A DNA stretch of 64,000 nucleotides, taken from Kudoa neothunni (taxonomy: Eukaryota; Animalia; Cnidaria). The stretch lies in NCBI GenBank assembly GCA_964304625.1, contig OZ199839.1, positions 5,648,311 through 5,712,310 of the forward strand, given 5' to 3'. Numbering within the stretch: position 1 is the first letter of the stretch; every line of letters begins with the position of its first letter. The position numbers and the translations under genes were made by a program. Below, in pieces: positions 1 to 64,000 of this stretch. Below the pieces are notes generated by a model. That model made no database searches and had not been told where the DNA came from. It worked only from the letters and a program-made list of their open reading frames with translations.

Positions 1-2831
1 ATTGAAAAAAGGTTGTTTATCTCTATATCGATTACATTCGAATAAAATCACAACCGACCGACCATATATACCGTAAAAACAGTTTCCCGTCCTTAATGAT
101 CGTTTAAGGTGTTTACTGTTGAGGCAATCCAAAAACATAACAAATAACTCGCCCCTCGCTAAAAAATACATATCTTTAATCATCTATATGATCGTGAATG
201 TTTATGGATTTGATCGACTCTACAAGATTACCAACAGTTGTTGGTTAACGTTGATATCTTGAAGAAATTTGACCCAAAATTTCTATTTTCAAATATTTTC
301 AAATTAGGTTATTACAGTAAAATTAGACTATGTGATAATACTCCTGTTATTTGATTGGACATATCGACAATTATATTTTCAAATGGTGAAAAATCGTTCA
401 ACAAATCACTCATTTCAAGTTGATTAAGTTGGTCATAGTAGGAGCTAGTGAACTGTCTTAATTCATTATCTACCACAACGATTATTATAGAAGGACGCGT
501 ATATCACAGAATAAATCAATATATCAGTATATCAGTTACCAATAATATTATTGTTTGTCCTTTTGGATAGCAATCGAACAGAATATCCAATATAAAATAT
601 CTATTCGGTTAAATGGAATTATATATTACGATTATCAACCAAATAATAATTAATTTAGAGGAAAATAAAAATAATTCGTTTAAGCGTTTATTTTTGAAAA
701 GTGGTAATGTAATTTGCGATTAGATGTCATTGAAGTACATTTGTTTTCTTCAAATATAACTAGAATGAAAAATATCTTTAACTTTTAACTTGGTCAGAAA
801 AAATACTGAGCCTAATTCTTTCCAACATAATTAATTTCAAAAATCAGAATTTGTGATCATTAAAGTTTCAAAAATCTTAAAAAAGTTTGAAATCGGAAAA
901 ATACCAATAAGCAGTTTAGCTAAAATAAATCAAATCTCAAAAATATTAAAAAATAGTCTTTAAACATTTAAAAATTGCTCTATTCTCAGATCAATATTGA
1001 CCTAATAATGTTTCAAGAATATTGTTAAATTGATATAATTTATTAAATTAAACGTTAAGTAGATGCTAAAGACAAAATAAATCCTTTAGTTTAAATATGA
1101 GCGCGCATACAAATACATGCAATCAAATTTTGTGTCTTTAATTTATATTTAGGATAAATTGAGAATGTTGATTACATTGTGAGTGGCATAATACAAATAT
1201 GCAACTCTATCTAGCTATGTAGATATGTAGCTGTGTAGCATAGAGAGCAATCAGACTCAATTAGAGAAATCACAACCGCGCATGCTTTGTTAACATTTCT
1301 TCGGATAATCGCAATAACAATCGAGTAAAATAAAAAACATTACTTACATAAGTGCGAAGTGGAATTAAAAATTATGATCTTTTTTGACTGCGCAATTAAA
1401 AGAAAAAACCCACCACCGCGTATAAAAAATATTTATATCCACGTGATCATCGAAATCCTCTTTAAAGAAATACGCGCGCGCAATATAAAGCAATGTTGAA
1501 GTCGCGTGACATTCTGAAATCGGATATTGTTCATTTCACCTGGTGTAAAACTGCAAAACGGCGTATATCCTAGCATCAATTATTAGAGCGAGAAATATTT
1601 GTATTTGATCATGAAATATCAATTGACAATGTTTTAGGAATTTTTTCGTAAAATAAACTCTCAAATGTGAAGAATTAAATTTATAGTTATACATTTAAAC
1701 TAGTTATAATAGCTATTTATACGTGTGATGAATGAATTAACAAAATTTAAATAACGCGCACGCATATAGAAGAATTATGATACAATCGAGCAGACCACCT
1801 ACTTTATCCGCCAATTTCAAAGAAATAATTGCCTCGGGAACCGAACCCGTATTCACACAGAACGATTCATTGTCCTAAATAATCCTATAAACAACAACAA
1901 CAACAACAAACCCACCAACCTTCTTAACAATAAAATAACCACTCATGTAATCCTCAAATGAGCTATCGAGACACCAACGTATGGTTTGATTCATGAATAT
2001 TTTTAAAATGTGTTTAAGCAAACTAAAAATATATTAAATCTCCATTCATACACAATAAATTACCATTTCATAACTTGGGTTAACTCAGCCACACCACAAT
2101 AACATTGCTGACAAACCAGTGAAATCAAATGACATCCATTCAACTAAATTCCAGAAAAAGTATAACTCAATAAAATAAATATCGACACGATATTAATTAC
2201 ATCGGCATTAAACCGATAAATAATAAGCTACTAGAGATAATAGTTTTTAATCTTATAATAATTAATCCTTTTTTATGCGAATTAAAATAAATCACTTCTC
2301 TATTGTTTATCATATCCATTATTTTCGAGAGAAATACAAACAACAATTGATACTAGAATTGAGATTCAAGCGGGAAACAAACAAATGAAATACTTTGCTA
2401 ACACTGGTAGCAATGAACGAATAACTTGGTTGGGCATGCTTGAATTTCTAAAATCTATGATTTAAAATTCAAATCAAATCAATCCACATTCTCTATGTAG
2501 ATCAATTCTTGATAGTAGCGCACTAGAATTTCATCTAATCCGTTAGCGAATGCCCTCACATACACAGAAACGCCCTCATTGTATGTGGTTTGATCAATAA
2601 AATTTTTTATTCGTCTAATATAACCCCCTATAAGACAAATGGTGGTCATTTGGCTTTTCTCACCAACCGATACACCATCCAAGTTATCTACTATCTAAGT
2701 CAAATCTTCGGTCAACACTCATTAACACAACGTTAACTTGTAGTGATATAACGTTTTGATTTGGATTTTGAGTAAAAATCTCACTCTCAAACCCACAAAG
2801 GGCGTACAACACCCTCCTCTAATTCGAGCAT
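1..2831 (-). CDS. TUBGCP4: Gamma-tubulin complex component 4 (GCP4); multi-exon, 3' part beyond the left window edge
   Basis: Hand-spliced exons on GT-AG boundaries: MLELEE/VLYALCGFESEIF, SVYVRAFANGLDEILVRYYQEL, YQLLFVFL, LNGCHLISLV, QTIRWCLD..YFIVK, KLADK|IFYIGYSVRL, MIKDMYFLARGELF. These follow the GCP4 motifs ELLLALSG, IYLRAFCTGLD, FQLLFP, HGCQIL, AEKILFVGESV, IKDFYLLGRGELF in order. One extra base near 2812-2814 is needed to join the ATG at 2831; ~1.2 kb intron at ~601-1803. Confidence 0.88.
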
Positions 2832-3466
2832 GCGCGTTGAATGAGAAAAGATTATTTAAGCCAATAGGTTTTCAGTGGTGAAAGTACAAAACTGAAACAA
2901 ATTGGTTTTTTAAATCAATTCTCTCGATGCACAAAAATGATGCCTTTTTCACGCTAACGCATAACAAGAAGAAACGGGGTGTTTTCCCATTCAAATTGAT
3001 CGGATTTTAATTAGTCAATCGTATATATAAAACTGATCAAACGAGAAGGTGAAAATACACGAGAAAATTAAATTTAACAATGTAAACGTTATCAGTGAAT
3101 CACCTCACGCTAGCGCGTATTTCTCGTTTGTCATCGGCATAATCCGACTTATGCATCGCGAAATATTTGAGTCTCATTTTCACGAAATATTTGCATTTAA
3201 TTGAAATTTATCTTGTGCATATAATCGAATATTTATTTTGTATCGATATTAAACCTTAACAAATTTCTTGTTCTATATTACTTCTCATTTACGTGGTACT
3301 TATACAATTTCACACTTTTTTAATAATACAAAAATTATTTATTGAAATTTTTAGGTGTAAAACAAAAAATATTGTGCTTCAAGTGAAGTCTTCTAATTAA
3401 TGGATAAAAATATTCAAACTAAGAAATACAACTTCTTAATTTGCATAGATTTCATTGAAAAATTAA

Positions 3467-4834
3467 CCCGCATTGAATCAACAGCAGTAGTATACTTAAT
3501 TTAGTTCTTAAATTGTTAGTTGGTGTTAAAAGCTTCAAAAAAGTTATAAAAACAAAGTTTTAAATAATGCACAATTGGATGATAAAATTAATTATTACAG
3601 TTGGAACAAAACGCAGTATATCTTTGATTTCTGTGCCGTGCATACACAAACTTTCGACAATGGAAACAATCCATATTAGTTTTTTTGTCTACGTTCCTAG
3701 GAACCAAAGCACATCGTTTCCTACTTGGCTGTGGCAAACAATTCACTTCGGATGGCGAAGAATCATTCTTTTCATCAATAAATACGTCGATGCTGCCATA
3801 TTTTATATAATGTGGCAAATTTTTACAATGACTCTGGCGCTGAAGAACATTCCTCTTTGCTAACTGAATGGAAAGTTCGCGCAAAAAGTACTGTTGCTTA
3901 CTTCTACTGTTCTTTTTCCAACCGGGATATTTTTTACTCCATAGTATGTATGAATTTAAACAACATGCTATATCCAAAATATCCTAACGTAATGAATAAT
4001 TCAAAGGTCTCTAAAATGGTGTTGAAATTTGCTGACTCTCCTAAAAATTCAGAAGATGGAGGAATCTTGTTATAGGAACGATCCTTTGTTTTTGTGCGAG
4101 GTTCTATACTCCATTTAAAGCCAGATTGAGAAACTAACTCAAAATCGTGATTTTCTGTCACAAAAGAATAGCCCAAGTCCTCAGAAAAGTCTTCTTCTTC
4201 AACACCGCTATTAATGTCCTCAAGAAAATCCTCAGTGGATGTATCATCTGACTCAGAAATTTCATATTCTGAAGTGTCATAACGGTCAGTGGAAGAGGAA
4301 TCCTCAATATATTTCTCATATTCGTTGCTTATAATTACAAAATAAGTACTTTATCAAATTAAATAAAAAAAGAAAATTTTTAACACAACCAATTACCTTA
4401 TCAGAATTAGAATTAGAATAAAACTCGATCGAAATGAATTAACACGAGGGAGATTGGCAAACAGATGTCGGATTAACTTTCATAATTCCCCCCAAAATAT
4501 CACAGTGTAACTTTAAATTTGATTTCAACCCATGATATCTATACAAAAAGACATTTCCAATTAATATGAAAGGTTAATGTAGCTATGAAATAAAATAGGA
4601 GATGAGGTTGGCATTATTTCTTAAAAAATATGTAAGACGTCATTTTAAAAGCGAAAACTATTTATTATAATTAAATAAAATTATATATAAAAATATTTAA
4701 ATAGAAGCCTTTTATCTTTATAGAGGAATTCAGGAAATTTTACAATCGAAAATTAAACGTGTTTGAAATTATAAACAAAATGGTTATTTTGGGGTCCCTG
4801 AGTGGTCCCGCTTCGGGCGGACGGGCAGGCAGGG
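3467..4834 (-). mobile_element. Internally deleted piggyBac remnant
   Basis: Terminus GGG|TTAA at 4832-4838 with a GC-rich subterminal palindrome; acidic N-terminal transposase fragment (~4330-4060); C-terminal fragment 3977-3588 (DIACCLNSYILW...RKRC...CFHCRKFV...CSNC, Cys-rich domain); DDD core absent. Left boundary (TTAA CCC at 3463-3469) is uncertain. Confidence 0.7.
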
Positions 4835-5305
4835 TTAACTGTGTGCACCAATAACTTTTTAAGGGATAAAAAAATAGAAAAAAAAATAAAAGAGATAGAA
4901 AACTTATGAAAATTAATCGATATTGCTAAAATTAGCAACGCTTGGTCCGGCATCAACATTAATACAGTTTTCCCAAACAAATAGCTAAAAATAGCGCCAA
5001 TTTCAACGTAAATAATTTAATTTAAATAATTGGGTGAAATAAAAGTACAACCATCTGCATTGAATTTAATGAAACCTATGGACTCAGAATTTCCATTATA
5101 ACGCTTCAATCAATGTAACTTTAACGTTCTCCATAAATTCTTTATTCATTAAACGTATATAGATTTTTTATCACATTGAAAACCATTAATAGAACTTATA
5201 AAATATACTTATCAAGTCATATACGTTAAAACTCCACAAATAAGGAATGTATTTAAACAGACATCCAAATAGAAATTCCAACCTTATATATATATATATA
5301 TATAA

Positions 5306-5338
<33 letters not shown>

Positions 5339-5677
5339 AATAGAAGCAGTTAATGAACATATGATGGAGCATATAAGGGAGATAGTAAACTTCAACCGAC
5401 CATAATCATGAAAATCATGAAAATCATGAAATAAGCAAGTGCTAATCCTATAGTTGAACTCATGTAATCCGATAAACAAACTTCAAATCGACAAAATCAC
5501 TATTTCATAAATACTTTTTGGAAACTTTAGTAGTCCGAAAACAATTAAACTATTTTTGTAAATATCACAGATTTATAAAAATTTTATATATAACTCTCTA
5601 TAAGGAAAAAAATTGTGTACTTAGGGGTAAACACACGCACAAACACTACTACTTTATATAAATATATGTATAAAGGA
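4835..5677 (-). mobile_element. Non-autonomous Helitron-like family A, 5' part (cut at the piggyBac TTAA)
   Basis: Reverse complement aligns with 26660-27430; 5' end A|TCCTTTATA at 5677, the same start as the copy at 25355. Confidence 0.7.
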
Positions 5678-5694
5678 TTGTGAAATTATGTTAA

Positions 5695-6192
5695 AATAGC
5701 GAATACGTGAGTTACCACTCACAGCTTTTTTAAAACATCATTTATAAGATTGCGAAAAAAGGATTAACAATTAATATGTATATTTCGGAGGTATCTATCT
5801 TAGGTTGATTTTATTTTTTTATCGTTTGTGGATTAATAATAAATTTTATAACTAGAAGGATTAATGTTTATCGCAAAATTTTGAAAAAGAACTAAAAGTC
5901 CTATTTAATTTACTTAATGATTTTGTTAAATAAATAAATATATATTAATCCTTAACCAAATCGCTCATAAAATTAAAGTGATTACATTTTTGGCCAATAA
6001 TTTGTCAAAGAAACTCAAAAATACTCATTAATATCCTTAAAATAATAAATTTATTTTCGAATGGAAAGTACGCACACTATTTTGTTCATCACATTGTAAA
6101 AATAATGACAAGCTTTTAAATGCATCAATTATAATAGAGAAATAAAATCTCACATCCCGCAGTAATGAGTAATGCTGTGCATTAACGTTAGT
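5695..6192. repeat. ~490-bp near-identical direct duplicate of 11162-11659
   Basis: GAATACGTGAGTTACCACTCACAGC...GCTGTGCATT occurs in both places with roughly 15 differences. Confidence 0.92.
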
Positions 6193-6401
6193 TTATGAAA
6201 AGTTGGCCGGCCATGTAGAAATAACTACACACAGACAAACAATTACGGTTGTTTGCGCTCTAACACACTGTAAACCTTGTGTTGATAAACAACACCGAAA
6301 GTCATTTAAAAAGCAGATCGAAAATAGAAAGATTTGATATAGACAGTACTTATCTCTAAAAAGAACTACGTACAGAAAAAACAATTTTTATCGATAAAAA
6401 T

Positions 6402-7609
6402 TTATTTCAGATAGTCCAAAGTTTTTTGAGGTATTTTTTCCAAAAGAGGCTTATAGAGGGATTCACTCGTAGCAATTATTCCATGGTTATTTTTGATTGG
6501 AGCATCACTGGAATAGTTGAAAAAATGACCGAAAAAATCGGTAACAATAAGAGGAGGATCCATCGATCGACAAACAGCATCAGTCGCACAAATATCCCAC
6601 TTAGATGTGCCTTTACCAGGATAGACAAAGGCGTCCACATGTTTTTCCATCAGCTAACAACAAAAAATAGTCAATAAAATGGGATGATAACTGATTGATG
6701 GTTGAAGCTGAATTACTTCGATCGCTTTAAAGCCAGCTCCAGGAGTGTGTAGAATTTTGTCCGCTCCCAAATTACTCACTGTACTCAACACAATTCCATC
6801 TACGTGAGTTTTTGACGTTGCAATGACATAAGAGCCTGATTTTTCGGCCGATAAATCCTCGAGATTGAAAGCACCAACTCCAACAATACCCCAAACAGTT
6901 CTTCCCTTGGAGTTGGTATTTTTGTGGAATGGTTGATGTATGACACCGGCAATAGGTTCACCACTCTTCAGCGCGATACCAATGAGCACAGTTACATGTT
7001 CTCGTATACCAGCAGCAAAATCTGTGGTTCCATCTAATGGATCCAACCAAATAACCAACTAAAAATAATATCGATCAGTCAAATTGTATTCTATCGATTC
7101 TATGTAAGACAAATGTATCACATCTTGTTGGGTGATATTTTCATATCGTTGAGGTAGTTGTGTGCAACGTTCTAAAACTTCATTACTTGGGGTGAGTTGA
7201 TTATTGACAAACTCTTTATCTTTATCACGTTGAGACAGAGAGGTCAATCCGGTTGATTCCTAGTTGAGAAATTGTATTAATTTCATCGTAAAAAAAACCG
7301 ACAGATTGAAAGTTTCTCCAAGATTATACCTCCTCGCCAATAATTTTGCAATCGGGGTATACTTTCCTTAGACTACTCACGATAATCATTTCAGCAACAC
7401 GATCCGCCTCTGTTTGAGGATCGAACTCTCCTATTTCACTATCACCCTATATCAACAAAATCAATCAGATTTCTCTCTCTCTCATGTGATATCAATTATT
7501 CAATCACTTTATTGATTATTTTTAGGTCATCATCTGTGGATATTCTACGAATGGATGCACCTGCATTTTCCGCTAATGATACACATAAAGCAACCAAATC
7601 ACGAATCAT
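6402..7609 (-). CDS. BPNT1: 3'(2'),5'-bisphosphate nucleotidase 1 (inositol monophosphatase family), 5 exons
   Basis: Spliced: MIRDLVALCVSLAENAGASIRRI..IINK|GDSEIGEFDPQTEADRVAE..KIIGEE|ESTGL..QQD|LVIWLDPLDGTTDF..HVTVLIGIA..PIAGVIHQPF..GAGFKAIE|LMEKHVDAFVYPGKGTSKWDICA. Contains the QTxAD, IIGEE, DPLDGT and KWD motifs. An alternative in-frame ATG lies at 7663. Confidence 0.9.
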
Positions 7610-7679
7610 TTCCAACCAACTATCCAATGCTTTTATTAATCCTACGCATAACTTCGGCTTCATTCAACCACAATCGTAA

Positions 7680-10600
7680 ATGTTTCAATGTTTCTTTCAT
7701 CGATTCTTTTACCAGTTCTCCACTAACTCTCGGTCATATTTGTTTTTAAAAAATAAAAGATACTTATTTGTATATTTTTTAATGGTTTCTACTTGATGAG
7801 AATTTTGATTTAGATTAATGATGAGAAATCACGTTTTTTTAACATTCCCTAACGCGTTATGTGTAGCAAGGATAGCACTAGGACCAGCAACTGTGTATTA
7901 TGTTGGTGAGAAAAAGTATAGAACAAGTCTCAGTTTGACTGGACTTGCCGCGCTCACTGACCTTGTAGGAATTGTTTTTTCTTTTTTCGGTGCAAATAAA
8001 TAAAAGTTTTTAGGTGGATGGTTATATAGCGAGGGCGATTCCATCTCAGGCTTCCAGATTCGGCAGCATTTTTGACCCTATCGCCGACAAAACATTCATG
8101 TTATGTTTGACTTCGGCTCTTGGATATTACGGCTTGATCCCGAGTAATTGGCAATATCTGATTCTATTCAATGTGGGACGGTACGCCGTGATTAGTTGAG
8201 TCCAATTTTTCACTCCAATCAAATCAACTTAAACATACACGAAATTCGCTCATGTTATAACTAGTTCGTACTCCATTAATTTGCTACAAATAATTAATTC
8301 GTATAAATTTAATCCCATACGCATAATAGTTGTCTATCGTTAAATCCCTGCCTGGTAATGTGTTTTTATGTTGAATGTAATTGAGAATTGAAACCCCTAC
8401 CCTAGTAACAAAGCATTCTATGCGATGCATACATAAGAAATCTACAACATATTATATGAATATTGTATAAGACGCGCCTGCGTGTATTTCCGTCAAGTAG
8501 TATTCATATGTGCGCGTGTACATTTGACGTGATATTCTTTTGTTGTCACTTATTTTTGGGGGTGTCAAACAATAAAATTTAAATTACTTCATTTGAGCTA
8601 GTAGATATTCGGAAAATTTTAATTACATGGGAAGGTGATCACTCTGAAATCAGACATTATTTAAGTGTTATTAGAATTATTTTTTTATTAATATTTCCAG
8701 TCAACTATTAACTATTGGGGAAAAAATTTTTATCGTTAACGATAAGGAAGTAGATAGGTCAGTAGTATTGCTTTTCGAGCTGCTGTCAATCACTATCACA
8801 GTCAAACCTCCATTATCCGGAAAATTTGCGATCAGCGATTTTCTTTCTGAATAATCGAACATAAGAAATTATGTAGGCGGACGTATTTTAATAAAAATTT
8901 CGAGTGAAAGGATTTTTTTATTGGGTTCTCATTTTTCCTTGTGATTCAATGATTAATAGTCGATTAAAAGTTTTATGAGCGTTTTAACTTTTTGAATCGT
9001 TATAAATAACCATATTGAAGTTTATATATTATTTTCTGACCTCAAACAAATAATTTCAGCATGAAAGGATTAATAGTAACCTTTTTGTATTGTTGGGGGG
9101 CTGCGTGATTTTTGTTAAGAGTGGTTTTAGTTGTTTCTACCCGACATAAATATCATATTTTCAAGAATGTCGAATATCTTTAAATTTATGATGGCAGCAA
9201 AATTGTATAATTTAAAATCAATAATTAAACGGTTCAACTCTTTAAATCAAAATCTAAATGTAATAACAATAACAACAACAACAACAACAACAATAATCAG
9301 TGTTACTAATGAAATCAATATGTTTTCATTTAATCTTACTCCTGACACTTCTTAATGCATTATAATGATGTATATCATCTAATGTAATCAATACTAATAA
9401 AATGTGAGTGATCTTATTTATTCAATTATCACCATTTTCGTCAACAACAATATTCGAACAAAATCTCATTACATTATAAATTAAAGTTGCTTTTCTCCTG
9501 ATTAGATTACGAATAATTTTGTAGCAATGAATATTTGTCATATTAGTGAAGTTGTTACATACTTAAAATTCTAGTTGTGCGCTTGCGTGTCATTTAAAAA
9601 TATCGGGTTTGATTTAAATTGTCTGTGCTAATTTCAAAGAATATATATTCGCGTGGCCACTCTAATTTTTATACGGATATTCTAAAGATATGAGTAGATT
9701 TTATAAACTTTAGTTGTGTGTCACGAAAAAGATATGTGATATTTATATATTTAATGAAATATCGGATTTCCTCATTTATTCACACAAAACTAATATTATC
9801 CAACTGTATTTAGGTGTTTAAGACTGAAATAATAAACTTTACAAGTCTATTTCGTCTAGTCACGTGACATCCACTCCGTTTAAATATTTCTATCAAAACA
9901 AAATTTTCTCTACATAATATTAAATTGAAAAAATTTATTCCCAATATATACATATATATATGTATAATCCTTTTTCTGTCAATTTGTGTGCGCATGGATA
10001 AACTTTTTTTAAGTAGTTTTTAATTCACATTTGAATAGAAGATACTGTTGAGAAAAATCGTTTCATTTACGTATAAGTACAAATATAATCAATATCGTTA
10101 TCAGAAGTAATGAATTTTCTGGCTGTTCACATCAATTAACAGATTTTAAGAAATACTTGCATAATATTGATGTTTGTTTACTTCTGATTGATGATTGATA
10201 GCCAAATAAAATGAATTTTTACTCACGATATACAACGAGAATCTGCTGATTATGGTGTGTAATGTTTTAAAAATGTTATATATGCTTGTTTGGAGTAATT
10301 TTAAGACAAATAAAATTATAAACTTAACAAAATTATTTTGAATGTATTTTCAATTTTACAACATTATAGATATATTTTAGGCAAAAATGACTTATGATCA
10401 TTTTAAATAAAACACATAATTGGAGATTGAAGTTGTTGCCACGTTGGAATAATTTTGGTCTCTATACGCATTCTAAAAATGATGTAAGACATGTGTAGAG
10501 TTTTCAAATAATTAAATTTTTGCGAAAATTTATTTTTATCCAATATATCGATTAAGTTATATTCTATATTCGTCTTTTCGATGAGTTTTTACTCATTTTT

Positions 10601-12156
10601 TGGTTTTCCTAAACTTTCTTGCAAAACAGCTGGCATCACTAATTCGACAAGTTTCTATAGTTGATGAGATAATTTTTTAAATATTATTTAAGTTCTTGGC
10701 AACCAATTATTCCTTACCCCCAGACTTTTTAAGGTTAACATTCAAATCAATATATAATTTTCTTTTCGCCAAAACTAACTCATTATGATAAAAAGTGTTG
10801 CATTAAAATATGCAACACCGCGTTCTATTCTTCTATACGTAGTTTAAGAATTTATATTCACGATTACTTTTGCGCAAAATACAGTACAATCCCAATACGT
10901 GCCATGTAAGTTAATAAGGAATTATTGGTCTATTCGATCCAACCGATATTTTCACAAAGTTTTCGTTAATCTAAGAATAGTTGTTCAATACGAAGAGATT
11001 TTTTAGGGCAATTAAACAGCACGTTAATTTTTTAAACAAAAAACATCTTTACATTTTTGATATAATCGATTTTGATAATTGAATTTATATATTTTTGAAC
11101 CAGTAAGTATTATTGATAAAAAGCAAGGTTGGATTTGTTTATAAATGGGGAATTTCGTTACAATAGTGTGAATACGTGAGTTACCACTCACAGCTTTTTA
11201 AAACATCATTTATAAGATTGCGAAAAAAGGATTAACAATTAATATGTATATTTCGGAGGTATCTATCTTAGGTTGATTTTATTTTTTTATCGTTTGTGGA
11301 TTAATAATAAATTTTATAACTAGAAGGATTAATGTTTATCGCAAAATTTTGAAAAGAACTAAAAGTCCTATTTAATTTACTTAATGATTTTGTTAAATAA
11401 ACAAATATATTTTAATCCTTAATTAAATCGCTCATAAAATTAAAGTGATTACATTTTTGGTCAATAATTTGTCAAATAAACTCAAAAATACTCATTAATA
11501 TCCTTAAAATAATAAATTTATTTTCGAATGGAAAGTACGCACATTATTTTGTTCATCACATTGTAAAAATAATGACAAGCTTTAAAATGCATCAATTATA
11601 ATAGAGAAATAAAATCTCACATCCCACAGTAATAAGCAAAGCTGTGCATTGGCGTTATTTACTTCAAAATCAATGTTGATCTCTAAATATTGACATTATT
11701 GAATTAATTAACTCAATTTTATTATAGACTACCTGATGACTACAATTATCGGAAGAGATTTAATGCTAGGATTCCTCTCAGTATACGTACGCTATTGTAA
11801 GATAGGAACCAAAGTTTCGCTGAACTCCATACGAATCAATCCAACATTCCTAAGCAAAGTAAATTTACGTACAATTCGAGCAAGGGATTATTGTAAAAAA
11901 CCTAACTTTGAATAGTTCAATACTGCACTACAATTGGTAACATTGCTGCTGTCGCTGCTTTCCCGCAAAACCAATCTGACTCGACCTCCAAAAAACAACC
12001 AACTCGAATATCTCTGGTATGTTTCATGTGTAATTCAGACAATTTAATTAAAAGAATAGGTTGGCATGTGCCATAATAACTGCGATAAGCGGACTCGACT
12101 ACCTATACAAATGTCTACAACCTGGCTCACTCAATAAACCCTTCAAATGCTGTTGA
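7680..12156 (+). CDS. CRLS1: Cardiolipin synthase (CDP-alcohol phosphatidyltransferase)
   Basis: Exons 7680-7732 (tentative, presequence-like MFQCFFHRFFYQFSTNSR), 7814-7964 (FPNALCVARI..LTDL), 8014-8143 (VDGYIAR..FGSIFDPIADK), 11728-11858 (IIGRDLML..YVRY..PTFLSK), 11916-12016 (FNTALQL), 12060-12156. The frame is continuous and the DGxxAR..G..D...D motif is present; one intron is 3584 nt. Confidence 0.9.
8799..8870 (-). mobile_element. Solo arm of the pogo/Tigger-like MITE family inside the CRLS1 long intron
   Basis: CAGTCAAACCTCCATTATCCGGAAAATTTGCGATCAGCGATTTTCTTTC matches the reverse complement of the right end of 52255-52897. Confidence 0.7.
9990..11659. repeat. Unclassified ~1.6-kb interspersed repeat; diverged copy at ~27930-29450
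   Basis: Colinear blocks, e.g. TCGTTATCAGA..GAATTTTCTG, GTTTGTTTACTTC, ATGAATTTTTACTCAC, TTATGATCATTTTAAATAAAAC, CTATACGCATTCTAAAA. The 3' part (11162-11659) is also copied at 5695-6192. Confidence 0.7.
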
Positions 12157-12237
12157 TCGAAAAAACACCATTTTTATATATTAAAATAAACGGATGTGTG
12201 TAATTTGTTGGAAAAAATTGTTTTTATATCAAATATA

Positions 12238-13412
12238 TCAAATTAGAGGGACATTTTCGTATTGTTGAGGCATAGTGTATTCCAAAATTTTGGAATGTAC
12301 AAATTTTTTAATGAAACCAATATGAGGGTATTAATTCCACTTCCAGTTTGAATTTAATAGGTCTTCCCCTATATTATAAATAATATACATAAATAATATA
12401 CATAAATAATATAGATAAATAATATAAATAAATAATATAAATAAATAATATAAATAAATAAATAATATAAATAAATAAATAATATAAATAAATAAATAAT
12501 ATAAATAAATAAATAATATAAATAACATAAATAATATAAATAACATAAATAATATAAATAACATAAATAATATAAATAACATAAATAATATAAATAACAT
12601 AAATAATATAAATAACATAAATAATATAAATAACATAAATAATATAAATAACATAAATAATATAAATAACATAAATAATATAAATAACATAAATAACATA
12701 AATAATGAAAATCAATGAAAATCAATTAATATCAATGAAAATCAATTAATATCAATGAAAATCAATTAATATCAATGAAAATCAATTAATATCAATGAAT
12801 ATCAATGAAAATCAATATGTTAGGTCGAGCTTATTTTACAAAGCAACTCAACATATCAACATACCGTAGGTAATGACCATCATCCTGTAAAGTGTATTCC
12901 GAATAGATGTGGTCTTTTTTCACAATGTGATTCTCATGACGCCTAACAATTTTGTCATAGAGAAGAATTTCGTTACGAGGCTGAATAAAAGCAGTTAATC
13001 CAACACAACACAACCACCACTCTCACATTCAAAGGGCTACTGTAATAAGCTATCAGATGGAGATTGACTTGTTTACAATTCCAATGGAAATTTTTGGTCA
13101 AATCTTGATAAAATTACTGTGTGTTTTTAGAGTGTTAGCTTACTTGCGTTCAAACTCAAAACAAATCTAGCACCATCTATATCCAGCATTCTTCCCACAT
13201 AAATCTTTTTTCTAATCAACAAAAAAAAATCACACCACTCAACTCAGGACGAGGGTGTTTATTTACAGATTAACCGATTGCAGCGCAAAATCGCCATCCA
13301 ATTCCATCCTATCTAGATAGTAACCAGATAGCCATATTGCTGACGCAAGAACAGCCATTGTAATGCTCAAATGTGAGACAACTGTGTTGAGTCTTGATTG
13401 AAAGGTGTCCAT
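12238..13412 (-). CDS. SPCS3: Signal peptidase complex subunit 3 (SPC22/23), 5 exons
   Basis: MDTFQSRLNTVVSHLSITMAVLASAIWLSGYY..SVNL|KKIY..LSLNA|NLTKNFHWNCKQVNLHLIAYY..|PRNEILLYDKIVRR..LQDDGHYLR|GRPIKFKLEVELIP/HIG..MPQQY. Matches FDWNVKQLFLYL, NQVVLWDKIV, DDGNGLKG. Needs one base removed at 12326-12328 in the last exon. Confidence 0.9.
12372..12816. repeat. Compound minisatellite in SPCS3 intron 4: 9/13/18-bp AAATAATAT/AAATAACAT units, then 20-bp ATCAATGAAAATCAATTAAT units
   Basis: Tandem units are directly visible. Confidence 0.95.
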
Positions 13413-14987
13413 TGGAAATTGGTGTGACTGCTCGCGCACTGTGTTTGCTTAGTCACACCTATGGATAAAAATGGTTAGTCATCTCATCACTTTCTTAATG
13501 TATTATGTATTTTTTATAAAATTTTGAAGTTGATGTTTCGCAATTAAATTTTTATAATTCTTTCTAAATTGTAAATTACGTTAGGATTATTAATTTGGGG
13601 TAGATGAATTTTTATAAATGAGGAGTTAGATTGTATTTATTTTTATATTTTTTAAATAACAATTATAATTGGCTCTTAAAAATATCATCTGATAAAATAA
13701 AGAGGAAAAATCGAGTCAAAATTTTCGAAATATGAAATATAAAGTATTTCTTGCGTAATGGTGTGAATGCCATGGAAAACGTAAGAGGAATCACGTTGAA
13801 AAATCTGTTGGAATCGATACTAGATTATTAGATTATCCGCTAAAGATCAACAGAAATTTATTCGATTTTTAGGGTGGGGAATAAATAGTTTATTATTTGA
13901 AAAATTGATAGTTTATTTAATTTTTGATTGACCGTTAACAGATCAATTAATTCTATACAGTAAATAACCTTGTAAACTTTGAAAATAATCCATTAAAATT
14001 AGATTACTTAGGCGTTTGGCCCTACTTTAATCATAGAATTATAAATTAATTGTTTAAGGGTTTATTGAGGGTAGAAAATTCATTATTAAAAATTATACAC
14101 AAAAATAATGTTCTTTTATTTTTATCTATTATGATTGACCTTTAATAAATTATGAGATATCATTAGTGAATAATTTGGAAAAAAATATATACGATAATAT
14201 TATTGCTAATCCATATAGATTTATTTTTATTTTTTTTTATTAATTATTGAAAATTCTTCTATCCAAAATAACTTGGGAATTTCGCATAATGATATTAAAC
14301 TCCTTTTTGATCACACAAAATACCTATGTCAGTTAATTTATAAAAATAAATCAGCGTCTTTCTTGATATAATTGGTTTCTAACTAAATGATACTAATAAT
14401 GAATAATCATCATTGTATGTTGTGAATTTATATAAATCTGCCTATAGACGTCAATCATAAAGTTCCGCTTAATTTTAGATTAATTACATTCATTCCATAT
14501 TCTCACCAAACTAAATATGTTAATAATACGATAAAACTCTAATATGAAAACAGTAAATTTGCGCTGGATTTTAAATTTTTTATTTAAATTAATAATTTTT
14601 ATTTTTAAAGGTTTTTGAATAAAAAAATGCACCTACATGAATTTAATATGCTGCGCGTGCGCCAGATATTTGAAAACGCGATATATGGGAAATAGACTAA
14701 TGGACGTTTGGTTAAATAAACCAATTTTTCAGAATAAATACATTTATTCAACATCATATTTTTTTTTGATGGTTACATGCGCAATTTTTGACAAATTTTT
14801 TCTAAAAAAGATTCAGTTTTTATTAATTTATATTATTTTAATCTCTATAGATTGTTATAAACAAGTTACCTAGATTAACTGTGTAAATAATGATTGGAAT
14901 CCAACAATAAAATTCATAACGAAGGATTTTTGTATTATTAACCTTCTAAGTTAAGTAGCTGAAAATAAAAATTCAAGATAGACCGAC

Positions 14988-15118
14988 AAAATATGAGTAA
15001 AATTCATTGATTTAATTTGGAATAAATGACCAATTATTAAAATTGTATTTTATGGTTGCGCATGCGCATGTGTAAATATTGTTACATTTCTTCGGAGTAT
15101 GATTGTATTTATAGGTGT
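14988..15118. repeat. ~130-bp dispersed module containing GCGCRTGCGC; further copies at 19354-19473 and 56191-56318
   Basis: Shared frame AAATATGAG.AAAATT.AT..GAATAAAT..CAATTATTAA..GCGCATGCGC..TTTCTT.GGA.TA.GATT.TATTTA. Confidence 0.75.
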
Positions 15119-15747
15119 ATCTGTGCGTTTTTTTAATTCTAATATTTATTTCAAGTTGCCAATTGATTTATACTATTTTAAACATCGCAACGTAATGCTG
15201 AGCAGAATAACAGAAAATGATGGAAAACAATGCTTATTTAATTAAAAAATCATTATTTATGTTTTCTAATGCATTCTAAAACACAAAACTTGTCAATATG
15301 TTGAACAATTATACCATATGTTTTTTAATGTATTCTACAACGAAGAAATGAGAGAATACGATGAAAAGTCATTGTATTTTGAATAACTGGTATCAAAATA
15401 ATGAGAGACCCTCTAATATGTTACATAACCAATATACGTACGACTGGCCCATCACTGTTATTGAAATAATCCACGAGGAATAAAATATTTGTTCATTGAT
15501 AAACGGTTTAGAATATCCAACATTAAATAATGACGTTTCTAATTATTGTATTATAGCAATCAGTAACAATACCCAATCACCAAAATATTAGGGAAATATC
15601 TTTGAACTCGATTAATAATTTAATCAAGCTCAAAACAAATACTTGAACGCAAACAGAAAATATTAAATCGCGCATAAAAAATAGAAAATAAAAAATATAT
15701 TAAAGTAAAAAAATTGAGTTGGATAATAAAATAGCAATCACAAATTA

Positions 15748-17810
15748 TTAATCATTTTTCGATGTGTCCCAACAAAATTCCCTTAACATTAGCATTCCAA
15801 GAATCGCCTGTTTCTCAATATCTCTCAAAGCGTACAACTCTATGTGTTCATGCATACACCTGTTACAGGGGTTATTATCATTGAAACTTTTTAGAGGAAT
15901 CGGAGTTTCATTGCAGTAGGGGCATAACACATACTTATTTGATATCAACATTGTTCTTGAAAAATCTACCAAAATAAACTATAGATAATTGCCACTTTGG
16001 ATCGTTTTTTGTTCTAAATAGATAGAATAAGGTTAATAAGAGTGAAATAAACGTTTTCAGCTAGGCTCAACCAAGTTCAACCCACAAAGATAGAACTTGG
16101 GTGATAAACACAGTCAAATATACAACAACCGCAGTTTAATTGCATCTAAACTGAAATCAAATAACAAAAATACAATCTACCTGTTTACACAGTTACACAG
16201 ATCAAGGTGTGATATTACGACCAAAGCTGACAAGTATCTAAGCCAAGGGATTTAGGGTAAGCAACTAAAGGGATTAAACAAATACGTTGATATGAGTGAT
16301 TACATTTAAATCCAAATAATGATCAACACAATTATTTTAGATTAGTTTCCTTGAGTGAATTATTTGTAATCGAAACATATTTTACTATAAAAATGATCAA
16401 TTCTATGTTTATAATGTTTATTATTTGTTATACCATTTACCAATCACCTTATCAATATGAAGCCACAATCAATCACCTAATAACTCTACCTTAATAATGT
16501 TTAATCTGGTAAAAGCTCCCAATAAAGGTGTGTACCGACCTCCCGTTCACCATAATTTAATCCTAATATTTCCCACACAAATATAATATTATAAAGATGA
16601 ACGTTCAATCTCTGGATTTTAAAATTTTTACTGTTTACGTTAATATATTAGGGTTTTGATAAAATATTTATAATCTAATCGGAATGTATTAACATGGCGT
16701 AGTATCTAGTTGATTGGATCTTTGTTAAAATAATCGACTCTCCTCCCTACATTCAACTATTCAATTGGATTCTTCCATCTGCAATCAAATATAATACTGA
16801 TTAATCAATAATCAACAATCAATGCGGTTACCGATTGCTTAGGTCATTAAAAATTTTCCTGCCCTACAGTCAAACTAATGAATTACATATTACTTTTAAT
16901 AATGGTAAACAACTCTTTGTGTTCGTCTAACAGTGCTTTATTAGCGTGGACGAATTCCCTTGAGAGATGCTTGTTTATTAATTTTTAAAATTGTTTAATT
17001 TGATACACAAAGTAATTGCTGTTTATTTCACGCTAACGTGGAGGTAAATAAACTTGAAACATTTAAAATTTCATTAATAACTATTTTTTTAACGAGCTAT
17101 TCCTGTATTATTTTTATTTCCGTGGAGATCAATCGGATTCTTAAACCCACCCATTTTAGTACTTTAACAAACGTTGTTTAACAGGATAATGTGTATACTT
17201 TGGAATTTTCTATACACGTGTATTATCATCAAAACGTCAACTCCTACTTTTTTATCATTCGAGTTGATGTAACTATCTCTCTAAAAGCGTTGGCTTGAAT
17301 ATTTCCTCCCCTACCTATTAAGTGTTTCTACTAATCCTCTTTTCTCGTGTTATTCAATTGAGCTTGTTGATTTGGTTCTTTGTTTTTGGATGTGTGATCA
17401 GCATCCCAATACATCTGCTTGATTATAAACTTTGATGTCATCGTTACACAAACCAACCACTCGAGAATAAACGCCTCGACCTAAAATAATATTTTCAACA
17501 TATGCTAGGTTCATTTTTATGTTTTAACACACAAATTTGGATTTAATGTTATTTCATACAAAGTCTAATTAATGCATGTCACAAGTATAAACTTATATAA
17601 TAAAAATTAATTTTTTGTTTCTAACACTTAATTATCAAATCATTTGACATAAAATAAGTAAACTGGTTTATATTACTTTGTTTTCTATAGCAGGTTCTAA
17701 AATAATTAATTCTCCCCTCAATGTATAATAGGAGTTATTGCGTCTTATGATGTATTTTGGCACTTGCGTATGGTCCCTTAAATATGTGGAGGTTAGGGGC
17801 CATTTGCAAA
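15748..17810 (-). pseudogene. TOP3B: Degenerate, heavily deleted DNA topoisomerase III beta-like pseudogene with retained intron boundaries
   Basis: Colinear fragments: LHIFKGPYASAKIHHK (cf. VHEYTGTFAGQPVRFK), exon starting VEAFILEWLVCV (cf. VE..YIVLWLDCD), GAFTRL (cf. CAFTRF), LVSFGRNITP..CVNR (cf. LISFGPCQTP..CVER), KYVLCPYCNETP..PCNRCMH (cf. SYPLCPYCYNHPP..GCNECTH). Many stops and frameshifts. Confidence 0.55.
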
Positions 17811-17875
17811 ATCTTGGTGAATATTTTTAAATAGTAAAAAGACGTCGAGATTTAAAAAAGTTGTATCCCATTATT

Positions 17876-18047
17876 AATCAGATCAGATCAGATCAAATCA
17901 AATCAAATCAGATCAAATCAAATCAAATCAAATCAAATCAAATCAGATCAGATCAAATCAAATCAAATCAGATCAGATCAAATCAAATCAAATCAGATCA
18001 GATCAAATCAAATCAAATCAAATCATATCAGATTGGATTGGATTGGA
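17876..18047. repeat. Pentanucleotide microsatellite (ATCAA/ATCAG)n followed by short (GGATT)n
   Basis: Directly visible, about 30 units. Confidence 0.95.
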
Positions 18048-19476
18048 ATATAAAACGTTTAATAATCGGTCGAAATAATTCAAATAGATGGATAATTGTA
18101 TATTTTCCTGATATTCTGAAATAACAAAAAGTACGGTAATCCAATAATATATTCAATTAGAATAGAAATATGATAACTTTTTGACCTCTTAAGTATGTTT
18201 ATCTATAATAATCTTTATTATCAATGTCAGATTAATAGTTTATTTTATATAATGAATGTTTTGACAACTTTTAATCATTGAAACAGTAAGTAACCAATTT
18301 CATGCAATTTTTAAAAACCTATTTAGTTAGAATACTGATTTGTCATTGTTTATATAATATGTTTCTTACAATATTTCAATCAAAATTTTTATAATAATTA
18401 TTTTAAAAAGTTACGAAATAATGTAACTAAAAGTCACGTGATTGGGCAATTTCACCCACTCTTGGGGGTACATCTTGTTTATTATTTAGTAAAATCATAT
18501 ATTTAATGCCAAAAAACTCCTAAATTATATTTATTGTCGAAAAGTACAATATTACTTATCATTATGAAAGTCTCCTATCGAATGACCCAAAAACTGCCAT
18601 TATATCACGTTTTGAAATATCTTTTATCACGACTCCTAATGACTTCCTAGAGATGATAAATAAAATAACCAAAACCTACAAATGTTTTTAGAATCTAATA
18701 ATAGCAATTATTTGCATGCAGGACAATTTAATTCTGTTGGTGGCGATGTATATGAGTGGACGTGAAGCTTTTTGATTGTAGTAAATGTCGTCATAAAAAT
18801 CATCAAGATAGATCAATTAGCCAATGCAAAATTTTTATCTTCATGTGCAATCGGTTGGGGGTTTCGTTGTTTTTGAAAAAGGTCTAACATTCAAAAATCA
18901 AATTTTATTAGCTGATCCGATGATGCTACCATACCCACTTCAGCTTCAGAGTAGACCAATCAAATCAGAACATTTTTTAAAAGATATTCTGAAATTTTTA
19001 TTTGCAATGTAGACGAAACCGCCTTATTCTACTGATACAAAGGAGGAGAGTATTTCATAGATTGTCGAAAAATATTTTTGTGCTGTTAACACGTTTCTCG
19101 AGTTTTAATTATCTTTTACAAATTAATATATAATTAACTGGCTTTTTTAAACACAACTTAATCAATATTAAATTTCATTTTTTTTGAATTAATAGCGCAA
19201 GCGAATACGTGAAATTTTGCTTCGTATTATATTATTTTTTTTCCTTCTAAGTAGCTGAAAAATTTACACCCTCCAAATAAAAATGGGGTATAAATTTACC
19301 CCTCGTTTTTATTTGATAAAATTGTCGCAAATATAAGTCAGCACCGACTGACCAAATATGAGAAAAATTCATCGAGCAAATTTCGAATAAATTGTCAATT
19401 ATTAAAGGTATATTCCGCGTGCGCATATATTTACGTTGTTATGTTTCTTTGGAGTATGATTGTATTTACAGGTTTA

Positions 19477-22400
19477 TTAGCGCAAACTGCCCAGCGTTGT
19501 TTGAGAGTGATAAGCATTGGTAACTTCTTAATAATATTCAAAAAAGATATTAATCTTCTAAGTAACATGGGGTGAAAAATGACCCCAGAAGAAATTACAC
19601 TTCAGCTTTCTCTAAAAACCAGGAAGCTTTCAATAATAAGATTTCAGATATGTTTGCATAACTCAAATACCTATTAAAAAAAAATTTTTGAAAAAATTAT
19701 AAATCAACATGACGAGGATATGAAAAAACACACCCTCCGCTCCGAGTAACAAATTAACAAATGGGGTGAAAAAAATACCCCAGATTTTTATTTGTTATTT
19801 TCAATACTATATAATTCAGTAATTCCAAAAATAAAGGAAGACTTAAATTTAAGAGTAGCTTCATGTCGAAAAATGACAAATACTTAAAACCAGTCTTAGC
19901 GCGGAACCTTGTTTTAGTGGCGATGGAGTATTTTTTAGCAAGTAGCGATGATAGCATCGATGAATCTAACCTCGATACATTGGATTTGGTATATACAAGG
20001 GGGTCTGATAGTGAAGACGTTGAAGATGAATCCATGATTTGCGAATATGCTGATTCCCTCGCTGATAAAAATAATAATTTGTGGAGCGTCGTGAAACCGA
20101 GAAAGGCAAAAGATGCAGCGGAAAACATGATAAATTTTAAACAAGGTGTGACTCCGTACGCCACTCAAAGAATTTCTAATATCGCTGGATGTTTTCAACA
20201 TTTTTTCCCCTTGGAAATAATGAACAAAATCATCGAATTTACCAACCAATATGGAAATACTCATTATGGGAATAAATGGGAAAACGTTGACGTTGCTGAA
20301 CTAAATGGCTTTATTGGATGTATCTTATATATGGCTATCCATAAAGATCGACAAGAACCATTAGTTGATTTGTTTAGTTCTACTGAAGGCAGGCAAATAT
20401 ACAAGGATTTATTTTCTCTGCGAAGATTTAGGCAATTAACCAGAGCGATCCATTTTGATGACACAAACACAAGAGAGCAGAGAAAATTACTGGATAAATT
20501 TTGCCCCCATGGGAGAGATCTGGGATATCTGGGTAAATATTGCGAGAAAAAGTTATAATCCAGGGTTTGATGTGTGTCTTGATGAACAGTTGGTATCCTT
20601 TAGGGGTAACTGCTCCTTCAGGCAATATATAAAGAATAAACCTGCGAAATACGGGTTAAAATTTTTTTACTGGTAGATCCACAAACTTCGTATGTATTAA
20701 ATATGGATGCATATATTGGTAAAAAATGATCGACTGATGCCAAAGTTCATGATGTTGGTAAGAGTATTGCTCTCAAATTAACTGAAAATCTAATTGGTTC
20801 AGGATGCAATTTGGTTTGCGATAATTATTTTACATCAATTCCTTTGGTTGATGAATTGATCAAAAGGAGAATTACCATAATTGGTACAATTCGTAAAAAC
20901 AAACGAGATATACCACCATTCCTACTCCCTAATGGAAGAACCCCCGGTGAATGAATCAAAATTTGCTTTCAATGGAAAGAAAATGTTGGTATCGTTCACT
21001 CCAAAGAAAAATAAGAACGTCCTCCTATTGTGTTCATTTAACCATAACACAAAAATTTCTAGAATATTTCCTCATAAGCCAGATGTTATCCTACAGTATA
21101 ATGCTGCTAAAGGAGGCGTTGACACCGTGGACCGTATGTTGGCGTCGGTTTCAGTGAGACGATTCACCAGAAGATGGCCGTTAGTTGTGTTTTACAACAT
21201 GATTGATATCTCACTTGTAAATGCGTTTGTAGTTTACAATGAGATATTTAACGAATCAAATATTAAAAGAAGAGACTTATTGAAAAAAGTCGCTTTTGAA
21301 TTATCGGAACCATTAAACATTAGGAAGAACAAAATTCCACAGTTAATTGAGCGTATAGGTTCCATAAATCCTCGACATTCCGTTGGAAAATATTGCAAAA
21401 AAAGATGTATCTGGTGTCGTCGAGACAAAGATAAAAAAAACGACCATCACATGTGATCTATGTAAGCGTCCATGTTACAAAGAACATGCAACTTATTCTT
21501 GCAGAGATTGTTCTTTATAGTTATTTATAACATGAATTTTAATTAGTTTGTTCACAAGATTATATGTTAGTTTATTACAGTTGGTCAATTATTTTCTATA
21601 TATCAGATAATTTTTAAACTTAACTTATTGACTCCTAAACAATAGCATTAAAATAGAAATTATTGAATGAAATGAACGCCTGTGTAGTTTGCTGAATCAC
21701 GTTTAGATTGCCAATTTTACATTATGAAAATAGAAAAATTTATTTTTGTTGCAATAAATCATTTATAGTTTATGAATTTTTTATATTTTATAAGGATTTT
21801 AGGAGAATTCTACAAACAGTCATTTTAAATTTCGGCAATTGCGTGTTATATAGACAATATGCACGTATGCACATGCGCGGGAAAATTTAAAACGTGGAAA
21901 TAATATGGAAAACCTACAAATTTTACAATTTTATTTCACATTTTTAGTTAGTAAATAATCTAAGAATGTGAAATATGCAAAAAACGTTTGGGGTCTTTTT
22001 TCACCCCATTGTTACTCGGAAGGTGCCCAATTTTGTGTTACTTAGAAGGTTAATATTTCAAATTAACCTAAAAATTCAATCAGATTAAAAAAATTTTTTA
22101 AGCGTTATATTTTAACGACGGTGAATATGAAATTTAAATTATAATCATTTCTGTGAAAGAATGTACCAATACTGGTGTTCGTTTAAAAATTTCGGGCCTC
22201 GACACCAAAACCAAATAATTTAACGTCCCTGTCATTTTTTCTACATTCCTGAATTATTTAAATTGCCCTAAAACGTTGTCTAAATGTTATTTTTTGGCCG
22301 GGGATTTTTCAAAGCCGATTCTGACCCGACTCGAAAAGTTTTTGTCATGCTTTTCTGGGGAGATAAAAAAAGATACAGAGATAGAAGAAAATAATCGAAA

Positions 22401-22990
22401 ATAAATTCTTATCATTTAAATAAACTTTAGTGCGCGTTTTCCAATAAACAGCTACAAGTCGCGTCAACTTCAACAGTTTAAATAATTGGGGGAATAAAAG
22501 CACAACCATCTGCATTGAATTTAATCACGAAAAATTAAACTGAGCGGACGATTTCAATGAAATCTACGGACACAGTATTTCCATTGTAATGTTTCAATCT
22601 ATCATATGATCGCATACACTTTCAAATCGCCATTAATAATGTAAATACAGACTTTTTATCATATCTAAAACTATTGATGGAGCTTTTAAAATATAGTTAT
22701 CAAGTCAAATATGTTAAAACTCCACAAGTAAGGAGTGTATTTGCACAAACACTAACATTACATAAAAAGTCAGATGATATCGTTTATTTAAATTTGATAA
22801 AGTAAATAAAGGAGAAAATTAACTTCAACCGACCGCCAGCAGGTAATAAGCAGGTGTTAATCATATCGTTGAACTCAAATAACCGGATAAACAAACTTTG
22901 AATCGACAAAATCAACATTTTCTAAACACTTTCGGGAGCATTTGGAAATTTAAAAATGATTTATAGTTTTTTTTATTAAAATATCGGTCT
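19477..22990 (-). mobile_element. Helitron-like family A copy interrupted by a piggyBac
   Basis: Reverse-complement 3' end CAACGCTGGGCAGTTTGCGCTAA|T at 19477; flanks on both sides of the TTAA align with 26760-27752; 5' end truncated. Confidence 0.75.
19554..22049 (+). mobile_element. Full-length piggyBac transposon with frameshifted transposase
   Basis: TTAA TSDs at 19550-53 and 22050-53; TIR TCTTCTAAGTAACA / TGTTACTTAGAAGG; subterminal GGGGTGAAAAA..ACCCCA repeats. Transposase 19863-~21520 has LDEQLVSFRG, KPAKYGLK, DNYFTS, YNAAKGGVDTVD, RRWPL and a C-terminal Cys-rich domain, split over frames. Confidence 0.95.
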
Positions 22991-23049
22991 CAATTTTTTT
23001 CTGAAAAAACTATTCAAATATTAAACCAGCCATTTCAGATTCGGTTTAT

Positions 23050-24000
23050 ATTGTCAAGCATTAAAAAATTTTAATTAGAAAGCTTCTTCTAACTTTTACT
23101 TATTACTTTAATGCTTCTTGGTTCGATATAATAACTTTATCAATATAATCAGAGTCGTCATCAACCCTGTCAAAATCAGGAAAATCTGATGTTGTCACAT
23201 TAACAGAGGTGTTGATTGTGTTGCTTTCAAGAGGTTCTTCAATAGGATTTATTAATTCTAGTGATTTCTCCTCTTCAGTCAGCTCAATTATGTCATGTTT
23301 AAATTTATCATCGGAATCATTATTTAGTGGATTTTAAGATAGAACAAATGCTTTCCCAAAGCAGTTAACTATGATCTAATTTTTAATATATATTCATAAT
23401 TTGATTGTGAAATGAATAACAGCTAAAATATTAGTTACAATTTAACCACCATCTTGAAATTCGATCTGATATATGAATGACGTCATTAGATTTCTTTTGT
23501 GCATCATTTTAAAACTTCAACATTTCCATGATCCAGTGGCTGAAGCACACTGGTAGTGTTCGAAGAAAGGTAGCAGTGTTACACTAGACAAATATTTTTG
23601 GTGAGAAAAGAAATAGTCTAGAAATACTAAAATTTGTTCACTTAGAAATAAAGAGTTTCCTATTCTATTTTTCAATACGAGAAACAAAAATGTAAATGAT
23701 CATTCAGACCTTTTTATTATCGTGCCATTTTATTAGAAAATTTATCCATTTCTTGGGCTTAGCATCTTTATTATATGACACGAACTTGTAAAACTTTGTA
23801 ATTTCGATTTTCGTGGTGTAAAATGGTTTTGTTTTGCCAAAGTTGATGCTCCATTCATTATTTTTTGCAAAGTTCAGATTAAGCGCTGCCCTCGAGCCAT
23901 TTTTTTCGTTAAAACCATACAATAAGTTGTCAACTCTAACATTTTGTTGAAAACAAATTATTTATTGACAAATGATCTATTTTTTATTGAATTCCATATT
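23050..24000 (-). mobile_element. pogo/Tigger (DDE_1) transposase remnant
   Basis: Fragments WHDNKKV*M..IF, QILVFLDYFFSH, SNTTSVLQPLDHG correspond to the NKKAWM, ILLLDN..SH, PNTTSxLQPLDQG motifs; stops present; ends not located. Confidence 0.7.
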
Positions 24001-24282
24001 TAAATTTTAATTAAAACCAAATAAGTAGTAAACAAGTCAATTTTTAAAAATTGCGTACGACCAATACATTACTGTAGTAAAGTTCAACCTATTATTGTTG
24101 TTATTATCGTGTATTAATATATATATATATATATATATATTCATGACAATTTAAATTATGAAGACTTCGAAAGATTTAAAATTGACTAAGACATTCTTGC
24201 TGGAGTACGGCAGGTTCCTCACTTATGACTAGACGAGGCGTAATTTTTTCGGCGCAATACGGGAAAGGTTAACCCGCTAATG

Positions 24283-24857
24283 CAGGGATTCTTAACCGTT
24301 TGTTCAAATTTAACCCCTTAACTTAAAAAAAATTCATATTTACCTTAAGGTTTTATATTAGTTTAGCTATAGAAACGGCCGTTTGAGGGGTAAATTCTGG
24401 TCCTGAAAAGCATGTACGCTCTCATAATGAAAATTTTTAATCCCATCAACTCTTACTCACAACTTTTGTACAGATTTTATTTTTTAGATTTTGTTAAATA
24501 AAGTTATTTGTATCCCAATCCTTCATTCTTAGGGTTTATAAATACTTAAAAATAGTCAAAACTAATGACACATGAATATTATTTATGACACAGATTGTAA
24601 CTTTAAGTATTATTATTATTATTCGGCTACACCACAAAATAAATGACCATAAAAGAAAAGGACTGTATATAGTTTTATAGATATTTTAAGAATATCTGCC
24701 AACTTATTATTGAGATTAATAACCCTGAATAATATAATTCCTTAGAAATCCGGAAGTACGCCACAAACCCATAATTCGAAAATTCTCCATATCTAATTTT
24801 GAAGTTATTTAATTTACTCCTTGTCATTTAAATTTTACCACCGGTTGAAAACCCCTG
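24283..24857. mobile_element. hAT (Buster/Charlie-like) MITE
   Basis: TIR CAGGGATTCTTAACCG / CCGGTTGAAAACCCCTG; 8-bp TSD CGCTAATG / TTCTAATG with central TA. Confidence 0.8.
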
Positions 24858-25354
24858 TTCTAATGAATTTGGGGAAGAAGACTATCCCAATGAAACTTTG
24901 TTTATTGAATAATTCATTCCTCATAATTTAAAAATTTCCAATGTTACCTGTGTTCCTTAGAAATAATGTTATTTACAAAATAAAATAAATATTTTTAACT
25001 ATTGTATTGACAGAAATAGACATTTTCTACTTTCCGGTGAACTTTGGGGAAGAAAAATACCCTAAATTTTTATTTGCGAAAATTAATGAAAAAATAATAT
25101 TTAGCATAAATGATGATTTATAGGATTTTATATTGTTTAGATTCTACGATATAACGCTTACAAACCGTAAATAGATCACATGATTATGTGTAACAGCGAA
25201 TTTTTGGTGATGACATTCTTGGAGGAAGTTCTTGAAACGATGACGAAATTATTAATGTCCTATTAATGAAGAGAAAAGTGGCAACCAAAAATTTTAAACC
25301 ACCTTCAATCCATATTCCAAGAAAATGGAATAAAAACCAACGTAATGTGCGAAA

Positions 25355-27752
25355 TCCTTTATATATACAGTATTTCAAGACCTAAATGCAACTTGTCTAT
25401 ATCAAAATGCAACTTTTTTAAAATGAAACATATTTCTAATTTTCAATAATGTCCAAGTTTAAACAGTGCTGGGATGTAATTTCATCTGGCCCTTCCATAA
25501 TGGCAATAAATAGTTCTTCTTGGCTGGAAGGATTTTTATTGCGTACAATAGACTTTAACTGATGAAAAAATTCCTCAATTGGGTTCAAGAAAGCACTGTA
25601 GGGTGGTAGGATGAGGAGTCTGTGACCATTAATTTCAATCTTTCGCATAATTATGTCAGTTTTGTGGAACGCCACGTTGTCCATTATCAAGAGAGCATTG
25701 TCAACTTTGTTTATTTGAAGATCATGAAATATTTTATCGAGAAATAAAGAAAATATTTCCTGGTTTACCGAACCGTTCTCTAGGTGAAATGTCCATACCT
25801 TTTCTGATGATATGGCGGCAATTAGTGTAACATTTTTTGAACGGATAAATTTAACTTTAAGGTTTGCTCTAGCTCCTACGGGTGACCTGCCAAAAGACCT
25901 TCTCATGGATAGAGAAAACCCAGATTCGTCAATGTAAATGATAGTTGGATGATTAGGTCTACATTGAAGATATTCCATAACATAACTATAAAGTTTTAAT
26001 TTATTTTTTATTAAAATTAAGCTAATTTTTTTCTTTTTAATATAACATCAGGTGAATTTCTAGCGATTGGAACAAGTGATATTCTTTTTAAAGAATAGTG
26101 GAAATGATTTAGGCAGTTGCTAACTGTTTGCTTAGTAACTTGAATATTATGTATTTCTTTGAGTTTTTTGGCAATCATCATTTACTAAATTTATAATGAA
26201 TCCTTTGTGCACATCGGACAATTTCGATCGTCGATCACAGCCTTTTTTATTGACCGGGCAAACACTTTCCTGATGTCGTCTTAAAATTCGTCCAATCGTT
26301 GATTTGTGAACACCCATGGATTCAGCTATGTACTCATTTGTATATTTCTACAGAATTTTACAAGAAATCAAACGAAAACCAATTACTTTTGTTAAATTTA
26401 CAACCCTATTTCGCATGTCCATAGGTAATGTCACATATTTCCGTTTATTTGGGCTATTTTGATTATAATTTGATGAGGGTGTGTTTTGATCGGACATCTA
26501 TCTTAACACGTGTTCAAACCAGGTTTTGATACAAAAATGTTTTTTTAATTTAAAAAAATCCAATAAAAAATTAATTTCATATTAAAAGATTGGTTGCATT
26601 TTGATCTACACGAGTTGCGCTTTGATACAGACAAGTCGCATTTAGGTCTTGAAATACTGTATAAAGGAGGACTGTCGGTATGTTTGTGTGTGTCAGTGTG
26701 TGCCCCTAAGTACGCAAGTGCGGATAATTTTTTCCTTATAGAGAGTCATATATAAAATTTTTATAAATTTTTGATATTTAGAAAAGTCGTTTAATTGTTT
26801 TCGGACTACTAAAGTTTCCAAAAGGTATTTATGAAATAGTGATTTTGTCGATTTAAAGTTTGTTTATCGGATGACATGAGTTCAACTATAGGGTTAGCGC
26901 TTGCTTATGTCATGGTGGTGGCCGGTTGAAGTTAACTATCTCCCTTATATACTCTATCATATGTTAATTGAACGATGTCGTCTGTCTTTACGTATAAGAT
27001 TTGTGCGTTTATTTTGTTGTTTGCTCAAAAAATTCTTTATATCGGGAGTTTTAATGTAATTGACTTGATAAACACATTTTGAAGGCTCTATTAGTGGATT
27101 TAGATACGAAAAAATGTCAATATTTGCATTATTATTTAGTTGGTTATGCGTGTTATAATCAGATAGGTTGAAGCGCTATAACGCAAGTACCGTGTCCGTA
27201 GATTTCATTGAAACCGTCCGTTATGTTGAACTCTCAGTGATTCAATTCATTGCAGATGGTTACTTCATCTGATTATTTAAATTATTTGTTAGAAAAGGCG
27301 CATTAAAGTTTTTGCGAGCCAAAGGATATTAATTTTAGTAATATCATTTAATTTTCATACATTCTCTTCTATCTCTATTACTTTCTCCATTTTTTTATCT
27401 CTTAAAGAGTTAGTGGTACACACAGTTATCGAGCCAGGCCAGAATTCGACATTTAAAAATCCTCCGGCCAAAAAATAGCGTTTTAGATAACACTTTAACG
27501 GGATTTAAATAATTCGGGAATGAAAAAAATGCGATGCTGACCTTAACTTATTTAGCGTTGGTGCCGAGCCACGGAATTTGAAATGAACATAATTTAAACT
27601 TCATAATCCAAATTGTTAAAGTATATTGCTTACAAATTTTTGGTTATTTGCATCTATGGATTAATTTTAGACTTAAATATATTTTTCGAATATTGTTAAG
27701 AAACGTGTCTATGCGAAATCTTCCCCAAGCAACGCTGGGCAGTTCCCGTTAG
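25355..27752 (+). mobile_element. Helitron-like family A copy with a Tc1 element inserted near its 5' end
   Basis: 5' A|TCCTTTATATATA; 3' hairpin CCCAAGCAACGCTGGG then GTTAG|T; the empty-site sequence matches 33132 (TCTTTATATATAAAGAGGACTG). Confidence 0.75.
25368..26659 (-). mobile_element. Tc1/IS630-type (DD34E) transposon
   Basis: ~47-bp TIRs CAGTATTTCAAGACCTAAATGC..GCAACT with TA TSDs; ORF 25978-25436 has IYIDESGF, LIMDNVAFHK, PPYSAFLNPIEE (34 residues between D2 and E); N-terminal half disrupted. Confidence 0.93.
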
Positions 27753-29535
27753 TTTAATATAAATTGCTATAGTTTGGAGTATTTATATATATATATATAT
27801 ATACATATATTTGGAAGTTTGATAATTAATTTAAAAAAGTGCTTTAGGGATTTTTGTTGTGTGTTCTATATAAAGTTCTTACGTCTATGAGTGTGTGTTT
27901 GCAGCGACACGAGCACGCGATGATAAATTTATTTTAAATACAGCTTTTAATATGCATCTGAATATATGATATCATTCAAAAATCGTTAATTCACTTAAAA
28001 CTACTAATATTATAAATGTCGTTATCAGACAACGAATTTTCTGATTGTCTACTCAAACAAGAGATTAAAATGTACCTGCGAAATGTTGGTGTTTGTTTAC
28101 TTCAGAGTGATAGTAACTTAGAATGAATTTTTACTCACTATATAAAAAGAGATTCTGTTAATAATGATATAAAATATTCTAAAAATGTTATGTATGTCGT
28201 TGGAAATAATTTTAAGGCAGATAACGCCACTACCGCGATATTTACGAGAGTCGCAACATTTCTCTTAAAATTTGGATGAAATAAAAAATTTTCAAAATCT
28301 AATGACACATTTTAAATGCTAAAGATTATGATCATTTTAAATAAAACATAATTTGAGATTATAAATTGTTACCATCGAGAAATAATTTGGGATTCTATAC
28401 GCATTCTAAAAACGTTATAAGATGTGTGTAAAGTTTTAAAATAATTAAATTTGTGTTATTACTTTTTGAGTTAAAATTATACTTTATCAGAATGCTTGAA
28501 ATGTGAAAATTTCTTGTGAAACAACTTGCATAATTACTCAAATAATTGTCTATATTTGATTAAATCATTTTTAAAGTAAAATTTAACCTCTTACAAATCT
28601 AATTATTCTTTACTCCAAGACTTTACCGTTAATATTCAAATAAATATTAGATTTTCTCTAGGCTAAAAATAATTCAATCTGATATAAAATTTTCATAAAA
28701 ATATTTGGTAGCTCATGATAGGTATTTTCAAAATTCTTATTTATGATTTCTGTTGCACGTAATACTGCCTACTTACGTCACGTGATACTCGACTTCATTA
28801 GAAATTATTGATTTATTCTATTTAATGGATATTTTTACTAAGTTTCCCTTAATCTGAGAATAATTAAATAAACAAAGTATTCTCAGACAATCCAATATCA
28901 CTTTCGAATTTAAAAAGAAAAATTTGTTCAAGAGAAATAATTGACATTAAAACATTCCTGTAATTTTTCAAACCAATAACACTTTTTCGTTTTAGATTCA
29001 ATAACATTAAAATTGCGAATGTATCACTTTCCGCCAACATATTTTTAAAACCTGATTAACACTTTTCGTAAAACTATATTATGGCAGTAATAAGAAATAT
29101 TTTTATTTTTGGCGCATCCTATTTTGATTTTTTTTCTTATCGTGCGTAGACTAATCGTCAGTTAGATTTGTCGAAAGATTAAATTTTTTTTATTTATGGT
29201 CAGTAGTTTGTAAAATATAGTTAAAAATATCCATTCGATTTCTCTTAATACCTCTATTTTTATTTGAATGTAAAGTGCATGCATCTTTATGTTTTTCTAA
29301 ATCATTACAATTCAAAAATAATAAAAAACTTTAAAATTCATAAACTAAGATAGAAAATCATAATGAAAACTATAAGTCTAAATTATCCGTCACACGCTAT
29401 CAGGCATACCTGGGAATTCGCGCTAATGTATGTAATAAATCAAAATAAATTACATCAAATAACTAAAAAATAATTGATTAAATATATGATAATTTTTAAT
29501 AATAATATGGATTATCCATATTTTATGGAGTTGGA

Positions 29536-32521
29536 TTAGTCACGTTTCTTTTTCAACATAACCGCTCCAACTATTACTATCACTAAAGCACCAACAGCTG
29601 CCGCGATAATAATTCTAAATATAATTTATGTAAACCAACAAAGATTGTAATTTTTACATAAGCTTCATATTTCCACTAAAAATATATTGAGTTAAATTAG
29701 AATGTCATACTAACCATACCTTGAACTGCTTTTGGCACCTAAACAAAAAAAATAAAATTCATTAATTAACTATTAATATACCTTGTTGTATATCTGCAGT
29801 ACCGAAAACCGTTGAATCAGTCGCACTGTAAACCGTCAAGTAATAATTGTTTCCATCGGGTAAACCTCTTATTGTAAACTCTTTACAAGTTCCGAATGAA
29901 GAACATCCATCTACTTCCGGTCCCATACAAGACTTTATTATCGCCCTCGATTTAAGACTACTGTTTCGCAATTCCCATTTACATTTTGATCTGTCGTCCA
30001 TATTGGCTGGAAGTCCATTAGTTATAACGAAATTATCTCCATCACGTGTAATCGTGACTGTTATTACTTTAGAGGAGTCAGTGGGATTACCTTTCGGCGC
30101 GCCTAATGAAATGTACAATTTTTACGATGCATTCCTCACATATGTAAAATTAAAGAGAGTTAGTCATTTGTTACTTGGCTCCAAGAGATAAACTTTTTCC
30201 GAAGACTTTCCAATCGCTGTGACTAATAGTTTATATTCGTTTGTTGCATCATAACCAGTGAAAATGATGGATCTGCACAGAGGATTGGATGAACATGTGT
30301 TTGATGGTATGTTTGTGCTATTAGTAAGGCCAGATAACCGTATTGATTTTCCCCCTGAGAGATATTGTGTTGATGAAATATTATCACCTGTCTGTGTAGA
30401 TAGCACAGTTCTAGCAATATTTGCTTCTCTATAACCTGAACGTGTCATTGAAGGCTTAGGTTGGGGGGCTACTGGTGTTTTGGTAGTTGCAGGCACTGGG
30501 GTTGGAGTTACTTCTGGGCAAGTGTAAACATCTGTGTAATCATTTCCATTCTTCACTTTAACAGTATAACTGCATTTTGCATTGGGATCACCTGCAGACA
30601 ATTGAGCATTCGCAAACAAACCTTCCGGTTTGACCTTGTGAGATATGATCAATGTTGTGAAATCTAGTTAAAATTAACATAGAATAATAGTAAACAAATT
30701 ACCTGTTTTTATATTTTTATAATCTGTCATTTCATAGTCTTTATCTGCGATTACTCTGATATTATATGATGTGTTCGGTTCAAGATCTTCTATCGTTACT
30801 TGATCTCTACACAAACCTCTACATGGATTGCTGCTAGCACATTTGGCGGGATAGAAACTATCCTTTTCTACGGGACTCACCAAATATTCGCAAGTAGGCT
30901 CTGTTTTTCTATCACTTAAGGCATTTCCTCCAACAGCAGTAAGAGAGGCACTTTTATCATTTTTAGTTGGGAGAGTAGCTTGAAAATCGCTACCAGACTT
31001 TTTTTCTACATGGTTATAAGTTAAGTTCATCATATTAAAAACTTACTTGTTCTTATAAATATTTGCTCTTTAAAGTCATTTGGTGGAGTTATCCCGCTTT
31101 CTTGAATTTCAATAATATAGGCTTTTCCTGCTGCAAGTTCTTTTATAACCAAATTATCGCAAGCAGTCTTGCATTTTCCATCTGTAGTCGAACTCCCAGT
31201 TTCACATTTTGCTTCTGAAAGTGTAGCAAGCTTAGGCTTATCTGCTGGGTAATGTTTTAGAGTACACTTGGAAAATGCTGGAGTGTCAGTCGGTTTGAAG
31301 TGGGCCCCATTAAACGTAACACCTTTATTCGTGTAGACGGATAGTAAACCACCAGTTGGCTCTGTATTTGCTATATACAATAATAAAATCAAAATTTATC
31401 CGTCAAAATTACCAAATTTAGTCTGAATGTAACCATCTGTGTTGATACCGGTTGCTTCTATGTCGTGATGTCTTGTTTTGGATTAATATTTTATATATTC
31501 TTTTAGTATCAATACCTTCCAAAACCACATTTTTACATGCTGCATAACATCTCTTACTGGCATCGCCACAAATTGACTTGTACTGTGCAGACGAATCTGT
31601 ACTCTGGGCATCTTTGAGGCTGAAGAGACATATCTCAGAAGAGGGCGAATTTGTGAACTTGATCTCTACTTTGTTGCCTTCCTTGGTGGCAGCATAATAT
31701 TGTGGCTTGTAAATCTCAATATTTTTTTTCATGTACTCATTTGGCATATTGTAAAAGTAACTTGGATAATTTTGACACCTCGTTTCATAATGAGGTAACA
31801 ATAAGTCAAATTCAACTTCATTTTCCGAATTTGCTCCATCGCAAGTGCTTCCCTTTGTTCCTGCTTTGTATTGAATGTCCTTATAATAAATGGGACAATC
31901 CACGATGGGACATATTATGGTTGATAATTTTAGCGATTTAGCACCACTTGTGGACACAGTAACTTGAGGATTCACTAGCAAGGCTAAACTAATTTCACAT
32001 AACTTTTTATAGATATGTAAATTTACGTATCGGGTATCCAAACACTTTTCCTCCTTTTTTTTGCGCCTCTTCTATCACATTTGACACAGTAACACCCACA
32101 TATACGTATATGTATTTAGTTCTTGGAGAAAGTTTGTCATAGGTTAATTTAGTATCATTACTAATGCAATCAATAGCACATTTGCCATTGGCTTCAGTGG
32201 CCATATTAGGACAATTCTCAATATCTTTAATCTCAGCAGTTGTAATAGCAGTTTGTGTGATTTCAGCCTCGTTAGATCTCATTATGCGGCATTTCTTATC
32301 AGTACCATAACTTGTACCACTAAGATTGAGTTTTACTTTATTTTTCCCATCATTATCTTTAATAATTTGGTAATTTAGTCTGTCTGGAGTAGTTTGTTCG
32401 TCGGCAGCATTAACACGGCAGTTTTTTAAAACACAAACTAAATTTTATGTTCACTAAGAAATAAATGATATTATTTACGTATAAAGTAGAGAAAGAAACC
32501 AACTTTAGCTATATACATCAT
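29536..32521 (-). CDS. Type I membrane protein with ~6-7 Cys-containing FN3-like repeats
   Basis: Signal peptide MMYIAKVGFFLYFILCVLKNCRVNA|AD; large phase-1 exons with C-x(3-5)-C..L(E)PxTxYxI motifs (IEDLEPNTSYNIRV, IRGLPDGNNYYLTV, KLSPRTKYIYV); micro-exons 29738-29720 and 29675-29658; TM LIIIIAAAVGALVIVIVGAVML then KKKRD*. One base must be removed near 31476-31490. Confidence 0.8.
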
Positions 32522-33131
32522 AACGATAATTCAGCAATCAATAAATTGGATTATATTCTAACGAATAGTATTTATTATCGGAAACAATTGTTAATTCAAT
32601 TATACATAAATAAAGTTATTTTAAAAAATTAGATCGTATAAAACTTTTACAATATCGTTATAAATTAATTTCTCATGCAATCTCATAATTACTCTAAAGT
32701 ATGTTTTATATAAATATAGGACAGCGTAGTTTAACATATCTATGGTAGTAAATTTTAGAAATAAATGACTTTTTAATCGAGAAAAGTTTGTAGGGATTAA
32801 AGAAATAATTTCATTCTAACAATTAAAGATATCTAAAAATTACGTAATTTTTGTCGTTTATACCATATATTAAAATCCCTTGTAAATTTAGGCATGATTC
32901 AAATATTTTGCTGAAAAATTAAAAACTAGCGCATAATGGGGATACGATATTTTTAAATTTTTTAAAAGTCGTCGTTGCTTATTGAAAAAGAATAATAAAT
33001 AACGCTGAAATCGACTGCAAAGAGAGTTGTTTAATAGTTCTGTTTATAAATTCTTTTCTAAAGGTTAGTTTAATTCAAATGATAAATGGAAAAATTACAA
33101 AATGTAATAAACTTAAAAACACAATCTTTAA

Positions 33132-35130
33132 TCTTTATATATAAAGAGGACTGCCGGTATTTGTTTCTTTTTGTGTAACTGCCCCTAAGTACTCATGTAC
33201 AACCATTTATTCCCTTATAAAGACATTTATGGAATTTTTAATAGTTTAGAATATTGGGAAAATCTTATTTTTGTTGTTTTACTATTTGAAGGTACAAAAA
33301 TAGTTGTAAAAATGTTGACTTTTTCGGTTTTAAGTTTATTTAGTAGATTACACGATTGCAACAATAAAATTAAGGCTGTCTATTTTTCCGGGCGCACTTT
33401 TTGTCTTCAAATAATAATTCAATCGCTACAATTTTTTATAGAAATATCTTTTATAAATGCAGAATATAAATTTAATTTCATTTATCTTTTAGTTAACAAT
33501 TAGGCATTAAAATACATCGAGGATATTTTAAACTCGTTCATAAGTATCATTATAAATGACATTAAATTTTTTATAAATCTATACTATTTTCGTAATTAAT
33601 CTAATTTTATGTGTTACGGCACCCTAAACGAATAAAATATCCTCTAGCGTGCGGTTGTAACGTTGATAGTCGCTAGTGGAATCACTATGGAAGGAGAGTC
33701 TAATTAAACCCTACTAATTCATGATATCACATTCTGAACCTAAGGTCGGAAATGCAATTACAAACTTTGAAAAGGCTAAAGAATTAATGTAATAGTACCC
33801 AAAGTGGAACAACTTTTGTTACCGGACCCGAAACTCTAGAAAAATCTTAACTGCCCTACAAAAATTTGATAGAGACATGACTCTGATCTTGTTTTATTAT
33901 GAGGCCACTTTTTGTTGTGTTCATGGTGGTAAAAATGTAATTATCTATATAAACACTGTTGTAATTAATTTGAATTCCGATACAATCTAAAAGTGCTGGA
34001 AGAGAAAAATCAACAGCCATAAAAGTAGTTGCAATTTCTTCATTATCATTACACTGCGAAGTTCTTAAAAACATGAACATGTTAGTTATTAGAAAATTGG
34101 ATCTTACTCACGGCTGCAACAGAAATGAGCATTTCAGGGATTTTTTTACTAATAAATATAAAATTATATGAAGAAAGCAAAAATCTTATAAAAAATGTTC
34201 ATTTTTTCGATGGAAATTTAAGAGTACAAGTAGAAATCATGAACCAATCACAAAAAAAGGTTTCGTTGAAGCAAATCGATAATTATATCCAAACACTAAA
34301 AAAAGTGTTTTGTCTGATATTTCGGAGCTGTTTTAATTCAATAAAAAATTCTCACCCAAATACAACTATCGAAATATTGCACAATAACTCCAATGAAATG
34401 ACTGGAATATTTTTCCAAGACCTTTATATGAAAAACGTTATTAAAAAATTCCCCAGACTAGTAATTATGGATGCCACTTATAAATTAATCAATAATCGTA
34501 TTCCATCTTATACAATATAAAGCAAACCGGAAATCCGTGTGTGTGTCTGTACGCATTTTTCATTCTTTATAGAGGGACATATCGCTCCATTTGAGCACAC
34601 ATATGGTAAGATAAAAGTTTATTTTAACACAAAAAAATACGTAAAAAATTATAAAAGATTTTCATCCTGCAAAATGACTAAAAACATTTTCACGCGATAT
34701 GATTGGTTTGATTTGAGGATTTATGCAAACATAAATCATTTTGTTAAAGGTATAAAAAGTTAATTTTAGATGTACCATATTGTTTATTTTATTTTAAAAT
34801 ATTGAAACGTAATTTAATAATTGAATTAGTTCAAATATGGAAGATAATATTAGGTTATATAGCTAAGCATTAATATGAAATTTATTTGTTGATGGTTGAC
34901 AGGGAGAAAATCGATTTTTAGGAGCTCTAAAGAGGAAATTTTAAACGCTCAGTAGTGTTTATTCGTTTTTAAAATTATTAAATAAGGTTCATGTGTCCAA
35001 TTAGTTAAATAAATCATCCGTTAATTGGGTAATCTTTGTACTATTTATCTAAATACTCTGAATTTACTTCGAACTTCAAATGACGTTGGCTGGGCAAGGA
35101 AGCCCAAGCGAAGCGGGGCTTTTGCGCTAA
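33132..35130 (+). mobile_element. Helitron-like family A-related element carrying a MULE transposase fragment
   Basis: 5' A|TCTTTATATATAAAGAGGACTGCCGGTAT..GCCCCTAAGTAC; 3' hairpin GCCCAAGCGAAGCGGGGC then GCGCTAA|T; internal ORF 34125-34520 with GIFFQDLYMK..FPRLVIMDATYKLIN (MULE first catalytic Asp region). Confidence 0.7.
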
Positions 35131-36078
35131 TATTCAATAAATATTAATGTAAGAACCGCCTAATAATGTTTGTAGATCTTGTTTTCATTAAATGCGGTTT
35201 ATTTATGGCACAAAATATAGTCTAAAGAATTATATAGGTTAACATTTTAATTTTAGAAGTTTTATGTAGAATAACACACAATCAATCGAAATCGGACTTA
35301 AAATTTAATGCGACGGTCGTTAACGAAAGTGGTGTTCGTAAGATTATCAAGATTATCAACGAATTTATTTATGTTGTAACACATTATTCTTTATTCATAT
35401 CCATTAAAATTTTCAATATTTCTCTTAGGAAATTTTGAAAATTCAAATGATCAAATAAAAATTAGGGGGAAATTTTTATCCCAAAATTCATCGGAGGAAA
35501 CTACTTTTAAGCAATTTTTAATAATTTTTAGGTGACAATTTGACGAAACTTAGTTATTATTTTAATGAGTTAATTTATTCAATAACTTACACGAACTATT
35601 TATTGGAATTGGCTCGCCAACATTCCATCCACATTGGATTCAGCTTGACAGAATTTTGGTTTATAAATTTAAAAAATTAAGTAGCCTTATTCAACTTTTT
35701 AAAATAATCAAAAGAATAATTCTAATTTTTCACAATTAATTATAATCTTATGGGAAAATATAATATTCAGAAGGTACGCACTCCATAGCCACCTAAATTA
35801 ATCCGATTAACTTGTCTATAAATATCAGGGCTGCCTATAAATGAAGTATCCTTTGGGGTTATATGAAAGAAAAATTTTCATTCGTTCATTCCATTTTAAA
35901 TATTGTAAAAACAGGGTTTAAAATTTTTGAAACAATGTATCAAGATAAAAAATCGATGTAAACTAAACAAACGTAATCATAACTATTTAGGAAACTAACT
36001 TAATTATATATAAAATAGGATTGATAACAGTTTTCAAATCGAGGTTCTCTACCAGATATTATCCATTTATTAGACCAC

Positions 36079-38423
36079 TTATTCTTCAGGTTTGATTGAT
36101 TTGCCTAGTTTTGCAAAGATTGTTTGAATATCGTCCCTTATAGACATCTGAGAAAATCTCATGCATTCTTTTATGCATAATCGTTTCTTTAACTTTACAT
36201 TCCAACACAATAAAATTAGATGCATAGGCATTATATGAAAATCATACCAGGTTGTTGATATTTGAGAAGGCCCATTGAAGTAAATGATGTCGGGGTGCCC
36301 CTCTATTTTCTATAATAGTGTCGGGATTTTGGGTGTAACGAAAGGTGACATCCTTGATTTCGCCATAACTGAATGCAATGACATATCTCATTGTCTTTTT
36401 CTTAATAACTTCATAACGGAGTGGCTCGTCGAATGAATTCTCTGAGGGGTCAACGTGGATCCATCGTCTAAAATTTTTGGAATAGATTTCAGTCCATACA
36501 TGGTCATTGGTATCGTAAACATAACGTGTTTTTAGGCCGAGCGAGCGACAAATACACATAAAGGCAAGTGACCATTCACCGCATTTTCCCACTTTAGTTT
36601 CTAAATGGAAATATAGTTTAATATTGTTATAAATTTTTCTAATGGTTTCCTACGTAGAAGCGTCAAGGGGTTAGTGTAACGAGGAAATCTCTCCATCGTA
36701 AAGCATTTACGACAAGTGTAGATCTCGGTTGCAACGACGTTGTATATTTCATCTGGTGCCGATGAATTAACCGTTGAATGTGGTGTCATTTTTTCATGGC
36801 ACTGAGTACATTTTGGAATCTTAAACCACTCGAAAAAATCATCTAAAATTTGATAAAATTTAATAAAATTTATTTGGTAAACAGAAAAAACAAACCTTTG
36901 AACCAATGAAACAATGCAATAAGGAGACAATCTTTGTAGGAAAATCCAGAATAAAGTTCTTTATTCTTTAGAAGTTTCATTGCTTTTGATTTGATCTGCG
37001 CCAATGGAATGGTATTTTTGATAGTTATTTTTATTTCAGGCTTCTCGAAAACGCTAACCAAATTATAATGCAATTCGATATCATCGAAAAAATATGAATT
37101 TGAATCCTAGGGAAAATATCGATTCAAGCATCACGAATGTATATAGCTTACAATAGTTAAATCTTTTATAATGGGTTTAATTTTTGGTAGGTATTTTACG
37201 ATGGGGGAATTTAGTTGGGTGGAATTTTTGGCGTGATAGTAGTTGTTTATCGTTTCCAAACAATCGATATATGCTAACAGCATTGAAGGTGACTTATTAC
37301 TGGGATAGTAGAATGAGATTTCATTCTACGTATAAAATATATTGATTAGAAACTAGTTATTAGTTCGGTAAAGTTTTGAACATCCTATACTATCATTTAG
37401 CTATTAAGTGTAATAATTTAATTTATATGTAAGATGCAGAAATAAATCGAATTTTACTAACGTAAAAAAATATTTAAACACCAAAAGTTAATTATTAATA
37501 CTAAATATAATACAGTTGATATTTCACCTGGTTGTTTAATTTAATTTCTTTTCAAATAAAATAAATAACATGTAATTATAGATAATTTCCATCATAGAAA
37601 TTAAATTGGTAAATTTACAAATATAGTTAATAAGAAAAATTTAAACACCTTTTCCATCCCTATAGACAGCAAATGCTGAACACATCCAGGCGTAGTAGAA
37701 AAGTGCTTAGTGAACTCATCAGATTTCAAAGGAATAGAGCGATTGTTTGAGTTTTCGTTATTGTATTGTATTGATATCAAACTTTCCAGGGTTTTTTTAA
37801 TAACTCCTACTGATTGACTGTTTTTAGCATTGATCACATGTTGACAGGTTTCTATGACTTCCCTTTTAAAAATCGATAAAAACACACGGTTTCTATTCTA
37901 TAAAGACCAATAAATATGCGCAGTTATGTTTCAGTTACATATTTCATTGCCCTTTTGGAATGAAGATTAATTCTCTCTAAAATATTCCATGTTGTGTATT
38001 TTCCATCGATGGTGTACTCATCATTCACACACATCCCATTGGTAAATAAAAGTTTTCGTTCTTTTCCAATATCATAAATTGTGGAAACATGCTAATAATA
38101 TATTATTATACATTAATAATGAATAAAACATTTTGTAAAATAAATACTGGACAACTTTCGACTTCAACTTTGAGAAAAACTAATGCAGGGAATTTATTTG
38201 TTATTTTATCTATTAAATGAGAACATTCTTTTGTAACTGAATTTCCACTAAAACGCCAAAAATTAGCATCATCCATTATACACACTAAAAAAAGCTAATG
38301 TGAGGAGGATTACAAATTTGGAAAAAGTTGGATGACATAAAAATCCCACGGATTTTCTCTCATAATATCTCTAAACTCATTATCGTTTAACACATTTTTG
38401 GGGGTTGTATTGAAGCTGTTCAT
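36079..38423 (-). CDS. NGLY1: Peptide:N-glycanase paralog A: Trx-like + PUB-like + Zn/transglutaminase core; C-terminus truncated
   Basis: 9 exons: MNSFN..VIQLFPNF|GNSVTKEC..KFPALVFLKVEVESCP|HVSTIY..AMKY|NRNRV..RSIPL..PGCVQHLLSIGMEK|NEISFYYP..|DSNSY..LFHWFK|DDFFEW..CTQC..CRKC..RFPRYTNP|QTKVGKCGEW..DHVWTE..WIHVD..DVTFRY|LKKR..KPEE*. Cys-His-Asp triad and both CxxC Zn pairs present. Confidence 0.9.
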
Positions 38424-38932
38424 AGATGTTCGATTAGTCGACCTGCGATTTTGTATAATTTTGGTAGGACCCGCTTAAAATATTTATTTTTTGGTTCTAA
38501 TTAGGACGAATTAATACACAGTCAACAAAAAATTATCTTCATCTAAACAAGAAATTAATTTATTCAAAATTTTTTATTGTTATTCTCCATAACTTTAAGC
38601 TGTTTTTAACTATTCTATTTTAGTCTCTCATTATTTTATGTTTTTTCCAATAATTAATGATTGAACTCTCCTTAGTGATATTTGCTTAGTTTTGGCTCCC
38701 AGTTAAATATCTTGGATATATTTTCCTATTCATCTTTGCAGATTGGCAACGTATATTATCAACAAAAATCGAAATATTAGGTCTCGGTTTCACTTGCTAA
38801 ATGAAAACGTCTGTATAAATAAGGAATGGATTAAAAACTCACCAATCAATATATTTAATGCTGTTATTAACATTTATTTGATATCAAAATTAGAAAATTT
38901 AAAATTTGACTTTTAACGCATGCGCGCGAGTA

Positions 38933-39254
38933 TCTATAAAATACAAACTTCGGAATTGTCCGAAGATTATGCGTTCCAATAAACGATGAATTTTATAAAA
39001 GTTATGGGGCTGTTTAAAGTTTAATTTATTAGGTGGAGTAGGATTCGTGTTCGAATAGAGATGGTTTAAATTTCAAAAGAATAGAACAATTTTTAGTGTT
39101 TTAAGTTTTCATCTAAATCAACCTTCGGGTGTCCGAAAGGATTAGAGCCGCCTAGGCCAGAGGTTACGTACGATAAATCTGTATATAGATGTTATATTGA
39201 AAATTCTTTTTGCTGAATTAGATATTCCTCAGCGTATCCGGGTATTACGGCTAG
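38933..39254 (+). mobile_element. 322-bp mini-Helitron (internal deletion derivative of the 45582-51706 family)
   Basis: A|TC start and CTAG|T end; first ~270 bp match the reverse complement of 51400-51706 and the last ~55 bp that of 45582-45640. Confidence 0.88.
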
Positions 39255-41262
39255 TTAATTATATTTGTGGTGTTTTCAGCGGGAAGCGTCTATTTTCATT
39301 TAAACGCGCATGCGGGTTAATTTAAGGATTAAATATTATTTACTTCTTTACTGTGTTATTGATCGTTATCAATAAATCAAAAAATTTCTATTTACTTTTA
39401 AATAATTAAAGACACATTATATTTTTAATATTTGATTTTATCTACATTTTATTCTATAATCCTTCGGTAATTTATAAAATTATAAAAATAGTTTTAATAT
39501 CCATCAATGCTATTAATGTTAATTGTCGAAGAAATATACAAACGGAAATATATAGCGCAAAATGAATAATAAAAAATTAAGTTTCTTTGGAAACAAATTT
39601 TGCTTATATTCAAAGATAATATAGTTTGTTTGAGACTTTACTAAGGTTATTAAATTATAATATGGTTTATAACGTCATTTTGAAATAAATGACGTTTACA
39701 ACGTTCGAAAAAACATCACCCGATTCCATTGATATGAATTATCGTCACATAAGATACATATGGTCTCATGGTAATAAAATTAAACATTGAAACAATATCA
39801 TTAGGCTAAATATTTAATTAGCTACTAGTTATGCCGCTTTTATTACAACTTTAAATGTTGAAAATTAGAGGTTTTTGAGGAGAATGTGAGAATACTCAAA
39901 AATCTAAATAAGATAAAAAATTATATTCAACTTATGTAGATTGATAATTATTTTATGAGTATTTAAATATAAAAAATATACTGTTTTTTCATGTGATTTG
40001 TTCAAAGTCACCTATAACGCTAGAAAATATTATTTAAACCTTAATTTCTGGCACAATGACGTTTGTAGTGAAAATACAATAAGGTTTCAATGCGGCGATG
40101 TAAATCGATATTAAAGATTTTCTATGTTATAATTAGGGAATGGAATATTAGATTTAAACCGTCGATTTTATCATGATGGTTCGACGTTTATTTTTTCTAA
40201 GTGTTTCGAAAAGGACACCTTATTAAGAATGGGCACTAAAAGATGTGATTTGGGGCGTTTTATTGAGGATTGGGTTGATTTAAAAATTATTTAAATGAAT
40301 TTGTTTACAAATGTCGCAAGTTAAAGTTATCTACAAAACAAAACCATGTGTAGAAATATGTCGTATTATTGAAGCACATATCTCCTAATTCCCTTCGTTA
40401 ATAAGAGATCATAAAATAAATATTTGCCTCGTTTCAGCTGATGTGCACGATGGATTATCATTTAAAATAATAGATAATCTCAAAAGACCTAGGAGTTTTA
40501 CCTAAAAATATTGTTCTTCATCATGTTAACTTTCTAATGTTAAATCTTCCGTTGATAAGCACTTAACTACATTATTTGCAAAAAAAAGGTTATAGTAATG
40601 CCAACTTTTTCGACAATATTTTTTAAACAAACCGTTATCTTCATTTGCAATTTAATTTTTTTGGATATCAGGTATGTTCTTTCGAGAGGAAAAATTTCTA
40701 TGGTATTATAATTATATTAAAATAATGAAATAAAAATATAATTTTGTCATATTATATGAAATTTTAATGTTTTTTGCGACATAGAGATGTTCACAAAAAA
40801 TATGTGTATAATCTCCTTTATGCTTAAAAGTGTCCAAAATTGCATGCCCTAGTTACAACAAAATTTCTGAAAAAATAGATGCGCGTGCGCGGAATGATAC
40901 AAATTGTGGGAAATTTTTTATGAATTTTTCATGTGAAATATAATTACATCATATATTTATCAAAAAAAGAAACATGTTGATAGAAAACTATTTTTTCTAT
41001 CTGCTTGGAAGTACGTAAAAATTTAAAAATTTCCCCCTAAAATTAATCTCAACGAGAATAAGAACAGCACATTTTTACGAAAACATCAATAAGGTTAAAA
41101 TATTATTGATAGATATCACTTAGGCGAGAATAAATTATTTTTGAAAAATAAAAATCTCCCTCTGAACAATATATTTTAAGGTAATATAGATAAATTAAAT
41201 TATTTAGTATGTTTTCATTTCTTTATTTTATTAACAAGATAAATATATTTTAGTTATTTTTT

Positions 41263-43064
41263 GACAGTGGCTATTGCTATTGACACGCTAACGTATAATA
41301 CCTTGCCGGGTCTGTCTACTGATACGACAATGAATCTCTCCAAAATTACTAATAATTCAAGTCTGTAATTTTAAATATTGTTTTAACATATTTTGATCTC
41401 CTAAAATATCTGTTTATGTTACAATATTTTTTGATTGGCTTATCCACTAATACTGGAAAAACTAAGGTTAGTTTCAAGAAAATTTGGAATCCAATTAAAT
41501 CACAATGGATCATATCATTCAGTAAAGCTCGACACTTTTACAATAATTTAACAAATAATCGACTAGAAGCTCTTAATTCAAAACTGAAGAGCATGATAAA
41601 AAAATTCTTTATACTTTTGAATTCAATCAGAATGGAAAAAATTTGCTATATAGTGGCCGAATTATCTAAGACATCCTATAGGAATATTGAAAAGGAGGTT
41701 GAAAAAAAGTATTGGGATCACTTAACTTCATTCTTCTGTAAACATGTAATTAATGAATTGAAAAAAATTAGATTGTGGATTAAATTATATTTCAACCATC
41801 AATTTTTTTACATATAAGTTTTATCAATCTTATGAATTACCTTGCCAACACATTCTGATACAAAGATCAAAATCATTGTTACCATTGTTTGACCCATGTA
41901 TATATATATATATATATATATATATCATCCCAGATGGAACAAAGAACATATATCAAATTTTGTTAAAACAAAAAATGACTAAACTTAAAACGTCATCACA
42001 AATGGTATCGTTATAAAAAAAAACATGATATTATAACCACTTTTTCCAAACGTACGAAGTTGGCTAATGTATATTCCAATAAATTATCCACGTTTTCTGC
42101 TGAATACTGCGGGGAATATTTCGATCACTGCATCAAATTTTTTAGTGTGTGAAAACATCGTTAAATTCATAATCACGCGGATTTAAAGAAACTGATAGGT
42201 AGAACGTTTCTATTTTTGAAAACTAAGATTCAATTTAGAGTTTGGCACACTCTTAAAGTCAGATATTGATGGGTATGATAGTGATGTTGACTTCATTGCA
42301 CCAACTTCCTCAGATAAACATAAATTTTAGTTATGAGAAATAAAAATAAATTTGTTTAATTAGAAGGTAGTCTTGTAATTCCGCCAATAAATGATACATC
42401 ACCACCTGAACTGCCCCTATCCCGGGCATAACTGATGTCGAAAACAGAGAATCAATAAACCCTCCAGAAATAAAACGTGTATAACTTTGTGTGGCAAGTA
42501 TTGCTACGTTTTTTGATCTTAAACTTCATTGTAAAGTTAAGGCTGTTGGGAGGCCTAAAAGTTATGGCTTGACAGCAATTAATAGACAACGAAAAGGAAA
42601 GGCCTTCACTAAATTAAATAGACATTCTAATTATTTTAAATACATTAAAGTCGATTGTTAACTTTTAAATTGATTACGAGTGTTTGTTTTTATTTACTGC
42701 TAACTTTGCAACGTCAGAATTCAAATTTGCCGATATCATGACTTAAAATTAATCCGCTCATTTCTAATGTTGTAAAGAAGATATTCTTTCTAGTTTTACT
42801 TTAAGATATATATTATAGCTCCATGTAATAATATATTCAAAAATAAATAATTTATATCTTATTTATTAGTTGATTTTTGTGAAAATGTTGTTATTAAAAC
42901 CCAAAATTAGATGAACAGCTTTTTTCAACAAATTCTATTATTTAATATAAAGCAATATATAAAATTACAGACTCAGACTATTAGTAATTTTGGAGATATT
43001 TATTGTTGTGTTAATAGAGAGTCCCGGAAAGGGATTGTACGCTAGTGTGTCAATAGCCACTTTC
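41263..43064 (+). mobile_element. MULE (Mutator-like) element with ~110-bp TIRs and a degenerate C-terminal transposase half
   Basis: TIRs GACAGTGGCTATTG..CTCCAAAATTACTAATA..GTCTGTAATTTT / mirror at 42961-43064; TNNRLEALNSKLK, SWIM-like ELPCQHIL and GRPK fragments; no clear TSD. Confidence 0.8.
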
Positions 43065-43454
43065 TGTGTATATAGATATAGATTATTATTTCTATTTATT
43101 TCATTTACTGCATATATATTATCATTAACTCTGAAGTTTTAATAAACCCTCACTTAAGTCGTAATAATCTCATCATTAGCTCCAATCTTAGAAATAATGA
43201 TAATGGGTAGGATGCGTAGCTACATTTTACATTCTAAAACTATATTATATGATGGTTTTAATATAAAAATTGAGTTATATATTACATGTATTGATAATAA
43301 TATTTTTACAAAAAATCATTTACTACCTAACTACATTGAGACTTCATCCTAATATCTATATTATATAAAATGCTCAGGATAACTCTAACTCAAGTTCCTA
43401 TAAAAAATTCACGTATTATGCAAAAAGGACTTTAATGCGAAAAAAATGAGAATT

Positions 43455-44882
43455 TTAAATTTCACTCAAATGTTCAGTTTTCACTTTTTTGCATTTAATA
43501 AGTTTAACAATAATGAGGATCAATACAAATACTCCACAAAGTCCGCAAACAACAATCATGACTATGACACCCTTGGACAGAGATTTTGATTGTGTTGTAT
43601 CATCAGTTTTGGATTTTGTTGTATCATCAGTTTTGGATTGTGTTGTTTCATCAGTTTTGGATTTTGTTGTTTCATCAGTTTTGGATTGTGTTGTATCATC
43701 AGTTTTGGATTTTGTTGTATCATCAGTTTTGGATTGTGTTGTATCATCAGTTTTGGATTTTGTTGTTTCATCAGTTTTGGATTTTGTTATATCATCAGTT
43801 TTGGATTGTTTTGTACCATCAGTGTTGGATTGTGTTGTATCATCAGTTTTGGATTGTTTTGTACCATCAGTGTTGGATTGTGTTGTATCATCAGTTTTGG
43901 ATTTTGTTGTTTCATCAGTTTTGGATTTTGTTATATCATCAGTTTTGGATTGTTTTGTACCATCAGTGTTGGATTGTGTTGTATCATCAGTTTTGGATTG
44001 TTTTGTACCATCAGTGTTGGATTGTGTTGTATCATCAGTTTTGGATTTTGTTGTTTCATCAGTTTTGGATTTTGTTATATCATCAGTTTTGGATTGTTTT
44101 GTACCATCAGTGTTGGATTGTGTTGTATCATCAGCTTTGGATTGTGCTGTATCATCAGTTTTGGATTTTGTTATATCATCAGTTTTGGATTGTGTTGTAC
44201 CATCAGTGTTGGATTGTGTTGTATCATCAGTTTTGGATTGTGTTGTATCATCAGTTTTGGATTGTGTTGTATCATCAGTTTTGGATTGTGTTGTATCATC
44301 AGTTTTGGATTGTGCTGTATCATCAGTTTTGGATTTTGTTATATCATCAGTTTTGGATTGTGTTGTACCATCAGTTTTGGATTGTTTTGTACCATCAGTT
44401 TTGGATTGTGTTGTATCATCAGTTTTGGATTTTGTCGGTTCATCAGGTTGGGATTTTGTTGTTTCATCAGTTTTGGATTGTTTTGTATCATCAGTTTTGG
44501 ATTGTGTTGTTTCATCAGGTTGGGATTTTGTTGGTTCATCAGGCTGGGATGTTGTTGTATCATCAGTTTTGGATTGTTTTGTACCATCAGTTTTGGATTG
44601 TTTTGTACCATCAGTTTTGGATTGTGTTGTATCATCAGTTTTGGATTTTGTCGGTTCATCAGGTTGGGATTTTGTTGTTTCATCAGTTTTGGATTGTTTT
44701 GTATCATCAGTTTTGGATTGTGTTGTTTCATCAGGTTGGGATTTTGTTGGTTCATCAAGCTGGGATGTTGTTGGTTCATCAGGCTGGGATGTTGTTGGTT
44801 CATCGGGTTTTGTAATTTCCTGAATTGGGTTTATCCCTGTGTTACTTTCTCGTTGAGGCAAATTATTCGAAGAATCAAGATA
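43455..44882 (-). CDS. Mucin-like Thr/Ser/Asp/Lys-rich type I membrane protein (last exon); 5' exons unresolved
   Basis: ~50 repeats of 8 aa (T/P-D-D/E/G-T/P/I-T/K-Q/K/T-S-K/Q/N), then TM GVIVMIVVCGLCGVFVLILIIV and basic tail KLIKCKK; in-frame acceptor at 44883. Confidence 0.8.
   Translation of the reverse strand, partial: YLDSSNNLPQRESNTGINPIQEITKPDEPTTSQPDEPTTSQLDEPTKSQPDETTQSKTDDTKQSKTDETTKSQPDEPTKSKTDDTTQSKTDGTKQSKTDGTKQSKTDDTTTSQPDEPTKSQPDETTQSKTDDTKQSKTDETTKSQPDEPTKSKTDDTTQSKTDGTKQSKTDGTTQSKTDDITKSKTDDTAQSKTDDTTQSKTDDTTQSKTDDTTQSKTDDTTQSNTDGTTQSKTDDITKSKTDDTAQSKADDTTQSNTDGTKQSKTDDITKSKTDETTKSKTDDTTQSNTDGTKQSKTDDTTQSNTDGTKQSKTDDITKSKTDETTKSKTDDTTQSNTDGTKQSKTDDTTQSNTDGTKQSKTDDITKSKTDETTKSKTDDTTQSKTDDTTKSKTDDTTQSKTDETTKSKTDETTQSKTDDTTKSKTDDTTQSKSLSKGVIVMIVVCGLCGVFVLILIIVKLIKCKKVKTEHLSEI
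43585..44812. repeat. 24-bp coding minisatellite with higher-order blocks
   Basis: Unit TTTTGGATTGTGTTGTATCATCAG and variants; blocks of several units repeated. Confidence 0.97.
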
Positions 44883-45581
44883 CTTAATTAGGTTTCCATC
44901 CTACTTATTTATTATTTACAGAATCTATCAGGATTATACTTCATTTTTTGCCAGCTGACAAGCCAAGAGAAGTATTACTACTGCCTGGATCATTTTGAAG
45001 TGATTTAACTATTAATCGCTTGTTGATGGAAAGGTCAAAATATTAAGTGGTCACCCTATTTAACGTAGAAAGGGCATTATAATAAAACTTCTGTTTTTGA
45101 AACCCTGATTTCGAAAACATAGTCCCTCCATTCGAGATAATTTTTTGAAATTAAAACTATGGATTCTATGTAATGGTAAACATCAAATTTTGTTAGGTTT
45201 TCCTTAGATCTCTATCTACGTGACAACTTATAAATAATATCATCCACTTTACACGTATATGTGTAAGTCTAAGAGCATTTACAATATCTCTCTAAAGATA
45301 ATCCTACAAAAAAAGTTTATATTTTAAATTATTAAAATTTATTACTTATTTTAATCAAGGTGAATCTAGTAATATAGGGCGGCTGGTGAGGATTACTTGC
45401 GTGATTTAGGAAGGAGGAATACGCTAAATATAGTTATTTATTTTAGACTGCTAATACTTGGAAGGATGCCGTGGGCTAATGATCCAACTTATTAATTTAT
45501 TATTTGTCGAAAAAGCTATATATACATTTAACAACAACTTTAGATTTATTACTTGTAAATTAAGTCTCCGATCATAGCATA

Positions 45582-48500
45582 CTAGCCATAATACCCGGTT
45601 ATGCTCGGAGTATTGGGAGTATCTAATTCAGAGGAAAAATTGAAACAAAAATGTTTTTTTAATATAATGCACGCTTCAATATGTTAACAGCATAAACATC
45701 TACCGAAAATTTACTGCGCAAATAAACAGTCATAAACGAAACAACAAAATTTTACATAATAATGTAGGTAGTTATTATATTTAAGAAGAAACAGATTAAA
45801 CCTAATATAAATAAATTAAAAAAACTATAATATAAACAAATGAACCTAATGTCGTTTAAATCCCATCGTCATTATTTGATACATCCGTGGTTTTAAGAAA
45901 CAAAGAAAAGCAAATAGAAATCGGCGTGTACGTGAGGCATTACAACGGAATACAACTATACTACAGCCAACGCATAAAGGGATATAGAATCCTACATTGA
46001 ATTCTCACTTGAAGTCTTTATAGGCTTGTTGAGCTGAATCATACCTATAACAATGTGATAGATTAAATTTTTAACATGAAATCCTATAAACGCTTACTTA
46101 AGAAATTTCGGCACACGCAAAAATTTAAAAAATGCAGACAAAAATCTTCAAAATACTTTCACAAGCATATTTAAAAATATAACAGCATAATAGAAAACCA
46201 CTATTCAAATTAACGCGTTTATTTTATCAGGATTAGTTGTTACTTTAAGATTTGGGGTCAAGTTGGTCACGAAATTGGATCGTAGTAGCTTTAAGACGAT
46301 GACGAACCGACATTTTATAAAATGTATTTCCTGGAAGATTAGCATATGCAAGCTTAGAATTGATCAGCAACATGTTTTCAGAACATGTAAGGATTTTTCA
46401 AACACCCAAAATATGTTTAACAGGAAAAATAGCTACGCCTACCATTTTAAGCCTGTTTCGGAAATCCACCCAACTTCTGATTCTATTACAATGATAGATA
46501 CTGACGGCATCTTTAAAAAGAAAATAGAGGTTGATATAACACTCCAAGTCACGATTAATGTTCCCCATAAAGTTAGATAGTAGCATGAAGTATTCGATAT
46601 TTTTTGTGAAATTAACACAACGCACTTCAAACAGTAAACGAAGCGCATCAATCGCACAACCTATTGCTACATCCAAAAATAAATGTCGAGGATAAAGATT
46701 GTTAGTAGTTTCCCACTCCAAAAATTGGCAAACAAAAATGTTTCATGTAAAGTTTCTACTCTTACCGCTGATGATGATAGAATAAGGTTCCACATAACAT
46801 TAGAGATATATTCCCAAAAATAAATCTGAGACATTGTTTCATATAAATAAATTTGAATGAAATTTATGTAAACACTGAATTTAAATAGGCGACTAAGATC
46901 CATAAAGATAAGAAAATGATAGCATAGTCAGTTACTGTAATACCTCCCTATAAACTATATTTTTGGTCAGACCATTTGGAGAAAAAGCGTATAAATTGTG
47001 TTTGGAGCCTACCCTGGAGAGGTCGACATACAGCTGCCTATGAGAAAAACATTGTTCCTCTAAATTTAAACCAGCAACTTGGAAGGTTTGTCCTTGGGCC
47101 TTATTTATGGGTAATTGCAGTCTTCTAAAATTAAAGGTGGCATCTGGAGAAATTCTCGGAATATATACATCTCCCCCTCTGGCACAACCTGTTACGATAA
47201 TGGTCTCAATAAGATGATGTTAAAGACTTTACCACTAATCGAGTGCCGTTACACAACTTTGGTAAATCCATATTTCGTAGAAATGTAATTGGAGTGCCTA
47301 CCTTTCGGAGAATCCTATGCGAAGGAATCCCCGATAGCTCTAGAGTCTAGACTGTTGAGGGATTCAACAGGGAAATTGACATTGATTTTTTTTCCACAAC
47401 GGTGTCATATGATTATACACTGTAGAGTCGCCTGGAATAAGATGGATCAATCTATCATTGATTTTTTACGGCTTGGTTTGTAGGAGTTAGGATAGTTTGT
47501 TCTAACAACCAATTTGAGTTTGAAAAGTTTGTTTTTATTTCTAGACAAACACGGTCTATCAATTCATCCATGGACGAAATCAAGTTTGCCATGGAACATA
47601 GAGGAATACATCCATGGGGCTTAATGGTAAATTGATTTTCACCTATCCGTAGTATTTCTGAAGCGAATTGATTGGCTCCTTCATCGTTGCTGAGCTACAC
47701 TCTCGTATTGGTGGTGAGATGGCGGATTTTAACGTTCGCCCATAAGGAGGAGAACTTCATGGAATATCTTATTTGGTCATATCTTGTACCTCTGGGTATT
47801 ACGGGTAGAGTTTGATGAAGATCGCCAGGCAAAATCATTGCGATTCGGCCGAATGGTATGTTTATGTCTGTTAAATCCCTTATCATTCTATCTAAAGCTT
47901 CGAAAACCATTCTGTTGGTCATTGTGCATTCATCCCATATGATGGAGGTGCATCTGGTCAACAATTGGGACAAATCTTCCCCTTGCTGATTGCACATACG
48001 TCGGTTCCATCACCCTTAATCGCGAATGGCAACTTAAATGTATTATGGGCGGTCCTACCCACTGGTAATAATGTGGCTGCAATGCCGGGAGATTCAACAG
48101 CGAGTACAATTTTAGAATCTCTTCTTAATTCTGCCAATAAAGATGTCACAAATGTCTTATCTGTACCACCTGGTGCATCAAAAAAAAACGTTACAATTAC
48201 GTATATTGTTATAAATGCTTCCCAACACTGTTTCAAATACAAATCTTTGGTCAGGCGTTAGTTTCAGCTTGTTTATTTCTACAAATTTGGATAATTCTTC
48301 AGTGTTTTAGGCTAATTCTCTCTGGATTTCGTTTGGAAGAGGGGCGCCAAATGTTTTGTCTGAAGGGGGAAATCCATTGGAATTTAACATTCCTCCACCT
48401 ATTTGAATTAAAGTGTTGTCTGTGTCAATTAGGGGAATGTTAAAAATGTCAGAATTGAAAACCACGTTTAACATAAAACTGGCTCGTTGCAGTTGATACC

Positions 48501-51341
48501 GGTAATCTTCCGACGTCTCTTCCCTAAAAGTAACCACAGCTTACGAAGCTAGCGCATTTCTCAATTTCTGATCAATAGTGCGATTAATCCTCGCAGTTGA
48601 CGTGGACTGTTTGTAAGAGCAGCTTCCCTTAATGTACATTCCCAGTAGTTGTCTTCCTCCACCAAACCACCTTTAATGCACACTTCAAGGTATATGGGGT
48701 ATACCTGACCGTCAACCTTCCTAAGATCGTCAAAAGATTTAGGTCCTTATACACAATGGTGCAACATCCTCAAATAAAAATATTCTTGATGTGCAGGATG
48801 AACACTATAAACTCTTCCTATTGTAGAGTCGAATCTTATGCATGGATGGCCTTCAACTGGGCATCCTCTTTTTCTCCTAAGCTAACTATTATCATTCCAT
48901 ACGTAATAAGATGAGACTTGATGGTAGAGGAGACTATGAGCGAATTCGTTATTCTAGCATAACTTGAAAAAGCGGTTAATCTCGTGGCCCTTGGATCTTG
49001 TAATCGATTCAACCAAGTTTCGTTGGTGAAATAAATACGTTGATCGTTCACAAAATGGACGCTTAAATGCTCTATTATTGGAAAATGACTATGAATATTG
49101 AAGCCGAAGAATCTCCAAAATCCTTCGCTACTGCTTATATAAAGACCAACCTGGTAATTTAAACTCTATCCAAACGATCTCTTTGATTAACAGCAAATAT
49201 GGCAGCATCAGAACCTTTGTTTACATACTTGCATACGAATGTAATGGACTTGACTAAATGGTAATAGTCTACATTAATATAAGCATCGGAAATCTCAGTC
49301 AACAAAGGGCAATAATGGGTTTACACCTGGGTCTGGTAATTCGCTCGATATGAATTCGTCGATATCATTGGAACGCAGTTTCTATTTCATCCACACCAAT
49401 ATATGAGCGTGTGGCAGCCCCCATTTCTGCCACTCAATAATATACATATAACACTGAATTTCACCAAAAATCTTCAATTTATGAATTAAATTCATCAAAA
49501 CTTTTAACTTCAAGTTGAATACTCTGGACACTATGTCTAGTCTGTCTTTAGGTGCTTGAACAGGAAATAACTCTTCATTAATTTCGCTCCCAAATGGGTT
49601 ACATGTGAATGTTAAAAATAGGTCCGACCCTCCAAAACATCGAACGTATGTAGTGACATCCTGTATCTTCACATTCATATAGCGTGGTGAACCTACAAAA
49701 GTCGACGGAAAAATATACAACCGTCCCCGCCCATTTATTTCACCACCACTACGAATGCTATCAATTAAATTGATGTAAGATTCAGCACGAAGTTCATCTT
49801 GTTTGACTGATGAAACAAAGCCTCTGATTCCATCTTCGCAAATATATCTACAGCATATTGTTGAAATAATGTTCCAAACTGATAAAGCATGTTAAAACTA
49901 TTTTCCCTTACCATAAAATGAAAAAAATAAATATCCTTATATAAAACACTATTGTTTGTGTCGATGCGTGGAATATGAAAATGGTAACCATCTTGACCAT
50001 AGACATTAATTAGTGGATATTACAATGCATCATACGATCTGTGTGATCCGCTTATTTTTTGAAGTCTGTGGTCCTTACTGCTCAAAGCAATATTCCTCCT
50101 ACAATGCTATTCATTCGGCATTACGATGGCCATCTCATTGCATATTAGAGCGTTGTATCTTCTCTCATGTTCTCCCTGTGGACGCTCGTCGGCGTTTATA
50201 ATTATATTTAAATCAGAGGGCGGTTACATTTCTATAGCATATTTAAAATTGGGGATACATGTTGGATCGATTGTGAGATTGCAAATAAATGTCTTCTATG
50301 AAATATATTTGCAAGAATTTCGGTTGCTCATTTTTAGAAGGTAACAGAGATCCAATTCTATGACAAATTTGACCGTGAACCTTAAAAGTAGGCATGAATC
50401 CACCACTACTGATTACGTTCTCTCCAAATAATGTCATCTGGAAAGTGCAGTTGAATTTTCGGATATTTTGTAGGAAATGTCTTGAAATTTCGGATTCTTT
50501 GTAGAAAATGAAGAGGATCATGTAGCGTGTCCAAAATAACCTTACCGCCAGCACAACACATATCGCAAATTCGTTTATCCACTTCTTAGCAAGGCATTTT
50601 GGAAAAAATTTTCGATATTTCCCCATTTGTAATCTTTTCATTTCCGTAGTTGTAGCGGGGGTCTTAATACAAAGCGACCATATTTCAAGTATCATCATAC
50701 ATATTTCGCTTTTTGTGACCTAATAAAACAGGAGTGTAGTAAGGTTCAGGTACAAATTTACCGTTAGATCATCTGTTGTGCTCATTTGTAGGTGACACTG
50801 CAGGATTCTGTTGAGTTGCCTCACGTACGCGTCGATTTGAGATATACATTGATTACGATTCTAAATCATACTCCCGCCATAATTTTGTTTCCACAACTCC
50901 CCTCTCTTGTATTTTCCTACTTCGTCGTAACGTTGAACGATTCGATGAATTGTGCATATTATATCGTCTATCTATATGAATAGTCTATTAGAAAGAGCGG
51001 TTGGGTGTGGGATGCCTTGGTGTGTATAATCAAAAATAAGAATAGCTCTGTATACAATTAGTGACGCGATCGAATGATAATGTTTACTTTCCTACAAACT
51101 TATTCACAAACAAATGTTTTGAGGGAGAAGAGAAGTTTCGAATGCTTAATATTAGAGTAGCTGATCTCAAATATCTATATTAATGTGATTGGGGGCGGAT
51201 GTTTTAGACGAAATAATTAAGTGATAATTCAATTAATCGATTGACAACAAAATTATTGGATCATGAGATGAAAACGTTTTACAAACTTTCAATGTACTTT
51301 TTTTCATATAATAATAATAATAATAAATAATAATAATAATA

Positions 51342-51374
<33 letters not shown>

Positions 51375-51706
51375 TTAAAAGTGTTTTTTTATTGTGTAAA
51401 TTCGTTTTCAATATAACATCTATATACAGATTTATCGTCCCTAACCTACGCCCCAAGTGGCTCTAACCCTCTCGGTCACCTGAAGGATGATTTAGATGAA
51501 AACTTAAAACACTAAACGATACAACTAAAAGTTTTTCCACTCTTTTTATATTTTAGCCATCTCTATTCGAACACAAATCCAAATATTCCTAACAGATTAG
51601 ACTTTAAACAGTCCCATAACTTTTTTGAAATTCACTGTTTCTTGGTACATACAATCTTGGGACAATTCCGAAGTTTGTATTATTTATATATATATATATA
51701 AATAGA
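45582..51706 (-). mobile_element. Degenerate autonomous Helitron (Rep/PIF1 helicase)
   Basis: A|TC 5' end at 51706; 3' hairpin then CTAG|T at 45582. Rep motifs FVGSPRYM, DLFLTFTCNP, EWQKWGLPHAH, CKYVNKG; helicase motifs FDAPGGTDKTF, GRTAHNTFKLP, IIWDECTM, GDLHQTLPV, INKAQGQT, GQLYV. Many stops and frameshifts. Confidence 0.95.
51309..51373. repeat. (AAT)n microsatellite within the Helitron
   Basis: Directly visible. Confidence 0.9.
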
Positions 51707-52254
51707 TAATGATTTTGTTGCAAAAATATAATGAGGTTAGTAAAAATAGGTAGAAAATTTGGTCTAGATTTAGAATTAGAGTTTAATATAATTTTCTTCA
51801 TCGGAATAAATTATTTATATTTGTTCCTATTCGGTAGTTTTTAATTCTCAAAGTAAAAACAGCACAGAATAGTCTTAAATCCAATAATAAATATTCGCAA
51901 TAATTTAAAACAACATCTCCTTCGTCTTAGCTTCATTTCTAGGTATTGGAAGCTCCAGTATTTTATACTAAAAAATTTTGATGATCGACAACAAATACGG
52001 TTTCAATTTAATTATAATCCTCTCGGATCCGAAGTTTAATCAGCTCAAAATTTAAGCACGAATTTTTACGCATTTAACGTAACAATAAGATCGTTTATAT
52101 AATTTTTTCATAAACTTCACATTTTTCTAAATGCGCCTAAATATTTAAAATAAATGTTGTAGCTTTATATAAGAAAATAAATTTTTCTGGACATGTGTAC
52201 TTGTGCCCCCCACACACACATCTTTGAGCCTCTTCGAAATAAAAACTTTATATA

Positions 52255-52897
52255 CAGTCGAACCTGGATTATCCAGAATTCGAATATCCGGAAGAAATTT
52301 TAAATTTTATTTGTATTTTATTGACATTACGTGTCGATAAATGTTCGATTATCCCGAATCCGGAGGAACTATTTAATCACATTTCCGGGTAAAAGGAACA
52401 CCCATCACCGTACGACATATACAATGTAACATATATACCAATGCAACATTTTAAACAAAAATATTCCTAGATTATTTATCAATAAATTTTTCTTATAAAA
52501 CTTATGTCAAACATCCAATTCTTACATAAATTTGTATTATATCTGAACGTACACCTTTATGTATATTAAACGTACATTAATGACGAATTATTTAAAAAAC
52601 CGGCTTACTCCTCTGTAGACGTGTATAAACTGCCATAATTGTGTACTATTTTTCCTTTAAGTCTCCATATTCTTAATTAATAGATATATCAATGTTTTTA
52701 ATTTAAACGGTAGAAATTAAAATATTTTATTTAATAAATAGTAAAAAATTGCTTATTAATCAAGCGAACAATCCTTTAAGTGGAAATTTTAAAAAAGCGC
52801 GCGTTCAAGATATTATTTATGTTCGATTAACCTGAATCTCGCTAATCGGAAAGAAAATCGCCGGTCCTAAATTTTCCGGATAATCGAGGTTTGACTG
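52255..52897. mobile_element. pogo/Tigger-like MITE
   Basis: TA TSDs; TIR CAGTCGAACCTGGATTATCCAGAA / TTCCGGATAATCGAGGTTTGACTG; no ORF. Confidence 0.88.
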
Positions 52898-53005
52898 TAT
52901 ATACTGGATAAATGTCGTTATTGTTTTAATATGTAATGAGTGAAATAAATATTAAAAATCTCTGCTCGCTTGTGTAATAATAGGAAAGCAATCTGACTTG
53001 CTTAA

Positions 53006-55362
53006 CCCTTTCGGTCCCAGTGTTCACTGTAGTGAATAAACCATTATTTTGGCTATCACATATTGAATATACATATATTGAAAACCAAACGTAAATTAAA
53101 CTGAAGATTTTAATATTTCTAATTTGTATCATAATTAAGAAATAACAACATTTTATTGAACGATACTTTTTACTTAATCCAGATTAAAAAATTGCAATCA
53201 TATTCTGTTTATAAAAGTATGCTTTATTTTATAAATAAAACCAAACTAATATATATTATGGATGTAATATAGGGAAAGAAGACACAACTTGAAATAAGAC
53301 AACAGGATTCACAAATCAACAAATATTTAATACTATTATTGTAGACATACTTATTTGTTAATCCTTACAATAAATACTTATGGTCAGTTTATTTTTTCAA
53401 ATATTCACATTGATACAATAAGTAAAAAATGTACACAGCTATAAAAGCATGTGTTCACTACGGTGAACAAGGGGCTTCAACGGAACTAAAATTTCGGATC
53501 ATAATGGATCACGATTCCAGAACAACAAGGTCAAAAAATGGAAAAATACAAACGGAAGTTATAATTCTTCCATGTGTTGATATTTCAGATCCTGATATGT
53601 ACTTTGATGATGAATTTGATCCAATAAAACCGAAAATGTTGGGGAATCCTCTACTAGCTCGTCGGATGAATCGGTTGCTGTGGAAGAGGAAACAGATGTC
53701 AAATAGACTACTTTAATTTCTTCTTTGGCAATGAACTAATGGAACTAATAGTATCGCAATCAAATATTCATTCCATTCAACTTGGATCGACTTTCCGTAC
53801 ACATGTTGGGGAATTTCAAAAGTTCATCGGCGTTCTTATCTTGAGGAGCATCGTTAGGACGCCCCCTTACCGCTGTTATTGGAGTAAATCCCTGAATTAT
53901 CCCCCTGTTTCGAATATTTTCTCCAGAATTCGTTTTCAGCAAATCCTCAAATTTTTACATTTTAATAATAACGAAACTCTTATAACGAACCAAAACTCAC
54001 CCATTTTCGTTCGTTTCGCGAAAATTAGACCTTTCCTTGACCATCTCAGGATGACATGCTTAAAAATAACCCCAGAAGCACGCAATTCAATTGACGAGCA
54101 AACGATTCCTTTCAATGGGAAAATGTAAAGCAAGACAATACCTCTCGAAAAAACTTTCAAAGTAGGGCTTTAACGTATTTGCTAAATGCGGTGATAATGG
54201 CATCGTGTATGACTTTAACATATACGATTGGCAAAAGACCTACGGTTGTGCAAAACTGTAGTCTAATCTCAGGAGACTTTGTTGTTAAACTATCCGAAAC
54301 TCTTCCAACTTCAAAGACATATTTCCTTTGTTTTGACAACTATTTTACTTCCATCCCACTAAAAAGTATTTCTAAAAACCCCAAATATATACTCAATACT
54401 CAGTTGGTACAATTCGAAGAAATAGAATAAAAATTTCTCCTTAACTCCCCAAGGATATCGAGAAAAATGGTTGCGGAGCGTATGAAAGAGCGCAGGATCT
54501 TCATCAAGATATTGTGTTATCTCAATAGTTACATTGGCCTCAACGCATTCTTCTTTGGAACCCAGTCTCTGTGTAAGGAGATTTGATAAACGCCTCAAAC
54601 GAATGGTTATTGTTGAGTGTCCTAATGTTGTTTCTGAATACAACGAAAACATGGGGATGTTGAGCTATCAGATATGCTGGCGGCATTGTATAGATTAGAA
54701 CATAAATCTTTAAAATTTTACATGAAAATTTTCATGTGGGGTCTAAATACAGCCATTATTAATGCATAGCTGCTATATCGCAAAAACTCCTCCATAAGAA
54801 GGACGCCCAGAAAGGAAATGAAAGACTTGTCATCATTTACAGAATCCATAAGCGAATCACTTATCTACTATAAAAAACTGGCAGTAATACCAAAGCGAGA
54901 TAGACCAAGTATGGATGTGGGTGAAGATTATGTTGTCATTTATTGCCCCAAACTCCAAAAAAAATAATATACTATCAGATTCCATTAGATTTGGCAATGT
55001 TGGTCATTACCCTACGATGAATGAATCCAAAAATAGATGCACAGTCTATGTAAAAGGAACACACACTTCGCATGTGTAAAATGTTTGGCAACTTGTTGCA
55101 TTGTTAAAGAAAGGAACTATTTTTATGATTTACACGTAAAAAAAATAATTATTTATTAGTAACATCTATTTTTTTCTCATTTAGAAATTTTGTGTTTTTT
55201 ACCGTTGGAACCAGTTGTTCACTGCAGTGAATAAGACAAAAAGTGTGACGAATTGGAACTTAGAAAACTCTTTTTACATTAAAACTTTAATTTTACGGTT
55301 TTTAACACCTCTTCTATATAATAAATTTTGTTCTAAAGAAAAAAAAATTGGAATCGAAAGGG
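53006..55362 (+). mobile_element. piggyBac (PGBD3-like) transposon, pseudogenised transposase
   Basis: TTAA TSDs at 53002-05 and 55363-66; TIR CCCTTTCGGTCCCA / TGGAATCGAAAGGG; fragments RFQQILKFLHFNNN, KIRPFLD, SIDEQTIPF, FDNYFTS, EYNENMG and a C-terminal Cys domain. Confidence 0.92.
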
Positions 55363-58300
55363 TTAAGAGCATAATATAAAAATGTTTAATTCAAGTAGGG
55401 CAAAGTTTCGATACAACTAAAAACAAGGACGGAATCTTTTTTTAGATGTATACATAAATACGAAAATAATGTAGTTAAAAACATTTAAAATTAAGTGAGA
55501 TAATGTTAAAGGATTAAGTTTTTACAAGACGATTGCTCTTGAGATGACACTGTTTATATTTATAAGATAAATACGAAATTACTTGTATTTATTGTATACA
55601 ATAAAGCTAGCTCAAAATAAATATTAGTATCCAAAAAGAATAAATTTCTTAATTTTAGTATCATTAGTGGTCGGATTAGTTTCTTCGGCTGGGGTATTTC
55701 TTAATTCTTTAGTCCTGAAATTTTTACAACTCGTAATTAATTCCAAAATGGTTGATCCTATAAAATGTATTAATGATGGCAGATATATTTATCAAATTAT
55801 TAAAGAATTACAAAAATTACTAGATCAATTTTAGCTTTTTCTCTCAAATTTTGAGGCCTTTCTAAATATAGAACAATTTTACTGATCCCAAAATATCACT
55901 AGTTCTATAAAATTTTGGTATAAGAAATATCTCATTTATGGTGAAACCAGTATTACCAATTTATATGAAGGAATATTTGATTCATATATGAATTAAAATT
56001 AAAAAATTCATAATGAATAATGGAACATTATATCAACTCTATAATATATAAGTTAATTCAAAACGTCAGAATTTGTTAAGCGTCTAAAGAGTTGAGTAGT
56101 AGGTTGTACCCGCAAAACAAAAACAGAGTAAAAATTCACCCTCAACTTTTTTTCTGAAGATTGTCTCAAATAAAATTTAGAACTTACTGGAAAAATATGA
56201 GGTAAATTGATGGAGAGAATTTTGAATAAATGACCAATTATTAAGCAGGTATGCGCTGCGCGCATGCGCGAGAATCTTTATGATAACATTTCTTTGGAAT
56301 ATTGATTATATTTATAAGCTTTTTTCTTCCGTCATTAATTCAGTTAATCAATCTTTTTAAACAAATCGTTGTAATATTACGCATATAAATACAAAATGAT
56401 AAAAAAAGTGATTATTTAATAAAGCAATTATATATCACTAAAATGCTCTCTACTACATGAAACTAAATAAACTAATATGGAGTCATCAAAATTTGATAAG
56501 TTATCGCTAAATTTAGGAGAAGATGGCATGACCCGCTTATTTTTGTATGCGCGTGCGCAGAAATAAAACGTATTATTTTTGTTTATTTATTCATTCTTTA
56601 AGCAATTGAATTTTCTAAGACGTTTTAAAACTGATATTTTAAATCAATTTGTAAATGAAAAATGTGAGGTTAGATGTCTACCTCAATTTTACTTAGAGGG
56701 TATTTTTAACTTAACTTTTTTGAAAAACGGCCAAAAAATTATTTATTTGTTTTTCTGAAAGCTTTTACAAAAAAAATTATAAAAGCTAGATAAGAGGTAT
56801 TTTCCATTAATATGCTATAATATTTATAGCAATGTAAAATGGGTGGAATTCTCTCTCAATTTACTTAGAGAGTTAAAGGATGAAAGGAATTTAATAAAGA
56901 ATTCATATTGAAACATATATAAGACGGTTCATCTAATTTTAGAATGAAGCAATAGCAATATTCCGGAAATAATCTTCATATATGTTGATTTTTTAATCCC
57001 CGGACAGATTAATAAATACCAACAAGTTGGATGTACCTTAGAATATGCTGGTTGGAAAACTCATTCAATACAAAAAACGTTATAACATTCATCAAAGAAG
57101 ATAGGGATAAAAGAAAAATTATTTGTAATGTTATTAACAGGATTCATTCAACAAGTGCTCGCATGGTTACTCAAATAGGAACATTTTGTGAATAGTGTTG
57201 TAAGGATACAAGGAGAAATGTATAAATTTTACTCAATCGACTTATAGAAATATCATTTAGCAGTTGTTTGGTAATAATTATTTTCGATATCACGTGTTTA
57301 CCTTTAGAATTTTTCATTAATTATGATAAAATTCAATAATTTTATTGTTAATCTACTTAATTTACATAAATATTATTGAAACAAACAAAATTAATTTTTT
57401 GAAGCTTGAAAAATATTATTAGAGTTTTAAACTTATCTAAAAAAATACGTTTTTCCCAAAAATAATAAATTTTAATATCAGTTTTGTCACAGCTGGCTCA
57501 TAGTTACTTTTTTCTCCATTGAATATACCTACTTCATATAAAGAAGCACAAACTTTGAACATATTAGGATAAAAAATACCCAATAATTATATTTAGTATT
57601 TAATTTTAAATAGTTGATTATACAAAAATACTAATGAAAATTTCATATCGAAAAATAATTCAACTAAGAGAAATTAAATTGAACGTTTACCTAAAAAAAT
57701 CTACAGTCGTCTCTGGATGGTACGAATTTTGATATTGCTTAATGCGTTCTCATCAATATCTAACAAATTTATTTGGTTCTTTAAATCACAATAATCAAAA
57801 CCCTTTATATTTATAATTTATTATACTACAGAAAAAATTTAATAATTTCATTCTATATATCAAAACCCGGATATTACGCATTCTTTTTATATCGCGCAGT
57901 ACTATGAAAAGTTTGTGAGTTTAACAGTTATTAAATAATTAATTTAAGAACTATTCAATAATTTTTAAAAATAATTTAACTGTAAAAAATTATCTGATAT
58001 GGAAAAAACTTAAAATAATATACTATTTATTAATTTATTTGTTATAATAATATAAATAATTCATTTATTAATGATCAAAAACTGTTAATCTATATTTTGA
58101 AACAAAAGCACTATATAATTAATTTACATAATATTTTAATAAAACTGAGGTTATTAGATAAATAATTTAAGTTAATACTTTCGTTCCCAAATTTTCCTTT
58201 TTCATCGAGAATTTTTTAAATTAAACTGATATTAAAATTATGTATAATATGAATTTTATTTTTTTAATAATTTTAAGTTGTTTTTAATCCGTCCATTGAA

Positions 58301-58977
58301 ATGAACAATGAGAATGAAAGGGTTTAAATATTTATATGTATGATTGAATTATGCGTTAAAACAAGATGAGGTCCGTGACAAGTCCATCGAACTCCTTAAG
58401 AGTCCCTCCAGGCAGAAAAATTAAGAACAAACGTTATAAAGTAAATGTCTAATAATATTTTTTATAAGCAAAACTATATTACCTCTTTGGAATATGGAAA
58501 CTTTTAGGTGTACAATATTTCAACATCAAATTGCAAGTAAGGCGGATCAACTTTCAGGTGGCGCGGGTGCCATTATTAGATCACAAATTTACCCCAAATT
58601 AGAGGTTTTATGGTAACAAAAACACATCCAATCAGCGCATTTTATGTTTCTACGATAATTTCAATGATTTGGGCGCCATTTAAAGGTTTATTAATACGAA
58701 ACCCGATGATTAAATTATTCATTTGAGTTTGTTCTCTATATGGTTGTAAATTAGATAATTTACTAAAGGGATGATACAAACGTTCGTTTCGGTTATCAAT
58801 GTTCTAGAATCTGGATGCTGGTGTTTAACTAATTGTTGTATTACATATACGATTTTGCGATCATATAATCTACCATGATTAAATTATATAATGGCTGATT
58901 TCGTCTTCTTTTAATCAAAAATAAATATTTGTTAATAAAGCATCATCAAAATAATGGAAATTTTTAAACTCAATTAA

Positions 58978-60124
58978 CCCTCCAATAAATTTGGGGTAGA
59001 TTTTGTTCCCAGCGAGGAATTTTTGGATGATTACGTGACCTGTTTTCACTTCATAGGATAAACAATTTTTTCTAATCATCCAAAAAAGTTAATAAGATAT
59101 TATTTTAAAATATTATGACTAAAAATAGAAAATCAGAAAAATTATATCAAACTTACACTCCAATGAATTTTTGGGTTAAAAAATCACTCCAGATTTTTTT
59201 ACACCAACTGATAGATAAAATAACAATTATTGCATAAATCAAAGTTTAGGTTTATCTGCTGACTAAATTTGAAGTTATATGATTATTAGTTATGCTTTTT
59301 GATCGCGTGACTTTCTTTTATATTTTAAACACTGCGATAATTGAGATCGATTCCACCGATAATAATTAAATTGATTATGAATACTTTACAACTTGTATGT
59401 CGTAAGAATCTGACGAAATTGAAAACTTTGAGAATTGGGGTCAATCTACAATCAATTTTTACAGCCTATAGTGACGTTTTTCTATTAAGTTGATTTATTA
59501 TTTATAAATGCATGTTCAATTTACAAAAACAGATTTTTGAGACAATGTGGTTATGAGAAAATTTTTGAAAAAATGGCAAAGTTACTATCTTTCCATTAAT
59601 GGAAAAAACATCCTTGAAGCCCAAAATCCAAAGAGCTCAACCCTATCTATTCTTCTATAACTCAGCTCACCAAATAAATGAACAATATTTTAAAGGTTTG
59701 AATATTTTAATGTTTTTACGGAAAATTCATAACAACCCCGCTATTGCTTGTTTCAGGCGTACGAATCTGTCGCAAAATTCATTCCGAATGTTTGCGAATC
59801 CTATTCTCATTAAATATTCTATTTTGTCGCGTAAATAATAATTTTAATATTTATTGCATGATATAAATGTGAAATCTACTCAAACATTAAGCTCTAATCA
59901 AAAATTGTCATAGCGGATTTTAACGAATACAGCTTTCGTAGGATTACGAGGATTACTACTCAGATGTTAGTTGTTTTGCAGCTGAATCTGGCCATGGAAT
60001 TATGTCTATTTATATGTTCTTAAATCAAATATTTTTTGTGGTTCGAACTGAGAAATAAAAAACTGGGGTAATTTGTTACTCCAAAATTCATCGGAGTGCA
60101 GTCGATTTTTAGTATATTAAAGGG
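58978..60124. mobile_element. Non-autonomous piggyBac-like element (family with fragments at ~24273/24866, ~35460 and ~19268)
   Basis: TTAA|CCCTCCAATAAATTTGGGGTA..CCCA left end; GGGGTAATTTGTTACTCCAAAATTCATCGGAG..AAAGGG|TTGA right end; no ORF. Confidence 0.55.
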
Positions 60125-60562
60125 TTGAGCAGGATGAGAGAGATTTTATTCTACATCTTACGTCAATTTGATGTTGAAACACTGTATATAATCAATAAAG
60201 TATTGTAATTTAGCGAGACACTATATTATTCAATAAATAAAAAAAATTGTCTAATTTATCTCTAAGTTCTTTTTGAATTATCAATACGGAAGTTATTTGT
60301 ATTTTTTACTCTAATTTTTAATTAGTATGCTACAAGTTACCATAAAGTCAGCCGGAGCTAGTTTACATGCTTAGATTCGCCATTAAGTATGATAGTAATG
60401 GGAAAAATATCCTGTGATAAATAGATTTAAGTTGTTTGTAATGAATTCCGTAAGAAAAAAATCAACAAAACCAAAATAAGGCGTTATTTAATAAAACAAA
60501 TGAAAATTATTGGAAAACTGAGTAAATTCAGAAAAAATAAGAATTAGGTCACCAACTCCAAT

Positions 60563-63057
60563 TTAAGCTTCACCGCGAGATTCTTTCCATTCCTTAGAGC
60601 CACTTATTCGTTTGGTAAGGTTGGTGATGTCTGGTTCTGCGAAAATGATGTTCATATTGTCCCTCATGGATATTTTGGCTAAGGCTGAGTATTTCTCTTT
60701 ATTTATCCGCTTCTTCAACTTTATAGCAAGAAAATAAAAATCAATTGACTATCTAAGTCACAACCTAGGACACTTACCGACTCGTTGACTTTTGAAATAG
60801 AATGAGGAATGCACTTATGCCAAAATTTGTCTCTATTTCGTTGGATTATAGCAGGGTTTTGAGAGTAACGATAGGTGACATCTTTGATCTCATAATGAGT
60901 GATTGCAGCTATGTATATCAAATTTTTCTGCCAGCCAACCTCATAAAGAAGTGGTTTATCGTAAGCATTCTCACAACAGTCGGTGTGAACCCATCGTTTA
61001 AGTTTTTTTGAATAAACTTCAGTCCACATGTGGTCTGAGATGTCGAAAATGATACGTGCACTTAGGCCGAGTGAACGACAAATACATGTGAAAGCAGTTG
61101 ACCATTCGCCGCACCTGCCTATTTTAGTTTCTAGGAACAATATTTATCAATGATGCTGTAAGAATTGTCAATAACTCCTTACTCAAAATTTTTAATGGAG
61201 AAGTATAACGAGGAAATCGAAAACAAGCGTTACACCTGTTACAAACGTATAGTTCAATCATTGAGGCACCATGAAAGGTTTCCTGTTGAGTTGGAGCAAC
61301 AAATTGCTTGGCATTCATTCTAATACTGCATTGCTCACAGACGGGGGATTGAAACCATGTGAAAAAATCATCTAAGACACATTGAGAATTGGAATTGCAA
61401 GAGATGAAACGAACTTTTGAACCAATCGAGAAGCGCTATTAGAAGACGATCTTCATAACCCAGTCCAGAACAAAGTTGTCTATTATTTTTAAGTTCTTTT
61501 GCTTTCGCTTTGATCAAAGTAACTGGAATGGAATTTCTAGTAATCCGGTGAACTCTCGGAGATTCAAGCACACGCATAATCCTTAACTTAGAGCACAATC
61601 TTAAAAGAAATGACTCCAATTCAGGCTATTCGAAAATAACACCAATAATGCAAACATATATGTTGAATTTACAACAATTTTCGCTGAATATTTCATTTTA
61701 GGGAATGATTTAGGAATCGCATCATTTGGGTAAAAGCGTTCTGCAACCAAGCGATTTTTGGAAAATACGTCCAAGCAATCCATATACGATAGTAGCATTG
61801 TAGGCGATTTACCATAAGGATAATTTAATGTTCTTTTCTCCTAGGATATAATTTTGAACGATTAGAACAAAATTTAACAATATTTAAAAGCAAATAATCA
61901 GTCCCGTAACTATCAATTGATTCGGATATAATAATTAATGCCGTAATTTTTAATAATATACACTTTCATACTAAATAATAGCCAGTATATAATTAAGTAG
62001 CAAATTTATTTAGGAAAAGCTAGTCATGCAATAAAAAAGAATCAGTACAGGTTCGTGATAGACTTAAGTAGAGGAAAATATTATAATTTAGCAATCAATG
62101 TAATTTCGGTATATTCTAATATGAGAATTTCATTTAATTATATTTTAATTAATTTTAATCTAAGAAATAACATATATTATTAAAATTCCAACCAAAAATT
62201 GCAAAAATGTATTTAAATATTAATTCTATTCTAAAAAAGATTAATTTAATGGGTAATTGTTGTGGCTCGAAACATAAAATTAACAAACCCTTTTCAGTCC
62301 AATCTTCAACAAGTGATATATAGATCCAGGCGTGTGAGAAAATGTTTTGATGAATTTCTCAGGTTCCAAAGGAATTGTGCGGTCGTTTGAGCGTGTACGA
62401 CTGTATGCTATCATTAGCGTAGCTTTAAGCGCCTCTTTCATATCATATATTTTTTCGTAGTTTTCAGTATTGATCGCATGTAACCCAGTTTTTAGGACGT
62501 TTTTTTCAAAGATAGACAACATTACACGAGTACTATTCTATAAAAATTAATAATTACTTGCAGTTTAACTTTTCAGTCACATAGCTAAGCGCCCTTTCAA
62601 GATGTGAAATGCTTTTTGCAAGTAGGCTCCATCGGGTCAGATTTCGAGCAAAACGACAAGAATCATGTATGTATGTTCCAGTGGTGAAAAATATTTTTCT
62701 ATGGTTTCTAACATCAAAAATAATAGAAGTAATCTAAAAATAATCAGGTATAAACAATAAACAAAAAAAATTTATGATTAAAAATACTGGGCATTTAAAC
62801 ATATCAATTTTGAGATAAATCAATGAAGGATACACGTTTGCCACCGAATCCATATATTTTGATAACTCTGTGGTCTCAAATATATTCCTAAAATTTCACA
62901 AAATTGCATTTTTTTAATACATTAGTTTATTTATGTGAAATAATTACAAATGACGGCAAAATATGATAACAAAATGACCAAAAGGATCTTTATTCATGAT
63001 TTCCCGGAACTCATTGTCACTTTGTATACTTCTGGAAATGGTAAAACGTTTGCTCAT
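60563..63057 (-). CDS. NGLY1: Peptide:N-glycanase paralog B: Trx-like + PUB-like + Zn/transglutaminase core, intact, no PAW domain
   Basis: Same 9-exon structure as paralog A: MSKRF..SDNEFREIM..VIIFCRHL|NIFE..VYPSLIYLKIDMFKCP|ITSII..ALSY|NSTRV..RTIPL..PGSIYHLLKIGLKR|EKRTL..|PELES..LLDWFK|NDFFTW..CEQC..CNRC..RFPRYTSP|KTKIGRCGEW..DHMWTE..WVHTD..YEVGWQK|LKKR..RISGSKEWKESRGEA*. Confidence 0.92.
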
Positions 63058-64000
63058 AGGTATTCTTACAGTTAACAGGGAGTTTTTTTTGTTTTATTTT
63101 TAATAGATAACTCGCGCATAATTTTTATTTTTTTGTTGATTATTCGAAAAAATTTCCAAGGTTCTCTATGTCAATTTAACACCAGTTAGACTTAAAATTA
63201 TTTATGCCGAAATTTCGTGGTAATGTTACCCCTAATGTTTAACTTTTCTATCTATAAACTATTCGATATTAATTTTTAGTTCCTAGGTGATTTTTGTTAG
63301 GTCTTTATTACTAGGTGAATCGATAGATACCCATGAGTGTTTCTTATTGATATCAATAGAAAATTAAATAAATTAAGCGGAATTTTAATTAAAAATTAGT
63401 ACCTATTAGAGAAACCATTGGAAATTAAAATATCGTATTAAGATATCCTAATGCAGAAAAAAATATTTCGAAATATAAAAAGTAATTTTAGAAAAATAAT
63501 AATGATAATGTAGAGATTTTGTTGTTTTAAGAATCCGACGCACTTTTTAAGTCTAAAAGTCTCCAGAAAAGATTGTTCTTATATTCTGATTATTTTTCCA
63601 AAATTAATACCTTATATGGTCGTTAAATAAATGATATTTATAAATTGGAGCCTTTTGGAATCATTTAGATTCCAAAGTTTCAATCAATAAAACATTAAAG
63701 ATTTTTTTAGAAACCTCTTATTTAATTTGAAAAGATTTATGTCAAAAATATATTTCTTTTATTTCTGACAATTCTAGTGATATATCATGGGTTAATTTAA
63801 AAATTAATTTAACTAAAATTTTTGAAAGCATTACATATGCAGATTCTCAAATTTTTTAACCCGGATCATTCCATTTATGAGTATTCTGACAAAATAGCAC
63901 TTTTCGAGTGCATAATTTCAAAACCTGAAAAATTTTGTATAGGAAACGTAAATTTTACTACATGCGATAGGATAGACACATAATTGATGAATCAACTGAT

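What the first reader, a model, noticed from the sequence alone, without database searches (positions are those of the whole stretch)
60563..63057. PNGase with a fused redox-dead thioredoxin fold AND a PUB-like domain, no PAW
Seen: three short exons absent from the ORF track splice in frame ahead of the PUB-like exon in both paralogs. They encode a TXNL1-like Trx sequence (ND.EF..IM..VI.F | ..FP/YP.L.F/YLKV/I...CP | ..), but neither copy has CxxC (A: FGNSVTKEC; B: LNIFETTEL). Known: vertebrate NGLY1 is PUB-core-PAW, C. elegans PNG-1 has an N-terminal active Trx, and yeast Png1 is core only. Inference: Trx+PUB+core without PAW combines both N-terminal modules. It may be ancestral or lineage-specific, with the inactive Trx kept as a binding or unfolding adaptor.
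Basis: partly seen in the sequence, partly recalled or inferred. Interest (0 to 1): 0.8.

Follow-up and report, generated by a model that had tools for sequence, protein, structure and literature searches.

The report
Eroded cnidarian-type PNGase in a myxozoan
This fish-parasite (myxozoan) gene encodes a sugar-removing enzyme (PNGase/NGLY1) whose thioredoxin-plus-PUB front end is not a new fusion but was inherited from its coral and jellyfish relatives; this lineage has since lost the thioredoxin active site and the sugar-binding tail and copied the gene four times.

Summary
63057-60563 (-) is a 9-exon, 562-aa cytosolic PNGase: Trx-derived exons 1-3 without CxxC, a PUB-like exon 4, an intact Cys-His-Asp core, no PAW. 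The genome is a myxozoan with four such copies; two (outside the window) lack the catalytic Cys. Trx+PUB+core is the standard cnidarian layout: Nematostella, Actinia, several corals and the jellyfish Sanderia have Trx(intact CxxC)-PUB-core-PAW, and all 8 introns here match anthozoan introns in phase. A probable myxozoan relative (Logan SRR31175926) has the same 9 exons and no PAW but keeps WCGPC and the cis-Pro. So PAW loss and PUB-pocket decay came first, Trx inactivation and duplication later. The Trx exons remain under coding constraint, probably as a folded non-redox module; the PUB residues that bind p97 are gone although p97 keeps its PUB-binding tail. No RNA reads were available; structure predictions were inconclusive; the joined protein was not searched. 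I found no paper on the cnidarian four-domain layout, but it is annotated in RefSeq/Pfam. The scan noted the sister copies before, on other DNA of this genome.

The parts
62948..63057 (-). Copy B exon 1 (ATG at 63057): start of the Trx-derived module; ends in a phase-2 intron that in cnidarians splits the Trp of WCGPC
   Evidence: z 4.9-6.4 against L012 exon 1; weak against Nematostella
62788..62887 (-). Exon 2: Trx active-site helix and next strand; CGPC replaced by IFET (about 62883-62872); no Cys at either catalytic position
62581..62733 (-). Exon 3: C-terminal half of the Trx module, the most decayed exon; cis-Pro position is Arg (62700-62698)
   Evidence: homology significant only for copies A and D; negative
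62289..62537 (-). Exon 4: PUB-derived domain; positions equivalent to K50/Y51/R55 of the p97 pocket are N/D/P
61673..61840 (-). Exon 5: last strand and helix of PUB, plus linker
61415..61625 (-). Exon 6: N-terminal helices of the PNGase core, ending LLDWFK
61183..61371 (-). Exon 7: zinc-binding region, two CxxC pairs and RFPRY intact
60778..61130 (-). Exon 8: catalytic core; Cys 61113-61111, His 61032-61030, Asp 60981-60979; Trp of the GWxK motif 60933-60931 kept
60563..60718 (-). Exon 9: end of core, terminal SGSxxW..RGE motif, stop at 60565-60563; no PAW domain follows
36079..38423 (-). Copy A, same 9 exons (38423-38314, 38247-38148, 38091-37939, 37897-37649, 37325-37152, 37106-36896, 36842-36654, 36600-36248, 36192-36079); triad kept, GWxK Trp and terminal motif lost

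Best explanation
Copy B is the most conserved of four paralogues of the myxozoan cytosolic peptide:N-glycanase (NGLY1). It descends vertically from the cnidarian Trx-PUB-core-PAW gene. Inferred order of change: in a myxozoan ancestor the PAW exons and one core intron were lost and the PUB pocket for p97 decayed, while Trx stayed active (the state of L012). Later, in this lineage, the Trx lost Trp-Cys-Gly-Pro-Cys and the cis-Pro, and the gene duplicated to four copies. Mechanism (inferred): B is a cytosolic Zn-dependent Cys-His-Asp amidase that removes N-glycans from unfolded glycoproteins bound for the proteasome. Its front end persists as a folded but non-catalytic Trx-PUB module that neither reduces disulfides nor docks the p97 tail in the canonical way. 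Shown: gene structure, homology, residue losses, copy number. Inferred: activity, folds, order of events.
For: Trx+PUB+Transglut_core+PAW in Nematostella, Actinia, Oculina, the Pocillopora and Porites clusters, and Sanderia. All 8 introns match anthozoan introns in phase, with exon lengths equal or within 1-2 codons for exons 2-4, 7 and 8. L012 has the same 9 exons, intact WCGPC and cis-Pro, and the same PAW-less RGEA end as B; its exon 8 groups with copies A-D (SH-aLRT 95). Host is a myxozoan: exact match to the Myxgen4R primer in the SSU rRNA and four contigs, the usual myxozoan karyotype. Triad, Zn ligands and Trp intact in B. Trx exons are under constraint and 68% of core hydrophobic columns stay hydrophobic against 44% background. 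STT3 and p97 are present, so substrates and ERAD exist.
Against: No RNA reads confirm the exon 3-4 junction. Exon 3 homology to Trx is weak for B itself. Folds are unconfirmed. The taxon of L012 is inferred, and its grouping with A-D rests on one 117-column exon of AT-rich, long-branch sequences. Without PAW, a p97 pocket or a detected Rad23 XPC-binding domain (not proof of absence), it is unclear how substrate reaches the enzyme.
Confidence: 0.8

Rival explanations
1. The dead Trx-PUB module has gained a new job (substrate-holding chaperone, or adaptor to the proteasome or another partner), and the four copies are a specialised family in which the catalytically dead C and D act as glycan-binding or scaffolding pseudo-enzymes.
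For: All four copies keep all nine exons and open frames at only 40-50% identity. C has Cys>Ser and D has Cys>Arg plus His>Phe, yet their cores stay conserved. Expansion in a reduced parasite genome is unexpected. Non-enzymatic PNGase roles are known in Neurospora (PMC8997433).
Against: No new invariant surface motif was seen in exons 1-3; exon 3 is only 27% identical among copies. Retention is equally explained by exons trapped between the start codon and the core. No expression data.
Confidence: 0.3
2. The Trx-PUB-core arrangement is a fusion special to this lineage.
For: The layout is rare overall: 2 of 150 representative PNGases carry both Trx and PUB, and the reviews read list Trx or PUB, never both.
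Against: Same domain order and same intron phases in anthozoans, same domain order in a scyphozoan; intermediate state in L012.
Confidence: 0.02
3. Exons 1-3 are a separate small Trx-like gene and the PNGase starts in exon 4.
For: No transcript evidence; read-through of intron 3 gives a stop in each copy.
Against: Intron 3 is only 41-43 nt, GT..AG, phase 0 in all four copies; in A and B it has no AATAAA and no ATG. The same phase-0 intron joins Trx to PUB in annotated anthozoan genes.
Confidence: 0.04

Closest known systems
Cnidarian NGLY1 (Nematostella XP_048580323.1; Actinia tenebrosa; Oculina, Pocillopora, Porites; Sanderia malayensis EP00794_P017673)
   Same: Trx-PUB-core order; 8 of 8 intron phases (three anthozoan genes mapped); Zn and triad motifs
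   Different: Those have an active-type Trx (WCGPC; WCSPC in Oculina) with cis-Pro, an intact KYRSIR PUB pocket, a PAW domain and one extra core intron
Unnamed PNGase on Logan contig SRR31175926_58692 (L012; probably myxozoan)
   Same: Same 9 exons, 83-aa exon 4, decayed PUB pocket, PAW-less RGEA end, same lost intron
   Different: Keeps WCGPC and the cis-Pro; exon 8 is closer to Nematostella (55% against 38-45%)
C. elegans PNG-1
   Same: N-terminal Trx fused to a PNGase core
   Different: Trx is an active disulfide reductase, no PUB, PAW present (PMC8997433, PMC9102325)
Vertebrate and Drosophila NGLY1
   Same: PUB before the core; triad; exon 8 matches the mouse core at E 7e-34
   Different: No Trx; functional p97 pocket; PAW present
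P0069, unnamed JGI transcript (Trx-PUB-core-L-type lectin)
   Same: Trx+PUB+core without PAW
   Different: Active-type WCRPC and a legume-lectin tail; taxon unknown, relationship of the fusion untested
Neurospora PNGase (triad-less)
   Same: Precedent for the catalytically dead copies C and D
   Different: Fungal; here dead and triad-intact paralogues coexist in one genome

Membership tests
Cytosolic PNGase / NGLY1 | Transglutaminase-like core (PF01841 + PF03835) | tested here: met
   (E 8e-11, 3e-8)
Cytosolic PNGase / NGLY1 | Cys-His-Asp triad | tested here: met
   B and A intact; C and D not
Cytosolic PNGase / NGLY1 | Two Zn-binding CxxC pairs | tested here: met
   exon 7 of all copies
Cytosolic PNGase / NGLY1 | Deglycosylation activity | not testable with these tools
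   needs an assay
Redox-active thioredoxin | Homology to the Trx family | tested here: met
   exon 2; exon 1 through L012; exon 3 weak
Redox-active thioredoxin | WCxxC active site | tested here: not met
   CGPC reads IFET, NSVT, SILT, NIIV in B, A, C, D
Redox-active thioredoxin | cis-Pro before the beta-strand (MPTF) | tested here: not met
   Arg in A, B, C and Gly in D
Redox-active thioredoxin | Trx fold retained | tested here: inconclusive
   hydrophobic pattern kept 68% against 44%; the domain spans three exons and was not folded joined
PUB domain (PF09409) | Sequence homology | tested here: met
   weak and below the Pfam cut-off; position and introns agree; PDB profile searches negative
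PUB domain (PF09409) | p97 PIM pocket residues (K50, Y51, R55 of PNGase; PMC5389986, PMC4017264) | tested here: not met
   N/D/P in B, N/N/P in A, N/N/S in C, T/C/S in D
PUB domain (PF09409) | PUB fold | tested here: inconclusive
   low-confidence models of exon 4 alone, no PUB match
Cnidarian four-domain NGLY1 | Trx-PUB-core order with shared introns | tested here: met
Cnidarian four-domain NGLY1 | C-terminal PAW domain | tested here: not met

The most novel reading that the evidence does not exclude
The four copies are a parasite-specific PNGase family in which a redox-dead Trx and a pocket-less PUB form a new p97-independent substrate-delivery or scaffolding module, with two active and two pseudo-enzyme members dividing the work. 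Separately, the cnidarian Trx-PUB-core-PAW protein may be the ancestral animal NGLY1, from which nematodes lost PUB and most bilaterians lost Trx.
Probability: 0.2. Interest if true: 0.55.

Novelty: new variant of a known kind. Interest (0 to 1): 0.3.

Why it matters
Modest. It corrects the usual picture that an NGLY1 has either Trx (worm) or PUB (fly, vertebrates): cnidarians have both, which I could not find remarked in the searchable literature although databases annotate it. It also gives a graded natural series (full cnidarian protein, PAW-less with live Trx, dead Trx with live core, doubly dead) in which to test what Trx, PUB and PAW add to deglycosylation. A fourfold expansion of a usually single-copy ERAD enzyme in a reduced parasite genome is odd, but fast decay and lineage-specific duplication are typical of myxozoans.

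Tried and rejected
Pfam on single exons 1-6 of B and 1-4 of A: no Trx or PUB hit. Profiles of exons 1 and 4 against the PDB: nothing. hhalign of exons 1 and 3 against anthozoan Trx: not significant. ESM Atlas on exon 3: Kelch-like noise, rejected. AlphaFold of exon 4 with 4 and with 10 rows: pLDDT 52 and 57; Foldseek and VIA searches uninformative, as the exon lacks the last PUB strand and helix. RNA runs X4 and X5 laid no reads. The weak PAW hits are the terminal core motif at the start of the Pfam model, not a relic domain. A TXNL1 origin of the Trx could not be tested by introns. Sphaerospora molnari (40.17 Mb, 40 contigs, 7 chromosomes) was considered as the source and does not fit 4 contigs; the species is not identified. 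Paper searches for Trx+PUB in cnidarian or myxozoan N-glycanase found nothing relevant.

Full report
Gene model. The minus strand at 63057-60563 splices through eight GT..AG introns (43-60 nt, one of 448) into a 562-aa ORF without internal stops. Copy A at 38423-36079 gives 550 aa with the same phases and identical lengths for exons 1-4 and 6-8. A genome search with exon 8, and again with exon 4, finds exactly four copies: A, B, C (3.6 kb upstream of B, just outside the window) and D on another chromosome. C and D have the same nine exons and open frames. Exons 1-3 hold no stop in 484 codons where the off-frames have 8.2%, and third positions vary most, so they are coding. No RNA supports the junctions, because the RNA runs offered laid no reads. 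A script joined the exons only to check the frame; every search and fold was done exon by exon, by reference, and the joined search was left out.

Organism. The genome is 40.26 Mb in four contigs. Its SSU rRNA fragment matches the myxozoan primer Myxgen4R exactly (PMC10122293), and four chromosome pairs is the usual myxozoan karyotype. It is a myxozoan, a parasitic cnidarian; the species is not identified.

Core. Exon 8 is Transglut_core/Rad4 and aligns with mouse and yeast PNGase (E 7e-34, 3e-23). B keeps the Cys-His-Asp triad, both Zn CxxC pairs, the Trp of GWxK (a glycan-site residue, from my own knowledge) and the terminal SGSxxW..RGE motif. A keeps the triad but not that Trp or motif. C has Cys>Ser; D has Cys>Arg and His>Phe. 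No PAW follows the stop or occurs elsewhere in the genome.

Thioredoxin part. The four-copy profile of exon 2 ranks TXNL1 and thioredoxins first in the PDB and matches anthozoan NGLY1 Trx at probability 92.7. Anchored on the shared splice sites, CGPC reads IFET, NSVT, SILT and NIIV, the preceding Trp is gone, and the cis-Pro is Arg or Gly. The domain is redox-dead by sequence. Hydrophobic core columns are still mostly hydrophobic (68% against 44%), which suggests but does not show a retained fold. Exon 3 is the most decayed.

PUB part. Exon 4 is recognised as PUB by language-model features (26 of 30 hits), weakly by Pfam in D and L012 and by hhalign. The residues that form the p97 pocket in PNGase (K50, Y51, R55; PMC5389986, PMC4017264) are replaced in every copy. 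This genome's p97 still ends in Leu-Tyr-Asp-stop, a canonical PUB-binding tail. Canonical p97 docking is therefore unlikely. Structure predictions of the lone exon were too poor to decide the fold.

Is the architecture new? No. Because the claim rested on absence of relatives, I ran the large search with the exon-8 profile. It returned Nematostella NGLY1 with Trx+PUB+core+PAW. Word searches from it found the same four Pfam domains in Actinia, Oculina, the Pocillopora and Porites clusters and the jellyfish Sanderia, with intact CxxC. Nematostella introns lie after codons 38 (phase 2, inside the Trp of WCGPC), 71, 121, 203, 278 (phase 0), 351, 413 (phase 1), 494 and 531 (phase 0); Actinia and Oculina agree. 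All eight introns of the window gene correspond in phase. Six are fixed by flanking motifs; introns 3 and 5 lie in variable linkers and are matched by exon length or the neighbouring alignment. Only the intron at 494 is lost. Outside Cnidaria the combination is rare: 2 of 150 representatives, the second an unnamed transcript with Trx-PUB-core-L-lectin. The bilaterian hits of these searches (hemichordates, echinoderms, a brachiopod, a fish) are PUB-core-PAW.

An intermediate. P0081 groups with the four copies in an exon-8 tree (SH-aLRT 95, quick tree, 117 columns). Its contig L012 (21.6% GC, introns 29-40 nt) holds a complete 568-aa, nine-exon gene. It has intact WCGPC and cis-Pro, a decayed PUB pocket, the same lost intron and the same PAW-less end as B. 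Exons 1, 2 and 4 of all four copies match its exons at z 4.9-14.8. If it is a myxozoan, as these shared losses suggest, PAW loss and PUB decay preceded Trx inactivation, which preceded the four-way duplication, since all copies are dead at the Trx site.

How it most likely works. B is a cytosolic deglycosylase acting on unfolded glycoproteins; STT3 and p97 are present. Yeast Png1 shows that the core alone suffices, and the worm PAW is dispensable for rescue (PMC8997433). The Trx-PUB front end is most likely a retained, eroding structural module rather than a reductase or p97 dock. A new adaptor role, and a division of labour with the dead copies, is possible but unsupported. Rad23 XPC-binding, ENGase and PITH domains were not detected in the genome, which does not prove absence in so fast-evolving and intron-rich a genome.

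Verdict. The feature is real and correctly described, but it is inherited rather than newly assembled. It is a degenerate, PAW-less variant of the cnidarian four-domain NGLY1. What remains of interest is the apparently unremarked cnidarian layout, the graded decay series and the expansion with pseudo-enzymes. Interest 0.3.

Noticed in passing
L005:3693-5966 (-), G000:C2 just beyond the window end: Third tandem copy C: catalytic Cys>Ser, terminal motif lost, ORF intact; a CxxxC spans its exon 2-3 junction away from the Trx active site.
   Followed up: yes
L006:2510-6317 (+), G000:C3: Fourth copy D: Cys>Arg and His>Phe, ORF intact, 1.8-kb intron 4.
   Followed up: yes
L012:219-2198 (Logan SRR31175926): Complete PAW-less Trx(WCGPC)-PUB-core PNGase gene of an unidentified, probably myxozoan organism.
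   Followed up: yes
L018:1064-2864 (-), G000:C3: p97/VCP gene whose tail keeps the Leu-Tyr PUB-interacting motif although the PNGase PUB pockets have decayed; other PUB/PUL partners were not searched.
   Followed up: partly
L011 (P0069), P0102, P0131, P0274: Other PNGases with thioredoxin-type modules (Trx-PUB-core-L-lectin; Thioredoxin_8-core-jacalin in Hanusia; Trx, PUL and core families together), suggesting repeated Trx-PNGase fusions.
   Followed up: partly
G000 whole genome: No hit for Rad23 XPC-binding, ENGase (GH85) or PITH; real losses or divergence.
   Followed up: partly
window 19863-21456, 53739-54430, 25436-25978, 34125-34520, 47695-50698: Transposon remains: DDE_Tnp_1_7 (piggyBac-like), DDE_3, ZSWIM/MULE-like (54179-54430 not scanned), and Helitron-like pieces (by eye), several between copies A and B.
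   Followed up: partly
window 43455-44861 (-): 468-aa Thr/Asp/Lys-rich 8-residue repeat protein with a C-terminal transmembrane-like stretch; mucin-like surface protein.
   Followed up: no
window 29762-32282 (-): Multi-exon Cys/Thr-rich protein with repeated beta-rich units; no Pfam hit for the two exons tried; possibly a lineage-specific surface protein.
   Followed up: partly
window 6402-7058 (-): Inositol monophosphatase family gene (Pfam Inositol_P).
   Followed up: partly
L007 (G000:C2 about 5426.1-5426.7 kb): The only SSU rRNA hits found cover just the 3' third of the gene (stricter first look, so more may be missed); it appears to break off into unrelated DNA.
   Followed up: no
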